Part shown: positions 1 through 64,000 of the stretch, in pieces
Numbering within the stretch: position 1 is the stretch's first letter
How the letters are laid out: each line of letters begins with the position of its first letter
NCBI GenBank assembly: GCA_965655095.1
Contig: OZ296651.1
Coordinates: forward strand, 5,518,001-5,582,000
DNA length: 64,000 bases
Source of the DNA: Haplodiscus bocki
Taxonomy: Eukaryota
Direction of reading: 5' to 3'
Notes under the pieces: model-generated
The model's database searches: none
What the model was told of the DNA's origin: nothing
Seen by the model: the letters and a program-made list of their open reading frames with translations, nothing else
Translations under genes and position numbers: made by a program

Positions 1-3000
1 GGTTCGGAAAAGTGTTCGGAGCAGCTATTTTATGGATACTCGAGTGCGGTGGCATCGCATATTCGCACTACACAAGGCGCTCACAAATCTGCAACACTGA
101 ATCTGCGTGACGTTAGCCTTTTTTTGGAAAAGGAAGAAAAAGTCCACTGCTGCATTGCTTTTCTTCGTTTTGAAAAGTTTTTTCGACGGAAAATAATGAG
201 TTTGATCCTGAGAGGTTGTACATTGACTTTAACGCCTGTGTAAAAGTCGAAAATGAAGTCATTTTCAGTTTTCACTACTTTAGGTTTTCCATGTCGATTC
301 CGATGCGAGTTACAAACCTCACGCTTCTTTTCTCTACGGGCCTTCTATAAATTGAGTGTTGTCTAGGAACTTGTTGGTTGATTGTCAGTCTGTATTCTCA
401 GTGCAAATTGAAATTCTTTCGTTGCTTTTTCTACTTCTAGGCTTTAGGGGTAAATCGGGGCTCTGATGCAAATAAAAAAATCCGAGGTTTTTTCTGGAAA
501 AACTTTGATAGTGGAAAGTCAGCCGGTTGTTTTGGAGGGAAAATATAGGTATCGATGAAAACCACTAATTTTGCCGTTTTTGGCAGATAAAGCTTGCAAT
601 GCAGACAAGATGTTTCGGACTATGTTTTTTGAGTAAACCATTCGTAAAGAAGAATGTCGACTGGGACCTTGATAAGGGAAATCCAGTCAGTAATTTTGAA
701 GAATTGTAAGTTTGGCTTCCGCGGAGATTTAATACTTCATTTCTTCGCAATATCCTGTCATCAGTTTTCCTATGCAATTAACCAACCGAAGCTTTAATGT
801 ACAAACTTTCTGCAAGTAGAGAGATTCCGATTTGGACTGTGATGAAAGTAATCTAGCTCGTAGTTTTTGAAGGAAAGTAGTTTGAATATTAAAAACAATC
901 ATGCACGAACGAAAATTTTCACAATATAGGCTTTTCTGAGGTTTCGCTACAAAGGTGCAAAACCAGGATGTATAATTGAATCGTTAGTGGAGGAAGTCGT
1001 GCTGTTTTCCGGAGAATAGTGTGGTTGCATTTTGGGGGAATGTTATTGCTCTCTGCACTTGTTGACATAATATTTCTACAAACTTTTCGATGCCACGAAA
1101 CTGACCGAACTTTTTATTTTTCATACCCTCTACCTGCAGAAAATCGACTGAGACGTTGACAGTGGAAAATTATGTTTCTTCTCGAGGACAATCATTACTT
1201 ATTGCAATTTAAGGCGGTTTCATTCCCTCAGTTTTGCGATAGATGGAACTTAAGACAAGATAGTCTGTTTCCGAACGACGTCCTGCAAGTAGAAAAGGCA
1301 GATTTGGATTCTTTTGAAGAAATTTTCAGCTACTTGCTGAGAAAATTTACTTCATAAACTGAGAATGCACAAATGCCTTTTCAACAATTGGCCTCTTCCT
1401 CGTATGAAATTGTGGTACCACGACCAAAAGAGTTTCATTGAAATACCTTCTGCAAGTTCAAAACTGTCGACTGAGACCTTGGTGGGAGAGTTCCAATTGG
1501 CAGTCTGGCAGGAATGTGATTCTGAATAGCGAGATCAAAAAATACCATGTTTTTGGGCTTGTCGATCTATAGGGACTACAGATTGATATGGTCAAGGCCA
1601 AGTTTTTTGTTTCAGTTTCGATGAACGAACAATATTCAGATGATTGCAGCAGTTTCAAAAATCCAAAATTTTCAGACACTCGGAAGATTTGTCCGTTTTT
1701 TGTTTTAAAAAGCATCAATCCATACCTTCCCTCAACTTTTTGAGGAAGTTTTTCTGAAAGTTTCTGAGGTTCGGTTATATTTCGACTTCTCCGAAAATTT
1801 TAACCTCTTTATGAAAAAAATGATTTGCATTCACAAAACTTGTCGTGTCAAAGTTCGATGGAAAAAAGGAGAATCTTTGGAAAGCGAAAGTAAATTGTTG
1901 GACAACCCCAGACGTAATCGAGGAGAACATCTTATTTTGATACGAAAGAATCCCACAATGTATGAAACGTATGTGAAAAAAAATCGGTTCGGAAAAGTGT
2001 TCGGAGCCGCTATTTTAGGGATACTCGAGTGCGGTGACATCGCATATTCGCACTACACAAGGCGCTCACAAATCTGCAACACTGAATCTGCGTGACGTTA
2101 GCCTTTTTTTGGAAAAGGAAGAAAAAGTTCACTGCTTCATTGCTTTTCTTCGTTTTGAAAAGTTTTTTCGACGAAAAATAATGATGATCCTGAGAGGTTG
2201 TACATTGACTTTAACGCCTGTGTAAAAGTCGAAAATGAAGTCATTTTCAGTTTTCACTACTTTAGGTTTTCCATGTCGATTCCGATGCGAGTTACAAACC
2301 TCACGCTTCTTTTCTCTACGGGCCTTCTATAAATTGAGTGTTGTCTAGGAACTTGTTGGTTGATTGTCAGTCTGTATTCTCAGTGCAAATTGAAATTCTT
2401 TCGTTGCTTTTTCTACTTCTAGGCTTTAGGGGTAAATCGGGGCTCTGATGCAAATAAAAAAATCCGAGGTTTTTTCTGGAAAAACTTTGATAGTGGAAAG
2501 TCAGCCGGTTGTTTTGGAGGGAAAATATAGGTATCGATGAAAACCACTAATTTTGCCGTTTTTGGCAGATAAAGCTTGCAATGCAGACAAGATGTTTCGG
2601 ACTATGTTTTTTGAGTAAACCATTCGTAAAGAAGAATGTCGACTGGGACCTTGATAAGGGAAATCCAGTCAGTAATTTTGAAGAATTGTAAGTTTGGCTT
2701 CCGCGGAGATTTAATACTTCATTTCTTCGCAATATCCTGTCATCAGTTTTCCTATGCAATTAACCAACCGAAGCTTTAATGTACAAACTTTCTGCAAGTA
2801 GAGAGATTCCGATTTGGACTGTGATGAAAGTAATCTAGCTCGTAGTTTTTGAAGGAAAGTAGTTTGAATATTAAAAACAATCATGCACGAACGAAAATTT
2901 TCACAATATAGGCTTTTCTGAGGTTTCGCTACAAAGGTGCAAAACCAGGATGTATAATTGAATCGTTAGTGGAGGAAGTCGTGCTGTTTTCCGGAGAATA

Positions 3001-6000
3001 GTGTGGTTGCATTTTGGGGGAATGTTATTGCTCTCTGCACTTGTTGACATAATATTTCTACAAACTTTTCGATGCCACGAAACTGACCGAACTTTTTATT
3101 TTTCATACCCTCTACCTGCAGAAAATCGACTGAGACGTTGACAGTGGAAAATTATGTTTCTTCTCGAGGACAATCATTACTTATTGCAATTTAAGGCGGT
3201 TTCATTCCCTCAGTTTTGCGATAGATGGAACTTAAGACAAGATAGTCTGTTTCCGAACGACGTCCTGCAAGTAGAAAAGGCAGATTTGGATTCTTTTGAA
3301 GAAATTTTCAGCTACTTGCTGAGAAAATTTACTTCATAAACTGAGAATGCACAAATGCCTTTTCAACAATTGGCCTCTTCCTCGTATGAAATTGTGGTAC
3401 CACGACCAAAAGAGTTTCATTGAAATACCTTCTGCAAGTTCAAAACTGTCGACTGAGACCTTGGTGGGAGAGTTCCAATTGGCAGTCTGGCAGGAATGTG
3501 ATTCTGAATAGCGAGATCAAAAAATACCATGTTTTTGGGCTTGTCGATCTATAGGGACTACAGATTGATATGGTCAAGGCCAAGTTTTTTGTTTGAGTTT
3601 CGATGAACGAACAATATTCAGATGATTGCAGCAGTTTCAAAAATCCAAAATTTTCAGACACTCGGAAGATTTGTCCGTTTTTTGTTTTAAAAAGCATCAA
3701 TCCATACCTTCCCTCAACTTTTTGAGGAAGTTTTTCTGAAAGTTTCTGAGGTTCGGTTATATTTCGACTTCTCCGAAAATTTTAACCTCTTTATGAAAAA
3801 AATGATTTGCATTCACAAAACTTGTCGTGTCAAAGTTCGATGGAAAAAAGGAGAATCTTTGGAAAGCGAAAGTAAATTGTTGGACAACCCCAGACGTAAT
3901 CGAGGAGAACATCTTATTTTGATACGAAAGAATCCCACAATGTCTGAAACTTTTGTAAAAAAAAATCGGTTCGGAAAAGTGTTCGGAGCAGCTATTTTAG
4001 GGATACTCGAGTGCGGTGGCATCGCATATTCGCACTACACAAGGCGCTCACAAATCTGCAACACTGAATCTGCGTGACGTTAGCCTTTTTTTGGAAAAGG
4101 AAGAGAAAGTCCACTGCTGCATTGCTTTTCTTCGTTTTGAAAAGTTTTTTCGACGGAAAATAATGAGTTTGATCCTGAGAGGTTGTACATTGACTTTAAC
4201 GCCTGTGTAAAAGTCGAAAATGAAGTCATTTTCAGTTTTCACTACTTTAGGTTTTCCATGTCGATTCCGATGCGAGTTACAAACCTCACGCTTCTTTTCT
4301 CTACGGGCCTTCTATAAATTGAGTGTTGTCTAGGAACTTGTTGGTTGATTGTCAGTCTGTATTCTCAGTGCAAATTGAAATTCTTTCGTTGCTTTTTCTA
4401 CTTCTAGGCTTTATGGGTAAATCGGGGCTCTGATGCAAATAAAAAAATCCGAGGTTTTTTCTGGAAAAACTTTGATAGTGGAAAGTCAGCCGGTTGTTTT
4501 GGAGGGAAAATATAGGTATCGATGAAAACCACTAATTTTGCCGTTTTTGGCAGATAAAGCTTGCAATGCAGACAAGATCTTTCGGACTATGTTTTTTGAG
4601 TAAACCATTCGTAAAGAAGAATGTCGACTGGGACCTTGATAAGGGAAATCCAGTCAGTAATTTTGAAGAATTGTAAGTTTGGCTTCCGCGGAGATTTAAT
4701 ACTTCATTTCTTCGCAATATCCGGTCATCAGTTTTCCTATGCAATTAACCAACCGAAGCTTTGATGTACAAACTTTCTGCAAGTAGAGAGATTCCGATTT
4801 GGACTGTGATGAAAGTAATCTAGCTCGTAGTTTTTGAAGGAAAGTAGTTTGAATATTAAAAACAATCATGCACGAACGAAAATTTTCACAATATAGGCTT
4901 TTCTGAGGTTTCGCTACAAAGGTGCAAAACCAGGATGTATAATTGAATCGTTAGTGGAGGAAGTCGTGCTGTTTTCCGGAGAATAGTGTGGTTGCATTTT
5001 GGGGGAATGTTATTGCTCTCTGCACTTGTTGACATAATATTTCTACAAACTTTTCGATGCCACGAAACTGACCGAACTTTTTATTTTTCATACCCTCTAC
5101 CTGCAGAAAATCGACTGAGACGTTGACAGTGGAAAATTATGTTTCTTCTCGAGGACAATCATTACTTATTGCAATTTAAGGCGGTTTCATTCCCTCAGTT
5201 TTGCGATGGATGGAACTTAAGACAAGATGGTCTGTTTTCGAACGACGTCCTGCAAGTAGAAAAGGCAGATTTGGATTCTTTTGAAGAAATTTTCAGCTAC
5301 TTGCTGAGAAAATTTACTTCATAAACTGAGAATGCACAAATGCATTTTCAACAATTGGCCTCTTCCTCGTATGAAATTGTGGTACCACGACCAAAAGAGT
5401 TTCATTGAAATACCTTCTGCAAGTTCAAAACTGTCGACTGAGACCTTGGTGGGAGAGTTCCAATTGGCAGTCTGGCAGGAATGTGCTTCTGAATAGCGAG
5501 ATCAAAAAATACCATGTTTTTGGGCTTGTCGATCTATAGGGACTACAGATTGATATGGTCAATGCCAAGTTTTTTGTTTGAGTTTCGATGAACGAACAAT
5601 ATTCAGATGATTGCAGCAGTTTCAAAAATCCAAAATTTTCAGACACTCGGAAGATTTGTCCGTTTTTTGTTTTAAAAAGCATCAATCCATACCTTCTCTC
5701 AACTTTTTGAGGAAGTTTTTTTGAGGAAGTTTCTGAGGTTCGGTTATCTTTCGACATCTCCGAAAATTTTAACCTCTTCATGAAAAAATGATTTGCATTC
5801 ACAAAATTTGTCGTGTCAAAGTTCGATGGAAAAAAGGAGAATCTTCGGAAAGCGAAAATTAATTGTTGGACAACCCCAGACGTAATCGAGGACAACATCT
5901 TATTTTGATACGAAAGAATCCCACAATGTATGAAACTTTTGTAAAAAAAAATCGGTTCGGAAATGTGTTCGGAGCAGCTATTTTAGGGATACTCGAGTGC

Positions 6001-9000
6001 AGTGACATCGCATATTCGCACTACAGAAGGCGCTCACAAATCTGCAACACGGAATCTGCGTGACCTTAGCCTTTTTTTGGAAAAGGAAGAAAAATTTCAC
6101 TGCTGCATTGCTTTTCTTCGTTTTGAAAAGTTTTTTCGACGGAAAATAATGAGTTTGATCCTGAGAGGTTGTACTTTGACTTTAACGCCTGTGTAAAAGT
6201 CAAAAGTGAAGTCATTTTCAGTTTTCACTACTTTAGATTTTCCATGTCGCTTCCGATGCGAGTTACAAACCTGACGCTTCTTTTCTCTACGGGCCTTCTA
6301 CAAAATGCGTGTTGTCTAGGAACTTGTTGGTTGATTGTCAGTCTATATTCTCAGAGCAAATTGAAATTCCTTCGTTGCTTTTTCTACTTCTAGGCTTTAT
6401 GGATAAATCGGGACTCTGATGCAAAATAAAAAAATCCGGGGTTTTATCTGGTAAAACGTTGTTAGCGGAAAGTCAGCCGGTTGTTTTGGAGGGAAAATAT
6501 AGGTATCGATGAAAACCACTAATTTTGCCATTTTTGGCAGATAAAGCTTGCACTGCAGACAAGATCTTTCGGACTATGTTTTTTGAGTAAACCATACGTA
6601 AAGAAGAATGTCGACTGGGACCTTGATAAGGGAAATCCAGTCAGTAATTTTGAAGAATTGTAAGTTTGGCTTCCGCGGAGATTTAATACTTCATTTCTTC
6701 GCAATATCCGGTCATCGGTTTTCCGATGCAATTAACCAACCGAAGCTTTATTGTACAAACCTTCTGCTACTGGAGAGATTCCGATTTGGACTATGATGAA
6801 ACTAATCTAGCTCGTTGTTTTTGAAGGAAAGGAGTTTGAATATTAAAAACAATCATGCACTAACGGAAATTTTCGCAATATAGGCTTTTCTGAGGTTTCG
6901 CTACAAAGGTGCAAAACCAGGATGTATAATTGAATCGTTAGTGGAGGAAGTCGTGCTGTTTTCCGGAGATTAGTGTGGTTGCATTTTGGGGGAATGTTAT
7001 TGCTCTCTGCACTTGTTGACATAATATTTCTACAAACTTTTCGATGCCACGAAACTGACCGAACTTTTTATTTTTCATACCCTCTACCTGCAGAAAATCG
7101 ACTGAGACGTTGACAGTGGAAAATTATGTTTCTTCTCGAGGACAATCATTACTTATTGCAATTTAAGGCGGTTTCATTCCCTCAGTTTTGCGATGGATGG
7201 AACTTAAGACAAGATGGTCTGTTTTCGAACGACGTCCTGCAAGTAGAAAAGGCAGATTTGGATTCTTTTGAAGAAATTTTCAGCTACTTGCTGAGAAAAT
7301 TTACTTCATAAACTGAGAATGCACAAATGCATTTTCAACAATTGGCCTCTTCCTCGTATGAAATTGTGGTACCACGACCAAAAGAGTTTCATTGAAATAC
7401 CTTCTGCAAGTTCAAAACTGTCGACTGAGACCTTGGTGGGAGAGTTCCAATTGGTAGTCTGGCAGGAATGTGATTTTGAATAGCGAGATCAAAAAATGCC
7501 ATGTTTTCGGGCTTGTCGATCTTTAGGGACTACATATTGATATGGTCAATGCCAAGTTTTTTGTTTGAGTTTTGATGAACGAACAATATTCAAATGATTG
7601 CAGCAGTTTCAAAATTCCAAAATTTTCAGACACTCGGAAGATTTGTCCGTTTTTTGTTTTAAAAAGCATCAATCCATACCTTCTCTCAACTTTTTGAGGA
7701 AGTTTTTGTGAAAGTTTCTGAGGTTCGGTTATCTTTCGACATCTCCGAAAATTTTAACCTCTTTATGAAAAAAATGATTTGCATTCACAAAATTTGTCGT
7801 GTCAAAGTTCGATGGAAAAGAGGAGAATCTTTGGAAAGCGAAAGTAAATTGTTGGACAACCCCAGACGTAATCGAGGAGAACATCTTATTTTGATACGAA
7901 AGAATCCCACAATGTATGAAACTTTTGTAAAAAAAAATCGGTTCGGAAAAATGTTCGGAGCAGCTATTTTATGGATACTCGAGTGCGGTGGCATCGCATA
8001 TTCGCACTACACAAGGCGCTCACAAATCTGCAACACTGAATCTGCGTGACGTTAGCCTTTTTTTGGAAAAGGAAGAAAAAGTCCACTGCTGCATTGCTTT
8101 TCTTCGTTTTGAAAAGTTTTTTGGACGGAAAATAATGAGTTTGATCCTGAGAGGTTGTACATTGACTTTAACGCCTGTGTAAAAGTCGAAAATGAAGTCA
8201 TTTTCAGTTTTCACTACTTTAGGTTTTCCATGTCGATTCCGATGCGAGTTACAAACCTCACGCTTCTTTTCTCTACGGGCCTTCTATAAATTGAGTGTTG
8301 TCTAGGAACTTGTTGGTTGATTGTCAGTGTGTATTCTCAGTGCAAATTGAAATTCTTTCGTTGCTTTTTCTACTTCTAGGCTTTATGGGTAAATCGGGGC
8401 TCTGATGCAAATAAAAAAATCCGAGGTTTTTTCTGGAAAAACTTTGATAGCGGAAAGTCAGCCGGTTGTTTTGGAGGGAAAATATAGGTATCGATGAAAA
8501 CCACTAATTTTGCCGTTTTTGGCAGATAAAGCTTGCAATGCAGACAAGATATTTCGGACTATGTTTTTTGAGTAAACCATTCGTAAAGAAGAATGTCGAC
8601 TGGGACCTTGATAAGGGAAATCCAGTCAGTAATTTTGAAGAATTGTAAGTTTGGCTTCCGCGGAGATTTAATACTTCATTTCTTCGCAATATCCGGTCAT
8701 CAGTTTTCCTATGCAATTAACCAACCGAAGCTTTAATGTACAAACTTTCTGCAAGTAGAGAGATTCCGATTTGGACTGTGATGAAAGTAATCTAGCTCGT
8801 AGTTTTTGAAGGAAAGTAGTTTGAATATTAAAAACAATCATGCACGAACGAAAATTTTCACAATATAGGCTTTTCTGAGGTTTCGCTACAAAGGTGCAAA
8901 ACCAGGATGTATAATTGAATCGTTAGTGGAGGAAGTCGTGCTGTTTTCCGGAGAATAGTGTGGTTGCATTTTGGGGGAATGTTATTGCTCTCTGCACTTG

Positions 9001-12000
9001 TTGACATAATATTTCTACAAACTTTTCGATGCCACGAAACTGACCGAACTTTTTATTTTTCATACCCTCTACCTGCAGAAAATCGACTGAGACGTTGACA
9101 GTGGAAAATTATGTTTCTTCTCGAGGACAATCATTACTTATTGCAATTTAAGGCGGTTTCATTCCCTCAGTTTTGCGATGGATGGAACTTAAGACAAGAT
9201 AGTCTGTTTCCGAACGACGTCCTGCAAGTAGAAAAGGCAGATTTGGATTCTTTTGAAGAAATTTTCAGCTACTTGCTGAGAAAATTTACTTCATAAACTG
9301 AGAATGCACAAATGCATTTTCAACAATTGGCCTCTTCCTCGTATGAAATTGTGGTACCACGACCAAAAGAGTTTCATTGAAATACCTTCTGCAAGTTCAA
9401 AACTGTCGACTGAGACCTTGGTGGGAGAGTTCCAATTGGCAGTCTGGCAGGAATGTGATTTTGAATAGCGAGATCAAAAAATGCCATGTTTTCGGGCTTG
9501 TCGATCTTTAGGGACTACATATTGATATGGTCAATGCCAAGTTTTTTGTTTGAGTTTTGATGAACGAACAATATTCAAATGATTGCAGCAGTTTCAAAAT
9601 TCCAAAATTTTCAGACACTCGGAAGATTTGTCCGTTTTTTGTTTTAAAAAGGATCAATCCATACCTTCTCTCAACTTTTTGAGGAAGTTTTTGTGGAAGT
9701 TTCTGAGGTTCGGTTATCTTTCGACTTCTCCGAAAATTTTAACCTCTTTATGAAAAAAATGATTTGCATTCACAAAATTTGTCGTGTCAAAGTTCGATGG
9801 AAAAGAGGAGAATCTTTGGAAAGCGAAAGTAAATTGTTGGACAACCCCAGACGTAATCGAGGAGAACATCTTATTTTGATACGAAAGAATCCCACAATGT
9901 ATGAAACTTTTGTAAAAAAAATCGGTTCGGAAAAATGTTCGGAGCAGCTATTTTATGGATACTCGAGTGCGGTGGCATCGCATATTCGCACTACACAAGG
10001 CGCTCACAAATCTGCAACACTGAATCTGCGTGACGTTAGCCTTTTTTTGGAAAAGGAAGAAAAAGTCCACTGCTGCATTGCTTTTCTTCGTTTTGAAAAG
10101 TTTTTTCGACGGAAAATAATGAGTTTGATCCTGAGAGGTTGTACATTGACTTTAACGCCTGTGTAAAAGTCGAAAATGAAGTCATTTTCAGTTTTCACTA
10201 CTTTAGGTTTTCCATGTCGATTCCGATGCGAGTTACAAACCTCACGCTTCTTTTCTCTACGGGCCTTCTATAAATTGAGTGTTGTCTAGGAACTTGTTGG
10301 TTGATTGTCAGTGTGTATTCTCAGTGCAAATTGAAATTCTTTCGTTGCTTTTTCTACTTCTAGGCTTTATGGGTAAATCGGGGCTCTGATGCAAATAAAA
10401 AAATCCGAGGTTTTTTCTGGAAAAACTTTGATAGCGGAAAGTCAGCCGGTTGTTTTGGAGGGAAAATATAGGTATCGATGAAAACCACTAATTTTGCCGT
10501 TTTTGGCAGATAAAGCTTGCAATGCAGACAAGATATTTCGGACTATGTTTTTTGAGTAAACCATTCGTAAAGAAGAATGTCGACTGGGACCTTGATAAGG
10601 GAAATCCAGTCAGTAATTTTGAAGAATTGTAAGTTTGGCTTCCGCGGAGATTTAATACTTCATTTCTTCGCAATATCCGGTCATCAGTTTTCCTATGCAA
10701 TTAACCAACCGAAGCTTTAATGTACAAACTTTCTGCAAGTAGAGAGATTCCGATTTGGACTGTGATGAAAGTAATCTAGCTCGTAGTTTTTGAAGGAAAG
10801 TAGTTTGAATATTAAAAACAATCATGCACGAACGAAAATTTTCACAATATAGGCTTTTCTGAGGTTTCGCTACAAAGGTGCAAAACCAGGATGTATAATT
10901 GAATCGTTAGTGGAGGAAGTCGTGCTGTTTTCCGGAGAATAGTGTGGTTGCATTTTGGGGGAATGTTATTGCTCTCTGCACTTGTTGACATAATATTTCT
11001 ACAAACTTTTCGATGCCACGAAACTGACCGAACTTTTTATTTTTCATACCCTCTACCTGCAGAAAATCGACTGAGACGTTGACAGTGGAAAATTATGTTT
11101 CTTCTCGAGGACAATCATTACTTATTGCAATTTAAGGCGGTTTCATTCCCTCAGTTTTGCGATGGATGGAACTTAAGACAAGATAGTCTGTTTCCGAACG
11201 GCGTCCTGCAAGTAGAAAAGGCAGATTTGGATTCTTTTGAAGAAATTTTCAGCTACTTGCTGAGAAAATTTACTTCATAAACTGAGAATGCACAAATGCA
11301 TTTTCAACAATTGGCCTCTTCCTCGTATGAAATTGTGGTACCACGACCAAAAGAGTTTCATTGAAATACCTTCTGCAAGTTCAAAACTGTCGACTGAGAC
11401 CTTGGTGGGAGAGTTCCAATTGGCAGTCTGGCAGGAATGTGATTTTGAATAGCGAGATCAAAAAATGCCATGTTTTCGGGCTTGTCGATCTTTAGGGACT
11501 ACATATTGATATGGTCAATGCCAAGTTTTTTGTTTGAGTTTTGATGAACGAACAATATTCAAATGATTGCAGCAGTTTCAAAATTCCAAAATTTTCAGAC
11601 ACTCGGAAGATTTGTCCGTTTTTTGTTTTAAAAAGGATCAATCCATACCTTCTCTCAACTTTTTGAGGAAGTTTTTGTGGAAGTTTCTGAGGTTCGGTTA
11701 TCTTTCGACTTCTCCGAAAATTTTAACCTCTTTATGAAAAAAATGATTTGCATTCACAAAATTTGTCGTGTCAAAGTTCGATGGAAAAAAGGAGAATCTT
11801 TGGAAAGCGAAAGTAAATTGTTGGACAACCCCAGACGTAATCGAGGAGAACATCTTATTTTGATACGAAAGAATCCCACAATGTATGAAACTTTTGTAAA
11901 AAAAAAATCGGTTCGGAAAAGTGTTCGGAGCAGCTATTTTAGGGATACTCGAGTGCGGTGGCATCGCATATTCGCACTACACAAGGCGCTCACAAATCTG

Positions 12001-15000
12001 CAACACTGAATCTGCGTGAGGTTAGCCTTTTTTTTGGAAAAGGAAGAAAAAGTCCACTGCTGCATTGCTTTTCTTCGTTTTGAAAAGTTTTTTCGACGGA
12101 AAATAATGAGTTTGATCCTGAGAGGTTGTACATTGACTTTAACGCCTGTGTAAAAGTCGAAATTGAAGTCATTTTCAGTTTTCACTACTTTAGGTTTTCC
12201 ATGTCGATTCCGATGCGAGTTACAAACCTCACGCTTCTCTTCTCTACGGGCCTTCTATAAATTGAGTGTTGTCTAGGAACTTGTTGGTTGATTGTCAGTC
12301 TGTATTCTCAGTGCAAATTGAAATTCTTTCGTTGCTTTTTCTACTTCTAGGCTTTATGGGTAAATCGGGGCTCTGATGCAAATAAAAAAATCCGAGGTTT
12401 TTTCTGGAAAAACTTTGATAGCGGAAAGTCAGCCGGTTGTTTTGGAGGGAAAATATAGGTATCGATGAAAACCACTAATTTTGCCGTTTTTGGCAGATAA
12501 AGCTTGCAATGCAGACAAGATCTTTCGGACTATGTTTTTTGAGTAAACCATTCGTAAAGAAGAATGTCGACTGGGACCTTGATAAGGGAAATCCAGTCAG
12601 TAATTTTGAAGAATTGTAAGTTTGGCTTCCGCGGAGATTTAATACTTCATTTCTTCGCAATATCCGGTCATCAGTTTTCCTATGCAATTAACCAACCGAA
12701 GCTTTAATGTACAAACTTTCTGCAAGTAGAGAGATTCCGATTTGGACTGTGATGAAAGTAATCTAGCTCGTAGTTTTTGAAGGAAAGTAGTTTGAATATT
12801 AAAAACAATCATGCACGAACGAAAATTTTCACAATATAGGCTTTTCTGAGGTTTCGCTACAAAGGTGCAAAACCAGGATGTATAATTGAATCGTTAGTGG
12901 AGGAAGTCGTGCTGTTTTCCGGAGAATAGTGTGGTTGCATTTTGGGGGAATGTTATTGCTCTCTGCACTTGTTGACATAATATTTCTACAAACTTTTCGA
13001 TGCCACGAAACTGACCGAACTTTTTATTTTTCATACCCTCTACCTGCAGAAAATCGACTGAGACGTTGACAGTGGAAAATTATGTTTCTTCTCGAGGACA
13101 ATCATTACTTTTTGCAATTTAATACTGTTTCATTCCCTCAGTTTTGCGATGGACGGAACTTAAGACAAGATAGTCTGTTTCCGAACGACGTCCTACAAGT
13201 AGAAAAGGCAGATTTGGATTCTTTTGAAGAAATTTTCAGCTGCTTGCTGAGAAAATTTACTTCATAAACTGAGAATGCACAAATGCATTTTCAACAATCG
13301 GCCTCTTCCTCGTATTAAATTGTGGTACCACGACCAAAAGAGTTTCATTGAAATACCTTCTGCAAGTTCAAAACTGTCGACTGAGACCTTGGTGGGAGAG
13401 TTCCAATTGGCAGTCTGGCAGGAATGTGATTCTGAATAGCGAGATCAAAAAATACCATGTTTTTGGGCTTGTCGATCTATAGGGACTACAGATTGATATG
13501 GTCAAGGCCAAGTTTTTTGTTTGAGTTTCGATGAACGAACAATATTCAGATGATTGCAGCAGTTTCAAAAATCCAAAATTTTCAGACACTCGGAAGATTT
13601 GTCCGTTTTTTGTTTTAAAAAGCATCAATCCATACCTTCTCTCAACTTTTTGAGGAAGTTTTTTTGAAAGTTTCTGAGGTTCGGTTATCTTTCGACATCT
13701 CCGAAAATTTTAACCTCTTCATGAAAAAATGATTTGCATTCACAAAATTTGTCGTGTCAAAGTTCGATGGAAAAAAGGAGAATCTTCGGAAAGCGAAAAT
13801 AAATTGTTGGACAACCCCAGACGTAATCGAGGAGAACATCTTATTTTGATACGAAAGAATCCCACAATGTATGAAACTTTTGTAAAAAAAAATCGGTTCG
13901 GAAATGTGTTCGGCGCAGCTATTTTAGGGATACTCGATCGAGTGCAGTGACATCGCATATTCGCACTACAGAAGGCGCTCACAAATCTGCAACACGGAAT
14001 CTGCGTGACCTTAGCCTTTTTTTGGAAAAGGAAGAAAAATTTCACTGCTGCATTGCTTTTCTTCGTTTTGAAAAGTTTTTTCGACGGAAAATAATGAGTT
14101 TGATCCTGAGAGGTTGTACTTTGACTTTAACGCCTGTGTAAAAGTCAAAAGTGAAGTCATTTTCAGTTTTCACTACTTTAGATTTTCCATGTCGCTTCCG
14201 ATGCGAGTTACAAACCTGACGCTTCTTTTCTCTACGGGCCTTCTACAAATTGCGTGTTGTCTAGGAACTTGTTGGTTGATTGTCAGTCTATATTCTCAGA
14301 GCAAATTGAAATTCCTTCGTTGCTTTTTCTACTTCTAGGCTTTATGGATAAATCGGGACTCTGATGCAAAATAAAAAAATCCGGGGTTTTATCTGGTAAA
14401 ACGTTGTTAGCGGAAAGTCAGCCGGTTGTTTTGGAGGGAAAATATAGGTATCGATGAAAACCACTAATTTTGCCGTTTTTGGCAGATAAAGCTTGCAATG
14501 CAGACAAGATATTTCGGACTATGTTTTTTGAGTAAACCATTCGTAAAGAAGAATGTCGACTGGGACCTTGATAAGGGAAATCCAGTCAGTAATTTTGAAG
14601 AATTGTAAGTTTGGCTTCCGCGGAGATTTAATACTTCATTTCTTCGCAATATCCGGTCATCAGTTTTCCTATGCAATTAACCAACCGAAGCTTTAATGTA
14701 CAAACTTTCTGCAAGTAGAGAGATTCCGATTTGGACTGTGATGAAAGTAATCTAGCTCGTAGTTTTTGAAGGAAAGTAGTTTGAATATTAAAAACAATCA
14801 TGCACGAACGAAAATTTTCACAATATAGGCTTTTCTGAGGTTTCGCTACAAAGGTGCAAAACCAGGATGTATAATTGAATCGTTAGTGGAGGAAGTCGTG
14901 CTGTTTTCCGGAGAATAGTGTGGTTGCATTTTGGGGGAATGTTATTGCTCTCTGCACTTGTTGACATAATATTTCTACAAACTTTTCGATGCCACGAAAC

Positions 15001-18000
15001 TGACCGAACTTTTTATTTTTCATACCCTCTACCTGCAGAAAATCGACTGAGACGTTGACAGTGGAAAATTATGTTTCTTCTCGAGGACAATCATTACTTA
15101 TTGCAATTTAAGGCGGTTTCATTCCCTCAGTTTTGCGATGGATGGAACTTAAGACAAGATGGTCTGTTTTCGAACGACGTCCTGCAAGTAGAAAAGGCAG
15201 ATTTGGATTCTTTTGAAGAAATTTTCAGCTACTTGCTGAGAAAATTTACTTCATAAACTGAGAATGCACAAATGCATTTTCAACAATTGGCCTCTTCCTC
15301 GTATGAAATTGTGGTACCACGACCAAAAGAGTTTCATTGAAATACCTTCTGCAAGTTCAAAACTGTCGACTGAGACCTTGGTGGGAGAGTTCCAATTGGT
15401 AGTCTGGCAGGAATGTGATTTTGAATAGCGAGATCAAAAAATGCCATGTTTTCGGGCTTGTCGATCTTTAGGGACTACATATTGATATGGTCAATGCCAA
15501 GTTTTTTGTTTGAGTTTTGATGAACGAACAATATTCAAATGATTGCAGCAGTTTCAAAATTCCAAAATTTTCAGACACTCGGAAGATTTGTCCGTTTTTT
15601 GTTTTAAAAAGCATCAATCCATACCTTCTCTCAACTTTTTGAGGAAGTTTTTGTGGAAGTTTCTGAGGTTCGGTTATCTTTCGACTTCTCCGAAAATTTT
15701 AACCTCTTTATGAAAAAAATGATTTGCATTCACAAAATTTGTCGTGTCAAAGTTCGATGGAAAAAAGGAGAATCTTTGGAAAGCGAAAGTAAATTGTTGG
15801 ACAACCCCAGACGTAATCGAGGAGAACATCTTATTTTGATACGAAAGAATCCCACAATGTATGAAACTTTTGTAAAAAAAAATCGGTTCGGAAAAGTGTT
15901 CGGAGCAGCTATTTTAGGGATACTCGAGTGCGGTGGCATCGCATATTCGCACTACACAAGGCGCTCACAAATCTGCAACACTGAATCTGCGTGACGTTAG
16001 CCTTTTTTTGGAAAAGGAAGAAAAAGTCCACTGCTGCATTGCTTTTCTTCGTTTTGAAAAGTTTTTTCGACGGAAAATAATGAGTTTGATCCTGAGAGGT
16101 TGTACATTGACTTTAACGCCTGTGTAAAAGTCGAAATTGAAGTCATTTTCAGTTTTCACTACTTTAGGTTTTCCATGTCGATTCCGATGCGAGTTACAAA
16201 CCTCACGCTTCTCTTCTCTACGGGCCTTCTATAAATTGAGTGTTGTCTAGGAACTTGTTGGTTGATTGTCAGTCTGTATTCTCAGTGCAAATTGAAATTC
16301 TTTCGTTGCTTTTTCTACTTCTAGGCTTTATGGGTAAATCGGGGCTCTGATGCAAATAAAAAAATCCGAGGTTTTTTCTGGAAAAACTTTGATAGCGGAA
16401 AGTCAGCCGGTTGTTTTGGAGGGAAAATATAGGTATCGATGAAAACCACTAATTTTGCCGTTTTTGGCAGATAAAGCTTGCAATGCAGACAAGATCTTTC
16501 GGACTATGTTTTTTGAGTAAACCATTCGTAAAGAAGAATGTCGACTGGGACCTTGATAAGGGAAATCCAGTCAGTAATTTTGAAGAATTGTAAGTTTGGC
16601 TTCCGCGGAGATTTAATACTTCATTTCTTCGCAATATCCGGTCATCAGTTTTCCTATGCAATTAACCAACCGAAGCTTTAATGTACAAACTTTCTGCAAG
16701 TAGAGAGATTCCGATTTGGACTGTGATGAAAGTAATCTAGCTCGTAGTTTTTGAAGGAAAGTAGTTTGAATATTAAAAACAATCATGCACGAACGAAAAT
16801 TTTCACAATATAGGCTTTTCTGAGGTTTCGCTACAAAGGTGCAAAACCAGGATGTATAATTGAATCGTTAGTGGAGGAAGTCGTGCTGTTTTCCGGAGAA
16901 TAGTGTGGTTGCATTTTGGGGGAATGTTATTGCTCTCTGCACTTGTTGACATAATATTTCTACAAACTTTTCGATGCCACGAAACTGACCGAACTTTTTA
17001 TTTTTCATACCCTCTACCTGCAGAAAATCGACTGAGACGTTGACAGTGGAAAATTATGTTTCTTCTCGAGGACAATCATTACTTATTGCAATTTAAGGCG
17101 GTTTCATTCCCTCAGTTTTGCGATGGATGGAACTTAAGACAAGATAGTCTGTTTCCGAACGACGTCCTGCAAGTAGAAAAGGCAGATTTGGATTCTTTTG
17201 AAGAAATTTTCAGCTACTTGCTGAGAAAATTTACTTCATAAACTGAGAATGCACAAATGCATTTTCAACAATTGGCCTCTTCCTCGTATGAAATTGTGGT
17301 ACCACGACCAAAAGAGTTTCATTGAAATACCTTCTGCAAGTTCAAAACTGTCGACTGAGACCTTGGTGGGAGAGTTCCAATTGGCAGTCTGGCAGGAATG
17401 TGATTCTGAATAGCGAGATCAAAAAATACCATGTTTTTGGGCTTGTCGATCTATAGGGACTACAGATTGATATGGTCAAGGCCAAGTTTTTTGTTTGAGT
17501 TTCGATGAACGAACAATATTCAGATGATTGCAGCAGTTTCAAAAATCCAAAATTTTCAGACACTCGGAAGATTTGTCCGTTTTTTGTTTTAAAAAGCATC
17601 AATCCATACCTTCTCTCAACTTTTTGAGGAAGTTTTTTTGAAAGTTTCTGAGGTTCGGTTATCTTTCGACATCTCCGAAAATTTTAACCTCTTCATGAAA
17701 AAATGATTTGCATTCACAAAATTTGTCGTGTCAAAGTTCGATGGAAAAAAGGAGAATCTTCGGAAAGCGAAAATAAATTGTTGGACAACCCCAGACGTAA
17801 TCGAGGAGAACATCTTATTTTGATACGAAAGAATCCCACAATGTATGAAACTTTTGTAAAAAAAAATCGGTTCGGAAATGTGTTCGGCGCAGCTATTTTA
17901 GGGATACTCGAGTGCAGTGACATCGCATATTCGCACTACAGAAGGCGCTCACAAATCTGCAACACGGAATCTGCGTGACCTTAGCCTTTTTTTGGAAAAG

Positions 18001-21000
18001 GAAGAAAAATTTCACTGCTGCATTGCTTTTCTTCGTTTTGAAAAGTTTTTTCGACGGAAAATAATGAGTTTGATCCTGAGAGGTTGTACTTTGACTTTAA
18101 CGCCTGTGTAAAAGTCAAAAGTGAAGTCATTTTCAGTTTTCACTACTTTAGATTTTCCATGTCGCTTCCGATGCGAGTTACAAACCTGACGCTTCTTTTC
18201 TCTACGGGCCTTCTACAAATTGCGTGTTGTCTAGGAACTTGTTGGTTGATTGTCAGTCTATATTCTCAGAGCAAATTGAAATTCCTTCGTTGCTTTTTCT
18301 ACTTCTAGGCTTTATGGATAAATCGGGACTCTGATGCAAAATAAAAAAATCCGGGGTTTTATCTGGTAAAACGTTGTTAGCGGAAAGTCAGCCGGTTGTT
18401 TTGGAGGGAAAATATAGGTATCGATGAAAACCACTAATTTTGCCATTTTTGGCAGATAAAGCTTGCACTGCAGACAAGATCTTTCGGACTATGTTTTTTG
18501 AGTAAACCATACGTAAAGAAGAATGTCGACTGGGACCTTGATAAGGGAAATCCAGTCAGTAATTTTGAAGAATTGTAAGTTTGGCTTCCGCGGAGATTTA
18601 ATACTTCATTTCTTCGCAATATCCGGTCATCGGTTTTCCGATGCAATTAACCAACCGAAGCTTTATTGTACAAACCTTCTGCTACTGGAGAGATTCCGAT
18701 TTGGACTATGATGAAACTAATCTAGCTCGTTGTTTTTGAAGGAAAGGAGTTTGAATATTAAAAACAATCATGCACTAACGGAAATTTTCGCAATATAGGC
18801 TTTTCTGAGGTTTCGCTACAAAGGTGCAAAACCAGGATGTATAATTGAATCGTTAGTGGAGGAAGTCGTGCTGTTTTCCGGAGAATAGTGTGGTTGCATT
18901 TTGGGGGAATGTTATTGCTCTCTGCACTTGTTGACATAATATTTCTACAAACTTTTCGATGCCACGAAACTGACCGAACTTTTTATTTTTCATACCCTCT
19001 ACCTGCAGAAAATCGACTGAGACGTTGACAGTGGAAAATTATGTTTCTTCTCGAGGACAATCATTACTTATTGCAATTTAAGGCGGTTTCATTCCCTCAG
19101 TTTTGCGATGGATGGAACTTAAGACAAGATGGTCTGTTTTCGAACGACGTCCTGCAAGTAGAAAAGGCAGATTTGGATTCTTTTGAAGAAATTTTCAGCT
19201 ACTTGCTGAGAAAATTTACTTCATAAACTGAGAATGCACAAATGCATTTTCAACAATTGCCCTCTTCCTCGTATGAAATTGTGGTACCACGACCAAAAGA
19301 GTTTCATTGAAATACCTTCTGCAAGTTCAAAACTGTCGACTGAGACCTTGGTGGGAGAGTTCCAATTGGTAGTCTGGCAGGAATGTGATTTTGAATAGCG
19401 AGATCAAAAAATGCCATGTTTTCGGGCTTGTCGATCTTTAGGGACTACATATTGATATGGTCAATGCCAAGTTTTTTGTTTGAGTTTTGATGAACGAACA
19501 ATATTCAAATGATTGCAGCAGTTTCAAAATTCCAAAATTTTCAGACACTCGGAAGATTTGTCCGTTTTTTGTTTTAAAAAGCATCAATCCATACCTTCTC
19601 TCAACTTTTTGAGGAAGTTTTTGTGGAAGTTTCTGAGGTTCGGTTATCTTTCGACTTCTCCGAAAATTTTAACCTCTTTATGAAAAAAATGATTTGCATT
19701 CACAAAATTTGTCGTGTCAAAGTTCGATGGAAAAAAGGAGAATCTTTGGAAAGCGAAAGTAAATTGTTGGACAACCCCAGACGTAATCGAGGAGAACATC
19801 TTATTTTGATACGAAAGAATCCCACAATGTATGAAACTTTTGTAAAAAAAAACGGTTCGGAAAAGTGTTCGGAGCAGCTATGTTAGGGATACTCGAGTGC
19901 GGTGACATCGCATAATCGCACTACACAAAGCGCTCACAAATCTGCAACACTGAATCTGCGTGACGTTAGCCTTTTTTTTGGAAAAGGAAGAAAAAGTCCA
20001 CTGCTGCATTGCTTTTCTTCGTTTTGAAAAGTTTTTTCGACGGAAAATAATGAGTTTGATCCTGAGAGGTTGTACATTGACTTTAACGCCTGTGTAAAAG
20101 TGAAAAATGAAGTCATTTTCAGTTTTCACTACTTTAGATTTTCCATGTCGCTTCCGATGCGAGTTACAAAGCTGACGCTTCTTTTCTCTACGGGCCTTCT
20201 ACAAATTGAGTGTTGTCTAGGAACTTGTTGGTTGATTGTCAGTCTATATTCTCAGAGCAAATTGAAATTCCTTCGTTGCTTTTTCTACTTCTAGGCTTTA
20301 TGGGTAAATCGGGACTCTGATGCAAAATAAAAAAATCCGAGGTTTTATCTGGTAAAACGTTGTTAGCGGAAAGTCAGTCGGTTGTTTTGGAGGGAAAATA
20401 TAGGTATCGATGAAAACCACTAATTTTGCCATTTTTTGGCAGATAAAGCTTGCAATGCAGACAAGATCTTTCGGACTATGTTTTTTGAGTGAACCATACG
20501 TAAAGAAGAATGTCGACTGGGAACTTGATAAGGGAAATCCAGTCAGTAATTTTGAAGAATTGTAAGTTTGGCTTCCGCGGAGATTTAATACTTCATTTCT
20601 TCGCAATATCCGGTCATCAGTTTTCCTATGCAATTAACCAACCGAAGCTTTATTGTACAAACCTTTTGCAACTGGAGAGATTCCGATTTGGACTATGATG
20701 AAACTAATCTAGCTCGTTGTTTTTGAAGGAAAGGAGTTTGAATATTAAAAACAATCATGCACTAACGGAAATTTTCGCAATATAGGCTTTTCTGAGGTTT
20801 CGCTACAAAGGTGCAAAACCAGGATGTATAATTGAATCGTTAGTGGAGGAAGTCGTGCTGTTTTCCGGAGAATAGTGTGGTTGCATTTTGGGGGATTGTT
20901 ATTGCTCTCTGCACTTGTTGACATAATATTTCTACAAACTTTTCGGTGCCACGAAACTGACCGAACTTTTTACTTATCATACCCTCTACCTGCAGAAAAT

Positions 21001-24000
21001 CGACTGAGACGTTGACAGTGGAAAATTATGTTTCTTCTCGAGGACAATCATTACTTTTTGCAATTTAAGGCGGTTTCCTCCCCTCAGTTTTGCGATGGAT
21101 GGAACTTAAGACAAGATAGTCTGCTTCCGAACGACGTCCTACAAGTAGAAAAGGCCGATTTGGATTCATTTGAAGAAGTTTTGAGCTGCTTGCTGAGAAA
21201 ATTTACTTTATAAACTGAGAATGCACAAATGCATTTTTAACATTTGGCCGCTTCCTCGCATGAAATAGTGGTACCACGACCAAAAGAGTTTCATTGAAAT
21301 ACCTTCTGCAAGTTCAAAACTGTCGACTGAGACCTTGGTGGGAGAGTTCCAATTGGTAGTCTGGCAGGAATGTGATTTTGAATAGCGAGATCAAAAAATA
21401 CCATGTTTTCGGGCTTGTCGATCTATAGCGACTACAGATTGATATGGTCAAGGCCAAGTCTTTTGTTTGAGTTTTGATGAACGAACAATATTCAGATGAT
21501 TGCAGCAGTTTCAAAATTCCAAAATTTTCAGACACTCGGAAGATTTGTCCGTTTTTTGTTTTAAAAAGCATCAATCCATACCTTCTCTCAACTTTTTGAG
21601 GAAGTTTTTTTGAAAGTTTCTGAGGTTCGGTTATCTTTCGACATCTCCGAAAATTTTAACCTCTTCATGAAAAAATGATTTGCATTCACAAAATTTGTCG
21701 TGTCAAAGTTCGATGGAAAAAAGGAGAATCTTCGGAAAGCGAAAATAAATTGTTGGACAACCCCAGACGTAATCGAGGAGAACATCTTATTTTGATACGA
21801 AAGAATCCCACAATGTATGAAACTTTTGTAAAAAAAAATCGGTTCGGAAATGTGTTCGGCGCAGCTATTTTAGGGATACTCGAGTGCAGTGACATCGCAT
21901 ATTCGCACTACAGAAGGCGCTCACAAATCTGCAACACGGAATCTGCGTGACCTTAGCCTTTTTTTGGAAAAGGAAGAAAAATTTCACTGCTGCATTGCTT
22001 TTCTTCGTTTTGAAAAGTTTTTTCGACGGAAAATAATGAGTTTGATCCTGAGAGGTTGTACTTTGACTTTAACGCCTGTGTAAAAGTCAAAAGTGAAGTC
22101 ATTTTCAGTTTTCACTACTTTAGATTTTCCATGTCGCTTCCGATGCGAGTTACAAACCTGACGCTTCTTTTCTCTACGGGCCTTCTACAAATTGCGTGTT
22201 GTCTAGGAACTTGTTGGTTGATTGTCAGTCTATATTCTCAGAGCAAATTGAAATTCCTTCGTTGCTTTTTCTACTTCTAGGCTTTATGGATAAATCGGGA
22301 CTCTGATGCAAAATAAAAAAATCCGGGGTTTTATCTGGTAAAACGTTGTTAGCGGAAAGTCAGCCGGTTGTTTTGGAGGGAAAATATAGGTATCGATGAA
22401 AACCACTAATTTTGCCATTTTTGGCAGATAAAGCTTGCACTGCAGACAAGATCTTTCGGACTATGTTTTTTGAGTAAACCATACGTAAAGAAGAATGTCG
22501 ACTGGGACCTTGATAAGGGAAATCCAGTCAGTAATTTTGAAGAATTGTAAGTTTGGCTTCCGCGGAGATTTAATACTTCATTTCTTCGCAATATCCGGTC
22601 ATCGGTTTTCCGATGCAATTAACCAACCGAAGCTTTATTGTACAAACCTTCTGCTACTGGAGAGATTCCGATTTGGACTATGATGAAACTAATCTAGCTC
22701 GTTGTTTTTGAAGGAAAGGAGTTTGAATATTAAAAACAATCATGCACTAACGGAAATTTTCGCAATATAGGCTTTTCTGAGGTTTCGCTACAAAGGTGCA
22801 AAACCAGGATGTATAATTGAATCGTTAGTGGAGGAAGTCGTGCTGTTTTCCGGAGAATAGTGTGGTTGCATTTTGGGGGAATGTTATTGCTCTCTGCACT
22901 TGTTGACATAATATTTCTACAAACTTTTCGATGCCACGAAACTGACCGAACTTTTTATTTTTCATACCCTCTACCTGCAGAAAATCGACTGAGACGTTGA
23001 CAGTGGAAAATTATGTTTCTTCTCGAGGACAATCATTACTTATTGCAATTTAAGGCGGTTTCATTCCCTCAGTTTTGCGATGGATGGAACTTAAGACAAG
23101 ATGGTCTGTTTTCGAACGACGTCCTGCAAGTAGAAAAGGCAGATTTGGATTCTTTTGAAGAAATTTTCAGCTACTTGCTGAGAAAATTTACTTCATAAAC
23201 TGAGAATGCACAAATGCATTTTCAACAATTGCCCTCTTCCTCGTATGAAATTGTGGTACCACGACCAAAAGAGTTTCATTGAAATACCTTCTGCAAGTTC
23301 AAAACTGTCGACTGAGACCTTGGTGGGAGAGTTCCAATTGGTAGTCTGGCAGGAATGTGATTTTGAATAGCGAGATCAAAAAATGCCATGTTTTCGGGCT
23401 TGTCGATCTTTAGGGACTACATATTGATATGGTCAATGCCAAGTTTTTTGTTTGAGTTTTGATGAACGAACAATATTCAAATGATTGCAGCAGTTTCAAA
23501 ATTCCAAAATTTTCAGACACTCGGAAGATTTGTCCGTTTTTTGTTTTAAAAAGCATCAATCCATACCTTCTCTCAACTTTTTGAGGAAGTTTTTGTGGAA
23601 GTTTCTGAGGTTCGGTTATCTTTCGACTTCTCCGAAAATTTTAACCTCTTTATGAAAAAAATGATTTGCATTCACAAAATTTGTCGTGTCAAAGTTCGAT
23701 GGAAAAAAGGAGAATCTTTGGAAAGCGAAAGTAAATTGTTGGACAACCCCAGACGTAATCGAGGAGAACATCTTATTTTGATACGAAAGAATCCCACAAT
23801 GTATGAAACTTTGGAAAAAAAAATCGGTTCGGAAAAGTGTTCGGAGCAGCTATTTTAGGGATACTCGAGTGCGGTGACATCGCTTATTCGCACCACACAA
23901 GGCGCTCACAAATCTGCAACACTGAATCTGCGTGACGTTTGCCTTTTTTTGGGAAAGGAAGAAAAAGTCCACTGCTGCATTGCTTTTCTTCGTTTTGAAA

Positions 24001-27000
24001 AGTTTTTTCGACGAAAAATAATGAGTTTGATCCTGAGAGGTTGTACATTGACTTTAACGCCTGTGTAAAACTCAAAAATGAAGTCATTTTCAGTTTTCAC
24101 TACTTTAGATTTTCCATGTCGCTTCCGATGCGAGTTACCAACCTGACGCTTCTTTTCTCTACGGGCCTTCTACAAATTGCGTGTTGTCTGGGAACTTGTT
24201 GGTTGATTGTCAGTCTATATTCTCAGAGCAAACTGAAATTCCTTCGTTGCTTTTTCTACTTCTAGGCTTCATGGGTAAATCGAGGCTCTGATGCAAAATA
24301 AAAAAATCCGAGGTTTTTCTGGAAAAACTTTGATAGCAGAAAGTCAGCCGGTTGTTTTGGAGGGAAAATATAGGTATCGATGAGAACCACTAATATTGCC
24401 ATTTTTGGCAGATAAAGCTTCCAATGCAGACAAGATCTTTCGGACTATGTTTTTTGAGTAAACCATACGTAAAGAAGAATGTCGACTGGGAACTTGATAA
24501 GGGAAATCCAGTCAGTAATTTTGAAGAATTGTAAGTTTGGCTTCCGCGGAGATTTAATACTTCATTTCTTCGCAATATCCGGTCATCAGTTTTCCTATGC
24601 AATTAACCAACCGAAGCTTTATTGTACAAACCTTTTTGCAACTGGAGAGATTCCGATTTGGACTATGATGAAACTAATCTAGCTCGTTGTTTTTGAAGGA
24701 AAGGAGTTTGAATATTAAAAACAATCTTGCACTAACGGAAATTTTCGCAATATAGGCTTTTCTGAGGTTTCGCTACAAAGGTGCAAAACCAGGATGTATA
24801 ATTGAATCGTTAGTGGAGGAAGTCGTGCTGTTTTCCGGAGAATAGTGTGGTTGCATTTTGGGGGAATGTTATTGCTCTCTGCACTTGTTGACATAATATT
24901 TCTACAAACTTTTCGGTGCCACGAAACTGACCGAACTTTTTACTTATCATACCCTCTACCTGCAGAAAATCGACTGAGACGTTGACAGTGGAAAAGTATG
25001 TTTCTTCTCGAGGACAATCATTACTTATTGCAATTTAAGGCGGTTTCATTCCCTCAGTTTTGCGATGGATGGAACTTAAGACAAGATAGTCTGTTTCCGA
25101 ACGACGTCCTGCAAGTAGAAAAGGCAGATTTGGATTCTTTTGAAGAAATTTTCAGCTGCTTGCTGAGAAAATTTACTTCATAAACTGAGAATGCACAAAT
25201 GCATTTTCAACAATCGGCCTCTTCCTCGTATTAAATTGTGGTACCACGACCAAAAGAGTTTCATTGAAATACCTTCTGCAAGTTCAAAACTGTCGACTGA
25301 GACCTTGGTGGGAGAGTTCCAATTGGTAGTCTGGCAGGAATGTGATTTTGACTAGCGAGATCAAAAAATGCCTTGTTTTCGGGCTTGTCGATCTTTAGGG
25401 ACTACACATTGATATGGTCAATGCCAAGTTTTTTGTTTGAGTTTTGATGAACGAACAATATTCAGATGATTGCAGCAGTTTCAAAAAGCCAAAATTTTCA
25501 GACACTCGGAAGATTTGTCCGTTTTTTGTTTTAAAAAGCATCAATCCCTGCCTTCTCTCAAGTTTTTGACGAAGTTTTTCTGAAAGTTTCTGAGGTTCGG
25601 TTATATTTCGACTTCTCCGAAAATTTTAACCTCTTTATGAAAAAAATGATTTGCATTCACAAAACTTGTCGTGTCAAAGTTCGATGGAAAAAAGGAGAAT
25701 CTTTGGAAAGCGAAAATCAATTGTTGGACAACCCCAGACGTAATCGAGGAGAACATCTTATTTTGATACGAAAGAATCCCACAATGTATGAAACTTTTGT
25801 AAAAAAAATCGGTTCGGAAAAGTGTTCGGAGCAGCTATTTTAGGGATACTCGAGTGCAGTGACATCGCATATTCGCACTACACAAAGCGCTCACAAATCT
25901 GCAACACTGAATCTGCGTGACGTTAGCCTTTTTTCGGAAAAGGAAGAAAAAGTCCACTGCTGCATTGCTTTTCTTCGTTTTGAAAAGTTTTTCCGACGGA
26001 AAATAATGAGTTTGATCCTGAGAGGTTGTACATTGACTTTAACGCCTGTGTAAAAGTCAAAAATGAAGTCATTTTCAGTTTTCACTACTTTAGATTTTCC
26101 ATGTCGCTTCCGATGCGAGTTACAAAGCTGACGCTTCTTTTCTCTACGGGCCTTCTACAAATTGAGTGTTGTCTAGGAACTTGTTGGTTGATTGATTGTC
26201 AGTCTATATTCTCAGAGCAAATTGAAATTCCTTCGTTGCTTTTTCTACTTCTAGGCTTTATGGGTAAATCGGGCCTCTGATGCAGAATAAAAAAATCCGA
26301 GGTTTTTTCTGGAAAAACTTTGATAGCAGAAAGTCGGCCGGTTGTTTTGGAGGGAAAATATAGGTTTCGATGAAAACCACTAATTTTGCCATTTTTGGCA
26401 GATAAAGCTTGCAATGCAGACAAGATCTTTCGGACTATGTTTTTTGAGTAAACCATACGTAAAGAAGAATGTCGACTGGGACCTTGATAAGGGAAATCCA
26501 GTCAGTAATTTTGAAGAAATGTAAGTCCGGCTTCCGTGGAGATTTAATACCTCATTTTTTTGCAATATCCGGTCATCAGTTTTCCTATGCAATTAACCAA
26601 CCGAAGCTTTAACGTACAAACTTTCTGCAAGTAGAGAGATTCCGATTTGGACTGTGATGAAAGTAATCTAGCTCGTAGTTTTTGAAGGAAAGTAGTTTGA
26701 ATATTAAAAACAATCATGCACGAACGAAAATTTTCACAATATAGGCTTTTCTGAGGTTTCGCCACAAAGGTGCAAAACCAGGATGTATAATTGAATAGTT
26801 AGTGGAGGAAGTCGTGCTGTTTTCCGGAGAATAGTGTGGTTGCATTTTGGGGGAATGTTATTGCTCTCTGCACTTGTTGACATAATATTTCTACAAACTT
26901 TTCGGTGCCACGAAACTGACCGAACTTTTTTTTTCATACCCTCTACCTGCAGAAAATCGACGGACATGTTGACAGTGGAAAATTATGTTTCTTCTCGAGG

Positions 27001-30000
27001 ACAATCATTACTTTTTGCAATTTAATGCTGTTTCATTCCCTCAGTTTTGCGATGGACGGAACTTAAGACAAGATAGTCTGTTTCCGAACGACGTCCTACA
27101 AGTAGAAAAGGCCGATTTGGATTCTTTTGAAGAAGTTTTCAGCTGCTTGCTGAGAAAATTTACTTTATAAACTGAGAATGCACAAATGCATTTTCAACAT
27201 TTGGCCTCTTCCTCGTATGAAATTGTGGTACCACGACCAAAAGAGTTTCATTGAAATACCTTCTGCAAGTTCAATACTGTCGACTGAGACCTTGGTGGGA
27301 GAGTTCCAATTGGTAGTCTGGCAGGAATGTGATTTTGACTAGCGAGATCAAAAAATGCCATGTTTTCGGGCTTGTCGATCTTTAGGGACTACACATTGAT
27401 ATGGTCAATGCCAAGTTTTTTGTTTGAGTTTTGATGAACGAACAATATTCAGATGATTGCAGCAGTTTCAAAGTTCCAAAATTTTCAGACACTCGGAAGA
27501 TTTGTCCGTTTTTTGTTTTAAAAAGTATCAATCCATACCTTCTCTCAACTTTTTGACGAAGTTTTTGTGAAAGTTTCTGAGGTTCGGTTATATTTCGACT
27601 TCTCCGAAAATTTTAACCTCTTTATGAAAAAAATGATTTGCATTCACAAAACTTGTCGTGTCAAAGTTCGATGGAAAAAAGGAGAATCTTTGGAAAGCGA
27701 AAATCAATTGTTGGACAACCCCAGACGTAATCGAGGAGATCATCTTATTTTGATACGAAAGAATCCCACAATGTATGAAACTTATGTAAAAAAAATCGGT
27801 TCGGAAAAGTGTTCGGAGCAGCTATGTTAGGGATACTCGAGTGCGGTGACATCGCATATTCGCACTACACAAAGCGCTCACAAATCTGCAACACTGAATC
27901 TGCGTGACGTTAGCCTTTTTTCGGAAAAGGAAGAAAAAGTCCACTGCTGCATTGCTTTTCTTCGTTTTGAAAAGTTTTTCCGACGGAAAATAATGAGTTT
28001 GATCCTGAGAGGTTGTACATTGACTTTAACGCCTGTGTAAAAGTCAAAAATGAAGTCATTTTCAGTTTTCACTACTTTAGATTTTCCATGTCGCTTCCGA
28101 TGCGAGTTACAAAGCTGACGCTTCTTTTCTCTACGGGCCTTCTACAAATTGAGTGTTGTCTAGGAACTTGTTGGTTGATTGATTGTCAGTCTATATTCTC
28201 AGAGCAAATTGAAATTCCTTCGTTGCTTTTTCTACTTCTAGGCTTTATGGGTAAATCGGGCCTCTGATGCAGAATAAAAAAATCCGAGGTTTTTTCTGGA
28301 AAAACTTTGATAGCAGAAAGTCGGCCGGTTGTTTTGGAGGGAAAATATAGGTTTCGATGAAAACCACTAATTTTGCCATTTTTGGCAGATAAAGCTTGCA
28401 ATGCAGACAAGATCTTTCGGACTATGTTTTTTGAGTAAACCATACGTAAAGAAGAATGTCGACTGGGACCTTGATAAGGGAAATCCAGTCAGTAATTTTG
28501 AAGAAATGTAAGTCCGGCTTCCGTGGAGATTTAATACCTCATTTTTTTGCAATATCCGGTCATCAGTTTTCCTATGCAATTAACCAACCGAAGCTTTAAC
28601 GTACAAACTTTCTGCAAGTAGAGAGATTCCGATTTGGACTGTGATGAAAGTAATCTAGCTCGTAGTTTTTGAAGGAAAGTAGTTTGAATATTAAAAACAA
28701 TCATGCACGAACGAAAATTTTCACAATATAGGCTTTTCTGAGGTTTCGCCACAAAGGTGCAAAACCAGGATGTATAATTGAATAGTTAGTGGAGGAAGTC
28801 GTGCTGTTTTCCGGAGAATAGTGTGGTTGCATTTTGGGGGAATGTTATTGCTCTCTGCACTTGTTGACATAATATTTCTACAAACTTTTCGGTGCCACGA
28901 AACTGACCGAACTTTTTTTTTCATACCCTCTACCTGCAGAAAATCGACGGACATGTTGACAGTGGAAAATTATGTTTCTTCTCGAGGACAATCATTACTT
29001 TTTGCAATTTAATGCTGTTTCATTCCCTCAGTTTTGCGATGGACGGAACTTAAGACAAGATAGTCTGTTTCCGAACGACGTCCTACAAGTAGAAAAGGCC
29101 GATTTGGATTCTTTTGAAGAAGTTTTCAGCTGCTTGCTGAGAAAATTTACTTTATAAACTGAGAATGCACAAATGCATTTTCAACATTTGGCCTCTTCCT
29201 CGTATGAAATTGTGGTACCACGACCAAAAGAGTTTCATTGAAATACCTTCTGCAAGTTCAATACTGTCGACTGAGACCTTGGTGGGAGAGTTCCAATTGG
29301 TAGTCTGGCAGGAATGTGATTTTGACTAGCGAGATCAAAAAATGCCATGTTTTCGGGCTTGTCGATCTTTAGGGACTACACATTGATATGGTCAATGCCA
29401 AGTTTTTTGTTTGAGTTTTGATGAACGAACAATATTCAGATGATTGCAGCAGTTTCAAAGTTCCAAAATTTTCAGACACTCGGAAGATTTGTCCGTTTTT
29501 TGTTTTAAAAAGTATCAATCCATACCTTCTCTCAACTTTTTGACGAAGTTTTTGTGAAAGTTTCTGAGGTTCGGTTATATTTCGACTTCTCCGAAAATTT
29601 TGACCTCTTTATGAAAAAAATGATTTGCATTCACGAAATTTGTCGTGTCAAAGTTCGATGGAAAAAAGGAGAATCTTTGGAAAGCGAGAATAAATTGTTG
29701 GACAACCCCAGACGTAATCGACGAGAACATCTTATTTTGATACGAAAGAATCCCACAATGTATGAAACTTTTGAAAAAAAATCGGTTCGGAAAAGTATTC
29801 GGAGCAGCAATTTAAGGGATAATCGAGTGCGGTGACATCGCATATTCGCACTACACAAGGCGCTCACAGATCTGCAACACTGAATCTGCGTGACGTTAGC
29901 CTTTTTTTGGAAAAGGAAGAAAAAGTCCACTGCTGCATCGCTTTTCTTCGTTTTGAAAAGTTTTTTCGACGAAAAATAATGAGTTTGATCCTGAGAGGTT

Positions 30001-33000
30001 GTACATTGACTTTAACGCCTGTGTAAAAGTCAAAAATGAAGTCATTTTCAGTTTTCACTACTTTAGATTTTCCATGTCGCTTCCGATGCGAGTCGCAAAC
30101 CTGACGCTTCTTTTCTCTACGGGCCTTCTACAAATTGCGTGTTGTCTAGGAACTTGTTGGTTGATTGTCAGTCTATATTCTCAGAGCAAATTGAAATTCC
30201 TTCGTTGCTTTTTCTACTTCTAGGCTTTATGGGTAAATCGGGCCTCTGATGCAGAATAAAAAAATCGGAGGTTTTTTCTGGAAAAACTTTGATAGCAGAA
30301 AGTCAGCCGGTTGTTTTGGAGGGAAAATATAGGTATCGATGAGAACCACTAATATTGCCATTTTTGGCAGATAAAGCTTCCAATGCAGACAAGATCTTTC
30401 GGACTATGTTTTTTGAGTAAACCATACGTAAAGAAGAATGTCGACTGGCACCTTGATAAGGGAAATCCAGTCAGTAATTTTGAAGAATTGTAAGTTTGGC
30501 TTCCGCGGAGATTTAATACTTCATTTTTTCGCAATATCTGGTCATCATTTTTCCTATGCAATTAACCAACCGAAGCTTTATTGTACAAACCTTCTGCAAC
30601 TAGAGAGATTCCGATTTGGACTATGATGAAACTTATCTAGCTCGTAGTTTTTGAAGTAAAGGAGTTTGAATATTAAAAACAATCATGCACGAACGAAAAT
30701 TTTCGCAATATAGGCTTTTCTGAGGTTTCGCTACAAAGATGCAAAACCAGGATGTATAGTTGAATCGTTAGTGGAGGAAGTCGTGCTGTTTTCCGGAGAA
30801 TAGTGTGGTTGCATTTTGGGGGAATTTTATTGCTCTCTGCACTTGTTGACATATTAATTCTACAAACTTTTCGGTGCCACGAAACTGACCGAACTTTTTA
30901 CTTTTCATACCCTCTACCTGCAGAAAATCGACTGAGACGTTGACAGTGGAAAATTTTGTTTCTTCTCGAGGGCAATCATTACTTTTTGCAATTTAAGGCG
31001 GTTTCATTCCCTCAGTTATGCGATGGATGGAACTTAAGACAAGATAGTCTGTTTCCGAACGACGTCCTACAAGTAGAAAAGGCCGATTTGGATTCTTTTG
31101 AAAAAGTTCTCAGCTGCTTGCTGAGAAAATTTACTTTATAAACTGAAGATGCACAAATGCATTTTCAACATTTGGCCTCTTCCTCGTATGAAATTGTGGT
31201 ACCACGACCAAAAGAGTTTCATTGAAATACCTTCTGCAAGTTCAAAACTGTCGACTGAGACCTTGGTGGGAGAGTTCCAATTGGTAGTCTGGCAGGAATG
31301 TGATTTTGACTAGCGAGGTCAAAAAATGCCATGTTTTCGGGCTTGTCGATCTTTAGGGACTACACATTGATATGGTCAATGCCAAGTTTTTTGTTTGAGT
31401 TTTGATGAACGAACAATATTCAGATGATCGCAGCAGATTCAAAAAGCCAAAATTTTCAGACACTCGGAAGATTTGTCCGTTTTTGTTTTAAAAAGCATCA
31501 ATCCCTGCCTTCTCTCAAGTTTTTGACGAAGTTTTTCTGAAAGTTTCTGAGGTTCGTTTATATTTCGACTTCTCCGAAAATTTTAACCTCTTTATGAAAA
31601 AAATGATTTGCATTCACAAAACTTGTCGTGTCAAAGTTCGATGGAAAAAAGGAGAATCTTTGGAAAGCGAAAATCAATTGTTGGACAACCCCAGACGTAA
31701 TCGAGGAGATCATCTTATTTTGATACGAAAGAATCCCACAATGTATGAAACTTATGTAAAAAAAATCGGTTGGGAAAAGTGTTCGGAGCAGCTATGTTAG
31801 GGATACTCGAGTGCGGTGACATCGCATATTCGCACTACTTAAAGCGCTCACAAATCTGCAACACTGAATCTGCGTGACGTTAGCCTTTTTTTGGAAAAGG
31901 AAGAAAAAGTTCACTGCTTCATTGCTTTTCTTAGTTTTGAAAAGTTTTTTCGACGAAAAATAATGAGTTTGATCCTGAGAGGTTGTACATTGACTTTAAC
32001 GCCTGTGTAAAAGTCAAAAATGAAGTCATTTTCAGTTTTCACTACTTTAGATTTTCCATGTCGCTTCCGATGCGAGTTACAAAGCTGACGCTTCTTTTCT
32101 CTACGGGCCTTCTACAAATTGAGTGTTGTCTAGGAACTTGTTGGTTGATTGATTGTCAGTCTATATTCTCAGAGCAAATTGAAATTCCTTCGTTGCTTTT
32201 TCTACTTCTAGACTTTATGGGTAAATCGGGACTCTGATGCAAAATAAAAAAATCCGAAGTTTTATCTGGTAAAACGTTGTTAGCGGAAAGTCAGCCGGTT
32301 GTTTTGGAGGGAAAATATAGGTATCGATGAAAACCACTAATTTTGCCATTTTTGGCAGATAAAGCTTGCAATGCAGACAAGATCTTTCGGACTATGTTTT
32401 TTGAGTAAACCATACGTAAAGAAGAATGTCGACTGGGACCTTGATAAGGGAAATCCAGTACGTAATTTTGAAGAAATGTAAGTCCGGCTTCCGTGGAGAT
32501 TTAATACTTCATTTTTTCGCAATATCCGGTCATCAGTTTTCCTATGCAATTAACCAACCGAAGCTTTAATGTACAAACTTTCTGCAAGTAGAGAGATTCC
32601 GATTTGGACTGTGATGAAAGTAATCTAGCTCGTAGTTTATGAAGGAAAGTAGTTTGAATATTAAAAACAATCATGCACGAATGAAAATTTTCACAATATA
32701 GGCTTTTCTGAGGTTTCGCTACAAAGGTGCAAAACCAGGATGTATAATTGAATAGTTAGTGGAGGAAGTCGTGCTGTTTTCCGGAGAATAGTGTGGTTGC
32801 ATTTTGGGGGAATGTTATTGCTCTCTGCACTTGTTGACATAATATTTCTACAAACTTTTCGGTGCCACGAAACTGACCGAACTTTTTTTTTCATACCCTC
32901 TACCTGCAGAAAATCGACGGACACGTTGACAGTGGAAAATTATGTTTCTTCTCGAGGACAATCATTACTTTTTGCAATTTAATGCTGTTTCAATCCCTCA

Positions 33001-35818
33001 GTTTTACGATGGACGGAACTTAAGACAAGATAGTCTGTTTCCGAACGACGTCCTACAAGTAGAAAAGGCCGATTTGGATTCTTTTGAAGAAGTTTTCAGC
33101 TGCTTGCTGAGGAAATTTACTTTATAAACTGAGAATGCACAAATGCATCTTCAACATTTCGCCTCTTCCTCTTATGAAATTGTGGTACCACGACCAAAAG
33201 AGTTTCATTGAAATACCTTCTGCAAGTTCAAAACTGTCGACTGAGACCTTGGTGGGAGAGTTCCAATTGGTAGTCTGGCAGGAATGTGATTTTGACTAGC
33301 GAGATCAAAAAATGCCATGTTTTCGGGCTTGTCGATCTTTAGGGACTACACATTGATATGGTCAATGCCAAGTTTTTTGTTTGAGTTTTGATGAACGAAC
33401 AATATTCAGATGATTGCAGCAGTTTCAAAAAGCCAAAATTTTCAGACACTCGGAAGATTTGTCCGTTTTTTGTTTTAAAAAGTATCAATCCATACCTTCT
33501 CTCAACTTTTTGACGAAGTTTTTGTGAAAGTTTCTGAGGTTCGGTTATATTTCGACTTCTCCGAAAATTTTGACCTCTTTATGAAAAAAATGATTTGCAT
33601 TCACGAAATTTGTCGTGTCAAAGTTCGATCGAAAAAAGGAGAATCTTTGGAAAGCGAGAATAAATTGTTGGACAACCCCAGACGTAATCGACGAGAACAT
33701 CTTATTTTGATACGAAAGAATCCCACAATGTATGAAACTTTTGAAAAAAAATCGGTTCGGAAAAGTATTCGGAGCAGCAATTTAAGGGATAATCGAGTGC
33801 GGTGACATCGCATATTCGCACTACACAAGGCGCTCACAGATCTGCAACACTGAATCTGCGTGACGTTAGCCTTTTTTTGGAAAAGGAAGAAAAAGTCCAC
33901 TGCTGCATCGCTTTTCTTCGTTTTGAAAAGTTTTTTCGACGAAAAATAATGAGTTTGATCCTGAGAGGTTGTACATTGACTTTAACGCCTGTGTAAAAGT
34001 CAAAAATGAAGTCATTTTCAGTTTTCACTACTTTAGATTTTCCATGTCGCTTCCGATGCGAGTCGCAAACCTGACGCTTCTTTTCTCTACGGGCCTTCTA
34101 CAAATTGCGTGTTGTCTGGGAACTTGTTGGTTGATTGTCAGTCTATATTCTCAGAGCAAACTGAAATTCCTTCGTTGCTTTTTCTACTTCTAGGCTTCAT
34201 GGGTAAATCGAGGCTCTGATGCAAAATAAAAAAATCCGAGGTTTTTTCTGGAAAAACTTTGATAGCAGAAAGTCAGCCGGTTGTTTTGGAGGGAAAATAT
34301 AGGTATCGATGAGAACCACTAATATTGCCATTTTTGGCAGATAAAGCTTCCAATGCAGACAAGATCTTTCGGACTATGTTTTTTGAGTAAACCATACGTA
34401 AAGAAGAATGTCGACTGGGACCTTGATAAGGGAAATCCAGTCAGTAATTTTGAAGAAATGTAAGTCCGGCTTCCGTGGAGATTTAATACTTCATTTTTTC
34501 GCAATATCCGGTCATCAGTTTTCCTATGCAATTAACCAACCGAAGCTTTAATGTACAAACTTTCTGCAAGTAGAGAGATTCCGATTTGGACTGTGATGAA
34601 AGTAATCTAGCTCGTAGTTTATGAAGGAAAGTAGTTTGAATATTAAAAACAATCATGCACGAATGAAAATTTTCACAATATAGGCTTTTCTGAGGTTTCG
34701 CTACAAAGGTGCAAAACCAGGATGTATAATTGAATAGTTAGTGGAGGAAGTCGTGCTGTTTTCCGGAGAATAGTGTGGTTGCCTTTTGGGGGAGTGTTAT
34801 TGCTCTCCGCACTTGTTGACATATTAATTCTACAAACTTTTCGGTGCCACGAAACTGACCGAGCTTTTTACTTTTCATACCCTCCACCTGCAGAAACTCG
34901 ACTGAGACGTTGACAGTGGAAAATTTTGTTTCTTCCCGAGGACAATCATTACTTATTGCAATTTAAGGCGGTTTCATTCCCTCAGTTATGCGATGGATGG
35001 AACTTAAGACAAGATAGTCTGTTTCCGAACGACGTCCTACAAGTAGAAAAGGCCGATTTGGATTCTTTTGAAGAAATTTTCAGCTGCTTGTTGAGAAAAT
35101 TTACTTCATAAACTGAGAATGCACAAATGCATTTTCAACAATTGGCCTCTTCCTCGTATGAAATTGTGGTACCACGACCAAAAGAGTTTCATTGAAATAC
35201 TTTCTGCAAGTTCAAAACTGTCGACTGAGACCTTGGTGGGAGAGTTCCAATTGGTAGTCTGGCAGGAATGTGATTTTGAATAGCGAGATCAAAAAATACC
35301 ATGTTTTTGGGCTTGTCGATCTATAGGGACTACAGATTGATATGGTCAAGGCCAAGTTTTTTGTTTGAGTTTTGATGAACGAACAATATTCAGATGATTG
35401 CAGCAGTTTCAAAATTCCAAAATTTTCAGACACTCGGAGGATTTGTCCGTTTTTGTTTTCAAAAGCATCAATCCTTACGTTCTCTCAACTTTTTGAGGAA
35501 GTTTTTGTGAAAGTTTCTGAGGTTCGGTTATCTTTCGACTTCTGTGAAAATTTTAACTTCTTCATGAAAAAAAAAATGATTTGCATTCACAAAATTTGTC
35601 GTGTCAAAGTTCGATAGAAAAAAGGAGAATCTTTGGAAAGCGAAAATAAATTGTTGGACAACCCCAGACGTAATCGAGGAGAACATCTTATTTTGATACG
35701 AAAGAATCCCACAATGTATGAAACTTTTGTAAAAAAAAATCGGTTCGGAAAAGTGTTCGGAGCAGCTATCTTAGGAATACTCGAGTGCGGTGACACCGCA
35801 TATGCGTACTCTACAAGG
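1..35818. repeat. Macrosatellite: 18 full tandem units of ~1982-1990 bp plus a ~75-bp partial unit; truncated by the left window edge
   Basis: The anchor GGTTCGGAAA (GGTTGGGAAA in one copy) recurs at 1, 1986, 3968, 5954, 7940, 9924, 11910, 13895, 15885, 17869, 19854, 21841, 23826, 25811, 27798, 29784, 31768, 33754 and 35742. Units are collinear and differ by scattered substitutions and small indels. Similarity breaks after ...CTCTACAAGG at ~35818. Confidence 0.99.
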
Positions 35819-36249
35819 AAAAACAAAATATCTGGCTCTACCGTGTTTAGTAATTGCTGAACTCTCAAACACACAAAGTTGCGTATACAAACATGGTAAG
35901 GAGACAACATGTCGTGATGCAATTTCTTTTCCTTTTGGGAGCTTGCTTTTAGCTGATAAAATAACTGTGTGATGGCGCTTTCAATGAACTTTCTCACGGT
36001 TTCTTTTTCCATTCCGAAAATGTGTTTATTTATCTAAACACTCAGCAGTTTCAATGTTAATCAACATTTTGGGTGCCTTCTTTCGAATCACCACTCTAAT
36101 AGTATCGCCTTCTATTGGTTGGAATGGAAAGTTAAACAATACGGCGGCTACCACTGGCATGTTTTCCACCCTCCAAGTTTGTTACAGATGCTTTTTAAAA
36201 AGGATCGAAGCGTTTTTTTTCAAATTCTTTTTTGATCCAATTTTATAAT

Positions 36250-36570
36250 TCTTGCAAATTCAGAATTTTTCTGATTGCTGCAAAAAACCCTCAACTCAGG
36301 TGGAAAAAAAAACATTTTCTAATGAAATGATATCATTTGATACGCATTCGACAGCAAATTTGCCACCCTTAGCAATTTTGAAAATTGAAAAAAATTTAAG
36401 CTTTTTGGCAAAAAAACCACCTCATTTTTGAAAAACCCTAATTTTTAACTTATGAGAAACCTTATTATTTCAGTCGTATTCTACGTCAACTTTACTATAA
36501 TTTAGTCACAAAAAAAACTGGAGTCAGAAAGTGCCCGATTTGAAAATTTGAACAGTCGGACATTTTCAAT
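36250..36570 (+). repeat. Dispersed repeat fragment (copy 1)
   Basis: GAAACCTTATTATTTTCAGTCGTATTCTACGTCAACTTTACTATAATTT (~36456-36503) matches GAAACCCTACTATTTCATCCGCATTCTACGACAAATGTGCTATAATTTT (~59409-59457). A related internal motif GCATTCGACAGCAAATTT lies at ~36344. Confidence 0.5.
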
Positions 36571-36899
36571 TGGCAAACAGAGCCAAAAATGTCGGATTTC
36601 ACCGTTTTGAGTTGTCTGTTTTCTTTCTATATCTTAAAAATGGGTGGAAAATAATGTCGAAATTTTATCCATTTTCCGCTTCATTGATGTGGAACAAAAA
36701 TCATTCTATCAGGTGGGTCGTTTTTCTTTTTTTCGTGTCAAATTCGCCATCTTAGACTTTCGGTTCTGTGGTCAGGGCAAATGTTTCTTCAAGAACTCAG
36801 TCCGGGTTCCAATCTCTGCTATGCCATTCATTTTTATATTTTTTTGAAAGTTGTCAAAAAATTCCACAGCGTTGTGGGTAGGACAACAGGGTTCCTTGT

Positions 36900-39130
36900 T
36901 GCAAACATTCAACGTTGTTGGATACTTTTTTGTCTCAAAATCCAATACTTGTTCGGTTTTCGTTCAGGTTTTTTGAACAGTTTTTTCCTCCTCTTCGAAA
37001 GTGCTCTTTTTCCTACATATGTCAAACAATCTAACGTTTTCTCGACTTTTCGGGGAAAATGGAAAAAATTTTCTGAATTTCCGATATTTAATGGACCTCT
37101 CCGAAATTTTAACCTAATTATGATAGTTGATTTTCAATCGAAAAAGTTTCTCCTGAAGAAGTGGTTCAATTATCAGTTTGTTTTTTGCTTGACCTCAAAC
37201 ACCAGGAAGACCAATTTGAAATTTTTCTCCCGCAGTATTTTGTTTTGTAATTGCTATAGCCCGTTGAGGAGAATAACACTCTGCTATGTATTTTGCTCCG
37301 TATTCAAAGTCACATTCGTCTGTAACTACCGATTGAAATTCTTCGTGAACGCATACACCGGATTATTTCACTGTTCGAAAGTTCTCAATTAAAAAAAAGT
37401 ATCACGCTCACGTTCCTCTTCGGATACTTCATCGAAGAAAAAAGTCAACAACTGTACATGCTTTAGCGTTCCTCCTGTTAAAAAACTGCCTTGGTTTCTC
37501 GCATACAAAACCCAATCGACGGTTAACACCTGTAGAAGGTGAGTGAAAAAATAGATCATTGGTTTAGCTCCTTACGTTGTTGCTCAGATAGACTGATCTT
37601 GACAGAAAGGACAGGCAGGATTGGTTTTCGCGAAATTAAAACCTGTTTTTTTTCCGAAATTGCCGTCAAAATTGTTTCGATTGACGTCTCAAGCAGCATT
37701 TTCACGCTTGTCGTATGTCTTTGCACATTACCAAAGGTAGCATTCCTAGCACGCTGAACCTAATGGACTCTAGGAGCGAAACACTGCGCACACGTATGAT
37801 TCTCCTAGAAAAACAGTCTCGTTCTTTTTCGGGCGTACCGGCTGTATTTCTTCCGTCAAGGTCTGGTTCGATCATCACTTGCGAAAGATACTTCAAATAT
37901 ATTATGTTGGTTTACACTCCTTGCATCGGATTCCTGAAAGGTCCATATTGCCCAAAAGTGCGAACAATTGATTTTCGTGGAAGTCAAACCTCTTGTCTTT
38001 CAAAAGTACTTGCTGGATTTTTCCTTTCAAGTTCCCAATCGAATTAATGATAAAGTTTTGTTAGTTTGCTTCAATTGGAAGTCTGATGTACTGAAAATTT
38101 GAACATACATCTGATTGCCTCTGGTAGTCAAACTCTTTTTCCTCTATCACTCGCGGCTGAATTTGCTCTGTATAGGTCTGAATCCAGAGGTTGTTACTTA
38201 AAGATGGTTACTGTATTCAGTACGGATTTAGAACGGTTACTGAATAGTACGGAATAGTTGAGTGTCCTGCATCTGAAACGTGGAAGTCGGTCAAAAAATG
38301 CAAGCATGGGAAATTCTTCAGAACAATTTTCATCTACTTTTTTCAAAGCCTACTGGCTGCATTTCATCCATCTGGGTGTCCATCTAATATTTTGTACTTG
38401 CAAAACGTTCTCTGATTGTAGAATGTTGTTTCTTTCCTTCCAAGACAGACTTGATGTATTACGAAAAGTAGCGAGTCCTGGTATGATTATTTTCGATTGT
38501 GAAACTCAGTTACCAAAGTTATCGACTGGATTTCTTCCAGAAGAATCTGAATTGACAGCTTCCTTGGAGAAGTTCGTTCAATTTTTCATCTTGGGTTACT
38601 TTACTTTCACAGGAAGTGTGAAAGAAATAAACTACCAAACCTTTCACAGTCTTAAGATCTTTCTGAAAAATCAAACTGAGTTTTATTCAAAACTTTTGGC
38701 TGTCTTCCTATATGGAAAAGGCTACTCGGTGAACGTATTTCAGAAGTAAAGGTGAAAAGCGTGATACTAAGTGGTTTGTGTTTAACTTATTTTTGGTCAG
38801 CTGGATTTTCTTGATCAAAGTCTCACTTGACGGGTTTTTATTTTCAGGCTCTTCAATGATATGTCGTGGGCTCTGTTCGTTGCTTCGGAGTCTTCAAAAA
38901 TCCATGACGAACAAAGCAATGGCAGATGTGATTTTCGGAAAAAAACGTTCAAATGAAGTTTCAAGACATTTCTCGTTTTTTAAATAACTTTTGCAATATC
39001 TGGTCATAAAATGTTGCAGTCGGGTGAAAAATATGCCCGTGGTAGCTGACCGTCTCGTTTAACAATTCCGTGTGTTCAATTTTACAAGATAGTCGGTCAG
39101 CCGGAAAAACTAGCGTCATAGAAACCATGC
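36900..39130. repeat. Old degenerate relatives of the array unit / ~165-bp repeat family, mixed orientation
   Basis: 36990-37115 (+) aligns with unit positions ~1690-1810 (CTCCGAAATTTTAACCT vs CTCCGAAAATTTTAACCT). 37960-38045 is an inverted homologue of unit 650-740 (IDFRGSQTSCLSKVLAGFFLSSSQS vs LNLRGSQTYNSSKLLTGFPLSRSQS). TTGCAATATCTGGTCAT at ~38991 matches unit TCGCAATATCCGGTCAT. Confidence 0.7.
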
Positions 39131-41408
39131 TCGAGTGAGTTAAACCATTACGCCGCTGGTTAGTTTCCATCGCAATATTCTATAGAGGAAAATCATTTCC
39201 TCAGTATGCAGACTTTTTCCTCTTTTCGTTTGCCAATTCTGCCTGCGTCAACTGCGAAACTTTGATCACGCTCAAATCAATCCTCACTGAATTCGTGTAA
39301 CTTCTAACCATTCTCATGCCCAGTATTATAACCAACCGTGAACGGGCCAGGTTGCGGCGGCCGGTGCGGCTCAGAATATTGAAGGGTTTGTTTTTGGTAT
39401 CATAAAAATCGACGTTTCGTGGGTTTATCATAAAAGTTGGGGCTAAAAAATCTAAAATTGGACGTTTTTGTAGAAGTTGGACATATCTAGTCTGAAGTCA
39501 CTATCTATAGCTTAAAAACTTATTGGCGTACCCTCTAGACCATCCAGCCGGGGTAGAAGAAAAATCGATGGGTGTGTAGAATCTTTATAAAAAAACACAA
39601 AACACCCAAATTGAAACATGCCGAACATCAAACGTGTTCCCGAAAATATCTTTTGGCAATACCTGGGCTCAAATTCGTATTTGTGGCTTGAGGATGTTTT
39701 GTCCTACCCCTCAGTCCATCGGGGTCTTCTGGGGTACCAGATGGAAGCGTTCAAACTTTGTCGAATTTCGTCGACTTCAGAGTTCTTGATAAAACAAAAG
39801 CTACTCTATTAGTCGGACACTTTTTCTCAACAGCGCCAACTGAAAATCGATGGAATTATGGATGTGAATAATCAATTCATATTTGATCTAATGTGTATTA
39901 GAAGTGGAGTTCGGCGGGGGTCAGCTTTTCGAGTAGAGTTACGGGAAGGCACGACATACAGCTGCTGAGAGAAGAAATAATGTTTTCATAAGTACGAGAA
40001 GCTGCAGCCATAATCGATACACGAGTTTTTTAATCGACATTTGTTGCACTTAATTGTACGTTTGTGTTTATTTGCCAATTTTGGATTCCAAATAAATTCG
40101 ACGAAAACGTTGCATAGAATCGAATTGATCGGTTTTTTCCGCAAACTGTTGTCCTAAATCGCAGAAGCAAAAACATTTTTTGCCTACCAGAACGGACTTG
40201 AAAAAGTCGCTTGCTTGTCGATGTTTTCAATGCAATTCAAAAGTGAGTTTTGGGAGATTTTTGCAGTTTAATGTGTCTGCATGAAGTGTTGCTTCCTGTT
40301 TTTCACACACTTTGTTGAAGTCAAGTGACTTTAGTGCTTTTGGAAGTTTGATGTTTCGATCCATTGGTGTTCTTGAGCGACGCTTTCTTCGGATAAGTTA
40401 AGTTTGTACAATCGTGAAAGTTTCTCTTTTAAACGCAACGCACCTGTCTAAAATGAACTGCCAATTTTTGTACCAATTCGGCGACTCAACCTAGCATTCA
40501 CTGCTTTCTCGAGCTGTTCATTCACAGACACTGTGAAGCAGTTCTGAAAAGGAGACTGGCTCTAAACTCCCTGATCTGGCATGAAATGTACAGGAGTTTT
40601 TAACTTAGTGTTGGTTTCTAACAAAGTGTGCATAGAGTTTTCACGACTTCATTAGAAGTTTTTATATACTTCAAAAGTGAGAGCATTGGACCATACAAAC
40701 TACATTTTGGCTGCGCACAGAGATTGACTTCAAGTTTCAGTTTCGATAGCTTTCGCTTCTGTTTGATCGTTTACTTCGACGCGCTTTGCTTGGTACTACT
40801 GGTGGTATCATAATCAGTTTTGTGGACCGTCGACTAATTTTGCCTCAGAAATCAGCCCATGGATCGTGAAACGTAAGAGCTGGCCTTTTTATTTCGCCCT
40901 TAGGGCAATTCAAACTCTGGTCATTGTAATTCATGGAAGCCAAGTTCATTTTTGGACTCTTTTTCTTACAAAAACGTACAAATTGGCCGAATCAAAATTC
41001 TCTTTTTTAATCTATGCTGTTGGCCAGTGTGCTTCGAAAGAAAAATGACCAAAATTGTGATTCCAATCGTTCTTTCACAACGCGTTTTATCTATAAATGG
41101 TAGAAGTATTATTGAATCTTCAGACAAATGTTGTGCAAAAGGTTTGATGTGTAATAAATTTTGACTTGTATGAGCTAAACCTTTGCGTTCAAAATCAAAA
41201 ACAATGGCATCAAATTTAGCCATTTTGTTTTAATGGGGCAACATTTTTGTTTGAAGCCGTAAAAGTTAATATACTGGCAACGGAAGCAGTGAAAAGGAGT
41301 GGAAACTGTGTTTGGTGTAGGTAAAGATTGGCAGGAGTTACCAAACAGAATTGGCAGAAACTAAACTGAAACTTGGTTAAACTTTGTGCTACTTAAATAT
41401 TCACTATC

Positions 41409-41452
41409 ATGGCTAGCCTCAGGACCAACTCAAGACCACTTTGGGATGCTGT
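41409..41452 (+). CDS. Exon 1 (putative start) of a spliced Ser/Pro-rich protein gene: MASLRTNSRPLWDA(V)
   Basis: ATG in a good Kozak context (atcATGG) with an in-frame TAA upstream at 41394. Donor GTAAGA at 41453, phase 2, matches the next exon. Confidence 0.6.
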
Positions 41453-41945
41453 GTAAGATAACAACAAGTTTGCAAAACAAACTCAAACTGTACACTTCAC
41501 CTCGACACATTCATCAAAATTAGTTTAATCTTGTTTTAATAAGTTTCATTCACTTTACGGCAGCTGCTAGTTTAAAGCAAGCCATCAATTTTCGTCCGAT
41601 TCAATTGGATTGGGCCAATCAAGTGAGATTGAAATGAAATGCTGCTGTTGGACGTACTTCTAATGTTAAGTTTTAATCATCTAACGTATACATGCTTTCT
41701 TCTTGTAACCCAACTTATAAACCACGGTTAATTCCATCAATTCCGATCTGAACTTTCTTAACTTCGTTGACCAACTAATCTAATAGATAACTTCTAAGGA
41801 ATGAATAAATAGCTGTAGCCGACGTGCCCAACCCTCTTGCTGAGTGTGTATATATTTACCTGCTTTGTTGTTATTCATGATCGCCGTGTTGGTGTCAAAT
41901 ATTGTTGCTGTTATAAATTTTTATCGCGCGGCGTTCCTTATATAG

Positions 41946-42190
41946 GTCGCCCGGGAACCAGCTTGGTGAAGGCTCTGCCCCTGGTATCTACAAATCGTCT
42001 CCTGTTTATGGGTCAGATGCAGCAGCAGACAAAGTGTGTAGAAGACAAAGTGTGCCTCCAGATGGCCGCCAAGCTTTGCTATCTAATACTACCGACAACA
42101 ACAATTCAACATCATCAACTTCATCATCCAACTTCAGACTTGTGAAACAACCACTTCTGCATAACCCACTTCTGAGCAATCGCCCATCAG
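41946..42190 (+). CDS. Exon 2 of the same gene (SPGNQLGEGSAPGIYKSS...LLSNRPS)
   Basis: Acceptor TTCCTTATATAG|. The frame is open. Donor CAG|GTTATC is weak, but its phase 1 matches exon 3. Confidence 0.65.
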
Positions 42191-42360
42191 GTTATCCATC
42201 GCTTTTTGTCAGCATCGCTTTATGTTAATAAAATGCCCGACTATTGGACGTTTGTTATTTTTCGCGGCATCTTTTCAACAATGTAAAATTATTGGCTCAG
42301 TAGGATCGTTTTCCATTTTTTCAACTTAGAATTTTGCCAACTTAGAAGTTATGAAAAGTT

Positions 42361-42535
42361 GGCCTTGGCAGTGGGGTTAGGACAAAGATTTCCCAAGCAA
42401 TAGGACGGGGTTCGAATCTGCTTTGCTTTATATTTTTATGTTCTCTATGAAATATGTCAGAAATCCCGCTGGCACAGTGGGTAGGACAACAAGGTTCCGA
42501 ACCCACAGATTGCGGTTTTAAACCCCGAATTGGCT
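42361..42535 (+). repeat. Two tandem tRNA-derived (SINE-head-like) fragments in intron 2
   Basis: A-box-like TGGCAGTGGGGTTAGG / TGGCACAGTGGGTAGG and B-box-like GGTTCGAATC / GGTTTTAAACC at tRNA-like spacing. A third piece GTGGGTAGGACAACAGGGTTCC at 36874-36895 matches 42477-42498 at 21/22. No clean cloverleaf. Confidence 0.45.
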
Positions 42536-43018
42536 ATATTTCTTACATTGTATACCGCAAACTATAACAAAAATTACCTTTCCCCATTTAGTCAAAAGTT
42601 GTCTGGGAATTTAAAATTCCAGGTTACTTAAAAACTCGAAAAACCATGAGCTTTTGTCGAGATAGACGATTTTTTGAATTGGAGGTGACTGTTTTTGGTC
42701 GCCAGATTTGGAAAAATTTAAATTCCTTTCGAGATTCGGTTTCTCAACCTTTGAGGTACAAAATACACTCATACACGGGATTTACCTTATGTCAACCAAA
42801 CTTCATGGAGCGTCGAAGTGCACATAAATTGGATCGCGCAATTAGCAAATACTATGTAAAAAAAACAGAATGTTGAATGAATAATTTCCTTTCCATATAT
42901 TAAAAATTTGGCCGGAAATTTATAATGTCAATGTCTCAGAAACTATCATTATTGTTGAAAAAACGAAATATTGGAACCCGGCTACAGAATTTTTCTCAGA
43001 AGCTGATTTCTTTTATAG

Positions 43019-43292
43019 CCAAACCAATGTCTGCATCATCAACTCCCAAGCATTCATGTTTGAGTAGCAAGCAGAGTTCTGATGCAGAATCGGAGAGGTG
43101 CAAAAGCGGGTCTTCCTCTTCTACTAGTGCTACTTCTGGTGGGGGTGGTGCGCACGCTTCTGCCATGGCACCCCTCAAAGTACAGGCCAGTTTGAATGAG
43201 AGAGAACAATTGCGAAAGAAGTTGGAAGCAGCTGAATCTAGTGCTTCATCTTCGGACTTCAAAAGTAAAAATGCCAGAAAAATATCTCAAAA
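43019..43292 (+). CDS. Exon 3 (KPMSASSTPKH...EREQLRKKLEAAE...NARKISQK)
   Basis: Acceptor ATTTCTTTTATAG|, coding-like composition, donor AA|GTGAGG in phase 2. Confidence 0.8.
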
Positions 43293-43909
43293 GTGAGGCA
43301 TTGTGTTTTGTTTTGTAGTTTTGAATAATAGTAGTAGTTTTTGGACAGCAGAAGTTTGAGCTTGGATATCGGAAATTGTCGTCGGAAATGTTGAATTGAA
43401 GGAAAGATGGTAGATAGCCTATTGAAAAATGTGAAAAAGTTTTTGCGTCTCCAGAAGCTACAGCTGTCAATTAATTGTGCTCTTGCTTCTTTCAGAAATC
43501 CTTTCTCTCGAATATTCAGCATCAAAAAGTGAGTCATTTCGCGGAGTCAAAAGTGTATCGGCTTTCATATGCTGGAAATAAAGCATCAAATTAATTTAGA
43601 GAAATGAGTTCATTGGTAGCTTGAAGCTTTTAGCAATGTACTTCGTCGTTAATGTATATAAGATGGGGTTCCGCCGCCGTCAAACATGGTAAAAAGATCC
43701 CATTTGGCTTCAAATGGTGATATAGTAAAACATTGGTAAAGTTCATTTACATTTGGTGTCGAAATTCTACAGTAATATAGACAATTGAGCAATCGTCAGG
43801 TCGGGTTTTTTGGGTGATTGTCCTATATGACTGTCAGAATGTTTTTCAATACACAAAATATAGACAACTTTTTCAAATATCAGTCCGCAATAATAGTCAT
43901 TGTTTTAAG

Positions 43910-45946
43910 GTATCATTTGCAAGGTGCCGCATCAGTTGCTGACCGAATGGTTGCGTTTGACCCCGACTCTGCAAACAAACTCAGAATGAGATCACCTAGT
44001 CCTTCAACCCTTGAAGCAACTTCCGCTGGCATCGGGGGGGAGAGCAAACTGTCTTCTTTCCCATACACCGTTTCCAAAGTAAGCACTTCTTTCTTGCGGG
44101 ATGTTCCTCTAACCATTGCGACATCAGGACCTGACGCCGAGCCAAGACTAGACGATGATGGTCTTCTTCCTAAGGAACGAAGCGCAGCAAGATTGTTGAT
44201 GCATACGTCACCAGTTCCATACAAGAGACCATCTGAATCTTCAGTTACTTCTGAACTCAATCAAAGCGATCGTCCAAATAGATCTGCCAGCACCATAGAA
44301 GCTTCCCTCGCATCTTCAGGTGAATCCCATGTTTCGCAGAGGACCAACAGTCTGTCAGTTTTTGACAACAAATCAGAATTCTCCGAAAGTTGTTTCTTAG
44401 TTCGAGGGGCCTCCGATGCTTCCACGTTCTTACAACCAAGTACCGTTCCAGCAACTTTGAGAAGTACGCAGCTGCGGAGAAAGTTTTTCAACCAGACACC
44501 GGAGGAGGAAAAGAAACGAGACATTGGTGTTCATCTTTCTGATCAATTGCTGCTGACCCCGTCAACTTTATCATCGGCTTCTGGGTCAAATACTTCGTGC
44601 GCTGAGCTGCCTGTTATCACGCCTGCTGCTGTAGATGAAGATGCAATAGTGCCCTCGCCTGCTTTAGCTATGGCTACTGCGCCCATGTCAGAGCTGCGTC
44701 CATTCGCGTCTCCCAGTGCCCCCAACACAATTCCAAGGAGAAAGAATCTAGGCTTGCATGTTAAGCAGTTTTCAGACACGCAGCAGCCACCGGGAATGCA
44801 TGAAGCGCCACGCGTAAAACATAGCAGTAGTAGCACTTCTAGTTTGTTTACCAGACCTTTCGGAACTCTGATGCGAAGAAAGAAAGGGCTACCAAGTACA
44901 GTGGAGAGAGACATGAGGTCTGAGAGTGTGAAAGAGCAGACACCTAAGAGAAAAGACAGGTCACCGGCTAGAAGTTCTTTGAACACCAACTTTACCAACG
45001 AATTTATCCAGTCTTTAATCGTCAAACCCGATTTCGATAAACCCCCTTCAGGAAACGATTCTTATGAACATATGAAAATCCTGGAATATTTGATTCGACA
45101 TTGTGAACTTATGACCATGAAGTCAATGGTGCCTTGTAGAAAATCAGTGGCAAATCGTATTGATATGAATGTTATGATCGTCTCGAACAGTATCAATGAG
45201 ATGAACGCCATTTATGGAATTGCGAGTCATCTGGGTGCACAATCATTATCTATAAAACCATCGAAGCCACCTCGAAACGAAGCACTCATGATGGGCATCT
45301 CTTATCATCAACCCAACACTGTCATTAATTCCGAAATCATGTTGGGGCGTAAAAAATCATCAAACTCGCCTGTCCAAGCTGAAGACTACATAGAGTCAAG
45401 TAAACCGCCTCCTAAACCTTTGAGGACCGCTTTGTCAGCACCCAGTGCTAGTTTATTACACAGTTTGTCTTCCAACAATGATAACTCGAATGATTGTGAC
45501 TTGAGAACTTTGGATCCCAAGGTTTTCACTCACAAATACCCGCCCTCTAGCGGCGGAAGTAGCGCAAAATCGAAATTCTTCCGTGCCTCTAACTTGTACA
45601 GTACGCTTCCGAAGTTTTCAAAACGTCCAAAATATAATAGCAGTTCTAAAAATGCCAAGTTGAGAGGTCTAGACGAGTGTATGTCAGTTCCGCCCATCAT
45701 TCATGACGTCGGTGAAAGAGGTGGAGACGCAATTGTGCTAGTAGACCCTAGATTGTTGCAAGCGCGGAGATTGAATACAGGGCAGTCGTCTAAACCGAGG
45801 CCTGGATTAGAAAAGATGACTGGGTCTCATGCCGCGGCTGATGACTCAGATACCGAAACCGATTCTCTCGACTTTGTTGGCGGAAGGCAAGACTATTCCG
45901 ATGTTGGAACTCTCAACAAGAAGTCGCAGAGTGTTGACAATGTCAG
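43910..45946 (+). CDS. Exon 4, 2037 bp, Ser/Pro-rich low-complexity region with PxxP motifs
   Basis: Lies within the 733-aa ORF 43818-46019. Acceptor TTGTTTTAAG| (phase 2 in), donor AG|GTCAGT (phase 2 out). No recognisable catalytic domain. Confidence 0.88.
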
Positions 45947-47421
45947 GTCAGTTGAACGTTTGAAGTACCTTCATCTCTATTGTATTTGTTGCGACCGAGA
46001 AAAAATTTGGACGTCGTAAATGACATCGTAGTTTTTTTTCTGCCAAAAGTTCGCGAGAATAGTCAGTTTCGCAAATCGTTTTGCTGAAAAACTTCGTTTT
46101 GTAATTTTCAGCCAAGGATTCCCCCAAAGATAGCAATATTTAGAGGAGTTGAAGTGGAGCCGATTTTCCCGTTTTGTTTCTATCGTCGAAATATGATGGA
46201 CTAAAAGTGACAGGAAATCCATAAAATGCCGTTTTTAGTCGATTTTGATGGATTTTTTTTTAAATACCATATCAATTCCTTTCATCTAATGCTTATTCGA
46301 AAGCGTGTTAATTTATGTTAATTCATTTGAGTTGAGCTGTTTTCTGAGATTTTTGTTTCCTTTTCTGAAATTGATTGTGCAACTGCTTCAAAGCATATGA
46401 CGTCGGTTTTAGTCATTTTCATCCGTTTTTCTTTTTAACTACCTTCTCAATTTCTTTCATTTTTCAATGTTTGTACTTTTCAATGTTTGTACAACCAAAA
46501 TCAGTTAGTTTGTTTCAAAAGATTTTTTCTTTTTGATAGTTCAGCAATGGTTAGAATTTTTTGACATGCTACCAATTGTCTGTAAAAAGTTCCTTCAGTG
46601 GTGTGCAAGAGATCTTTGCCTCTAGTTTCTCATTCTGTATGAATCAGCTAGTTGAGGACAGTCAAACCTGATGCTATTCGTTAGGCTAGAAATATTCCGA
46701 AGATAGACGAAACTGTTGATTTTTTGGAAGTTTTGGTTCTCTCTGAAAATTTTTCTCAATGTCAAAAGTTTCGGAAGGGAGCTCTTAAAAATGTTATTCA
46801 CTGGCTGGCAAACTCGTAGTAAAAATTTTCAGAGGCGTTATAACGAAAATTTATGTGTCTTTTTGGAACATACATAGGATGGGAGGATTGCAACAATTTT
46901 TTTATTTGCTTCGAGAAACATTTTTGGTTTTTGCAAAGTTTTGGGGTAGTGTCATCAAAAATTTTTGATAAATGCTTTTGTAGGTCTTCCGTAATTTTGA
47001 AATGCGTGGGGGAAAATCAAACTAAAGCGAGAATGTTGACGCATGAAATTTGATTGATTCAATTTGAGTCTGTGGTCTAACTGAAGATTTTTGAAAGCCA
47101 TCTGATTACTTAGTTCATTTAGTTTTAATTTCTATGGTTTTGCTCAGCGCTTCATGGTTGCTTTTATCTTTCGAATTTTATTTGAACTTTATTGTCGCTT
47201 TTTGAAAATTATCTGTTAGTTCACGTAGAATTGGCTCAATTCCATTTTTTTGACTATCCTAGTTTCTTGGCGCCGAATGCCTGTGATCCTTGATGCCTAT
47301 GTTTCTATTGTGCAAATTCGAATCGTCATATGCCCATTTATGTGAAAAAAGTCGGGAAACATTTAGGAAAAAGTAGAAACAGCAGAAATATTAACATTCA
47401 CCTATTGTAATGCTTTTGCAG

Positions 47422-47680
47422 AGATATGATGTCATCGTCATTAGAAAGTTTGGAGTGTTCCAATTATCACAGAAGTGTGTACTCTGAATCTCGCGCCGTC
47501 GGATCTTCTTCCGCGAACAAGAACTCCACCACCGCCGTCTCCGCTGCCAAAAACGACGACAACCAATCAGACGACGATGATCAGTCACGTGACGTGATGA
47601 CGTCACCCTCCGCTACTGTTGCTGCCACTAAAAGTGACCAATCAGACCAACAAAGACAGCGTGAATCTTCACCAAAAAAG
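47422..47680 (+). CDS. Exon 5 (DMMSSSLESLECS...RESSPKK); either spliced onward or ends at TAA 47686
   Basis: Acceptor TGCTTTTGCAG| in phase 2 matches exon 4. AAG|GTATAA could be a donor or read V-stop. Exons 1-5 sum to 2859 nt = 953 codons with no stop. Confidence 0.8.
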
Positions 47681-47727
47681 GTATAATAGGTTTTGTTGTT
47701 CTAAATCCTCATGATCGGTTCCATACC

Positions 47728-48120
47728 GTAGCTCCAAAATTGAAAAAAAAAGTGTTTCATAGCTCCGAAAATTTATTTCTGTGGAATTCTAAGGGAAGCC
47801 GTGGCTAAAAATTGTCAGGTTCTATTTCCTATGCATACACCTACCGTTAAACCGAATCTTATTTGTCTTAAGTTATTTTCGCAGGCAAAGTTTTCAATTC
47901 TCTTAATAGCAGAAAACTTTGCATTATCCTCTAACTAGACATTAGAAGCTTTTACGAAGGGCCAAAATTTAACCAACACTTCGAACAGTTGTAAAAATTG
48001 GCCTTTTTAGTTGTGTCCTCTGTACGACCGCCTTATGTTTGCTAATTTGAGCTCTGTAGTACAAAATTCAAAGTTTTTTCGGAGCTATGCTCCACTTTTT
48101 CTTTTCAGAGCTGTGAACGT
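47728..48120. mobile_element. Degenerate MITE-like element with ~45-bp inverted ends
   Basis: Left AGCTCCAAAATTGAAAAAAAAAGTGTTTCATAGCTCCGAAAA vs reverse complement of right AGCTCTGAAAAGAAAAAGTGGAGCATAGCTCCGAAAA. TSD not identified. Confidence 0.45.
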
Positions 48121-49453
48121 TCGGAGTTGTGAGACAAGACCTCGTGATCCGAATTTTGAGAGATTGCAAATGGGATCGTGTCCAATTTCTCGCTCACAAT
48201 AATAGGTGGGGTCCAAATAAGAGGAGGTCCTAAAATCAAGAATGACGCCATCGAGCAGTAACGCGTCAGACCATAACTACACGTTGGAACACTCTTTAAC
48301 TGCAAGATAGCTTCGGTGTTTGTATTTGCCGGATACGGAAATTTCATCCGCTTTTGAATATTCTAATTGAGAGGTCCTAATGAGAAGGGGATCTTAAATT
48401 TTGACGCTTGAGACTACCTGGGACGCTTCCGTTCTTTGGATTCGCCCGTTAACTAATTCTCATTGAAGTGAGGTGTGTACAACTTTGACATTGAAGCCCA
48501 ATGTATTCGATATTATAGGGACATGCTTTGACATTTCTTCAGATTTTGCTAGCAGCTGATTGTAACGTCATCTGCAGTGGCTAGCTACGCCAGCTTTGCT
48601 TAGGTCACATTGCTTAGGTCACTTACGCTTACAGTAGTGTCAGTAAAGAAAAAAAACTTTTATTAGTGAATTATTACTGTTGAATTATTACTGGAACGCT
48701 GCCTACTAGAGTGATTTTGATTTATGCGACTGAGCAATTTTGATACGCTTTACAAAATCTTAAGTGGAGAAGTAAATAATAGGAGATCAGAGGAAACAAA
48801 GGTACTCTGTAAAAGCTCATCAAAAGGGCTAAAACATGGTTATTTAATTTGCTAAAACAAGTTTTTCAAAGAGCTAGAAAATCGCGTCATAAAGTTTACA
48901 TAAACTATGCAAGCATTGCGAATAACGACTAATTTTAGCAGTTTTCGTAAGAAATATTGACAATGACACAAAATAGCAAGAAACAAATTAGATAATTTGT
49001 TGATTTCGCTTGTTCCGCAAAGCTTGTATATCACTTTTTTCAAAAGCATGAATTTTCAGAACAATTTGCAGAAAGTAAAAGTATAATTTTAACATCCTAT
49101 TTTAATACATTGATTTTCAAATTTAGTAGATTCGAGATAAATTTTAGAGTGGTTTTTGAAAATTTTTCCGCCGACCGATAATCTCAGCTGTCACAGAAAC
49201 ATCAGAGGCATCTATTGATGAATTAAAATTCCATTATTAATTTTTTAATGTCTCAAAAGAATGGAAAATTTGTTCAAAAACGCATTTTCTAGTTTTTGCT
49301 CTATTCGTTGGAAATTTTTCAAACCTTTATAATCTTAAAAATCTAAGAATGTTCTGCTTTTAGTACTTTTGTCCAAAATGATTATTTCCGAAGTTATTCG
49401 TGGTCAAATTTGACTTATGCATTAAAGTTGCCGCATTAATTAAAATCATGACT

Positions 49454-50142
49454 ATACTTGTGTAATACTCAGAAACAACTGAAAATCACTAAATATGCTC
49501 GAAACAAAAGTTTCTTAGAATTTTATTTAGTTTACAATGGTGTTTGTTTGAAACTTCTAGGATCATTGTCATAAAAGTTAGGAGATTTTGCACCTCTATG
49601 TGTTAAGATAGGAGGTTGATTTTGCGTCACAACTTTCGATGTTTTAAGTACCTTCCACTCCGTTTTTGTTTACATTTCATATACCGTCAAGATGGCTTCT
49701 TTCTACTGATTACACTCAGAAGTTGGCAACTCCCCAGTGTTTACACTATCAAAAATGCGAAAACATTTCTTGAAAAAAAAGTAGTCATTCCCAATGTTAA
49801 TACGTTGTAAAAGGTGTCATTTCTTAGAGAATGTCTATGTGTTTTGATAGTGTAAACACTGGGGAGCTGCCAACTTCTGAGTGTAATCAGTATATAGAAG
49901 GGATCTTGACGGTATATGAAATGTATACAAAAACGGAGTAGAAGGTACTCAAATCATCAAAAGTTGTGACGCAAAATCAACCTCCTATCTTAATACATAG
50001 AAGTGCAAAATCTCCTAACTTCTATAATAATGATCCTAGAAGTTTCAAACAAACACCATTGTAAACTAGATAAAATTCTAAGAAACTTTTGTATCGAACA
50101 TAATTTGTGATTTTCAGTTGTTTTTGAGTGTAACGCAAGTAT
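49454..50142. mobile_element. Foldback/MITE-like element: ~300-bp inverted arms around an ~87-bp spacer
   Basis: Left arm 49454-49754 (ATACTTG...CCCCAGTGTTTACACTATCAAAA) is the reverse complement of right arm 49842-50142 (TTTTGATAGTGTAAACACTGGGG...CAAGTAT), with scattered mismatches. Confidence 0.85.
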
Positions 50143-50489
50143 ATGTAGCGTTCCAGTATTAATTCACAAATAAAGGTTCCTTTTTTTCCTACCGTATTTC
50201 GCTTCACTTCATCACTCAGCTGGCCAATCACGCCGATTTGCGAAAATAACCGAACGTGCGATAGTATAATCTATAGGCCTCACGTCTATCAGCTTCACGC
50301 CTAAAAAGTTGGCAAAGTGATTTCATTTGAAAGCTTTGAAAAATTCCTCTGGTGTAATATTCTTTGCCGAAAACTTTGCAATATTCAATCTCATCAAAAT
50401 GCAACCACAGTGTTTCAATTCATTTTAATCGCTTCACAGCTTTTCGTTCTCCACTCAGACTCACTGCATTCATTAAAAACTGTAATGCC

Positions 50490-50711
50490 AAAGTTGTGAC
50501 GCAAAATCAACCTTTATCTCAATACAAAAAGGTGCAAAATCTCCTAACTTCTATAATAATGATCCTAGAAGTTTCAAAAAACACAATTGTAAACTAGATA
50601 GAATTCTAAGAAACTTTTGTTTCTAGCATAATTTGTGATTTTCAGTTGCTTTTGAGTAATACGCAAGTATATGTAGCGTTCCAGTATTAATTCACAAATA
50701 AAGGTTCCTTT
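50490..50711 (+). repeat. Direct duplicate of 49960-50183 (outer part of the foldback right arm plus its flank)
   Basis: AAAGTTGTGACGCAAAATCAACCT...CAAGTATATGTAGCGTTCCAGTATTAATTCACAAATAAAGGTTCCTTT is present at both sites. Confidence 0.9.
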
Positions 50712-51029
50712 CTTTTCTGACACTACTATACTTTAGCTATATTGCTTAGTTGCCAGAATAATGCCTATTTACCGTTACTCGATTATCCGCCAAAAACGTC
50801 AATATTGTAGTTGTATAATTCAGTGTGTAACTGCAGTAGACTACATATGTTCAATTTAAATTATTTAGTGAGCATGTTATGCACTAGTTTTTTTGGTTTT
50901 TGTTTAACACTTCGTTAATTGTGTAACTCTGTTTTATGTGATCAATTTTTTGGGAAAAGAGTGTGGTCATCGTCGTGATAGTTTTTGTGTACGCAAAGTT
51001 ATTGCGACATTTTTGGTATGTTTTCCTCG

Positions 51030-52300
51030 GATAATTTTAGTTTATCCAAGGGGGTATGTATGATGATTACTTTAAGTCTATCTCCTGTTCAGTTACGTAA
51101 TTATGGGAAAAAGTGTTGCGCGAAAATTTGGGTATGTTAAATTTTATCATAATTTGTCTGTTTCATTTTGGTCGGTCGGATGAGATATTCACCAGTGCAC
51201 CTATCTTTACCCTACATACCGCGGAGTTCTTATTAGTTCCGTTCGTAGTCCTTTGCTCTTCGTTGGTTGTGTTCGTAATACTTTTGCTTTCTCCGGATGT
51301 CAAGTAATTCAATAGACCTGTATTCTCTTAAAATTTAACCATTTGTTCATTATATATTTGTCTGGTTTTAAATTTAAGCGTCGTCTTCTGTAAAGTTGGC
51401 TTACCTTCTTCGTCTTGACTGTAGTAATTTCTAAATACTTCGTGTTGAAATTTATTGGTTGTTTTCGAAGGATGTTTTGCAGACAGTTGTAATTTGATAG
51501 ACGAATAATTGAATGATATTTTAATCCATTCGCTTCGATAATGGATGTCTGCAAGGGGTCTATTTTGCAAATTTAAATTTTTGTTCAACTTTCGGGTCGT
51601 TCTGTGTTCTGTGGTGTTCTTCTATATTATGTTTATAAATAAGATGGAATTCATTTTTTTTTGCTGGTAAGCGCGATGAAACATGAGTTGGTTGATTTGA
51701 ACATCTTCCTAGGTTCGTTACCATTTTATTAATTTGTAAATTGAATCGTGTTCTTAGTGCCATGGCTGGTCGTAGACATCGGCTTTCCACGAAACTTTCC
51801 TTATTTGTACCTCAAAGCTCCTTATGCATTCAGTTCGGTTTTTCCTGTCTGTTCTGGTATTTTATCTAGTTAAATTTTTTGTCGGACTCTGCTTGGTAAG
51901 CCGCTCCATGATTTTCAGAATTCGGTGCGCGACACCGGTTTGTGAGTGTTGTGTGTGCTGTACGAGATGCTTTCCATCTTTCTAAAGAAGTCCTACGTTT
52001 CATTGTTTGCAGTTACTTCGTTACAGCTCAGCGTGTTTTGGCGGTTGGCTCTTGAAACTGAAGCGCTTCTTCGTCGAATGAACTTCACGATTATTTCATT
52101 TTCACGAGTCAGTCAGCATGACGCCTTTGAGCCACATTCTGCATTCTACAGTTCTTGGAGGGTAATAATTCCACGAGGGCATGAATATATCGGGCAGGAT
52201 TTTATAATGTGTTTGACTGATCGTCTCTCCGTAAAGACATTCGTCACAGGCTTGGAAATGGAACCTGACTGGTTTGTCTGCGATCAAGGATCTGCATGCT
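51030..52300 (-). pseudogene. Possible highly decayed retroelement ORF (Penelope-like RT?)
   Basis: Overlapping K/N/I-rich minus-strand ORF fragments. Faint resemblance of NLTYPNFRATLFPIIT to the Penelope KIHKxxxPLRPII motif and of HTPLDK to TNIP. No YxDD seen. Confidence 0.2.
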
Positions 52301-52559
52301 CTGAGTCTGTTTACCTTTGGCTAGATGTCACCGGTAGGTCTTGCCCGATGGTGGCGGGAAATTTGTCACCGGTAAAAAAAGCCTTCACACCTTTTTTGCG
52401 ATCGTTTAGACGGGTCGGCGGGTCAGGAGAAAACGGAGCGAGGGTAGATCTATTCAGTCTTTTTTGAGGACTACTCTCTCTATAGAAGGGTGAGCCCAAG
52501 TTTTTGGAGAAACTAAGAAATTTTCAGTCCTCAGTGTGAATCTGCCATGTATTGAATTT

Positions 52560-53340
52560 TTGGCTGTACGACAACTCGGACCAGAGACAAGTTCGGATCG
52601 AAAACCAGATTCGGACCTCAGACAAACTCGGACTGAATTTAAAATTCGGCTCAAATTATTTGCTAAATAGCCCAATTACTTAATTAGCAAAGAAGCCACT
52701 GCTGTTTTTCTCAAAGTTTACCATTTTGCAACCAGTTTTGATATAAATTAAGTGGATGACATTAACTATTTTCGGAATGGTAGATGTTCTAGTTAATATC
52801 CCCAAACCGAAAATTCAAATAAGTCATAAAGTAGCAAACTGTGAACGGACAAAATTGGAGCTGCTTCTAAGTCTCAAAACATCTTTTGGTGTAATACACA
52901 GTTTTGTTGATAAAATAAATCTTCCGGAATTGTGAAGCCGTGCAATTTATACTTCGTAAATATAAAAGCAAAAGTTCCTGGAAATGCTTTTTTAAACATA
53001 ATTTCGGTGTTGTGGTTTTTTTTTCAAAATTGGGAAGAAGTAGCATATTTGTTGTGTAATCCAAATAAAATTGTAAAACTTGAAGTATTGCGGGTAGATT
53101 CAAGGGCATTTGCGAAAGGCCAAGGTTTCGAAATTTAGAAGATCGAAGCGCTTGTGTAATAAATATTGTATTTTGTTTGGATTTGATTTTCTCTTTTAAT
53201 TGGCACTAATTACTATGATGATCTACAATTATGGAAGTTTTTACAAATGCGGCTAATTAACCCTAATCGAAGGTAATTAAAGTTTTGGGCCGAATTTGTC
53301 TTTAATCCGAATTTTCGCATCACCGAATGTATTATGGCCC
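52560..53340. repeat. Degenerate inverted-repeat element whose arms are short (~17-bp) TCGGAC/TTCGG tandem motifs
   Basis: Left GATTCGGACCTCAGACAAACTCGGACT...AAATTCGGCTCAAATT vs reverse complement of right AATTCGGATTAAAGACAAATTCGGCCCAAAACT. Confidence 0.35.
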
Positions 53341-53904
53341 CCTCACTTTTTCATTCTCTGATGCGACGACTTCACTCTTCAATTGAAATCCTGCGCTCTT
53401 CTGGCCAAGATTGCATGCTTGTTTCAAATTTTAATGCAATTGCTCTGATTATACTACTTTCGATATCATGTGGTATCAGTTAAAATTTGCTGCATCCAGT
53501 GTTGATAAGAGAGTAAACAAAGAGTAAAGAAAGCTGCATTCATGAAATGCACTCAAGTTCGGCAAACTTAGTTTCTGAATGTGAATTGGAGGGTTTTCTG
53601 AACGTACAAAATAAAAATTGAAAATGTTCTGACGAAATTCTGTAGGTGTTTTTACCTAAATTGTGAACACATATTTCATTGAGCTGTGTTCTCTCACATG
53701 CATTTGTGATACCAACATTTTCCTCCTTGCGAAACTTTTGCAATTGAAGAAAACCAAATATTCCATTAACACCCGCTTTCTGGTAAACCGAAATTTTTGG
53801 CGGAAAATGGAAGAGTTTTTGAAAATTATAAGGCCATGTGACAAAAACCGGGTCTGCCATGCTAAAATCTTTTCTAGGGAAAATCCTGACACCCATCTGT
53901 GATA

Positions 53905-55794
53905 CAGTCGACACCGGATAAATTCACACCCCTCGGGCTGTCAAAACTGGGTGAAATTATGCGAAGTGCGAAATTAACAGAAGTGATTGATAAGCAAAGA
54001 GTTTAACATCGAGCAAGTCCGTCAAGGAAAGTTTAAAGTTGTTTTCGGAAGAAATGCGTTAGCTGCGTCTGTTTTGTGCATTTGCCGCGCTCCACCGAAA
54101 GTTCAATTTAGTCAGTTTTTTTCCAGAACTTGATCTTTGTCCTCGAAAGTTGAGCACAAGAGCCGTAGGGAATGTAGCATTTTCAGCGCATCCTGTCGTG
54201 CGGGAGTGGCTTCTCCAGCATCGACTCCGATTTCGGGTTCTTCTTCACCATCATCGGCAAGTAGAACTTGGCCGAATTTTTCTGTGCAAATTTCCTGGTC
54301 CGTCATAATGCCGGAACATTGCTCACCAGAATCAACATCCACGAACTCGTTGAACTCCTGAGCGGTGAACTCCTCTGGAGGGTTCGCTTCCGGAAGGTTA
54401 ATCTCCTCAATTTCTCGTTGTTCTTGTCTCAGAACATGTAGGACAAAACCTGCTTTTCTGAAGCAATTATAACTGGTAGATGGGGTAAGCAAAAAGAATG
54501 CACGCTTCAACATATATATAGCCTTCAATACAGAAATGGATCTGGCAATATCGTCCGGTTCAACACCATTATCGATAGCGATAACCATCTGACCGATAAG
54601 CTGGGTTCTGTAGTAAACTTTCACTGTTCAGATATTACCCTCGTCCAGAGTTTGTATTAGAGAAGTAGTGTTGGAAGACATGAAAATTATTTTCGTGTTT
54701 GACAGTTCATAATTTAGTTTGTGACAGGAGGCATTGTCACAAAAAAGTATTACATTACGGCCATTTCGTTGCATTTTTGAATTGAATTTCGTTATGATGG
54801 TTTCCCAAATTTCCGAAGTCATCCAGGCTTTCTTTTTGCTGTAATACTGCAACGGTGGAGCTTTGTTCCGAAAATAGCGTGGAGTAGGAAATTTCCCGAT
54901 TGTGGTAATTTTTTTCTCTGTTCCGGAGTGATTTACTATCATGAGGAATGTTAGGCGCTCTTTTCGAATTTTTATATTCGATTGCTCCTCGCCTTTGTCC
55001 ACAAGCGACCCCATGGGTGTAGCTTTGTAGAACAGTCCCGATTCATCTGCCTTGAAAATATCATGTGGTTCATATCCTTCGACAAAGGATGGCAAAATTT
55101 GTGTTGTCCACGATTCAGCGCCTTCAGTATCAGCCGCCCGTTTCTCGCCATGTAATTTCTGGAATGAAATATTCTCACGTTTTTTTAAGTCTTTCTAGCC
55201 ACGATGGATTGGGTTGAAAATCAGAATTCAATTGGATTGCTAGTGAATGGGCTTTCTCGAGCAGCATTTGTCCGTTAATTGGTACATTTTAACCGCGCAT
55301 CTGTCGAAACCAACATAATAATGCGGTTTCTACATCTAAGCCCGTGCTTTGTCGAGCACGTTTGCTGTTAGGTTGTTTATTTCTCTGAGCATCGCTTCTA
55401 ATCTGAGTATCGTTTCGTTTAATCGTAGAGACGGTTGATCGGTCAATACCATTTTTCTTTGAGGCTGCTGTCTGGTTGACTCCTCGCCTCAAATCGTCCA
55501 GAAGTTTCAATTTGTCAGTTGACTTCAATGCGATATGCGCCTTCCGCGACGAATTGGCAGCCTGGTCCATCGCGCAACTGAAATGAGGCGGCTTGTGGTT
55601 ACCAGATTGTGAAATTGCGCGGTGGAACTGACGAATCAGCGCGAAGCGCTCCTTTGAAGTTGATCGCAGTGTGAAGTTACAGCGAATGAAATTAACCGCA
55701 GCCATTTAGTATTGTCGAGTTGCGGGCCGCGAATAAGTGTGGTAATTAAGCGCAGTGTGAATATATCAGGTGTGAATTTATCCAACTTCGACTG
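53905..55794 (-). mobile_element. pogo/Tigger-family (Tc1-mariner superfamily) DNA transposon, 1890 bp, full length
   Basis: TIRs CAGTCGACACCGGATAAATTCACACC and CAGTCGAAGTTGGATAAATTCACACC (22/26). TA on both sides (53903-4, 55795-6). Transposase inside. Confidence 0.95.
54033..55570 (-). pseudogene. Inactivated pogo/Tigger transposase (N-terminal HTH + CENP-B-type HTH + DDE_1, DD30D, C-terminal PIP-box-like motif)
   Basis: KLKLLDDL...GIDRSTVSTI, VETALLCWFRQMR, KLHGEK, ADESGLFY, FCDNASCH, IQTLDEG (30 aa between D2 and D3) and terminal KQTQLTHFF. In-frame stops at 55289-91 and 54628-30; frameshifts near 55180 and 54115. Confidence 0.93.
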
Positions 55795-56371
55795 TATACT
55801 AAACTTTCACGAATTGAGCCGAGCCGCCGACTTATTGACATCTTTGTTTAATTTAGATTTCTAGACGATTCAGGGGAGCGTAAACGTTTGGAGGAAATGA
55901 TTTACGCAGGACAGAAGTGGTACAAGACTTATTGTATAGTCAGTGTTGAATAGGTCAAAGTATGTTAGATGATGAAATTTGTCGCAACACTTTAGATAAG
56001 TTTTCATAAGATTCAACTTAATCTTCTTCCTCTTATCAGCTTAGCTGTGTTGAGTATTTAATTGATAATGACAACTAAAATGTAAGTGACGATTTGTCCA
56101 TTATGTTTGGGGTCGATTATGATTGCAATGTTTGCGAATATTTATTCATCTCTAACGTGAGATTAGTTTTGCCAAGTTCACTGATCCACTCACTAATTTT
56201 TGTTGCAATTCACACAAAACATCAAAATGTAGGCATTGACCCCAAAGTTCTCGTCCAATATTTGATTTGAGAAAAAATGGCCAAAGATTTGATAATTCAG
56301 ACACTCTATTTATTTTTTAACTGTGACTAATGGATCGGGATGCCAAAAAATTATTTTATGTGCAATAATTT

Positions 56372-57157
56372 GGATCTTGTTAAGATTAAACCCCCCAAAC
56401 CAGGCTGGGGGGTGTATATTTAAGTTGGTCGGTTTTGGGGGGTGTTAACTTTATTAGGGGGTGTAAATTTTATAAATTAACACTTTTTTATAAATTAAAA
56501 GGGTCAACTTTTTATAAATTAGATCTTTTTTATAAATTAAAAGTGTTAACTGTTAGAGATTATAAATTGCGCTCAAATACAAACATGTTGTGTAATAAGT
56601 ACCAATTAATCCTTTAATAGACTTTAATCCTTTAATTACTACAAATCATGGTACTATCCGACTCATTTTACTCATTACACCATGTCATCCTACATTAACG
56701 TTATATTGCCTCTCGTTACTGCTGAATCAAATGACCCGTTGATCCTATGGTGAACTTGGGTTTGAACATCACACGGTCAATCACTCAAAGCGTTTTGTAG
56801 CACCTGACGGGACACATACACAGAACATAGAGTCCTACTGGAACCGCATCAAGCAACTGATGAAGAGAATGAATGGCTGCCACAGAGACTTTCTCCACTG
56901 GTACCTCCAGGAGTTCATGTACAGAGAAAGATTCAATGAAGGAAACTTTTTCTTGAATTTTGTTGAGCATATTTCACTTTTTTATCGTGTTTAGAGCATT
57001 TTTTTATTTTGAGTCAAATAAGGCAATATGAGTCAAATAAGTTGGGGGGTGGATACTTAAGTTGGTCAAAACTGGGGGGTGTTAACTTTAGTTGGTCAAA
57101 ACTGGGGGGTTTAAAGTTAACAAGGCCTATTTGGGGGGTTTAATCTTAACAAGATAC
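56372..57157 (+). mobile_element. Merlin (IS1016/ISXO2-like) non-autonomous deletion derivative, 786 bp
   Basis: 28-bp TIRs GGATCTTGTTAAGATTAAACCCCCCAAA (1 mismatch). Perfect 8-bp TSD AATAATTT at 56364-56371 and 57158-57165. Subterminal GGGGGGTG...AGTTGGTC repeats. Confidence 0.93.
56682..56994 (+). pseudogene. Internally deleted Merlin/ISXO2-type transposase remnant
   Basis: 56752-56994 translates ELGFEHHTVNHSKRFVAPDGTHTQNIESYWNRIKQLMKRMNGCHRDFLHWYLQEFMYRERF...*, the HxxVNH / HTQxIExxW / YLxEFxxR signature. It is preceded out of frame by a short ATG peptide, MSSYINVILPLVTAESNDPLILW. Confidence 0.88.
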
Positions 57158-57384
57158 AATAATTTTATAATTTCATCCATGAAGTTTGCGTTCTTTCTTA
57201 ATAAAAATAATGTATTGGATGATTCGAAGAATAAAATAATTTTTTGATTCTATGATATAATTGCATAAAACATCGAAAAAAATGAGCCTCTTTCAGATTA
57301 CCAATTTGATGATTCCAATTGACAAAAGCTGATCAAAGTCTAAGTATTTGGAGATCAATCATCTTTTTGTCGATAAATTTTGCA

Positions 57385-58237
57385 AGCGAATTGTGGCCGC
57401 GGCTTATAGCTTTTTGGAGTTAAATTTTGCGTCCTTAATTCGAACGCGGTCAGTCGAAAAAAACTAGGGTAAGTAAAACTAGTCAACCTCACAAAGAAAA
57501 TAATTGTGGTTGAAAATTTCCCTTCGACTACGTCTGTATTTTGATAATTATCCTAAATGCATTGTCCAGATTCAATTCTTGCATTTTTCTGACGATTGAG
57601 AAGCAAAATTCAACTCGTCAGAAGCAAATTTTTGGTTGCAGCTTCTATTCGTGTGTGGCCTCTACTTTGGGCGAACGAGTTTTTGTGCGGCTGGAATTCG
57701 AATGCAGCCTCGATTCGATCATGCCTATTATTCGAATAAATACGGTATGTAGCTTTTTACACTTGCGGAAGCAAGTGTTGTAACAGAGTCTAAGTTTTTG
57801 TCCGATCTGTCTACAACTGACTCTGGGCTGGGACATTTCGCGCCGCAGTCTCATACTCTACGTACTGTGCCATTATTGCTTGAGAATCTGTGTTTTTATG
57901 TGAAATATCAAGCGAATGAACTATTACAGGGTTTCTTACTTGTATATAAATGTACAAAAATTAACAAAGATTCTGTACACTTGTTATCTGTAGTATTCGT
58001 AGTATCGTGGCCCCTTCAAAAATCAATAATTTTTAGTTTATTTGTTGACTAGTTTTCCATTAACGCAAGTGGTCCGAAGTACAGCTTCGCCTCTGTGCTT
58101 ACTCTTTGACTTCAAGATTGAGCGTACACCGTCCTCGCTACGATTGATTCAAATATTGTCAAGTTTCATCTTAATTCGCCTCGTAGTTAATTCGCCGCTT
58201 TTTCAATTTTTTGACTATATATCGCGGCCCAAAATTT
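57385..58237. mobile_element. Old degenerate foldback/MITE-like element
   Basis: Nested inverted matches: AAAACTAGTCAAC (57475) / GTTGACTAGTTTT (58045), and TGGCCGCGGCTTATAG (~57394) / CTATATATCGCGGCCCA (~58215). Confidence 0.4.
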
Positions 58238-59129
58238 ATTCATTCTCAAAACGTTGAAAATTTGCAGACTATCAAAGCGTGAGAATTTCCAAATTTGTGA
58301 GTGCTCCGAATTTGAAGTATGCCATAAATATCAAATACTTTTATGGGCAGCCATCCATCTGCTCTTGGAGAATAATGTCTGGCAAATCAGTGAACGTTGA
58401 ATGGCTTCAAAGTGACCGATTTCAGAGTTCGTTTCGTGTAGTTGGATGAACAGAACTTTCACGAGGTCAACATCGCAATTCTACAACTGCCAAAAGAACA
58501 TTCACGTTTCAGTCGCGTCGGCTGTTTTCTGCTGACCAAGAAAACTTGTCCGAAACACTCTTCAGTGTCTAAAGTTGCAACATTAGTGACTCTTTTGTGA
58601 CCATCTTAAATGACTTTTTAAATAACCTTTCCTTCAAATTTCTCATCTTTACCGCATCTTTATTCTTTGGTAAGTTTTTGGCGTCATCGAAGTTTTGCCC
58701 ATAAAGCATACTCAATTTTATATTCGGAAACTCACGTCTCTGTTTCCATGTATTAAGATAAGGTTCTAGGGGATTATTTTAATTCAAGGCAGCTATTCAG
58801 GAATTTGTTTCTCGAAAGAAGGTTAAACCTAAAAAACGTTTCAGATTATGTTCATCTATAGCTCCAGAGAAACTTCGGTGAAATTTTTGAAATTTCTGGC
58901 AAAAGTTCTAGAAACTTTAAAACTACTCAACAAGTGGTCCAATTTTCCGGCAACATGCAACAACACAAAATACTTCAAATGTGAGAAATTTTTCAAGCTA
59001 TTCCTAAACAAGAACTTTTGACAATGAAAATTTGTTCATAAATTTTGAACTTGAAATTTATTCATTTTGTCTACAAAAATTACAAACCAGACACTCGGCT
59101 ACCACCGGTATAGTTTCCGCCCTCCAATT

Positions 59130-59460
59130 TTGCTCAAAAAAATTAGTTTTTAGGGAAAATTAACCTTATAAATGCATTAGCCTCTATCAGATTGGCCAAT
59201 TTTGCCCAATTTTGTAAAAAAACTCCCATTTTTTACAAAAATTCAAATTTTGGTCGCAAAAAGGCATTTTCAAGAAAAATTTACCAATTTATCCACACTC
59301 TACGTCTTGCTCTTACATGTCTAAATGCTGCTCCTATTTTTAAAAATTTCGTTGTCTAAAACACCCAAATCTTTTTACTGAAAAAACCATATTTTGGCAC
59401 GCTACTAAGAAACCCTACTATTTCATCCGCATTCTACGACAAATGTGCTATAATTTTCAA
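59130..59460 (+). repeat. Dispersed repeat fragment (copy 2, related to 36250-36570)
   Basis: Shared ~48-bp block ending CATTCTACGACAAATGTGCTATAATTT, with similar A/T-run architecture upstream. Confidence 0.45.
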
Positions 59461-61099
59461 ACTGTTCTTGTTCAACCTCATAATTTCTCTCACGCATGCA
59501 TTAACAAGTGAGCGGAAGAAAACGCACGCGTTGAGTGGATGATTTTCGTTCCAAAAATAAATATGGGCGGAAAATATCAAAGCAATATTACCTTGAATGT
59601 TACGGGGAAAATTATTTGTGGCGCTCTGTAGTCCTTCAATTAATCCAATTCTCGAAATAGATTATTATACTCAATGGAGTCGTTATAACATTTTCTCCCA
59701 AGAAAGTTATTCATTGCTCTTCGTTACGTTCTATACTGTACCTCAGACGCTTTTCACTCTTTACTACTTGCCACTACTGTTACGTCTGTCTTGGCCAAAT
59801 TGCATTTAACATATAACGTCGAAACGTGAACAATCGAAAACAACTCAAACACGTGAGCTCTCACGGGCTGAAAAGAAAACGAAACCGCTTTTATTCGAAT
59901 TATTTACCCGCGCGGACTTAAAATAACTAGATGGATGTCATTAAAAATGACGGGATAAAATGGTATCAAAATTATCTTTCTGGGTCTATTTTTCTTTTCA
60001 GACAAAAGCACCCTGCAAAATTTTGAAAAAATTCAATCTTTTTTCAGTTAATTGGAAATGATCATTTAGCTACTAAGTAATTGTTTGCTATTTTTCATCG
60101 TGATATATTACAAAAGGAAAATTTTTCTATTGAATATGTATACTTTTTTCTCCGCTGGTTTGCCATTTCTGGCTGCGCCAACTGACGTCGTACCTGGCTT
60201 TTTTAGTGTAGTGGGATCGAACGAGGCCGGTCTGGTTTCGATTCCCACTAGAACCAGACGTTCTTACATATTGCATCAACTTGTACTATAAACAAGCCTA
60301 GAATTGTCAGAGTCGGTGTCGCCAGTATGGCTCAAAATACTCATAGGAGACATTTGATTTTGATGTTACCAAAAATTACTTTTTGGCATACTTTTTGGTA
60401 GTAAGTGAAGAAAAACAAAGCTCAGACTGGGATTTGAGTATCCTACTTGTCGGTTCGGCAGATTTTATGAAAAGGTATCACGAAAAAGTTTGGGACCTAA
60501 GTTCCACAATTTCTTCGAAAACAAGTAAATTTTTGGTAGTTTTCGGTATAAAATGTTTTTGACGAGAAGCTACATCTGAGAAAACCTTCAGTTATCATCC
60601 ACTCGATTTTCCGCCGACATTTATGCGCTGTTACTCCTATTTGGTGGAAAATCGAGTGGCTGATATTGGAAGGAAAAAGGCACTACACTTGTTTTTTGAA
60701 ACCGATAGTTCATAATTGGGAAAACTCGAGTATACCGAAAATTGGAAGAGTTATCTTTCGATTTTCCGCCAATATTCACGATGGTCAGTATTAACCCTCG
60801 ATTTTCTGCCAATAGTGGTGCCGAAGATCTTTGCGAGTGCGTTAGTAGGATTTTGTACTTTGTTTTACTGCAACAGTCGGCTTATCGTTCGAAACGCCGA
60901 CGTAGAAAATAGTTTGAAAATGTCAGAAAACTTTATTTTCTGTTTTCCAAGTTGCGCAATTTGTGGTATAAAACTCTAAAATTACATTAATGTGTTAGAA
61001 TATATAATGAAACAATAAATAGAATGAATTTTTTCAATAAAACAAACAAAACCTTCAACAACCGTAATATTTCTTCTATCAATATCCCCTTTGATAGGT

Positions 61100-63000
61100 T
61101 TCAACTTGCAGAAGAGCATTCAACACCTGAAACTCTTAGTTTTTTAGCATCAGAATCCTGATTGACAGGAGATGCGAAAAATATCATTAGTTTTGACTCC
61201 CTCGATTTTAAAAATGACTTTTAGCCAAATGTATCTACTTGATTTGATCCATCAGCACATCAATCGGTTGTATGCTTTTTATAAGAGGGAATCTAATGAA
61301 AATGCCAAAATTGAAAATTCCATAGGAATGCTGATTAGTATCGACTATTGTCGATTTTCAAACTCCGCCGTCTGATTTCCCGCATGAATGTCCTCATCGA
61401 CAGTTTGCAACTAGTAAAGCGGCTCTTGAAACAGAAATAGTTGGTTGTGGTCATCTCACTAAAAAGGGCGGAAGTTGCCATTAGTTTCGGCTTTTCTCGA
61501 TTTTCAAAGTCGACTTTTCAAGCTAGTGGCTTCATTTCTTCTGTTGGTGTCTTAATCGAAAGTTTTCAAATTTCAAGAAAGCGTTCAGCAGTAAAATCTT
61601 AAGTGTCGTCAATGCTATTATTTCTCGGAGACCGACAATTCCGAAAAGTGCCATTGTTATTTACTTGTCTCTATTTTCAAACTCACCAATGTTCATAATT
61701 GCCGGTGTGACTTGTCAATGTTTAATCGACAGATTCTACCTTGTAGAAGGGCTTTCGACACTAAGCTCCTGGTTGTGCTCCCTTGCATAGGAATTCTGGT
61801 AGACACAAGTTGTCAAAAGTTCCGTTAAATTTGACTTTTTTCGATTTTCAAGCGCAGTTTTTTCCAATACTACTTGCTGGAATTGTTCCATCAAATCCTC
61901 AATCGACGACTTTCTAAGTGCAAAAGATAAATCAATAGAATTTTACAACTTATTTTTTATGAATAGGAGTTTCAGTAAACGAGAACTATCGAAGAGTGCA
62001 TTTTTCAAATATATTTCTTTGTTTTCGAACTCAACATTCGAATACCACTAGCTAGATTTCTTCCATCAAAAACCTAAGTTGGTACCTGTTAGTTGGTTGA
62101 AAATTTCTTTTTAGATACTCTATGAACTGCCGGATTAGAACCCTAATAAGGTTAAATAGGCAAAACTGCAATAGGGATTGGTATTTGCTGATGATTCATT
62201 TTTCTCCGAAGTACTGGCTTGATGCCTCTCATCGAAATCTCAATTGACAGATTTCCACTTGTTAAAGGGTATCTGCAGCAATTTTTTGGTGTGTTTTTTG
62301 CATCGGAATCGTGATTGGGTGATGAGCCGAAAAGTTTTCTCAGTACATTTTTCTCGACTGTGTTATTCATTTTCCTACAGAATGAATGCCGGATTTCTTC
62401 TATCAAGTAGAAAGTCATTGGACTCTAAAATGTCAAGTTTGTTCTTTCGTTGGGAACTGTGATAGGTTGCAAAAATCAAAAACTGCAACGTATCACCTTT
62501 CTCCCAAAATCAGGCACTTTCCAGTTCAGCACCTTGCGGTAAACTCATAGCATCAAGGCGTCGAAATTTCGACAGCTCGTTTCCGTATAGTTTCATTTGG
62601 GAAAGGTTTATTCAGTTTTGTTCCGTGCTTTGGAACACTTATAGGCCGAAAAATTCAAATGCCGCTGCTATTTGAAAAATCTCATTTATGGAAAGTGCAT
62701 GTATTTTGTGAGAATTTTGTGGTGTTTTTTGATGAATCAATTCTTAGACCTTGTCGACAGAAAATATCGCAGGGCTGCTGCGCTTCTTGTTGCCAATTGC
62801 TCCTAATTTTTGTGGCAAGTGTTGCATGCCGCCAGATCAAAAAGGAATTTCGGAACGAGATAATTTGGTCTGTCTGTTCTTATTTTGGGAACTGCTGGAT
62901 GTAAACATCCTTCTTTCAAACTTTTTTGTAGTACACGGAAGTTTCTACTTGCTGACTGTTTCAATTCACTTCGTGTGCTGTCTACTAAGTGATTCACTTT
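61100..63000. repeat. Ancient degenerate ~140-180-bp tandem repeat homologous (inverted) to the subrepeats of the macrosatellite unit
   Basis: A core resembling CTGGATTTCTTCCATCAAxxTCTCAATCGAC recurs at ~61265, 61400, 61558, 61728, 61908, 62075, 62247 and 62410. Example: the reverse complement near 62247, CCCTTTAACAAGTGGAAATCTGTCAATTGAGATTTCGATGAGAG, vs unit CCTTCTGCAAGTTCAAAACTGTCGACTGAGACCTTGGTGGGAG. Confidence 0.7.
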
Positions 63001-64000
63001 TCTGTGCAAATTTGTCAATTTTTAGCATGATTTTTTTCTCTTTTGAGTATCATCAATCAATTTACGTGCTTACATTTTGACTATGCCTTTTTCTTACTTC
63101 TTTTTGCTCACCATTCTTGATGTCATTGTTTTTGGAAGTTCATAAGATTCCCCACAGCAAAATGTATTACATTTCCTACCCTCAGGATGAAAATTTTCAG
63201 CCTTAAGGATGCAATGATTTGTTGTTTCTCGTGAAGGGGAACGTGGAAGAATGAAATTGGGGGCAAGAACAGTCTTTTCAAGTGTACTTTGTAGAATATC
63301 CCGGATATTGATTTGTTTCATCTTAGTCAGTGAAGGCAGTTACTTCCAAGGCGGTTGGTAATTATCCACTCAAGTAAACCTTGGATTCACTTCCATGTGC
63401 AGGTGTAGAGTAATTAGTTAACTTCCGACTCTCCGTTTACTCTATTTGCTTTCAATTTTTGTGATTTCTCGATATTTACTGCTTTTTCAAAGTTATGTCA
63501 AATTCAGTTCACCAGTAGTTACCTGACTTCCTCGGTTCTTAATTTGCTAATTTCTGACCCTGGGAAAGCTTACATGGAAGTTAACAGGCTTTAAAACAGC
63601 TCCAGCTCAATGGGGATTAAATTTATGGTTTGTAATGAGCAAAATGTTGGAATCACTTTTCTGCAAAAACCATTAGCAAGGTACATTTTTCACATTATGG
63701 TGTTTTTTGTCTAAATGGTACAGTATTAGTGTTTGCAGGCGTTTAGAGGGGGATGGGCTGGCGGTGACAGAGCTCACGAGACCAAAATGAAGCTCAATAT
63801 TGGATTTTCCAAACGCACAATTATTTCCCAGAAATGCGTAGTTTGCATCTGATAATCTGCTAAAATGAAAACCTTTTGTTAAAAATTTGCAAACAAAGAC
63901 CAATTTGTCCTAGATATCATATTACTGAACTTACTTAACTTTGCTACCATACTTAACCTTAACAAATAGATTCTATCAATCACATTAACCTAGTTTTGTT

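What the first reader, a model, noticed from the sequence alone, without database searches (positions are those of the whole stretch)
480..1530. Hidden ~155-170-bp subrepeat inside the 2-kb unit (repeat within a repeat)
Seen: a degenerate motif recurs at ~495 (AACTTTGATAGTGGAAAGTCAGCC), 657 (TCGACTGGGACCTTGATAAGGGAAATCCAG), 826 (CCGATTTGGACTGTGATGAAAGTAATCTAG), ~990 (weak), 1144 (TCGACTGAGACGTTGACAGTGGAAA), 1300 (CAGATTTGGATTCTTTTGAAGAAA) and 1467 (TCGACTGAGACCTTGGTGGGAGAG). Most are preceded by CTGCAAGT/CTGCAGAA. Inference: the 1985-bp unit is roughly a 12-mer higher-order repeat of a very old, nucleosome-sized monomer, architecturally like alpha-satellite HORs but far more diverged.
Basis: partly seen in the sequence, partly recalled or inferred. 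Interest (0 to 1): 0.75.

Follow-up and report, generated by a model that had tools for sequence, protein, structure and literature searches.

The report
Transposon-derived satellite with inherited inner repeats
The hidden ~160-base repeat inside the 2-kb satellite unit is real, but it is an eight-copy block inherited from a common ~4-kb non-coding mobile element, a piece of which was copied head-to-tail; this is a known way for satellite DNA to arise and not a centromere-style 12-mer.

Summary
Window 1-35818 is a tandem array of a 1985-bp unit.

A plain base-by-base autocorrelation at 155-175 bp is not significant, but more sensitive tests are decisive:
- The seven best self-alignments all have lags that are multiples of ~162 bp.
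- Leave-one-out profiles recover five of seven monomers at E 2e-6 or better, and a sixth weakly.
- A profile rebuilt only from copies elsewhere in the genome finds eight consecutive monomers (unit 342-1574) at 16-72 bits. The best of 300 shuffles scores 10.4 bits.

The "12-mer higher-order repeat" reading is only partly right. The monomers fill about two thirds of the unit. The remaining ~640 bp is not monomeric.

The order monomer array, ~390-bp spacer, ~180-bp "head" recurs on many chromosomes. It lies inside a dispersed, old (65-82% identity), non-coding element of about 1.4-4 kb with defined ends. Unit monomers match dispersed monomers position by position.

So the 2-kb satellite is an amplified internal fragment of one such element, and its inner periodicity was inherited. 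The element's class is unresolved; it looks Helentron/HINE-like.

Earlier notes of this scan report similar kb-scale satellites on other DNA of this genome. This is an ordinary kind with a new example.

The parts
1..35818 (+). Tandem array of the 1985-bp unit. There are 18 units in the window. The last unit is cut at unit position 77. The array continues upstream of the window to at least C4:5426213, for a total of >= 128 kb.
   Evidence: Seed hits every 1982-1990 bases. The array end is mapped by blastn. Upstream copies are shown.
15..199 (+). 'Head' segment of the dispersed element. It is the most conserved non-monomer part. Homology to dispersed copies stops at about unit 200.
   Evidence: Alignment A3. 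The head profile hits every unit at about 146-165 bits, and also independent loci. Read contigs run off as loose ends at 164 and 196-203.
201..332 (+). Unassigned junction stretch between the head and the first monomer. It holds a non-significant partial monomer match at 255-318.
   Evidence: No blastn match to ~200 kb of dispersed copies. The profile match scores 4.6-4.8 bits, a level reached by 18 of 300 shuffles.
342..486 (+).
   Evidence: 16.3 bits, E 6.7e-6, with the profile built from dispersed copies. Its 3' part aligns with the copies on C2, C6 and C9.
501..607 (+).
   Evidence: 37.8 bits. Leave-one-out E 2.7e-4. Positional counterpart of monomer 2 in the C9 and C2 copies.
648..787 (+).
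   Evidence: 71.9 bits. Leave-one-out E 7.3e-9. Counterpart in the C9 and C2 copies.
804..969 (+).
   Evidence: 67.7 bits. Leave-one-out E 1.6e-8.
975..1108 (+).
   Evidence: 27.3 bits, E 2.8e-9, with the dispersed-copy profile. Not recovered by leave-one-out within the unit.
1125..1262 (+).
   Evidence: 44.8 bits. Leave-one-out E 2e-6.
1273..1422 (+).
   Evidence: 24.0 bits. Leave-one-out E 0.02.
1438..1574 (+). It is the counterpart of the last monomer, next to the spacer, in dispersed copies.
   Evidence: 72.1 bits. Leave-one-out E 3.4e-8. Best cross-scores of 36-50 are with the spacer-proximal monomer of the C1, C3, C9, L035 and L042 copies.
1601..1985 (+). Spacer between the monomer block and the head. 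It is not monomeric. A spacer of about 380-390 bases sits at the same place in dispersed copies.
   Evidence: No monomer hit better than E 0.095. A collinear 1071-base alignment runs through head, spacer and first monomers between the C3 and C1 copies. Head-to-monomer distances are given.
36686..39060 (-). A separate dispersed copy of the element family just beyond the array, on the opposite strand. It has the 5' leader (38911-39060), about ten monomers (37271-38847) and the 3' end region (36686-36839). It has no head.
   Evidence: Profile hits. End sequences.
61068..62659 (-). Another old array of at least ten monomers of the same family.
   Evidence: Profile hits of 15-98 bits at ~170-base spacing.
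42251..42450 (-). An isolated 3'-end fragment of the element family.
   Evidence: 3'-end profile, 91.9 bits.

Best explanation
The ~160-base periodicity is real. It is a relic of an eight-monomer block of a ~172-base repeat, and that block is the internal tandem-repeat region of a dispersed, non-coding mobile element.

Full element copies are about 1.4-4 kb and are built in this order:
- a 5' leader of ~150 bases with a defined start;
- 7-13 diverged monomers, all in one orientation;
- a ~390-base spacer;
- a ~180-base head;
- 0.8-1 kb of 3' sequence ending in a palindrome and an A-rich end.

One copy, or a derivative that had lost 4-5 inner monomers, had an internal 1985-base piece duplicated head-to-tail. 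That piece runs from the first monomer to the end of the head. It was then expanded, presumably by unequal exchange, into an array of at least 128 kb. The array's units are now 95-99% alike.

Shown: the monomers, the shared architecture, the positional matches and the borders of homology.

Inferred: the direction (element first, satellite second), the duplication mechanism, and that the inner repeat has no function of its own in the array.

The element's class is open. Read on the opposite strand, its ends resemble Helentron-associated (HINE) non-autonomous elements.
For: Monomers:
- Self-hit lags are multiples of ~162.
- Leave-one-out profiles recover the monomers.
- Eight monomers score 16-72 bits with a profile trained only on other loci, against a shuffle maximum of 10.4 bits.

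Dispersed family:
- The unit-derived monomer profile finds head-to-tail runs of 6-12 hits at 150-180-base spacing on C1, C2, C3, C5, C6, C7, C9 and elsewhere.
- Eleven loci were picked by head similarity alone. Ten carry runs of five or more monomers upstream of the head. The eleventh, L036, a 2.48-kb deletion variant, carries one.
- L013 was picked by monomer similarity alone, and it carries an independent head 380 bases downstream.
- The head query had 3398 first-look candidates, and all 40 that were scored matched.

Defined ends:
- A common 5' start is seen in 9-10 loci.
- A common 3' end with a palindrome is seen in 11 loci.
- Copies with both ends are 4.0, 2.48, 1.37 and 2.4 kb long.

Positional matches:
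- Unit monomers 2-4 match the first monomers of the C9, C2 and C1 copies, and unit monomer 8 matches the last.

Borders and ages:
- The unit lacks the leader and the 3' kilobase.
- Homology to the family stops at unit ~200, and contigs from reads break there.
- Dispersed copies are 65-82% alike, while array units are 95-99% alike.
Against: - The left edge of the array was not seen, so no parent copy was caught grading into the array.
- About 130 bases of the unit (201-332) are unaccounted for.
- Copy number is only a lower bound, because just 40 hits are scored per search.
- The element's mobility rests on defined ends and dispersal. No empty site, clear target-site duplication or autonomous partner was found.
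- The profile was seeded from the unit's own monomers, although the final training set excluded the array.
Confidence: 0.85

Rival explanations
1. The 2-kb unit is an alpha-satellite-like higher-order repeat that arose in place from a monomeric, nucleosome-length satellite. The dispersed copies are unrelated remnants or secondary.
For: Diverged monomers sit inside near-identical long units, as in higher-order repeats. Earlier scan notes report several kb-scale satellites built of 158-180-base monomers in this genome.
Against: - One third of the unit is not monomeric.
- The non-monomer parts (spacer and head) accompany the monomers in the same order at many unlinked loci.
- The array edge at 35818 abuts non-satellite DNA.
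- No monomeric satellite of this family was among the best genome hits.
Confidence: 0.06
2. The direction is reversed. The satellite came first, and pieces of it were picked up and spread by a mobile element or by segmental dispersal.
For: Mobile elements can capture satellite monomers. The direction is inferred here, not observed.
Against: - Dispersed copies are much older (65-82% identity) than the homogenised array.
- They hold more monomers (up to 12-13) than the unit.
- They carry a leader and a 3' part that are absent from the unit.
- The unit looks like a deleted derivative of them.
Confidence: 0.04
3. The monomers are hammerhead-ribozyme repeats (animal 'retrozymes'), which are known as tandem repeats in corals.
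For: Corals carry thousands of type I hammerhead repeats in tandem, low-GC arrays (PMC7229834).
Against: - No Rfam family, hammerheads included, matches the window at gathering score.
- None matches six loci at E 0.01 or three monomer-rich loci at E 10.
- The monomer is ~172 bases, against 220-240 for coral retrozymes.
Confidence: 0.02
4. The periodic motif reflects repeated exons of a gene or pseudogene, or is a chance recurrence.
For: Splice-site-like strings (a CAG before the motif, GTAAGT after one copy) and a recurring short peptide on the minus strand were noticed by eye.
Against: - Stops occur in all six frames of the family profile's majority sequence.
- The conservation profile has no period-3 signal (p = 0.93).
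- Unit ORFs have no Pfam match.
- Chance is excluded by the shuffles and by the independent loci.
Confidence: 0.01

Closest known systems
Helentron-associated interspersed elements (HINEs) with central satellite-like repeats: Cg_HINE in Crassostrea gigas, pearl, DTC84, DINE-1/DINE-TR1 (PMC7492417, PMC3879986, PMC4067079)
   Same: - It is a non-coding dispersed element with a central array of ~140-180-base monomers in a fixed orientation.
- An 11-base motif near one end recurs inverted at the other end.
- There are palindromes beside these motifs, and the boundaries are T/A-rich.
- Such elements are known to seed satellites.
   Different: - The arrays here are longer (7-13 monomers, against mostly 2-5).
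- The monomers are strongly diverged and position-specific.
- About 1.5 kb of extra non-repeat sequence is present (spacer, head, 3' part).
- The hairpins are weak in these old copies.
- No TT target, empty site or Rep/helicase partner was shown.
- No microsatellite was seen.
Satellites made by tandem copying of a transposon fragment (reviewed in PMC12628747)
   Same: A long satellite unit consists of an internal piece of one mobile element, amplified and homogenised. [quoted passage not shown]
   Different: The amplified piece here already contained an old tandem array, so the satellite mimics a higher-order repeat.
Alpha-satellite higher-order repeats of primate centromeres
   Same: Diverged ~170-base monomers sit inside near-identical multi-monomer units.
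   Different: - The unit is not an integer set of monomers, since about a third is other sequence.
- Monomers are far more diverged (~50% identity, against 60-80%).
- No monomeric flanks were found.
- There is no evidence of centromere function.
- The array sits ~5.5 Mb from the start of a 121-Mb sequence.
SVA-type composite retroposons (own knowledge)
   Same: It is a non-coding composite element with an internal variable-number tandem-repeat block, an A-rich 3' end, and possible short flanking direct repeats in three copies.
   Different: - The A-rich end is a conserved motif rather than a poly(A) tail.
- The flanking repeats are ambiguous.
- No LINE partner is known.
- The monomers are 172 bases rather than 35-50.

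Membership tests
Alpha-satellite-like higher-order repeat | The unit consists wholly of an integer number of related monomers. | tested here: not met
   There are eight monomers in 342-1574. Unit 1601-1985 and 1-200 are not monomeric, and 201-332 is unassigned.
Alpha-satellite-like higher-order repeat | Monomers within a unit are diverged while whole units are near-identical. | tested here: met
   Monomers are 40-61% alike. Units are 95-99% alike.
Alpha-satellite-like higher-order repeat | The array is flanked by, or derived from, monomeric arrays of the same satellite. | tested here: inconclusive
   The right edge abuts other DNA. The best genome hits to a monomer pair are scattered single sites. 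The left edge could not be fetched.
Alpha-satellite-like higher-order repeat | Centromere association (CENP-A) or nucleosome phasing. | not testable with these tools
   No chromatin data were available.
HINE (Helentron non-autonomous element) | A central tandem-repeat array in fixed orientation between conserved flanks. | tested here: met
   Monomers always lie on the same strand as the head and the ends.
HINE (Helentron non-autonomous element) | Subterminal inverted repeats of 11-13 bases at both ends. | tested here: met
   The motif TATTTTTCGCC lies ~27 bases inside one end in most copies. Its reverse complement lies at the other end. This was read directly from the sequences.
HINE (Helentron non-autonomous element) | A short inverted repeat beside one subterminal repeat and a stem-loop after the other. 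| tested here: inconclusive
   An 18-base palindrome lies beside one motif, and a 5-bp GC stem lies beside the other in some copies. Fold z-scores range only from -0.85 to -1.8, and one copy does not fold at all.
HINE (Helentron non-autonomous element) | Insertion at TT without target-site duplication. | tested here: inconclusive
   Three complete copies show ambiguous 6-8-base A-rich direct repeats. No empty site was found.
HINE (Helentron non-autonomous element) | An autonomous Rep/helicase-endonuclease partner sharing the ends. | not tested
Earlier notes say Helitron-like elements abound in this genome, but their junction motif is absent from the array.
Animal retrozyme (hammerhead tandem repeats) | A type I hammerhead ribozyme in each monomer. 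| tested here: not met
   No hammerhead or other Rfam match was found.

The most novel reading that the evidence does not exclude
The dispersed element may be an undescribed cnidarian Helentron-type non-autonomous family. Its unusually long array keeps the order of its monomers across copies, perhaps as binding or positioning sites. The family might also be a recurrent seed of the several kb-scale 'higher-order-like' satellites that earlier notes report in this genome, with units of 1.4, 1.58, 1.67 and 1.99 kb.
Probability: 0.25. Interest if true: 0.5.

Novelty: new member of a known kind. Interest (0 to 1): 0.3.

Why it matters
It shows that a satellite can look like a centromere-style higher-order repeat simply because the amplified piece of a mobile element already carried an old tandem array. 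This is a caution for annotating candidate centromeres from sequence alone in corals and other non-model animals.

It also defines, with profiles and borders, a high-copy element family that could be used to mask and date repeats in this genome. The same profiles would let one test whether the genome's other kb-scale satellites share this origin.

Tried and rejected
- Base-by-base autocorrelation gave no significant peak at 155-175. It is too blunt for ~50% identical monomers with indels.
- Tandem Repeats Finder saw neither the 2-kb unit nor the monomers.
- RNA genes: no Rfam or tRNA hit in the window or loci. The tRNA-like look of the element's 3' part is therefore unconfirmed.
- Coding: no Pfam hit for unit ORFs, stops in all frames, and no period-3 signal.
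- I first read the dispersed copies as 5'-truncated LINE-type copies. I rejected this because 9-10 loci share one 5' start, and the C1 array is cut by an assembly gap, not by truncation.
- I first placed the unit's 5' border of homology at ~417-500 from blastn. The family profile moved it to ~342.
- The 1671-bp short unit is not an in-register loss of two monomers. Its breakpoints are ~29 bases out of register.
- Empty-site search: one flank is unique, and the other holds an unrelated 105-base repeat away from the insertion point.
- The Helitron-like junction motif from earlier notes is absent from the array.
- A fuzzy regex scan for the element ends timed out and was replaced by profiles.
- The protein atlas gave no usable lead for the 733-aa ORF.

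Full report
**What is in the window**

The window is eukaryote-like DNA with 38% G+C and no tRNA or Rfam match. It lies at C4:5518001-5582000 of a 1.5-Gb assembly. Earlier notes of this scan call the organism a coral; I did not verify that.

Positions 1-35818 are 18 head-to-tail copies of a 1985-bp unit. The array continues upstream of the window to at least C4:5426213, so it is at least 128 kb long, with units 95-99% alike. Short, very deep contigs from two samples of the same organism cover the unit, so it is a genuine high-copy repeat.

**Checking the observation**

The upstream CTGCAAGT or CTGCAGAA is present at four of them.

Circular autocorrelation of one unit has no significant peak there. 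Ungapped self-matches are only borderline.

That test is too blunt for monomers that are about half identical and differ by indels. Three other tests are clear.
- The seven best gapped self-alignments of the unit have lags 810, 640, 473, 487, 320, 651 and 169. All are within 13 bases of a multiple of 162. The next two are not.
- Profiles built from six monomers find the seventh, left-out one, in register, for five of seven (E 2.7e-4 for the first, 7.3e-9 to 2e-6 for four others). One more is weak at E 0.02, and the ~990 copy is missed.
- A profile rebuilt in three rounds from 264 monomers found in other loci, with no unit of this array in the training set, finds eight consecutive monomers. They lie at 342-486, 501-607, 648-787, 804-969, 975-1108, 1125-1262, 1273-1422 and 1438-1574, and score 16-72 bits. 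The best score in 300 dinucleotide shuffles of the unit is 10.4 bits.

The monomers are 40-61% identical to each other and 57-70% identical to the family profile's majority sequence.

**The unit is not a 12-mer**

No monomer is detectable in 1601-1985 or in 1-200. A match at 255-318 is at chance level. Monomers therefore make up about two thirds of the unit.

**Where the monomers come from**

A search of the whole genome with the unit returned scattered 65-82% identical pieces on many chromosomes.

The monomer profile, made only from the unit, finds head-to-tail runs of 6-12 hits in those loci at 150-180-base spacing. The period there is ~175 bases, a little longer than in the unit.

A ~180-base segment that matches unit 15-199, which I call the head, lies about 380-390 bases downstream of the last monomer in the same orientation.

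Two cross-checks are independent of how the loci were picked.
- L013 was found through monomer similarity alone. It has its own head at the expected place.
- Eleven loci were found through head similarity alone. Ten of them have runs of five or more monomers upstream of the head, and one deletion variant (L036) has a single monomer.

The head query had 3398 first-look candidates, and all 40 that were scored matched.

Two copies on different chromosomes align collinearly through head, spacer and the first monomers over 1071 bases. The window itself holds two more old copies on the minus strand, at 36686-39060 and 61068-62659.

**The dispersed copies are units of one element with defined ends**

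Nine to ten loci start their mutual similarity at the same sequence, with unrelated DNA before it. Eleven loci end at the same sequence, an 18-base palindrome followed by a short conserved A-rich motif, with unrelated DNA after it.

Copies with both ends measure 4.0 kb (C9), 2.48 kb (L036), 1.37 kb (L057) and 2.4 kb (window 36686-39060).

The full layout is: leader, 7-13 monomers, spacer, head, then 0.8-1 kb of 3' sequence. The unit of the array has neither the leader nor the 3' kilobase. Its similarity to the family stops at about unit 200. Read contigs that match unit 164-196 run off into other sequence exactly there.

**The monomers were already different from one another when the family spread**

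Unit monomers 2, 3 and 4 score best against the first monomers of the C9, C2 and C1 copies. Unit monomer 8 scores best against the last monomer, the one next to the spacer, of every copy tested.

The unit thus looks like a copy that lost four or five inner monomers. Combined with the age contrast (dispersed copies 65-82% alike, array units 95-99%), this makes element-first, satellite-second the simplest reading. An internal 1985-base piece of one copy was duplicated in tandem and then expanded and homogenised. The mechanism of that step is inferred, not shown.

**What kind of element it is**

It is non-coding. There are stops in all frames, no period-3 signal, and no Pfam hits. It carries no hammerhead ribozyme, so it is not a coral retrozyme (PMC7229834).

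An 11-base motif about 27 bases inside one end recurs as its reverse complement at the other end. A palindrome sits beside one copy of the motif and a short GC stem beside the other.

Read on the opposite strand, this is the layout described for Helentron-associated non-autonomous elements: subterminal inverted repeats, a nearby inverted repeat, central satellite-like repeats, a 3' stem-loop and T-rich boundaries (PMC4067079, PMC7492417). However, the hairpins are weak in these old copies. The three complete copies show ambiguous short A-rich direct repeats that could instead be target-site duplications of a retroposon. No empty site or autonomous partner was found.

I put Helentron/HINE-like at roughly 45%, a retroposon-type composite at 25%, and something else at 30%. 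The 3' part has B-box-like strings on the opposite strand, but no tRNA is called there.

**Comparison with what is known, and verdict**

Satellite-like arrays carried inside non-autonomous elements are well described, as are satellites made by tandem copying of transposon pieces (PMC7492417, PMC3879986, PMC12628747). Earlier notes of this scan report similar cases on other DNA of this genome; I did not test those.

The finding is a real and cleanly explained structure. It is a new example of a known kind, not an alpha-satellite-like 12-mer, and nothing links it to a centromere.

**Limits**

The array's left edge and more full-length copies were therefore not examined.
- Copy numbers are lower bounds.

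Noticed in passing
L031 (C4:5506000-5515999), upstream of the window; read joint 581->892 on window:1-4000: A short 1671-bp variant of the unit lacks unit 582-885 and alternates with full units. The same joint appears in contigs of run X1 at depth 191. The breakpoints share 6 bases and are ~29 bases out of monomer register, so this is a microhomology deletion rather than an in-register monomer exchange.
   Followed up: partly
L013:6100-6500 (-), L003:1800-1950 (+), L005:1050-1400 (-): The 3' part of dispersed copies carries one or two stretches that read on the opposite strand like tRNA T-arm and B-box sequence (GGTTCGAATCC-like). ARAGORN and Rfam call no tRNA there. It may be an old SINE nested in the ancestral element.
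   Followed up: partly
window 54628-55095 (-) and 55289-55705 (-): These ORF fragments match the DDE_1 endonuclease domain (E 7e-17) and helix-turn-helix domains. They look like a decayed pogo/Tigger-type transposase.
   Followed up: no
window 43818-46019 (+): A 733-codon open frame lies in a 46% G+C island. It has no Pfam match and no convincing protein-atlas neighbour (best score 0.84).
   Followed up: partly
window 39160-39265 (+): A ~105-base dispersed repeat (419 first-look candidates, 76-88% identity) lies just beside the minus-strand element copy.
   Followed up: no
window:1-4000, run X5 (organism B): A second organism label holds low-depth contigs that are 90-95% like parts of the monomer region and the head. 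The family or the satellite is therefore shared with a relative.
   Followed up: no
C9:61091619-61091830 (stitched C9 copy 11619-11830): In the 4.0-kb C9 copy the head is rearranged into two partial copies facing each other.
   Followed up: no
window 56468-56551 and 57043-57110: There are two short tandem repeats, of 42-base and 30-base units with about two copies each.
   Followed up: no
window 36134-36222 (+): A weak match (E 4.5e-4) to the element's 5' leader lies 315 bases after the array's truncated last head. It may be the start of yet another fragmentary copy.
   Followed up: no

What the first reader, a model, noticed from the sequence alone, without database searches (positions are those of the whole stretch)
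61100..63000. Fossil ~55-aa repeat-protein-like motif shared by the array, 37.8-38.6 kb and 61-63 kb
Seen: translating 61-63 kb (+), 37.8-38.4 kb (+) and the array unit (-) gives a recurring motif. First half: FSIFKRSFFQYYLLELFHQILNRRLSKCKR (61.84-61.93 kb), TFSQMYLLDLIHQHINRLY (61.2 kb), FFKAYWLHFIHLGVHLIFCTCK (38.35 kb), ISLFRITFLPDCQLELSHQGLSRQF*TCRRYFNETLLVVVP (unit 1540-1410, minus). Second half: CRRAFDTKLLVVLPCIGILVDTSCQKFR (61.75 kb), CERYFKYIMLVYTPCIGFLKGPYCPKVR (37.9 kb), LKLRLVNCIGKLMTGYCKKMR (26.6 kb, minus). Inference: the satellite may have been born from a decayed gene or mobile element encoding an unrecognised Cys-containing tandem-repeat protein, i.e. an abundant unannotated family. 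All copies here are broken by stops and frameshifts, so a purely non-coding ancient satellite is equally possible. This is the best candidate for an undescribed system in the window.
Basis: partly seen in the sequence, partly recalled or inferred. Interest (0 to 1): 0.8.

Follow-up and report, generated by a model that had tools for sequence, protein, structure and literature searches.

The report
Transposon inner repeats, not a protein
The recurring "55-amino-acid motif" is the six-frame translation of a non-coding ~175-base tandem repeat carried inside a very common rolling-circle (Helitron/Helentron-type) non-autonomous transposon, one truncated copy of which was multiplied head-to-tail into the 2-kb satellite; this is a known way for satellites to arise.

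Summary
All seven peptide strings are at the stated coordinates. They reflect a true DNA repeat shared by the array unit (minus strand), 37.2-38.9 kb and 61.1-62.7 kb. The repeat has a 163-bp core and a median period of about 175 bp, not 165.

The protein reading fails. The monomer consensus has stops in all six frames. The period does not preserve frame. Column conservation and mismatch spacing show no 3-base periodicity. Only 17% of indels are multiples of three. pN/pS is 0.82-0.94 and amino-acid identity 25-26% in all six frames. No Pfam or database relative was found, and the genome search found only short or stop-broken frames.

The 61-63 kb copy lies in an element spanning 60,089-62,791. 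It has a 12-bp 5' subterminal inverted repeat with its own complement, central repeats, the inverted copy near the 3' end, a GC palindrome and a sharp terminus. This is the published HINE (non-autonomous Helentron) layout. The termini occur hundreds of times in the genome and the monomer thousands of times.

The 1,985-bp satellite unit starts exactly at such a 5' end and lacks a 3' end. That fits published rolling-circle tandemisation of truncated Helitrons.

An earlier follow-up on this window (s1-376508) reached the same transposon-derived reading. Interest is low.

The parts
1..35818 (-). Satellite array: 18 head-to-tail units of about 1,985 bp, with the element oriented on the minus strand. 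The array continues upstream on the chromosome for at least 120 kb.
   Evidence: Spacings are 1982-1990 bp at 95-100% identity. The array edge is at 35,818. A further 40 or more units lie on C4 at 5.43-5.55 Mb.
10107..10118 (-). 5' subterminal inverted repeat (TATTTTCCGTCG) that opens each satellite unit. It is present once per unit, and an IR-like complement follows at 10090->10081.
   Evidence: There are 18 matches on the minus strand, one per unit, against 0.47 expected by chance. Sequence and fold are and the junction alignment.
9517..10106 (-). Left flank (LF) of the satellite unit, holding a short 12-bp minisatellite at 9676-9708.
   Evidence: It lies between the 5' subTIR and the first monomer. 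L043 holds a dispersed relative of this LF with the same 5' end.
8364..9516 (-). Block of about 8 diverged ~175-bp monomers inside the satellite unit.
   Evidence: nhmmer hits have E-values from 1e-5 to 8e-21.
8135..8363 (-). Tail of the unit. It is possibly further decayed monomers. It has no 3' subTIR or palindrome and abuts the next unit's 5' subTIR.
   Evidence: Only one weak monomer hit was found (E 0.07). There is no similarity to the right flank of element B (score 22 against a null of 23 +/- 3.6).
37240..38919 (+). Second dispersed block of about 10 monomers. It holds the 110-aa and 163-aa chance ORFs. No termini were recognised.
   Evidence: nhmmer results are, the ORFs, and Pfam found nothing.
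46160..46286 (+). Solitary monomer fragment.
   Evidence: nhmmer E-value 8e-6.
60089..60122 (+). 5' end of element B: the 5' subTIR (60089-60100, mutated copy) plus its complementary IR (60111-60122).
   Evidence: Homology with L053 and L054 begins here. The consensus 34-mer occurs 351 times in the genome and 0 times in the reversed control.
60290..60861 (.). Unrelated dispersed or foldback repeats nested in the left flank of element B (approximate limits).
   Evidence: These stretches hit separate genomic families, some as inverted pairs. An internal 31-nt inverted repeat lies at 60585-60673. The LF alignment breaks near 60,285.
61105..62662 (+). Central tandem repeats of element B: about 10 monomers with a 163-bp core and a period of about 175 bp. 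This is the finding's 61-63 kb motif.
   Evidence: nhmmer hits have E-values down to 6e-31. The monomers are position-specific orthologues of those in L053 and L054.
62755..62766 (+). 3' subterminal inverted repeat (CGACAGAAAATA), the reverse complement of the 5' subTIR.
   Evidence: Seen. The 31-mer containing it occurs 730 times in the genome and 0 times in the control.
62768..62782 (+). GC-rich palindrome (5-6 bp stem) lying 9 nt from the 3' terminus.
   Evidence: The stem folds, and the consensus CGCAGC/GCTGCG is conserved across copies.
62783..62791 (+). 3' terminus (YTCTTGTT). Homology with all other copies stops here.
   Evidence: A sharp common end is seen in 9-12 copies.

Best explanation
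The motif is the translation of a non-coding ~175-bp tandem repeat that forms the central module of a high-copy, non-autonomous rolling-circle transposon of the Helentron-associated (HINE / DINE-1-like) type. The sequence shows each element's layout. It has a 12-bp 5' subterminal inverted repeat followed by its own complement, a left flank, 8-12 old and diverged monomers, a right flank with the inverted copy of the 12-mer, a GC palindrome and a fixed terminus. The sequence also shows that the monomer array was already present in the master copy and is inherited as a block. It is inferred that copies are moved in trans by the RepHel transposases that this genome encodes in many intact copies, which would recognise the terminal hairpins. 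It is also inferred, from a published model, that the 1,985-bp satellite arose when a copy that had lost its 3' terminator was replicated round and round. That would give a head-to-tail array of 3'-truncated elements, each starting at the 5' end. No protein is, or was, encoded by the repeats.
For: The repeat is real and shared. Several tests argue against coding. The consensus has 8 stops per three units in every frame. The period is 175-178 bp, with multiples of three in only 8/41 and 16/37 spacings. Column conservation has no period-3 signal (rank 34 of 81). Mismatch co-occurrence is 0.0619 at lag 3 against 0.0625-0.0639 at other lags, over 91 alignments between homologous blocks. Only 320 of 1,863 indels are multiples of 3. 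A simulated coding pattern would raise lags 3, 6 and 9 by about 30%. pN/pS is 0.82-0.94 and amino-acid identity 25-26% in all six frames. The ORFs have no Pfam family and no database relative by word search. Own-genome six-frame hits are at most 43% identical where they align 60 residues or more, up to 51% over shorter stretches, and are mostly stop-ridden. The transposon anatomy is supported by a sharp common 3' end with palindrome, a 5' end with subTIR and IR, and a 12-nt inverted match between the two ends. Copy numbers are 351 (5' 34-mer), 730 (3' 31-mer) and 4,505 (24-nt monomer core), with 0 in reversed controls. Monomers are positionally orthologous between copies. The layout equals the HINE definition in PMC4067079 and the oyster Cg_HINE elements with 140-180-bp central repeats in PMC7492417. 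The satellite unit begins at the 5' subTIR and lacks a 3' end, as in the truncated-Helitron tandem arrays described in PMC12628747. Other long-period arrays of the same family exist at periods of about 2.5, 3.15 and 1.6 kb. The genome has at least 147 Helitron_like_N matches with open frames up to 2,780 aa.
Against: Only three copies with both ends were available (window B, L053, L054), and individual copies are mutated, so the exact first and last base and the TT target preference are not settled. No clear microsatellite was found in the left flank. No autonomous element was shown to share these termini. Stops are mildly depleted against dinucleotide shuffles (z about -6), but equally on both strands, and open stretches of 100 codons or more are somewhat over-represented (30 against 18 +/- 4). 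I attribute this to shared ancestry and T-rich composition. No RNA data could be obtained.
Confidence: 0.8

Rival explanations
1. Fossil gene: the monomers are decayed copies of a ~55-aa Cys-containing repeat domain of an unrecognised protein.
For: The peptides recur. Two stop-free stretches of 110 and 163 codons lie in 37.7-38.7 kb. Open stretches of 100 codons or more are mildly over-represented.
Against: No frame stands out over 4,000 monomer pairs. There is no 3-periodicity in conservation or in mismatch spacing, and 83% of indels shift the frame. The period does not preserve frame. The consensus is closed in all six frames. Stop depletion is symmetrical between strands. Pfam, the word search and the own-genome six-frame search found no relatives beyond weak, stop-ridden hits. 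The repeats sit inside a non-coding transposon architecture.
Confidence: 0.02
2. Satellite first: the ~175-bp repeat was an ordinary free-standing satellite. A rolling-circle element later captured it, so the dispersed blocks and the array are secondary spreads of a satellite rather than a repeat born in the transposon.
For: Helitron-type elements capture host DNA, including tandem repeats (PMC12628747). In oysters the same repeat exists both inside elements and as free arrays (PMC7492417). Blocks such as 37.2-38.9 kb have no recognisable termini here.
Against: Monomers within a block are only about 55-65% alike, and they are positionally orthologous between element copies. So in every copy examined they travel as element cargo. 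No homogeneous free array with a 175-bp period was seen, and TRF reports no array with a ~175-bp period in the window. The long arrays seen have whole-element periods of 1.6-3.2 kb.
Confidence: 0.1
3. Another transposon class: a cut-and-paste MITE or foldback element with short terminal inverted repeats and internal tandem repeats, with the 2-kb satellite arising by unequal crossing-over rather than rolling-circle replication.
For: A 12-bp inverted repeat is present at both ends. MITEs with internal tandem repeats that seed satellites are known (PMC12628747). The TT target could not be confirmed.
Against: The ends are asymmetric. The 3' repeat is subterminal and is followed by a GC palindrome and a fixed 9-nt tail. 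The 5' repeat is followed by its own complement. No target-site duplication is visible in the three complete copies. The satellite unit is phased exactly on the 5' terminus and lacks the 3' end, which unequal exchange does not predict.
Confidence: 0.07

Closest known systems
Cg_HINE elements of the Pacific oyster (non-autonomous Helentrons carrying satDNA-like central repeats; PMC7492417)
   Same: Both have a left flank with a 5' subTIR (11-12 bp) plus a complementary IR a few bases away, and a central array of 140-180-bp monomers. Both have a short conserved right flank with a 3' subTIR followed by a palindrome. Both are dispersed in high copy number and lack coding capacity.
   Different: The sequences are unrelated as far as could be tested. 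Arrays here are longer (8-12 monomers against about 3-5 on average) and much more diverged internally. No clear microsatellite sits at the end of the left flank. The host is a different animal, which earlier notes of this scan suggest is a coral (not verified here).
DINE-1 / HINE families of Drosophila, mite and Culex (PMC4067079)
   Same: The architecture is the same: subTIRs of 12-15 bp, a palindrome 8-35 bp from the 3' end, optional central tandem repeats that can make up half of the element, no target-site change, and high copy number.
   Different: The family criteria could not be tested against an autonomous partner. [quoted passage not shown] According to earlier notes of this scan, the autonomous rolling-circle elements of this genome carry a GIY-YIG rather than an AP endonuclease.
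Tandem arrays of truncated Helitrons made by rolling-circle amplification (Xiong, Dooner and Du 2016, as summarised in PMC12628747)
   Same: The array consists of whole-element units that each keep the 5' end and lack the 3' terminator. The family contains an internal repeat that could delete the terminator by recombination. There are tens to hundreds of units.
   Different: That work concerns plant centromeric Helitrons. Here the element is HINE-like in an animal. The predicted single 3' end at the far edge of the array lies outside the window and was not seen.
DINE-TR1 / 154TR-type satellites that expand from Helitron central repeats
   Same: A satellite derives from a Helitron-type element that carries ~150-bp inner repeats.
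   Different: There the inner monomer itself is expanded into the satellite. Here the satellite unit is the whole truncated element (1,985 bp), and the inner monomers stay old and diverged.

Membership tests
HINE (Helentron-associated interspersed element; PMC4067079, PMC7492417) | No coding capacity | tested here: met
   No Pfam hit was found and there is no codon signature in any frame. The consensus is closed in six frames.
HINE | Subterminal inverted repeats of 11-15 bp, the 5' one within a few bases of the end | tested here: met
   TATTTTCCGTCG sits at the 5' end and its reverse complement at 62755-62766. The consensus is confirmed by 351 and 730 genomic matches.
HINE | IR complementary to the 5' subTIR a few bases downstream (DINE-1 / Cg_HINE type) | tested here: met
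   In the genomic consensus the 5' 34-mer is subTIR + 10 nt + complement. The L054 copy folds with z = -3.5.
HINE | Palindrome (5-10 bp stem) 8-35 bp from the 3' end, after the 3' subTIR | tested here: met
   The CGCAGC...GCTGCG stem ends 9 nt from the terminus and is conserved across copies.
HINE | Central tandem repeats (optional; 140-180 bp in oysters) | tested here: met
   There are 8-12 monomers per element with a median period of 175 bp.
HINE | Microsatellite in the left flank | tested here: inconclusive
   Only a 12-bp x 2.8 repeat was found in the array's left flank, plus faint 11-12-bp repeats in L053 and none in L054.
HINE | Insertion into TT / T-rich sites without target-site duplication | tested here: inconclusive
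   No duplication is seen in the three complete copies. The flanking bases are not consistently T, and no empty sites could be fetched.
HINE | Shares subTIRs and the last 60 bp with an autonomous Helentron of the same genome | not tested
   The period is 175-178 bp, the mod-3 classes are roughly even, and the consensus has stops in every frame.
   pN/pS is 0.82-0.94 in all six frames. There is no lag-3 signal, and 83% of indels are not multiples of 3.
Centromere-type higher-order repeat (12 x 165 bp) | The whole unit is built of monomers that are homogenised between units but distinct within the unit | tested here: not met
   Only about 1.15 kb of the 1,985 bp is monomeric. The rest is the element's left flank, starting at the 5' subTIR.

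The most novel reading that the evidence does not exclude
This HINE-like family may be the non-autonomous partner of the unusual GIY-YIG-bearing Helitron-like elements that other notes of this scan report in this genome. The satellite arrays of 120 kb or more with 1.6-3.2-kb units would then be direct products of their rolling-circle replication after loss of the 3' terminator. That would give a natural system, outside plants, in which satellite birth by a rolling-circle transposase could be traced unit by unit.
Probability: 0.25. Interest if true: 0.4.

Novelty: new member of a known kind. Interest (0 to 1): 0.15.

Why it matters
The result removes a false lead: there is no undescribed repeat-protein family here. 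It also gives the window's dominant feature a concrete origin, as a satellite made of 3'-truncated rolling-circle transposon copies. It defines the family's terminal motifs, which can be used to mask or annotate many thousands of copies in this genome. By a rough extrapolation the monomers may number about 1e5. The phenomenon itself, satellite-like repeats carried and tandemised by Helitron/Helentron elements, is already well described in oysters, Drosophila and plants.

Tried and rejected
Plain autocorrelation of the unit and of 61-63 kb showed no clear period, because the monomers are too diverged and indel-rich. Profile search was needed instead.

TRF does not see the monomers.

I first took the 500-bp repeat at 59,080-59,576 for the element's 5' end. 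It proved to be an independent dispersed family that lies next to monomer blocks in either orientation or without them.

The left flank looked tRNA-like by eye (a GGTTCGATTCC B-box-like motif). ARAGORN and Rfam give nothing.

The exact-seed inverted-repeat finder missed the subTIRs in the mutated copies. They emerged from alignments and from genome-wide pattern counts.

Searching the genome with the non-monomer half of the satellite unit returned only the array itself.

No 3' end could be found in the satellite unit or after the 37-39 kb block.

A metagenome scan for the 3' 31-mer was blank.

The large HMMER representative search and structure prediction were not used. There is no stop-free consensus to submit, and the non-coding verdict does not rest on absence of relatives.

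Full report
**What is in the window.** Bases 1-35,818 are 18 head-to-tail copies of a unit of about 1,985 bp at 95-100% identity. The same array continues upstream on the chromosome for at least another 120 kb. The remaining 28 kb is AT-rich, repeat-laden eukaryotic DNA. It contains a decayed pogo-type transposase and one long serine-rich ORF. The genome is 1.5 Gb in size.

**Checking the observation.** They are not independent coincidences. BLASTN with short words shows self-similarity within 61.1-62.1 kb at offsets of about 173, 321 and 635 bp. It also shows similarity to 37.9-38.6 kb on the same strand and to the array unit on the opposite strand.
- An nhmmer profile iterated from one monomer (61,728-61,905) recovers about 8 monomers per array unit (8,364-9,516, minus strand).
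- It recovers about 10 monomers in 37,240-38,919 and about 10 in 61,105-62,662, with E-values down to 1e-36.
- In 40 further loci of the same genome the profile finds blocks of up to about 12 monomers.

The core is 163 bp and the median period is 175 bp. The "55-aa" estimate is therefore slightly short.

- *Consensus frames.* The monomer consensus has stops in all six frames.
- *Period and frame.* Start-to-start spacings cluster at 175-178 bp. Multiples of three make up only 8 of 41 start-anchored and 16 of 37 end-anchored spacings. All 209 spacings split 67/83/59 by residue mod 3. No frame can run through successive repeats.
- *Column conservation.* Per-column information content over 261 monomers has no period-3 component (rank 34 of 81 frequencies). 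The three phases have mean information of 0.78, 0.77 and 0.73 bits.
- *Mismatch spacing.* In 91 alignments of 300 bp or more between homologous blocks of different loci, two mismatches co-occur at lag 3 with probability 0.0619, against 0.0625-0.0639 at lags 2 and 4-9. A simulated coding pattern would raise lags 3, 6 and 9 by about 30%, and a weak one by about 5%.
- *Indel lengths.* Of 1,863 indels, 887 are 1 bp and 365 are 2 bp. Only 320 (17%) are multiples of three.
- *pN/pS.* Over 4,000 random monomer pairs, pN/pS is 0.82-0.94 and amino-acid identity is 25-26% in all six frames.
This is what picking the best frame of the best pair would produce.
- *Stop depletion.* Stops are mildly depleted relative to dinucleotide shuffles, but equally on both strands (z about -6 each). 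The longest open stretch in 50 kb of blocks is 202 codons, within the shuffle range of 122-261. Stretches of 100 codons or more are somewhat over-represented (30 against 18 +/- 4). I read this as shared ancestry and T-richness, not selection.
- *Relatives.* The 110-aa and 163-aa ORFs at 37.7-38.7 kb have no Pfam family. The 163-aa ORF has no relative in the word-indexed protein search.
- *Own-genome search.* Six-frame searches of the genome give only weak hits, at most 43% identical where they align 60 residues or more and up to 51% over shorter stretches. Most are interrupted by stops, and none is a multi-repeat open frame.

**What it is.** Genomic relatives of 61.1-63.0 kb all stop matching at the same base, window 62,791. 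The last 40 bases are conserved even between subfamilies that share nothing else, for example L050. They consist of the 12-mer CGACGGAAAATA, a GC palindrome (CGCAGC/GCTGCG stem) and the tail YTCTTGTT.

On the other side, homology with the two longest relatives (L053, L054) begins at window 60,089. There it starts with TATTTTCCGTCG, the exact reverse complement of the 3' 12-mer. Ten bases later comes its own complement.

Genome-wide pattern counts with up to 3 mismatches confirm that these are consensus termini of a large family:

| Motif | Genomic matches | Reversed control |
|---|---|---|
| 5' 34-mer | 351 | 0 |
| 3' 31-mer | 730 | 0 |
| 24-nt monomer core | 4,505 | 0 |

Only 7 of the 322 profile-detected monomers in my loci match that 24-mer. 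The true monomer number is therefore probably of the order of 1e5, a rough extrapolation.

The layout is a 5' subTIR with nested IR, left flank, central 140-180-bp tandem repeats, 3' subTIR, a palindrome 8-35 bp from the end, and no coding capacity. This is the published definition of HINEs, the non-autonomous Helentrons (PMC4067079). It matches the oyster Cg_HINE elements that carry satellite-like repeats (PMC7492417).

Monomers at matching positions of different element copies resemble each other more than they resemble their neighbours in the same element. The array is therefore old cargo, inherited as a block from master copies. The genome also holds at least 147 Helitron_like_N matches with uninterrupted frames up to 2,780 codons, so rolling-circle transposases are available. 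I could not show that any of them shares these termini.

**The satellite.** On the minus strand each 1,985-bp unit opens with the 5' subTIR (for example 10,118->10,107), once per unit and 18 times in the window, against 0.47 expected.
- An IR-like complement follows the subTIR.
- Next come about 590 bp of left flank and about 8 monomers.
- The last 229 bp have neither the 3' subTIR nor the palindrome, and run straight into the next unit's 5' subTIR.

The satellite is thus a head-to-tail array of a 3'-truncated element phased on its 5' terminus. This is the structure expected from the model of Xiong and colleagues, as summarised in PMC12628747. In that model, recombination between internal repeats removes the 3' terminator from the circular template, and continued rolling-circle replication then yields tandem truncated copies with many 5' ends.

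Other arrays of the same family with whole-element periods (about 2.5 kb, 3.15 kb and 1.6 kb) appear in the pattern-hit lists. The mechanism is inferred, not shown. The array edge inside the window is itself 5'-truncated by about 145 bp, and the far edge, where a single 3' end is predicted, lies outside the window.

**What remains open.** The exact terminal bases, the TT target preference and the left-flank microsatellite are unresolved. The block at 37.2-38.9 kb has no recognisable termini. Whether the repeat arose inside the element or was captured from a free satellite is not decided. After no further genomic DNA could be fetched.

**Relation to earlier notes.** A follow-up on this same window (s1-376508) had already concluded that the inner ~160-bp repeat is an eight-copy block inherited from a common non-coding mobile element, a piece of which was copied head-to-tail. 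My independent tests agree. They add the element class, its termini, the phasing of the satellite on the 5' end and the formal rejection of a coding origin. Other notes on this genome (s1-354045, s1-382574, s1-382578) report GIY-YIG-bearing Helitron-like elements and Helentron-type elements with tRNA-like cargo. I used them only as leads.

**Verdict.** The protein interpretation is not supported. The feature is a new member of a known kind, and interest is low.

Noticed in passing
window 54112-55705 (-): Decayed pogo/Tigger-type transposase. Three adjacent ORFs carry a DDE_1 domain (E 7e-17) and a weak helix-turn-helix, and are broken by stops or frameshifts.
   Followed up: partly
window 43818-46019 (+): A 733-codon open frame in the only GC-richer stretch of the window (46% GC). 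It is serine- and proline-rich, has no Pfam family and was not searched further. It may be a real exon or gene.
   Followed up: no
window 59080-59576 (+), also about 36130-36620: An independent ~500-bp dispersed repeat with thousands of first-look candidates in the genome. It ends in GGGCGGAAAATATC, which resembles the 3' subTIR of the element described here. In 5 of 8 loci it lies within about 1.5 kb of a monomer block, but in either orientation. The reason for the association is unexplained.
   Followed up: partly
window 60290-60861: Foldback or MITE-like repeats nested in the left flank of element B. They have a 31-nt inverted repeat at 60585-60673 and several GGTGGAAAATCGA-type motifs. Their genomic relatives occur as inverted pairs.
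   Followed up: no
L053:4020-4090, L054:4500-4570, window about 60240-60285: The left flank of this subfamily contains a GGTTCGATTCC (tRNA B-box-like) motif followed by a T-run, and an A-box-like TAGTGGTTAATC upstream. ARAGORN and Rfam find no tRNA.
   Followed up: partly
G000 C3:133.75-134.31 Mb, C9:18.63-18.98 Mb, C1:134.8-135.0 Mb, C23: Helitron_like_N matches with intact frames of 1,800-2,780 codons recur at spacings of about 15-17 kb. These look like head-to-tail arrays of autonomous rolling-circle elements.
   Followed up: no
G000 C2:106172833-106213005, C2:97651255-97657597, C5:66.00-66.07 Mb, C8:54.61-54.64 Mb: Further long-period tandem arrays of the same HINE-like family, seen only as regularly spaced pattern hits. 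The periods are about 2,506 bp, 3,155 bp and 1,600 bp.
   Followed up: no
G000 C1:79230413-79230850: A 5' 34-mer and a 3' 31-mer lie on the same strand only 407 bp apart. This is probably a short copy of the element without central repeats.
   Followed up: no
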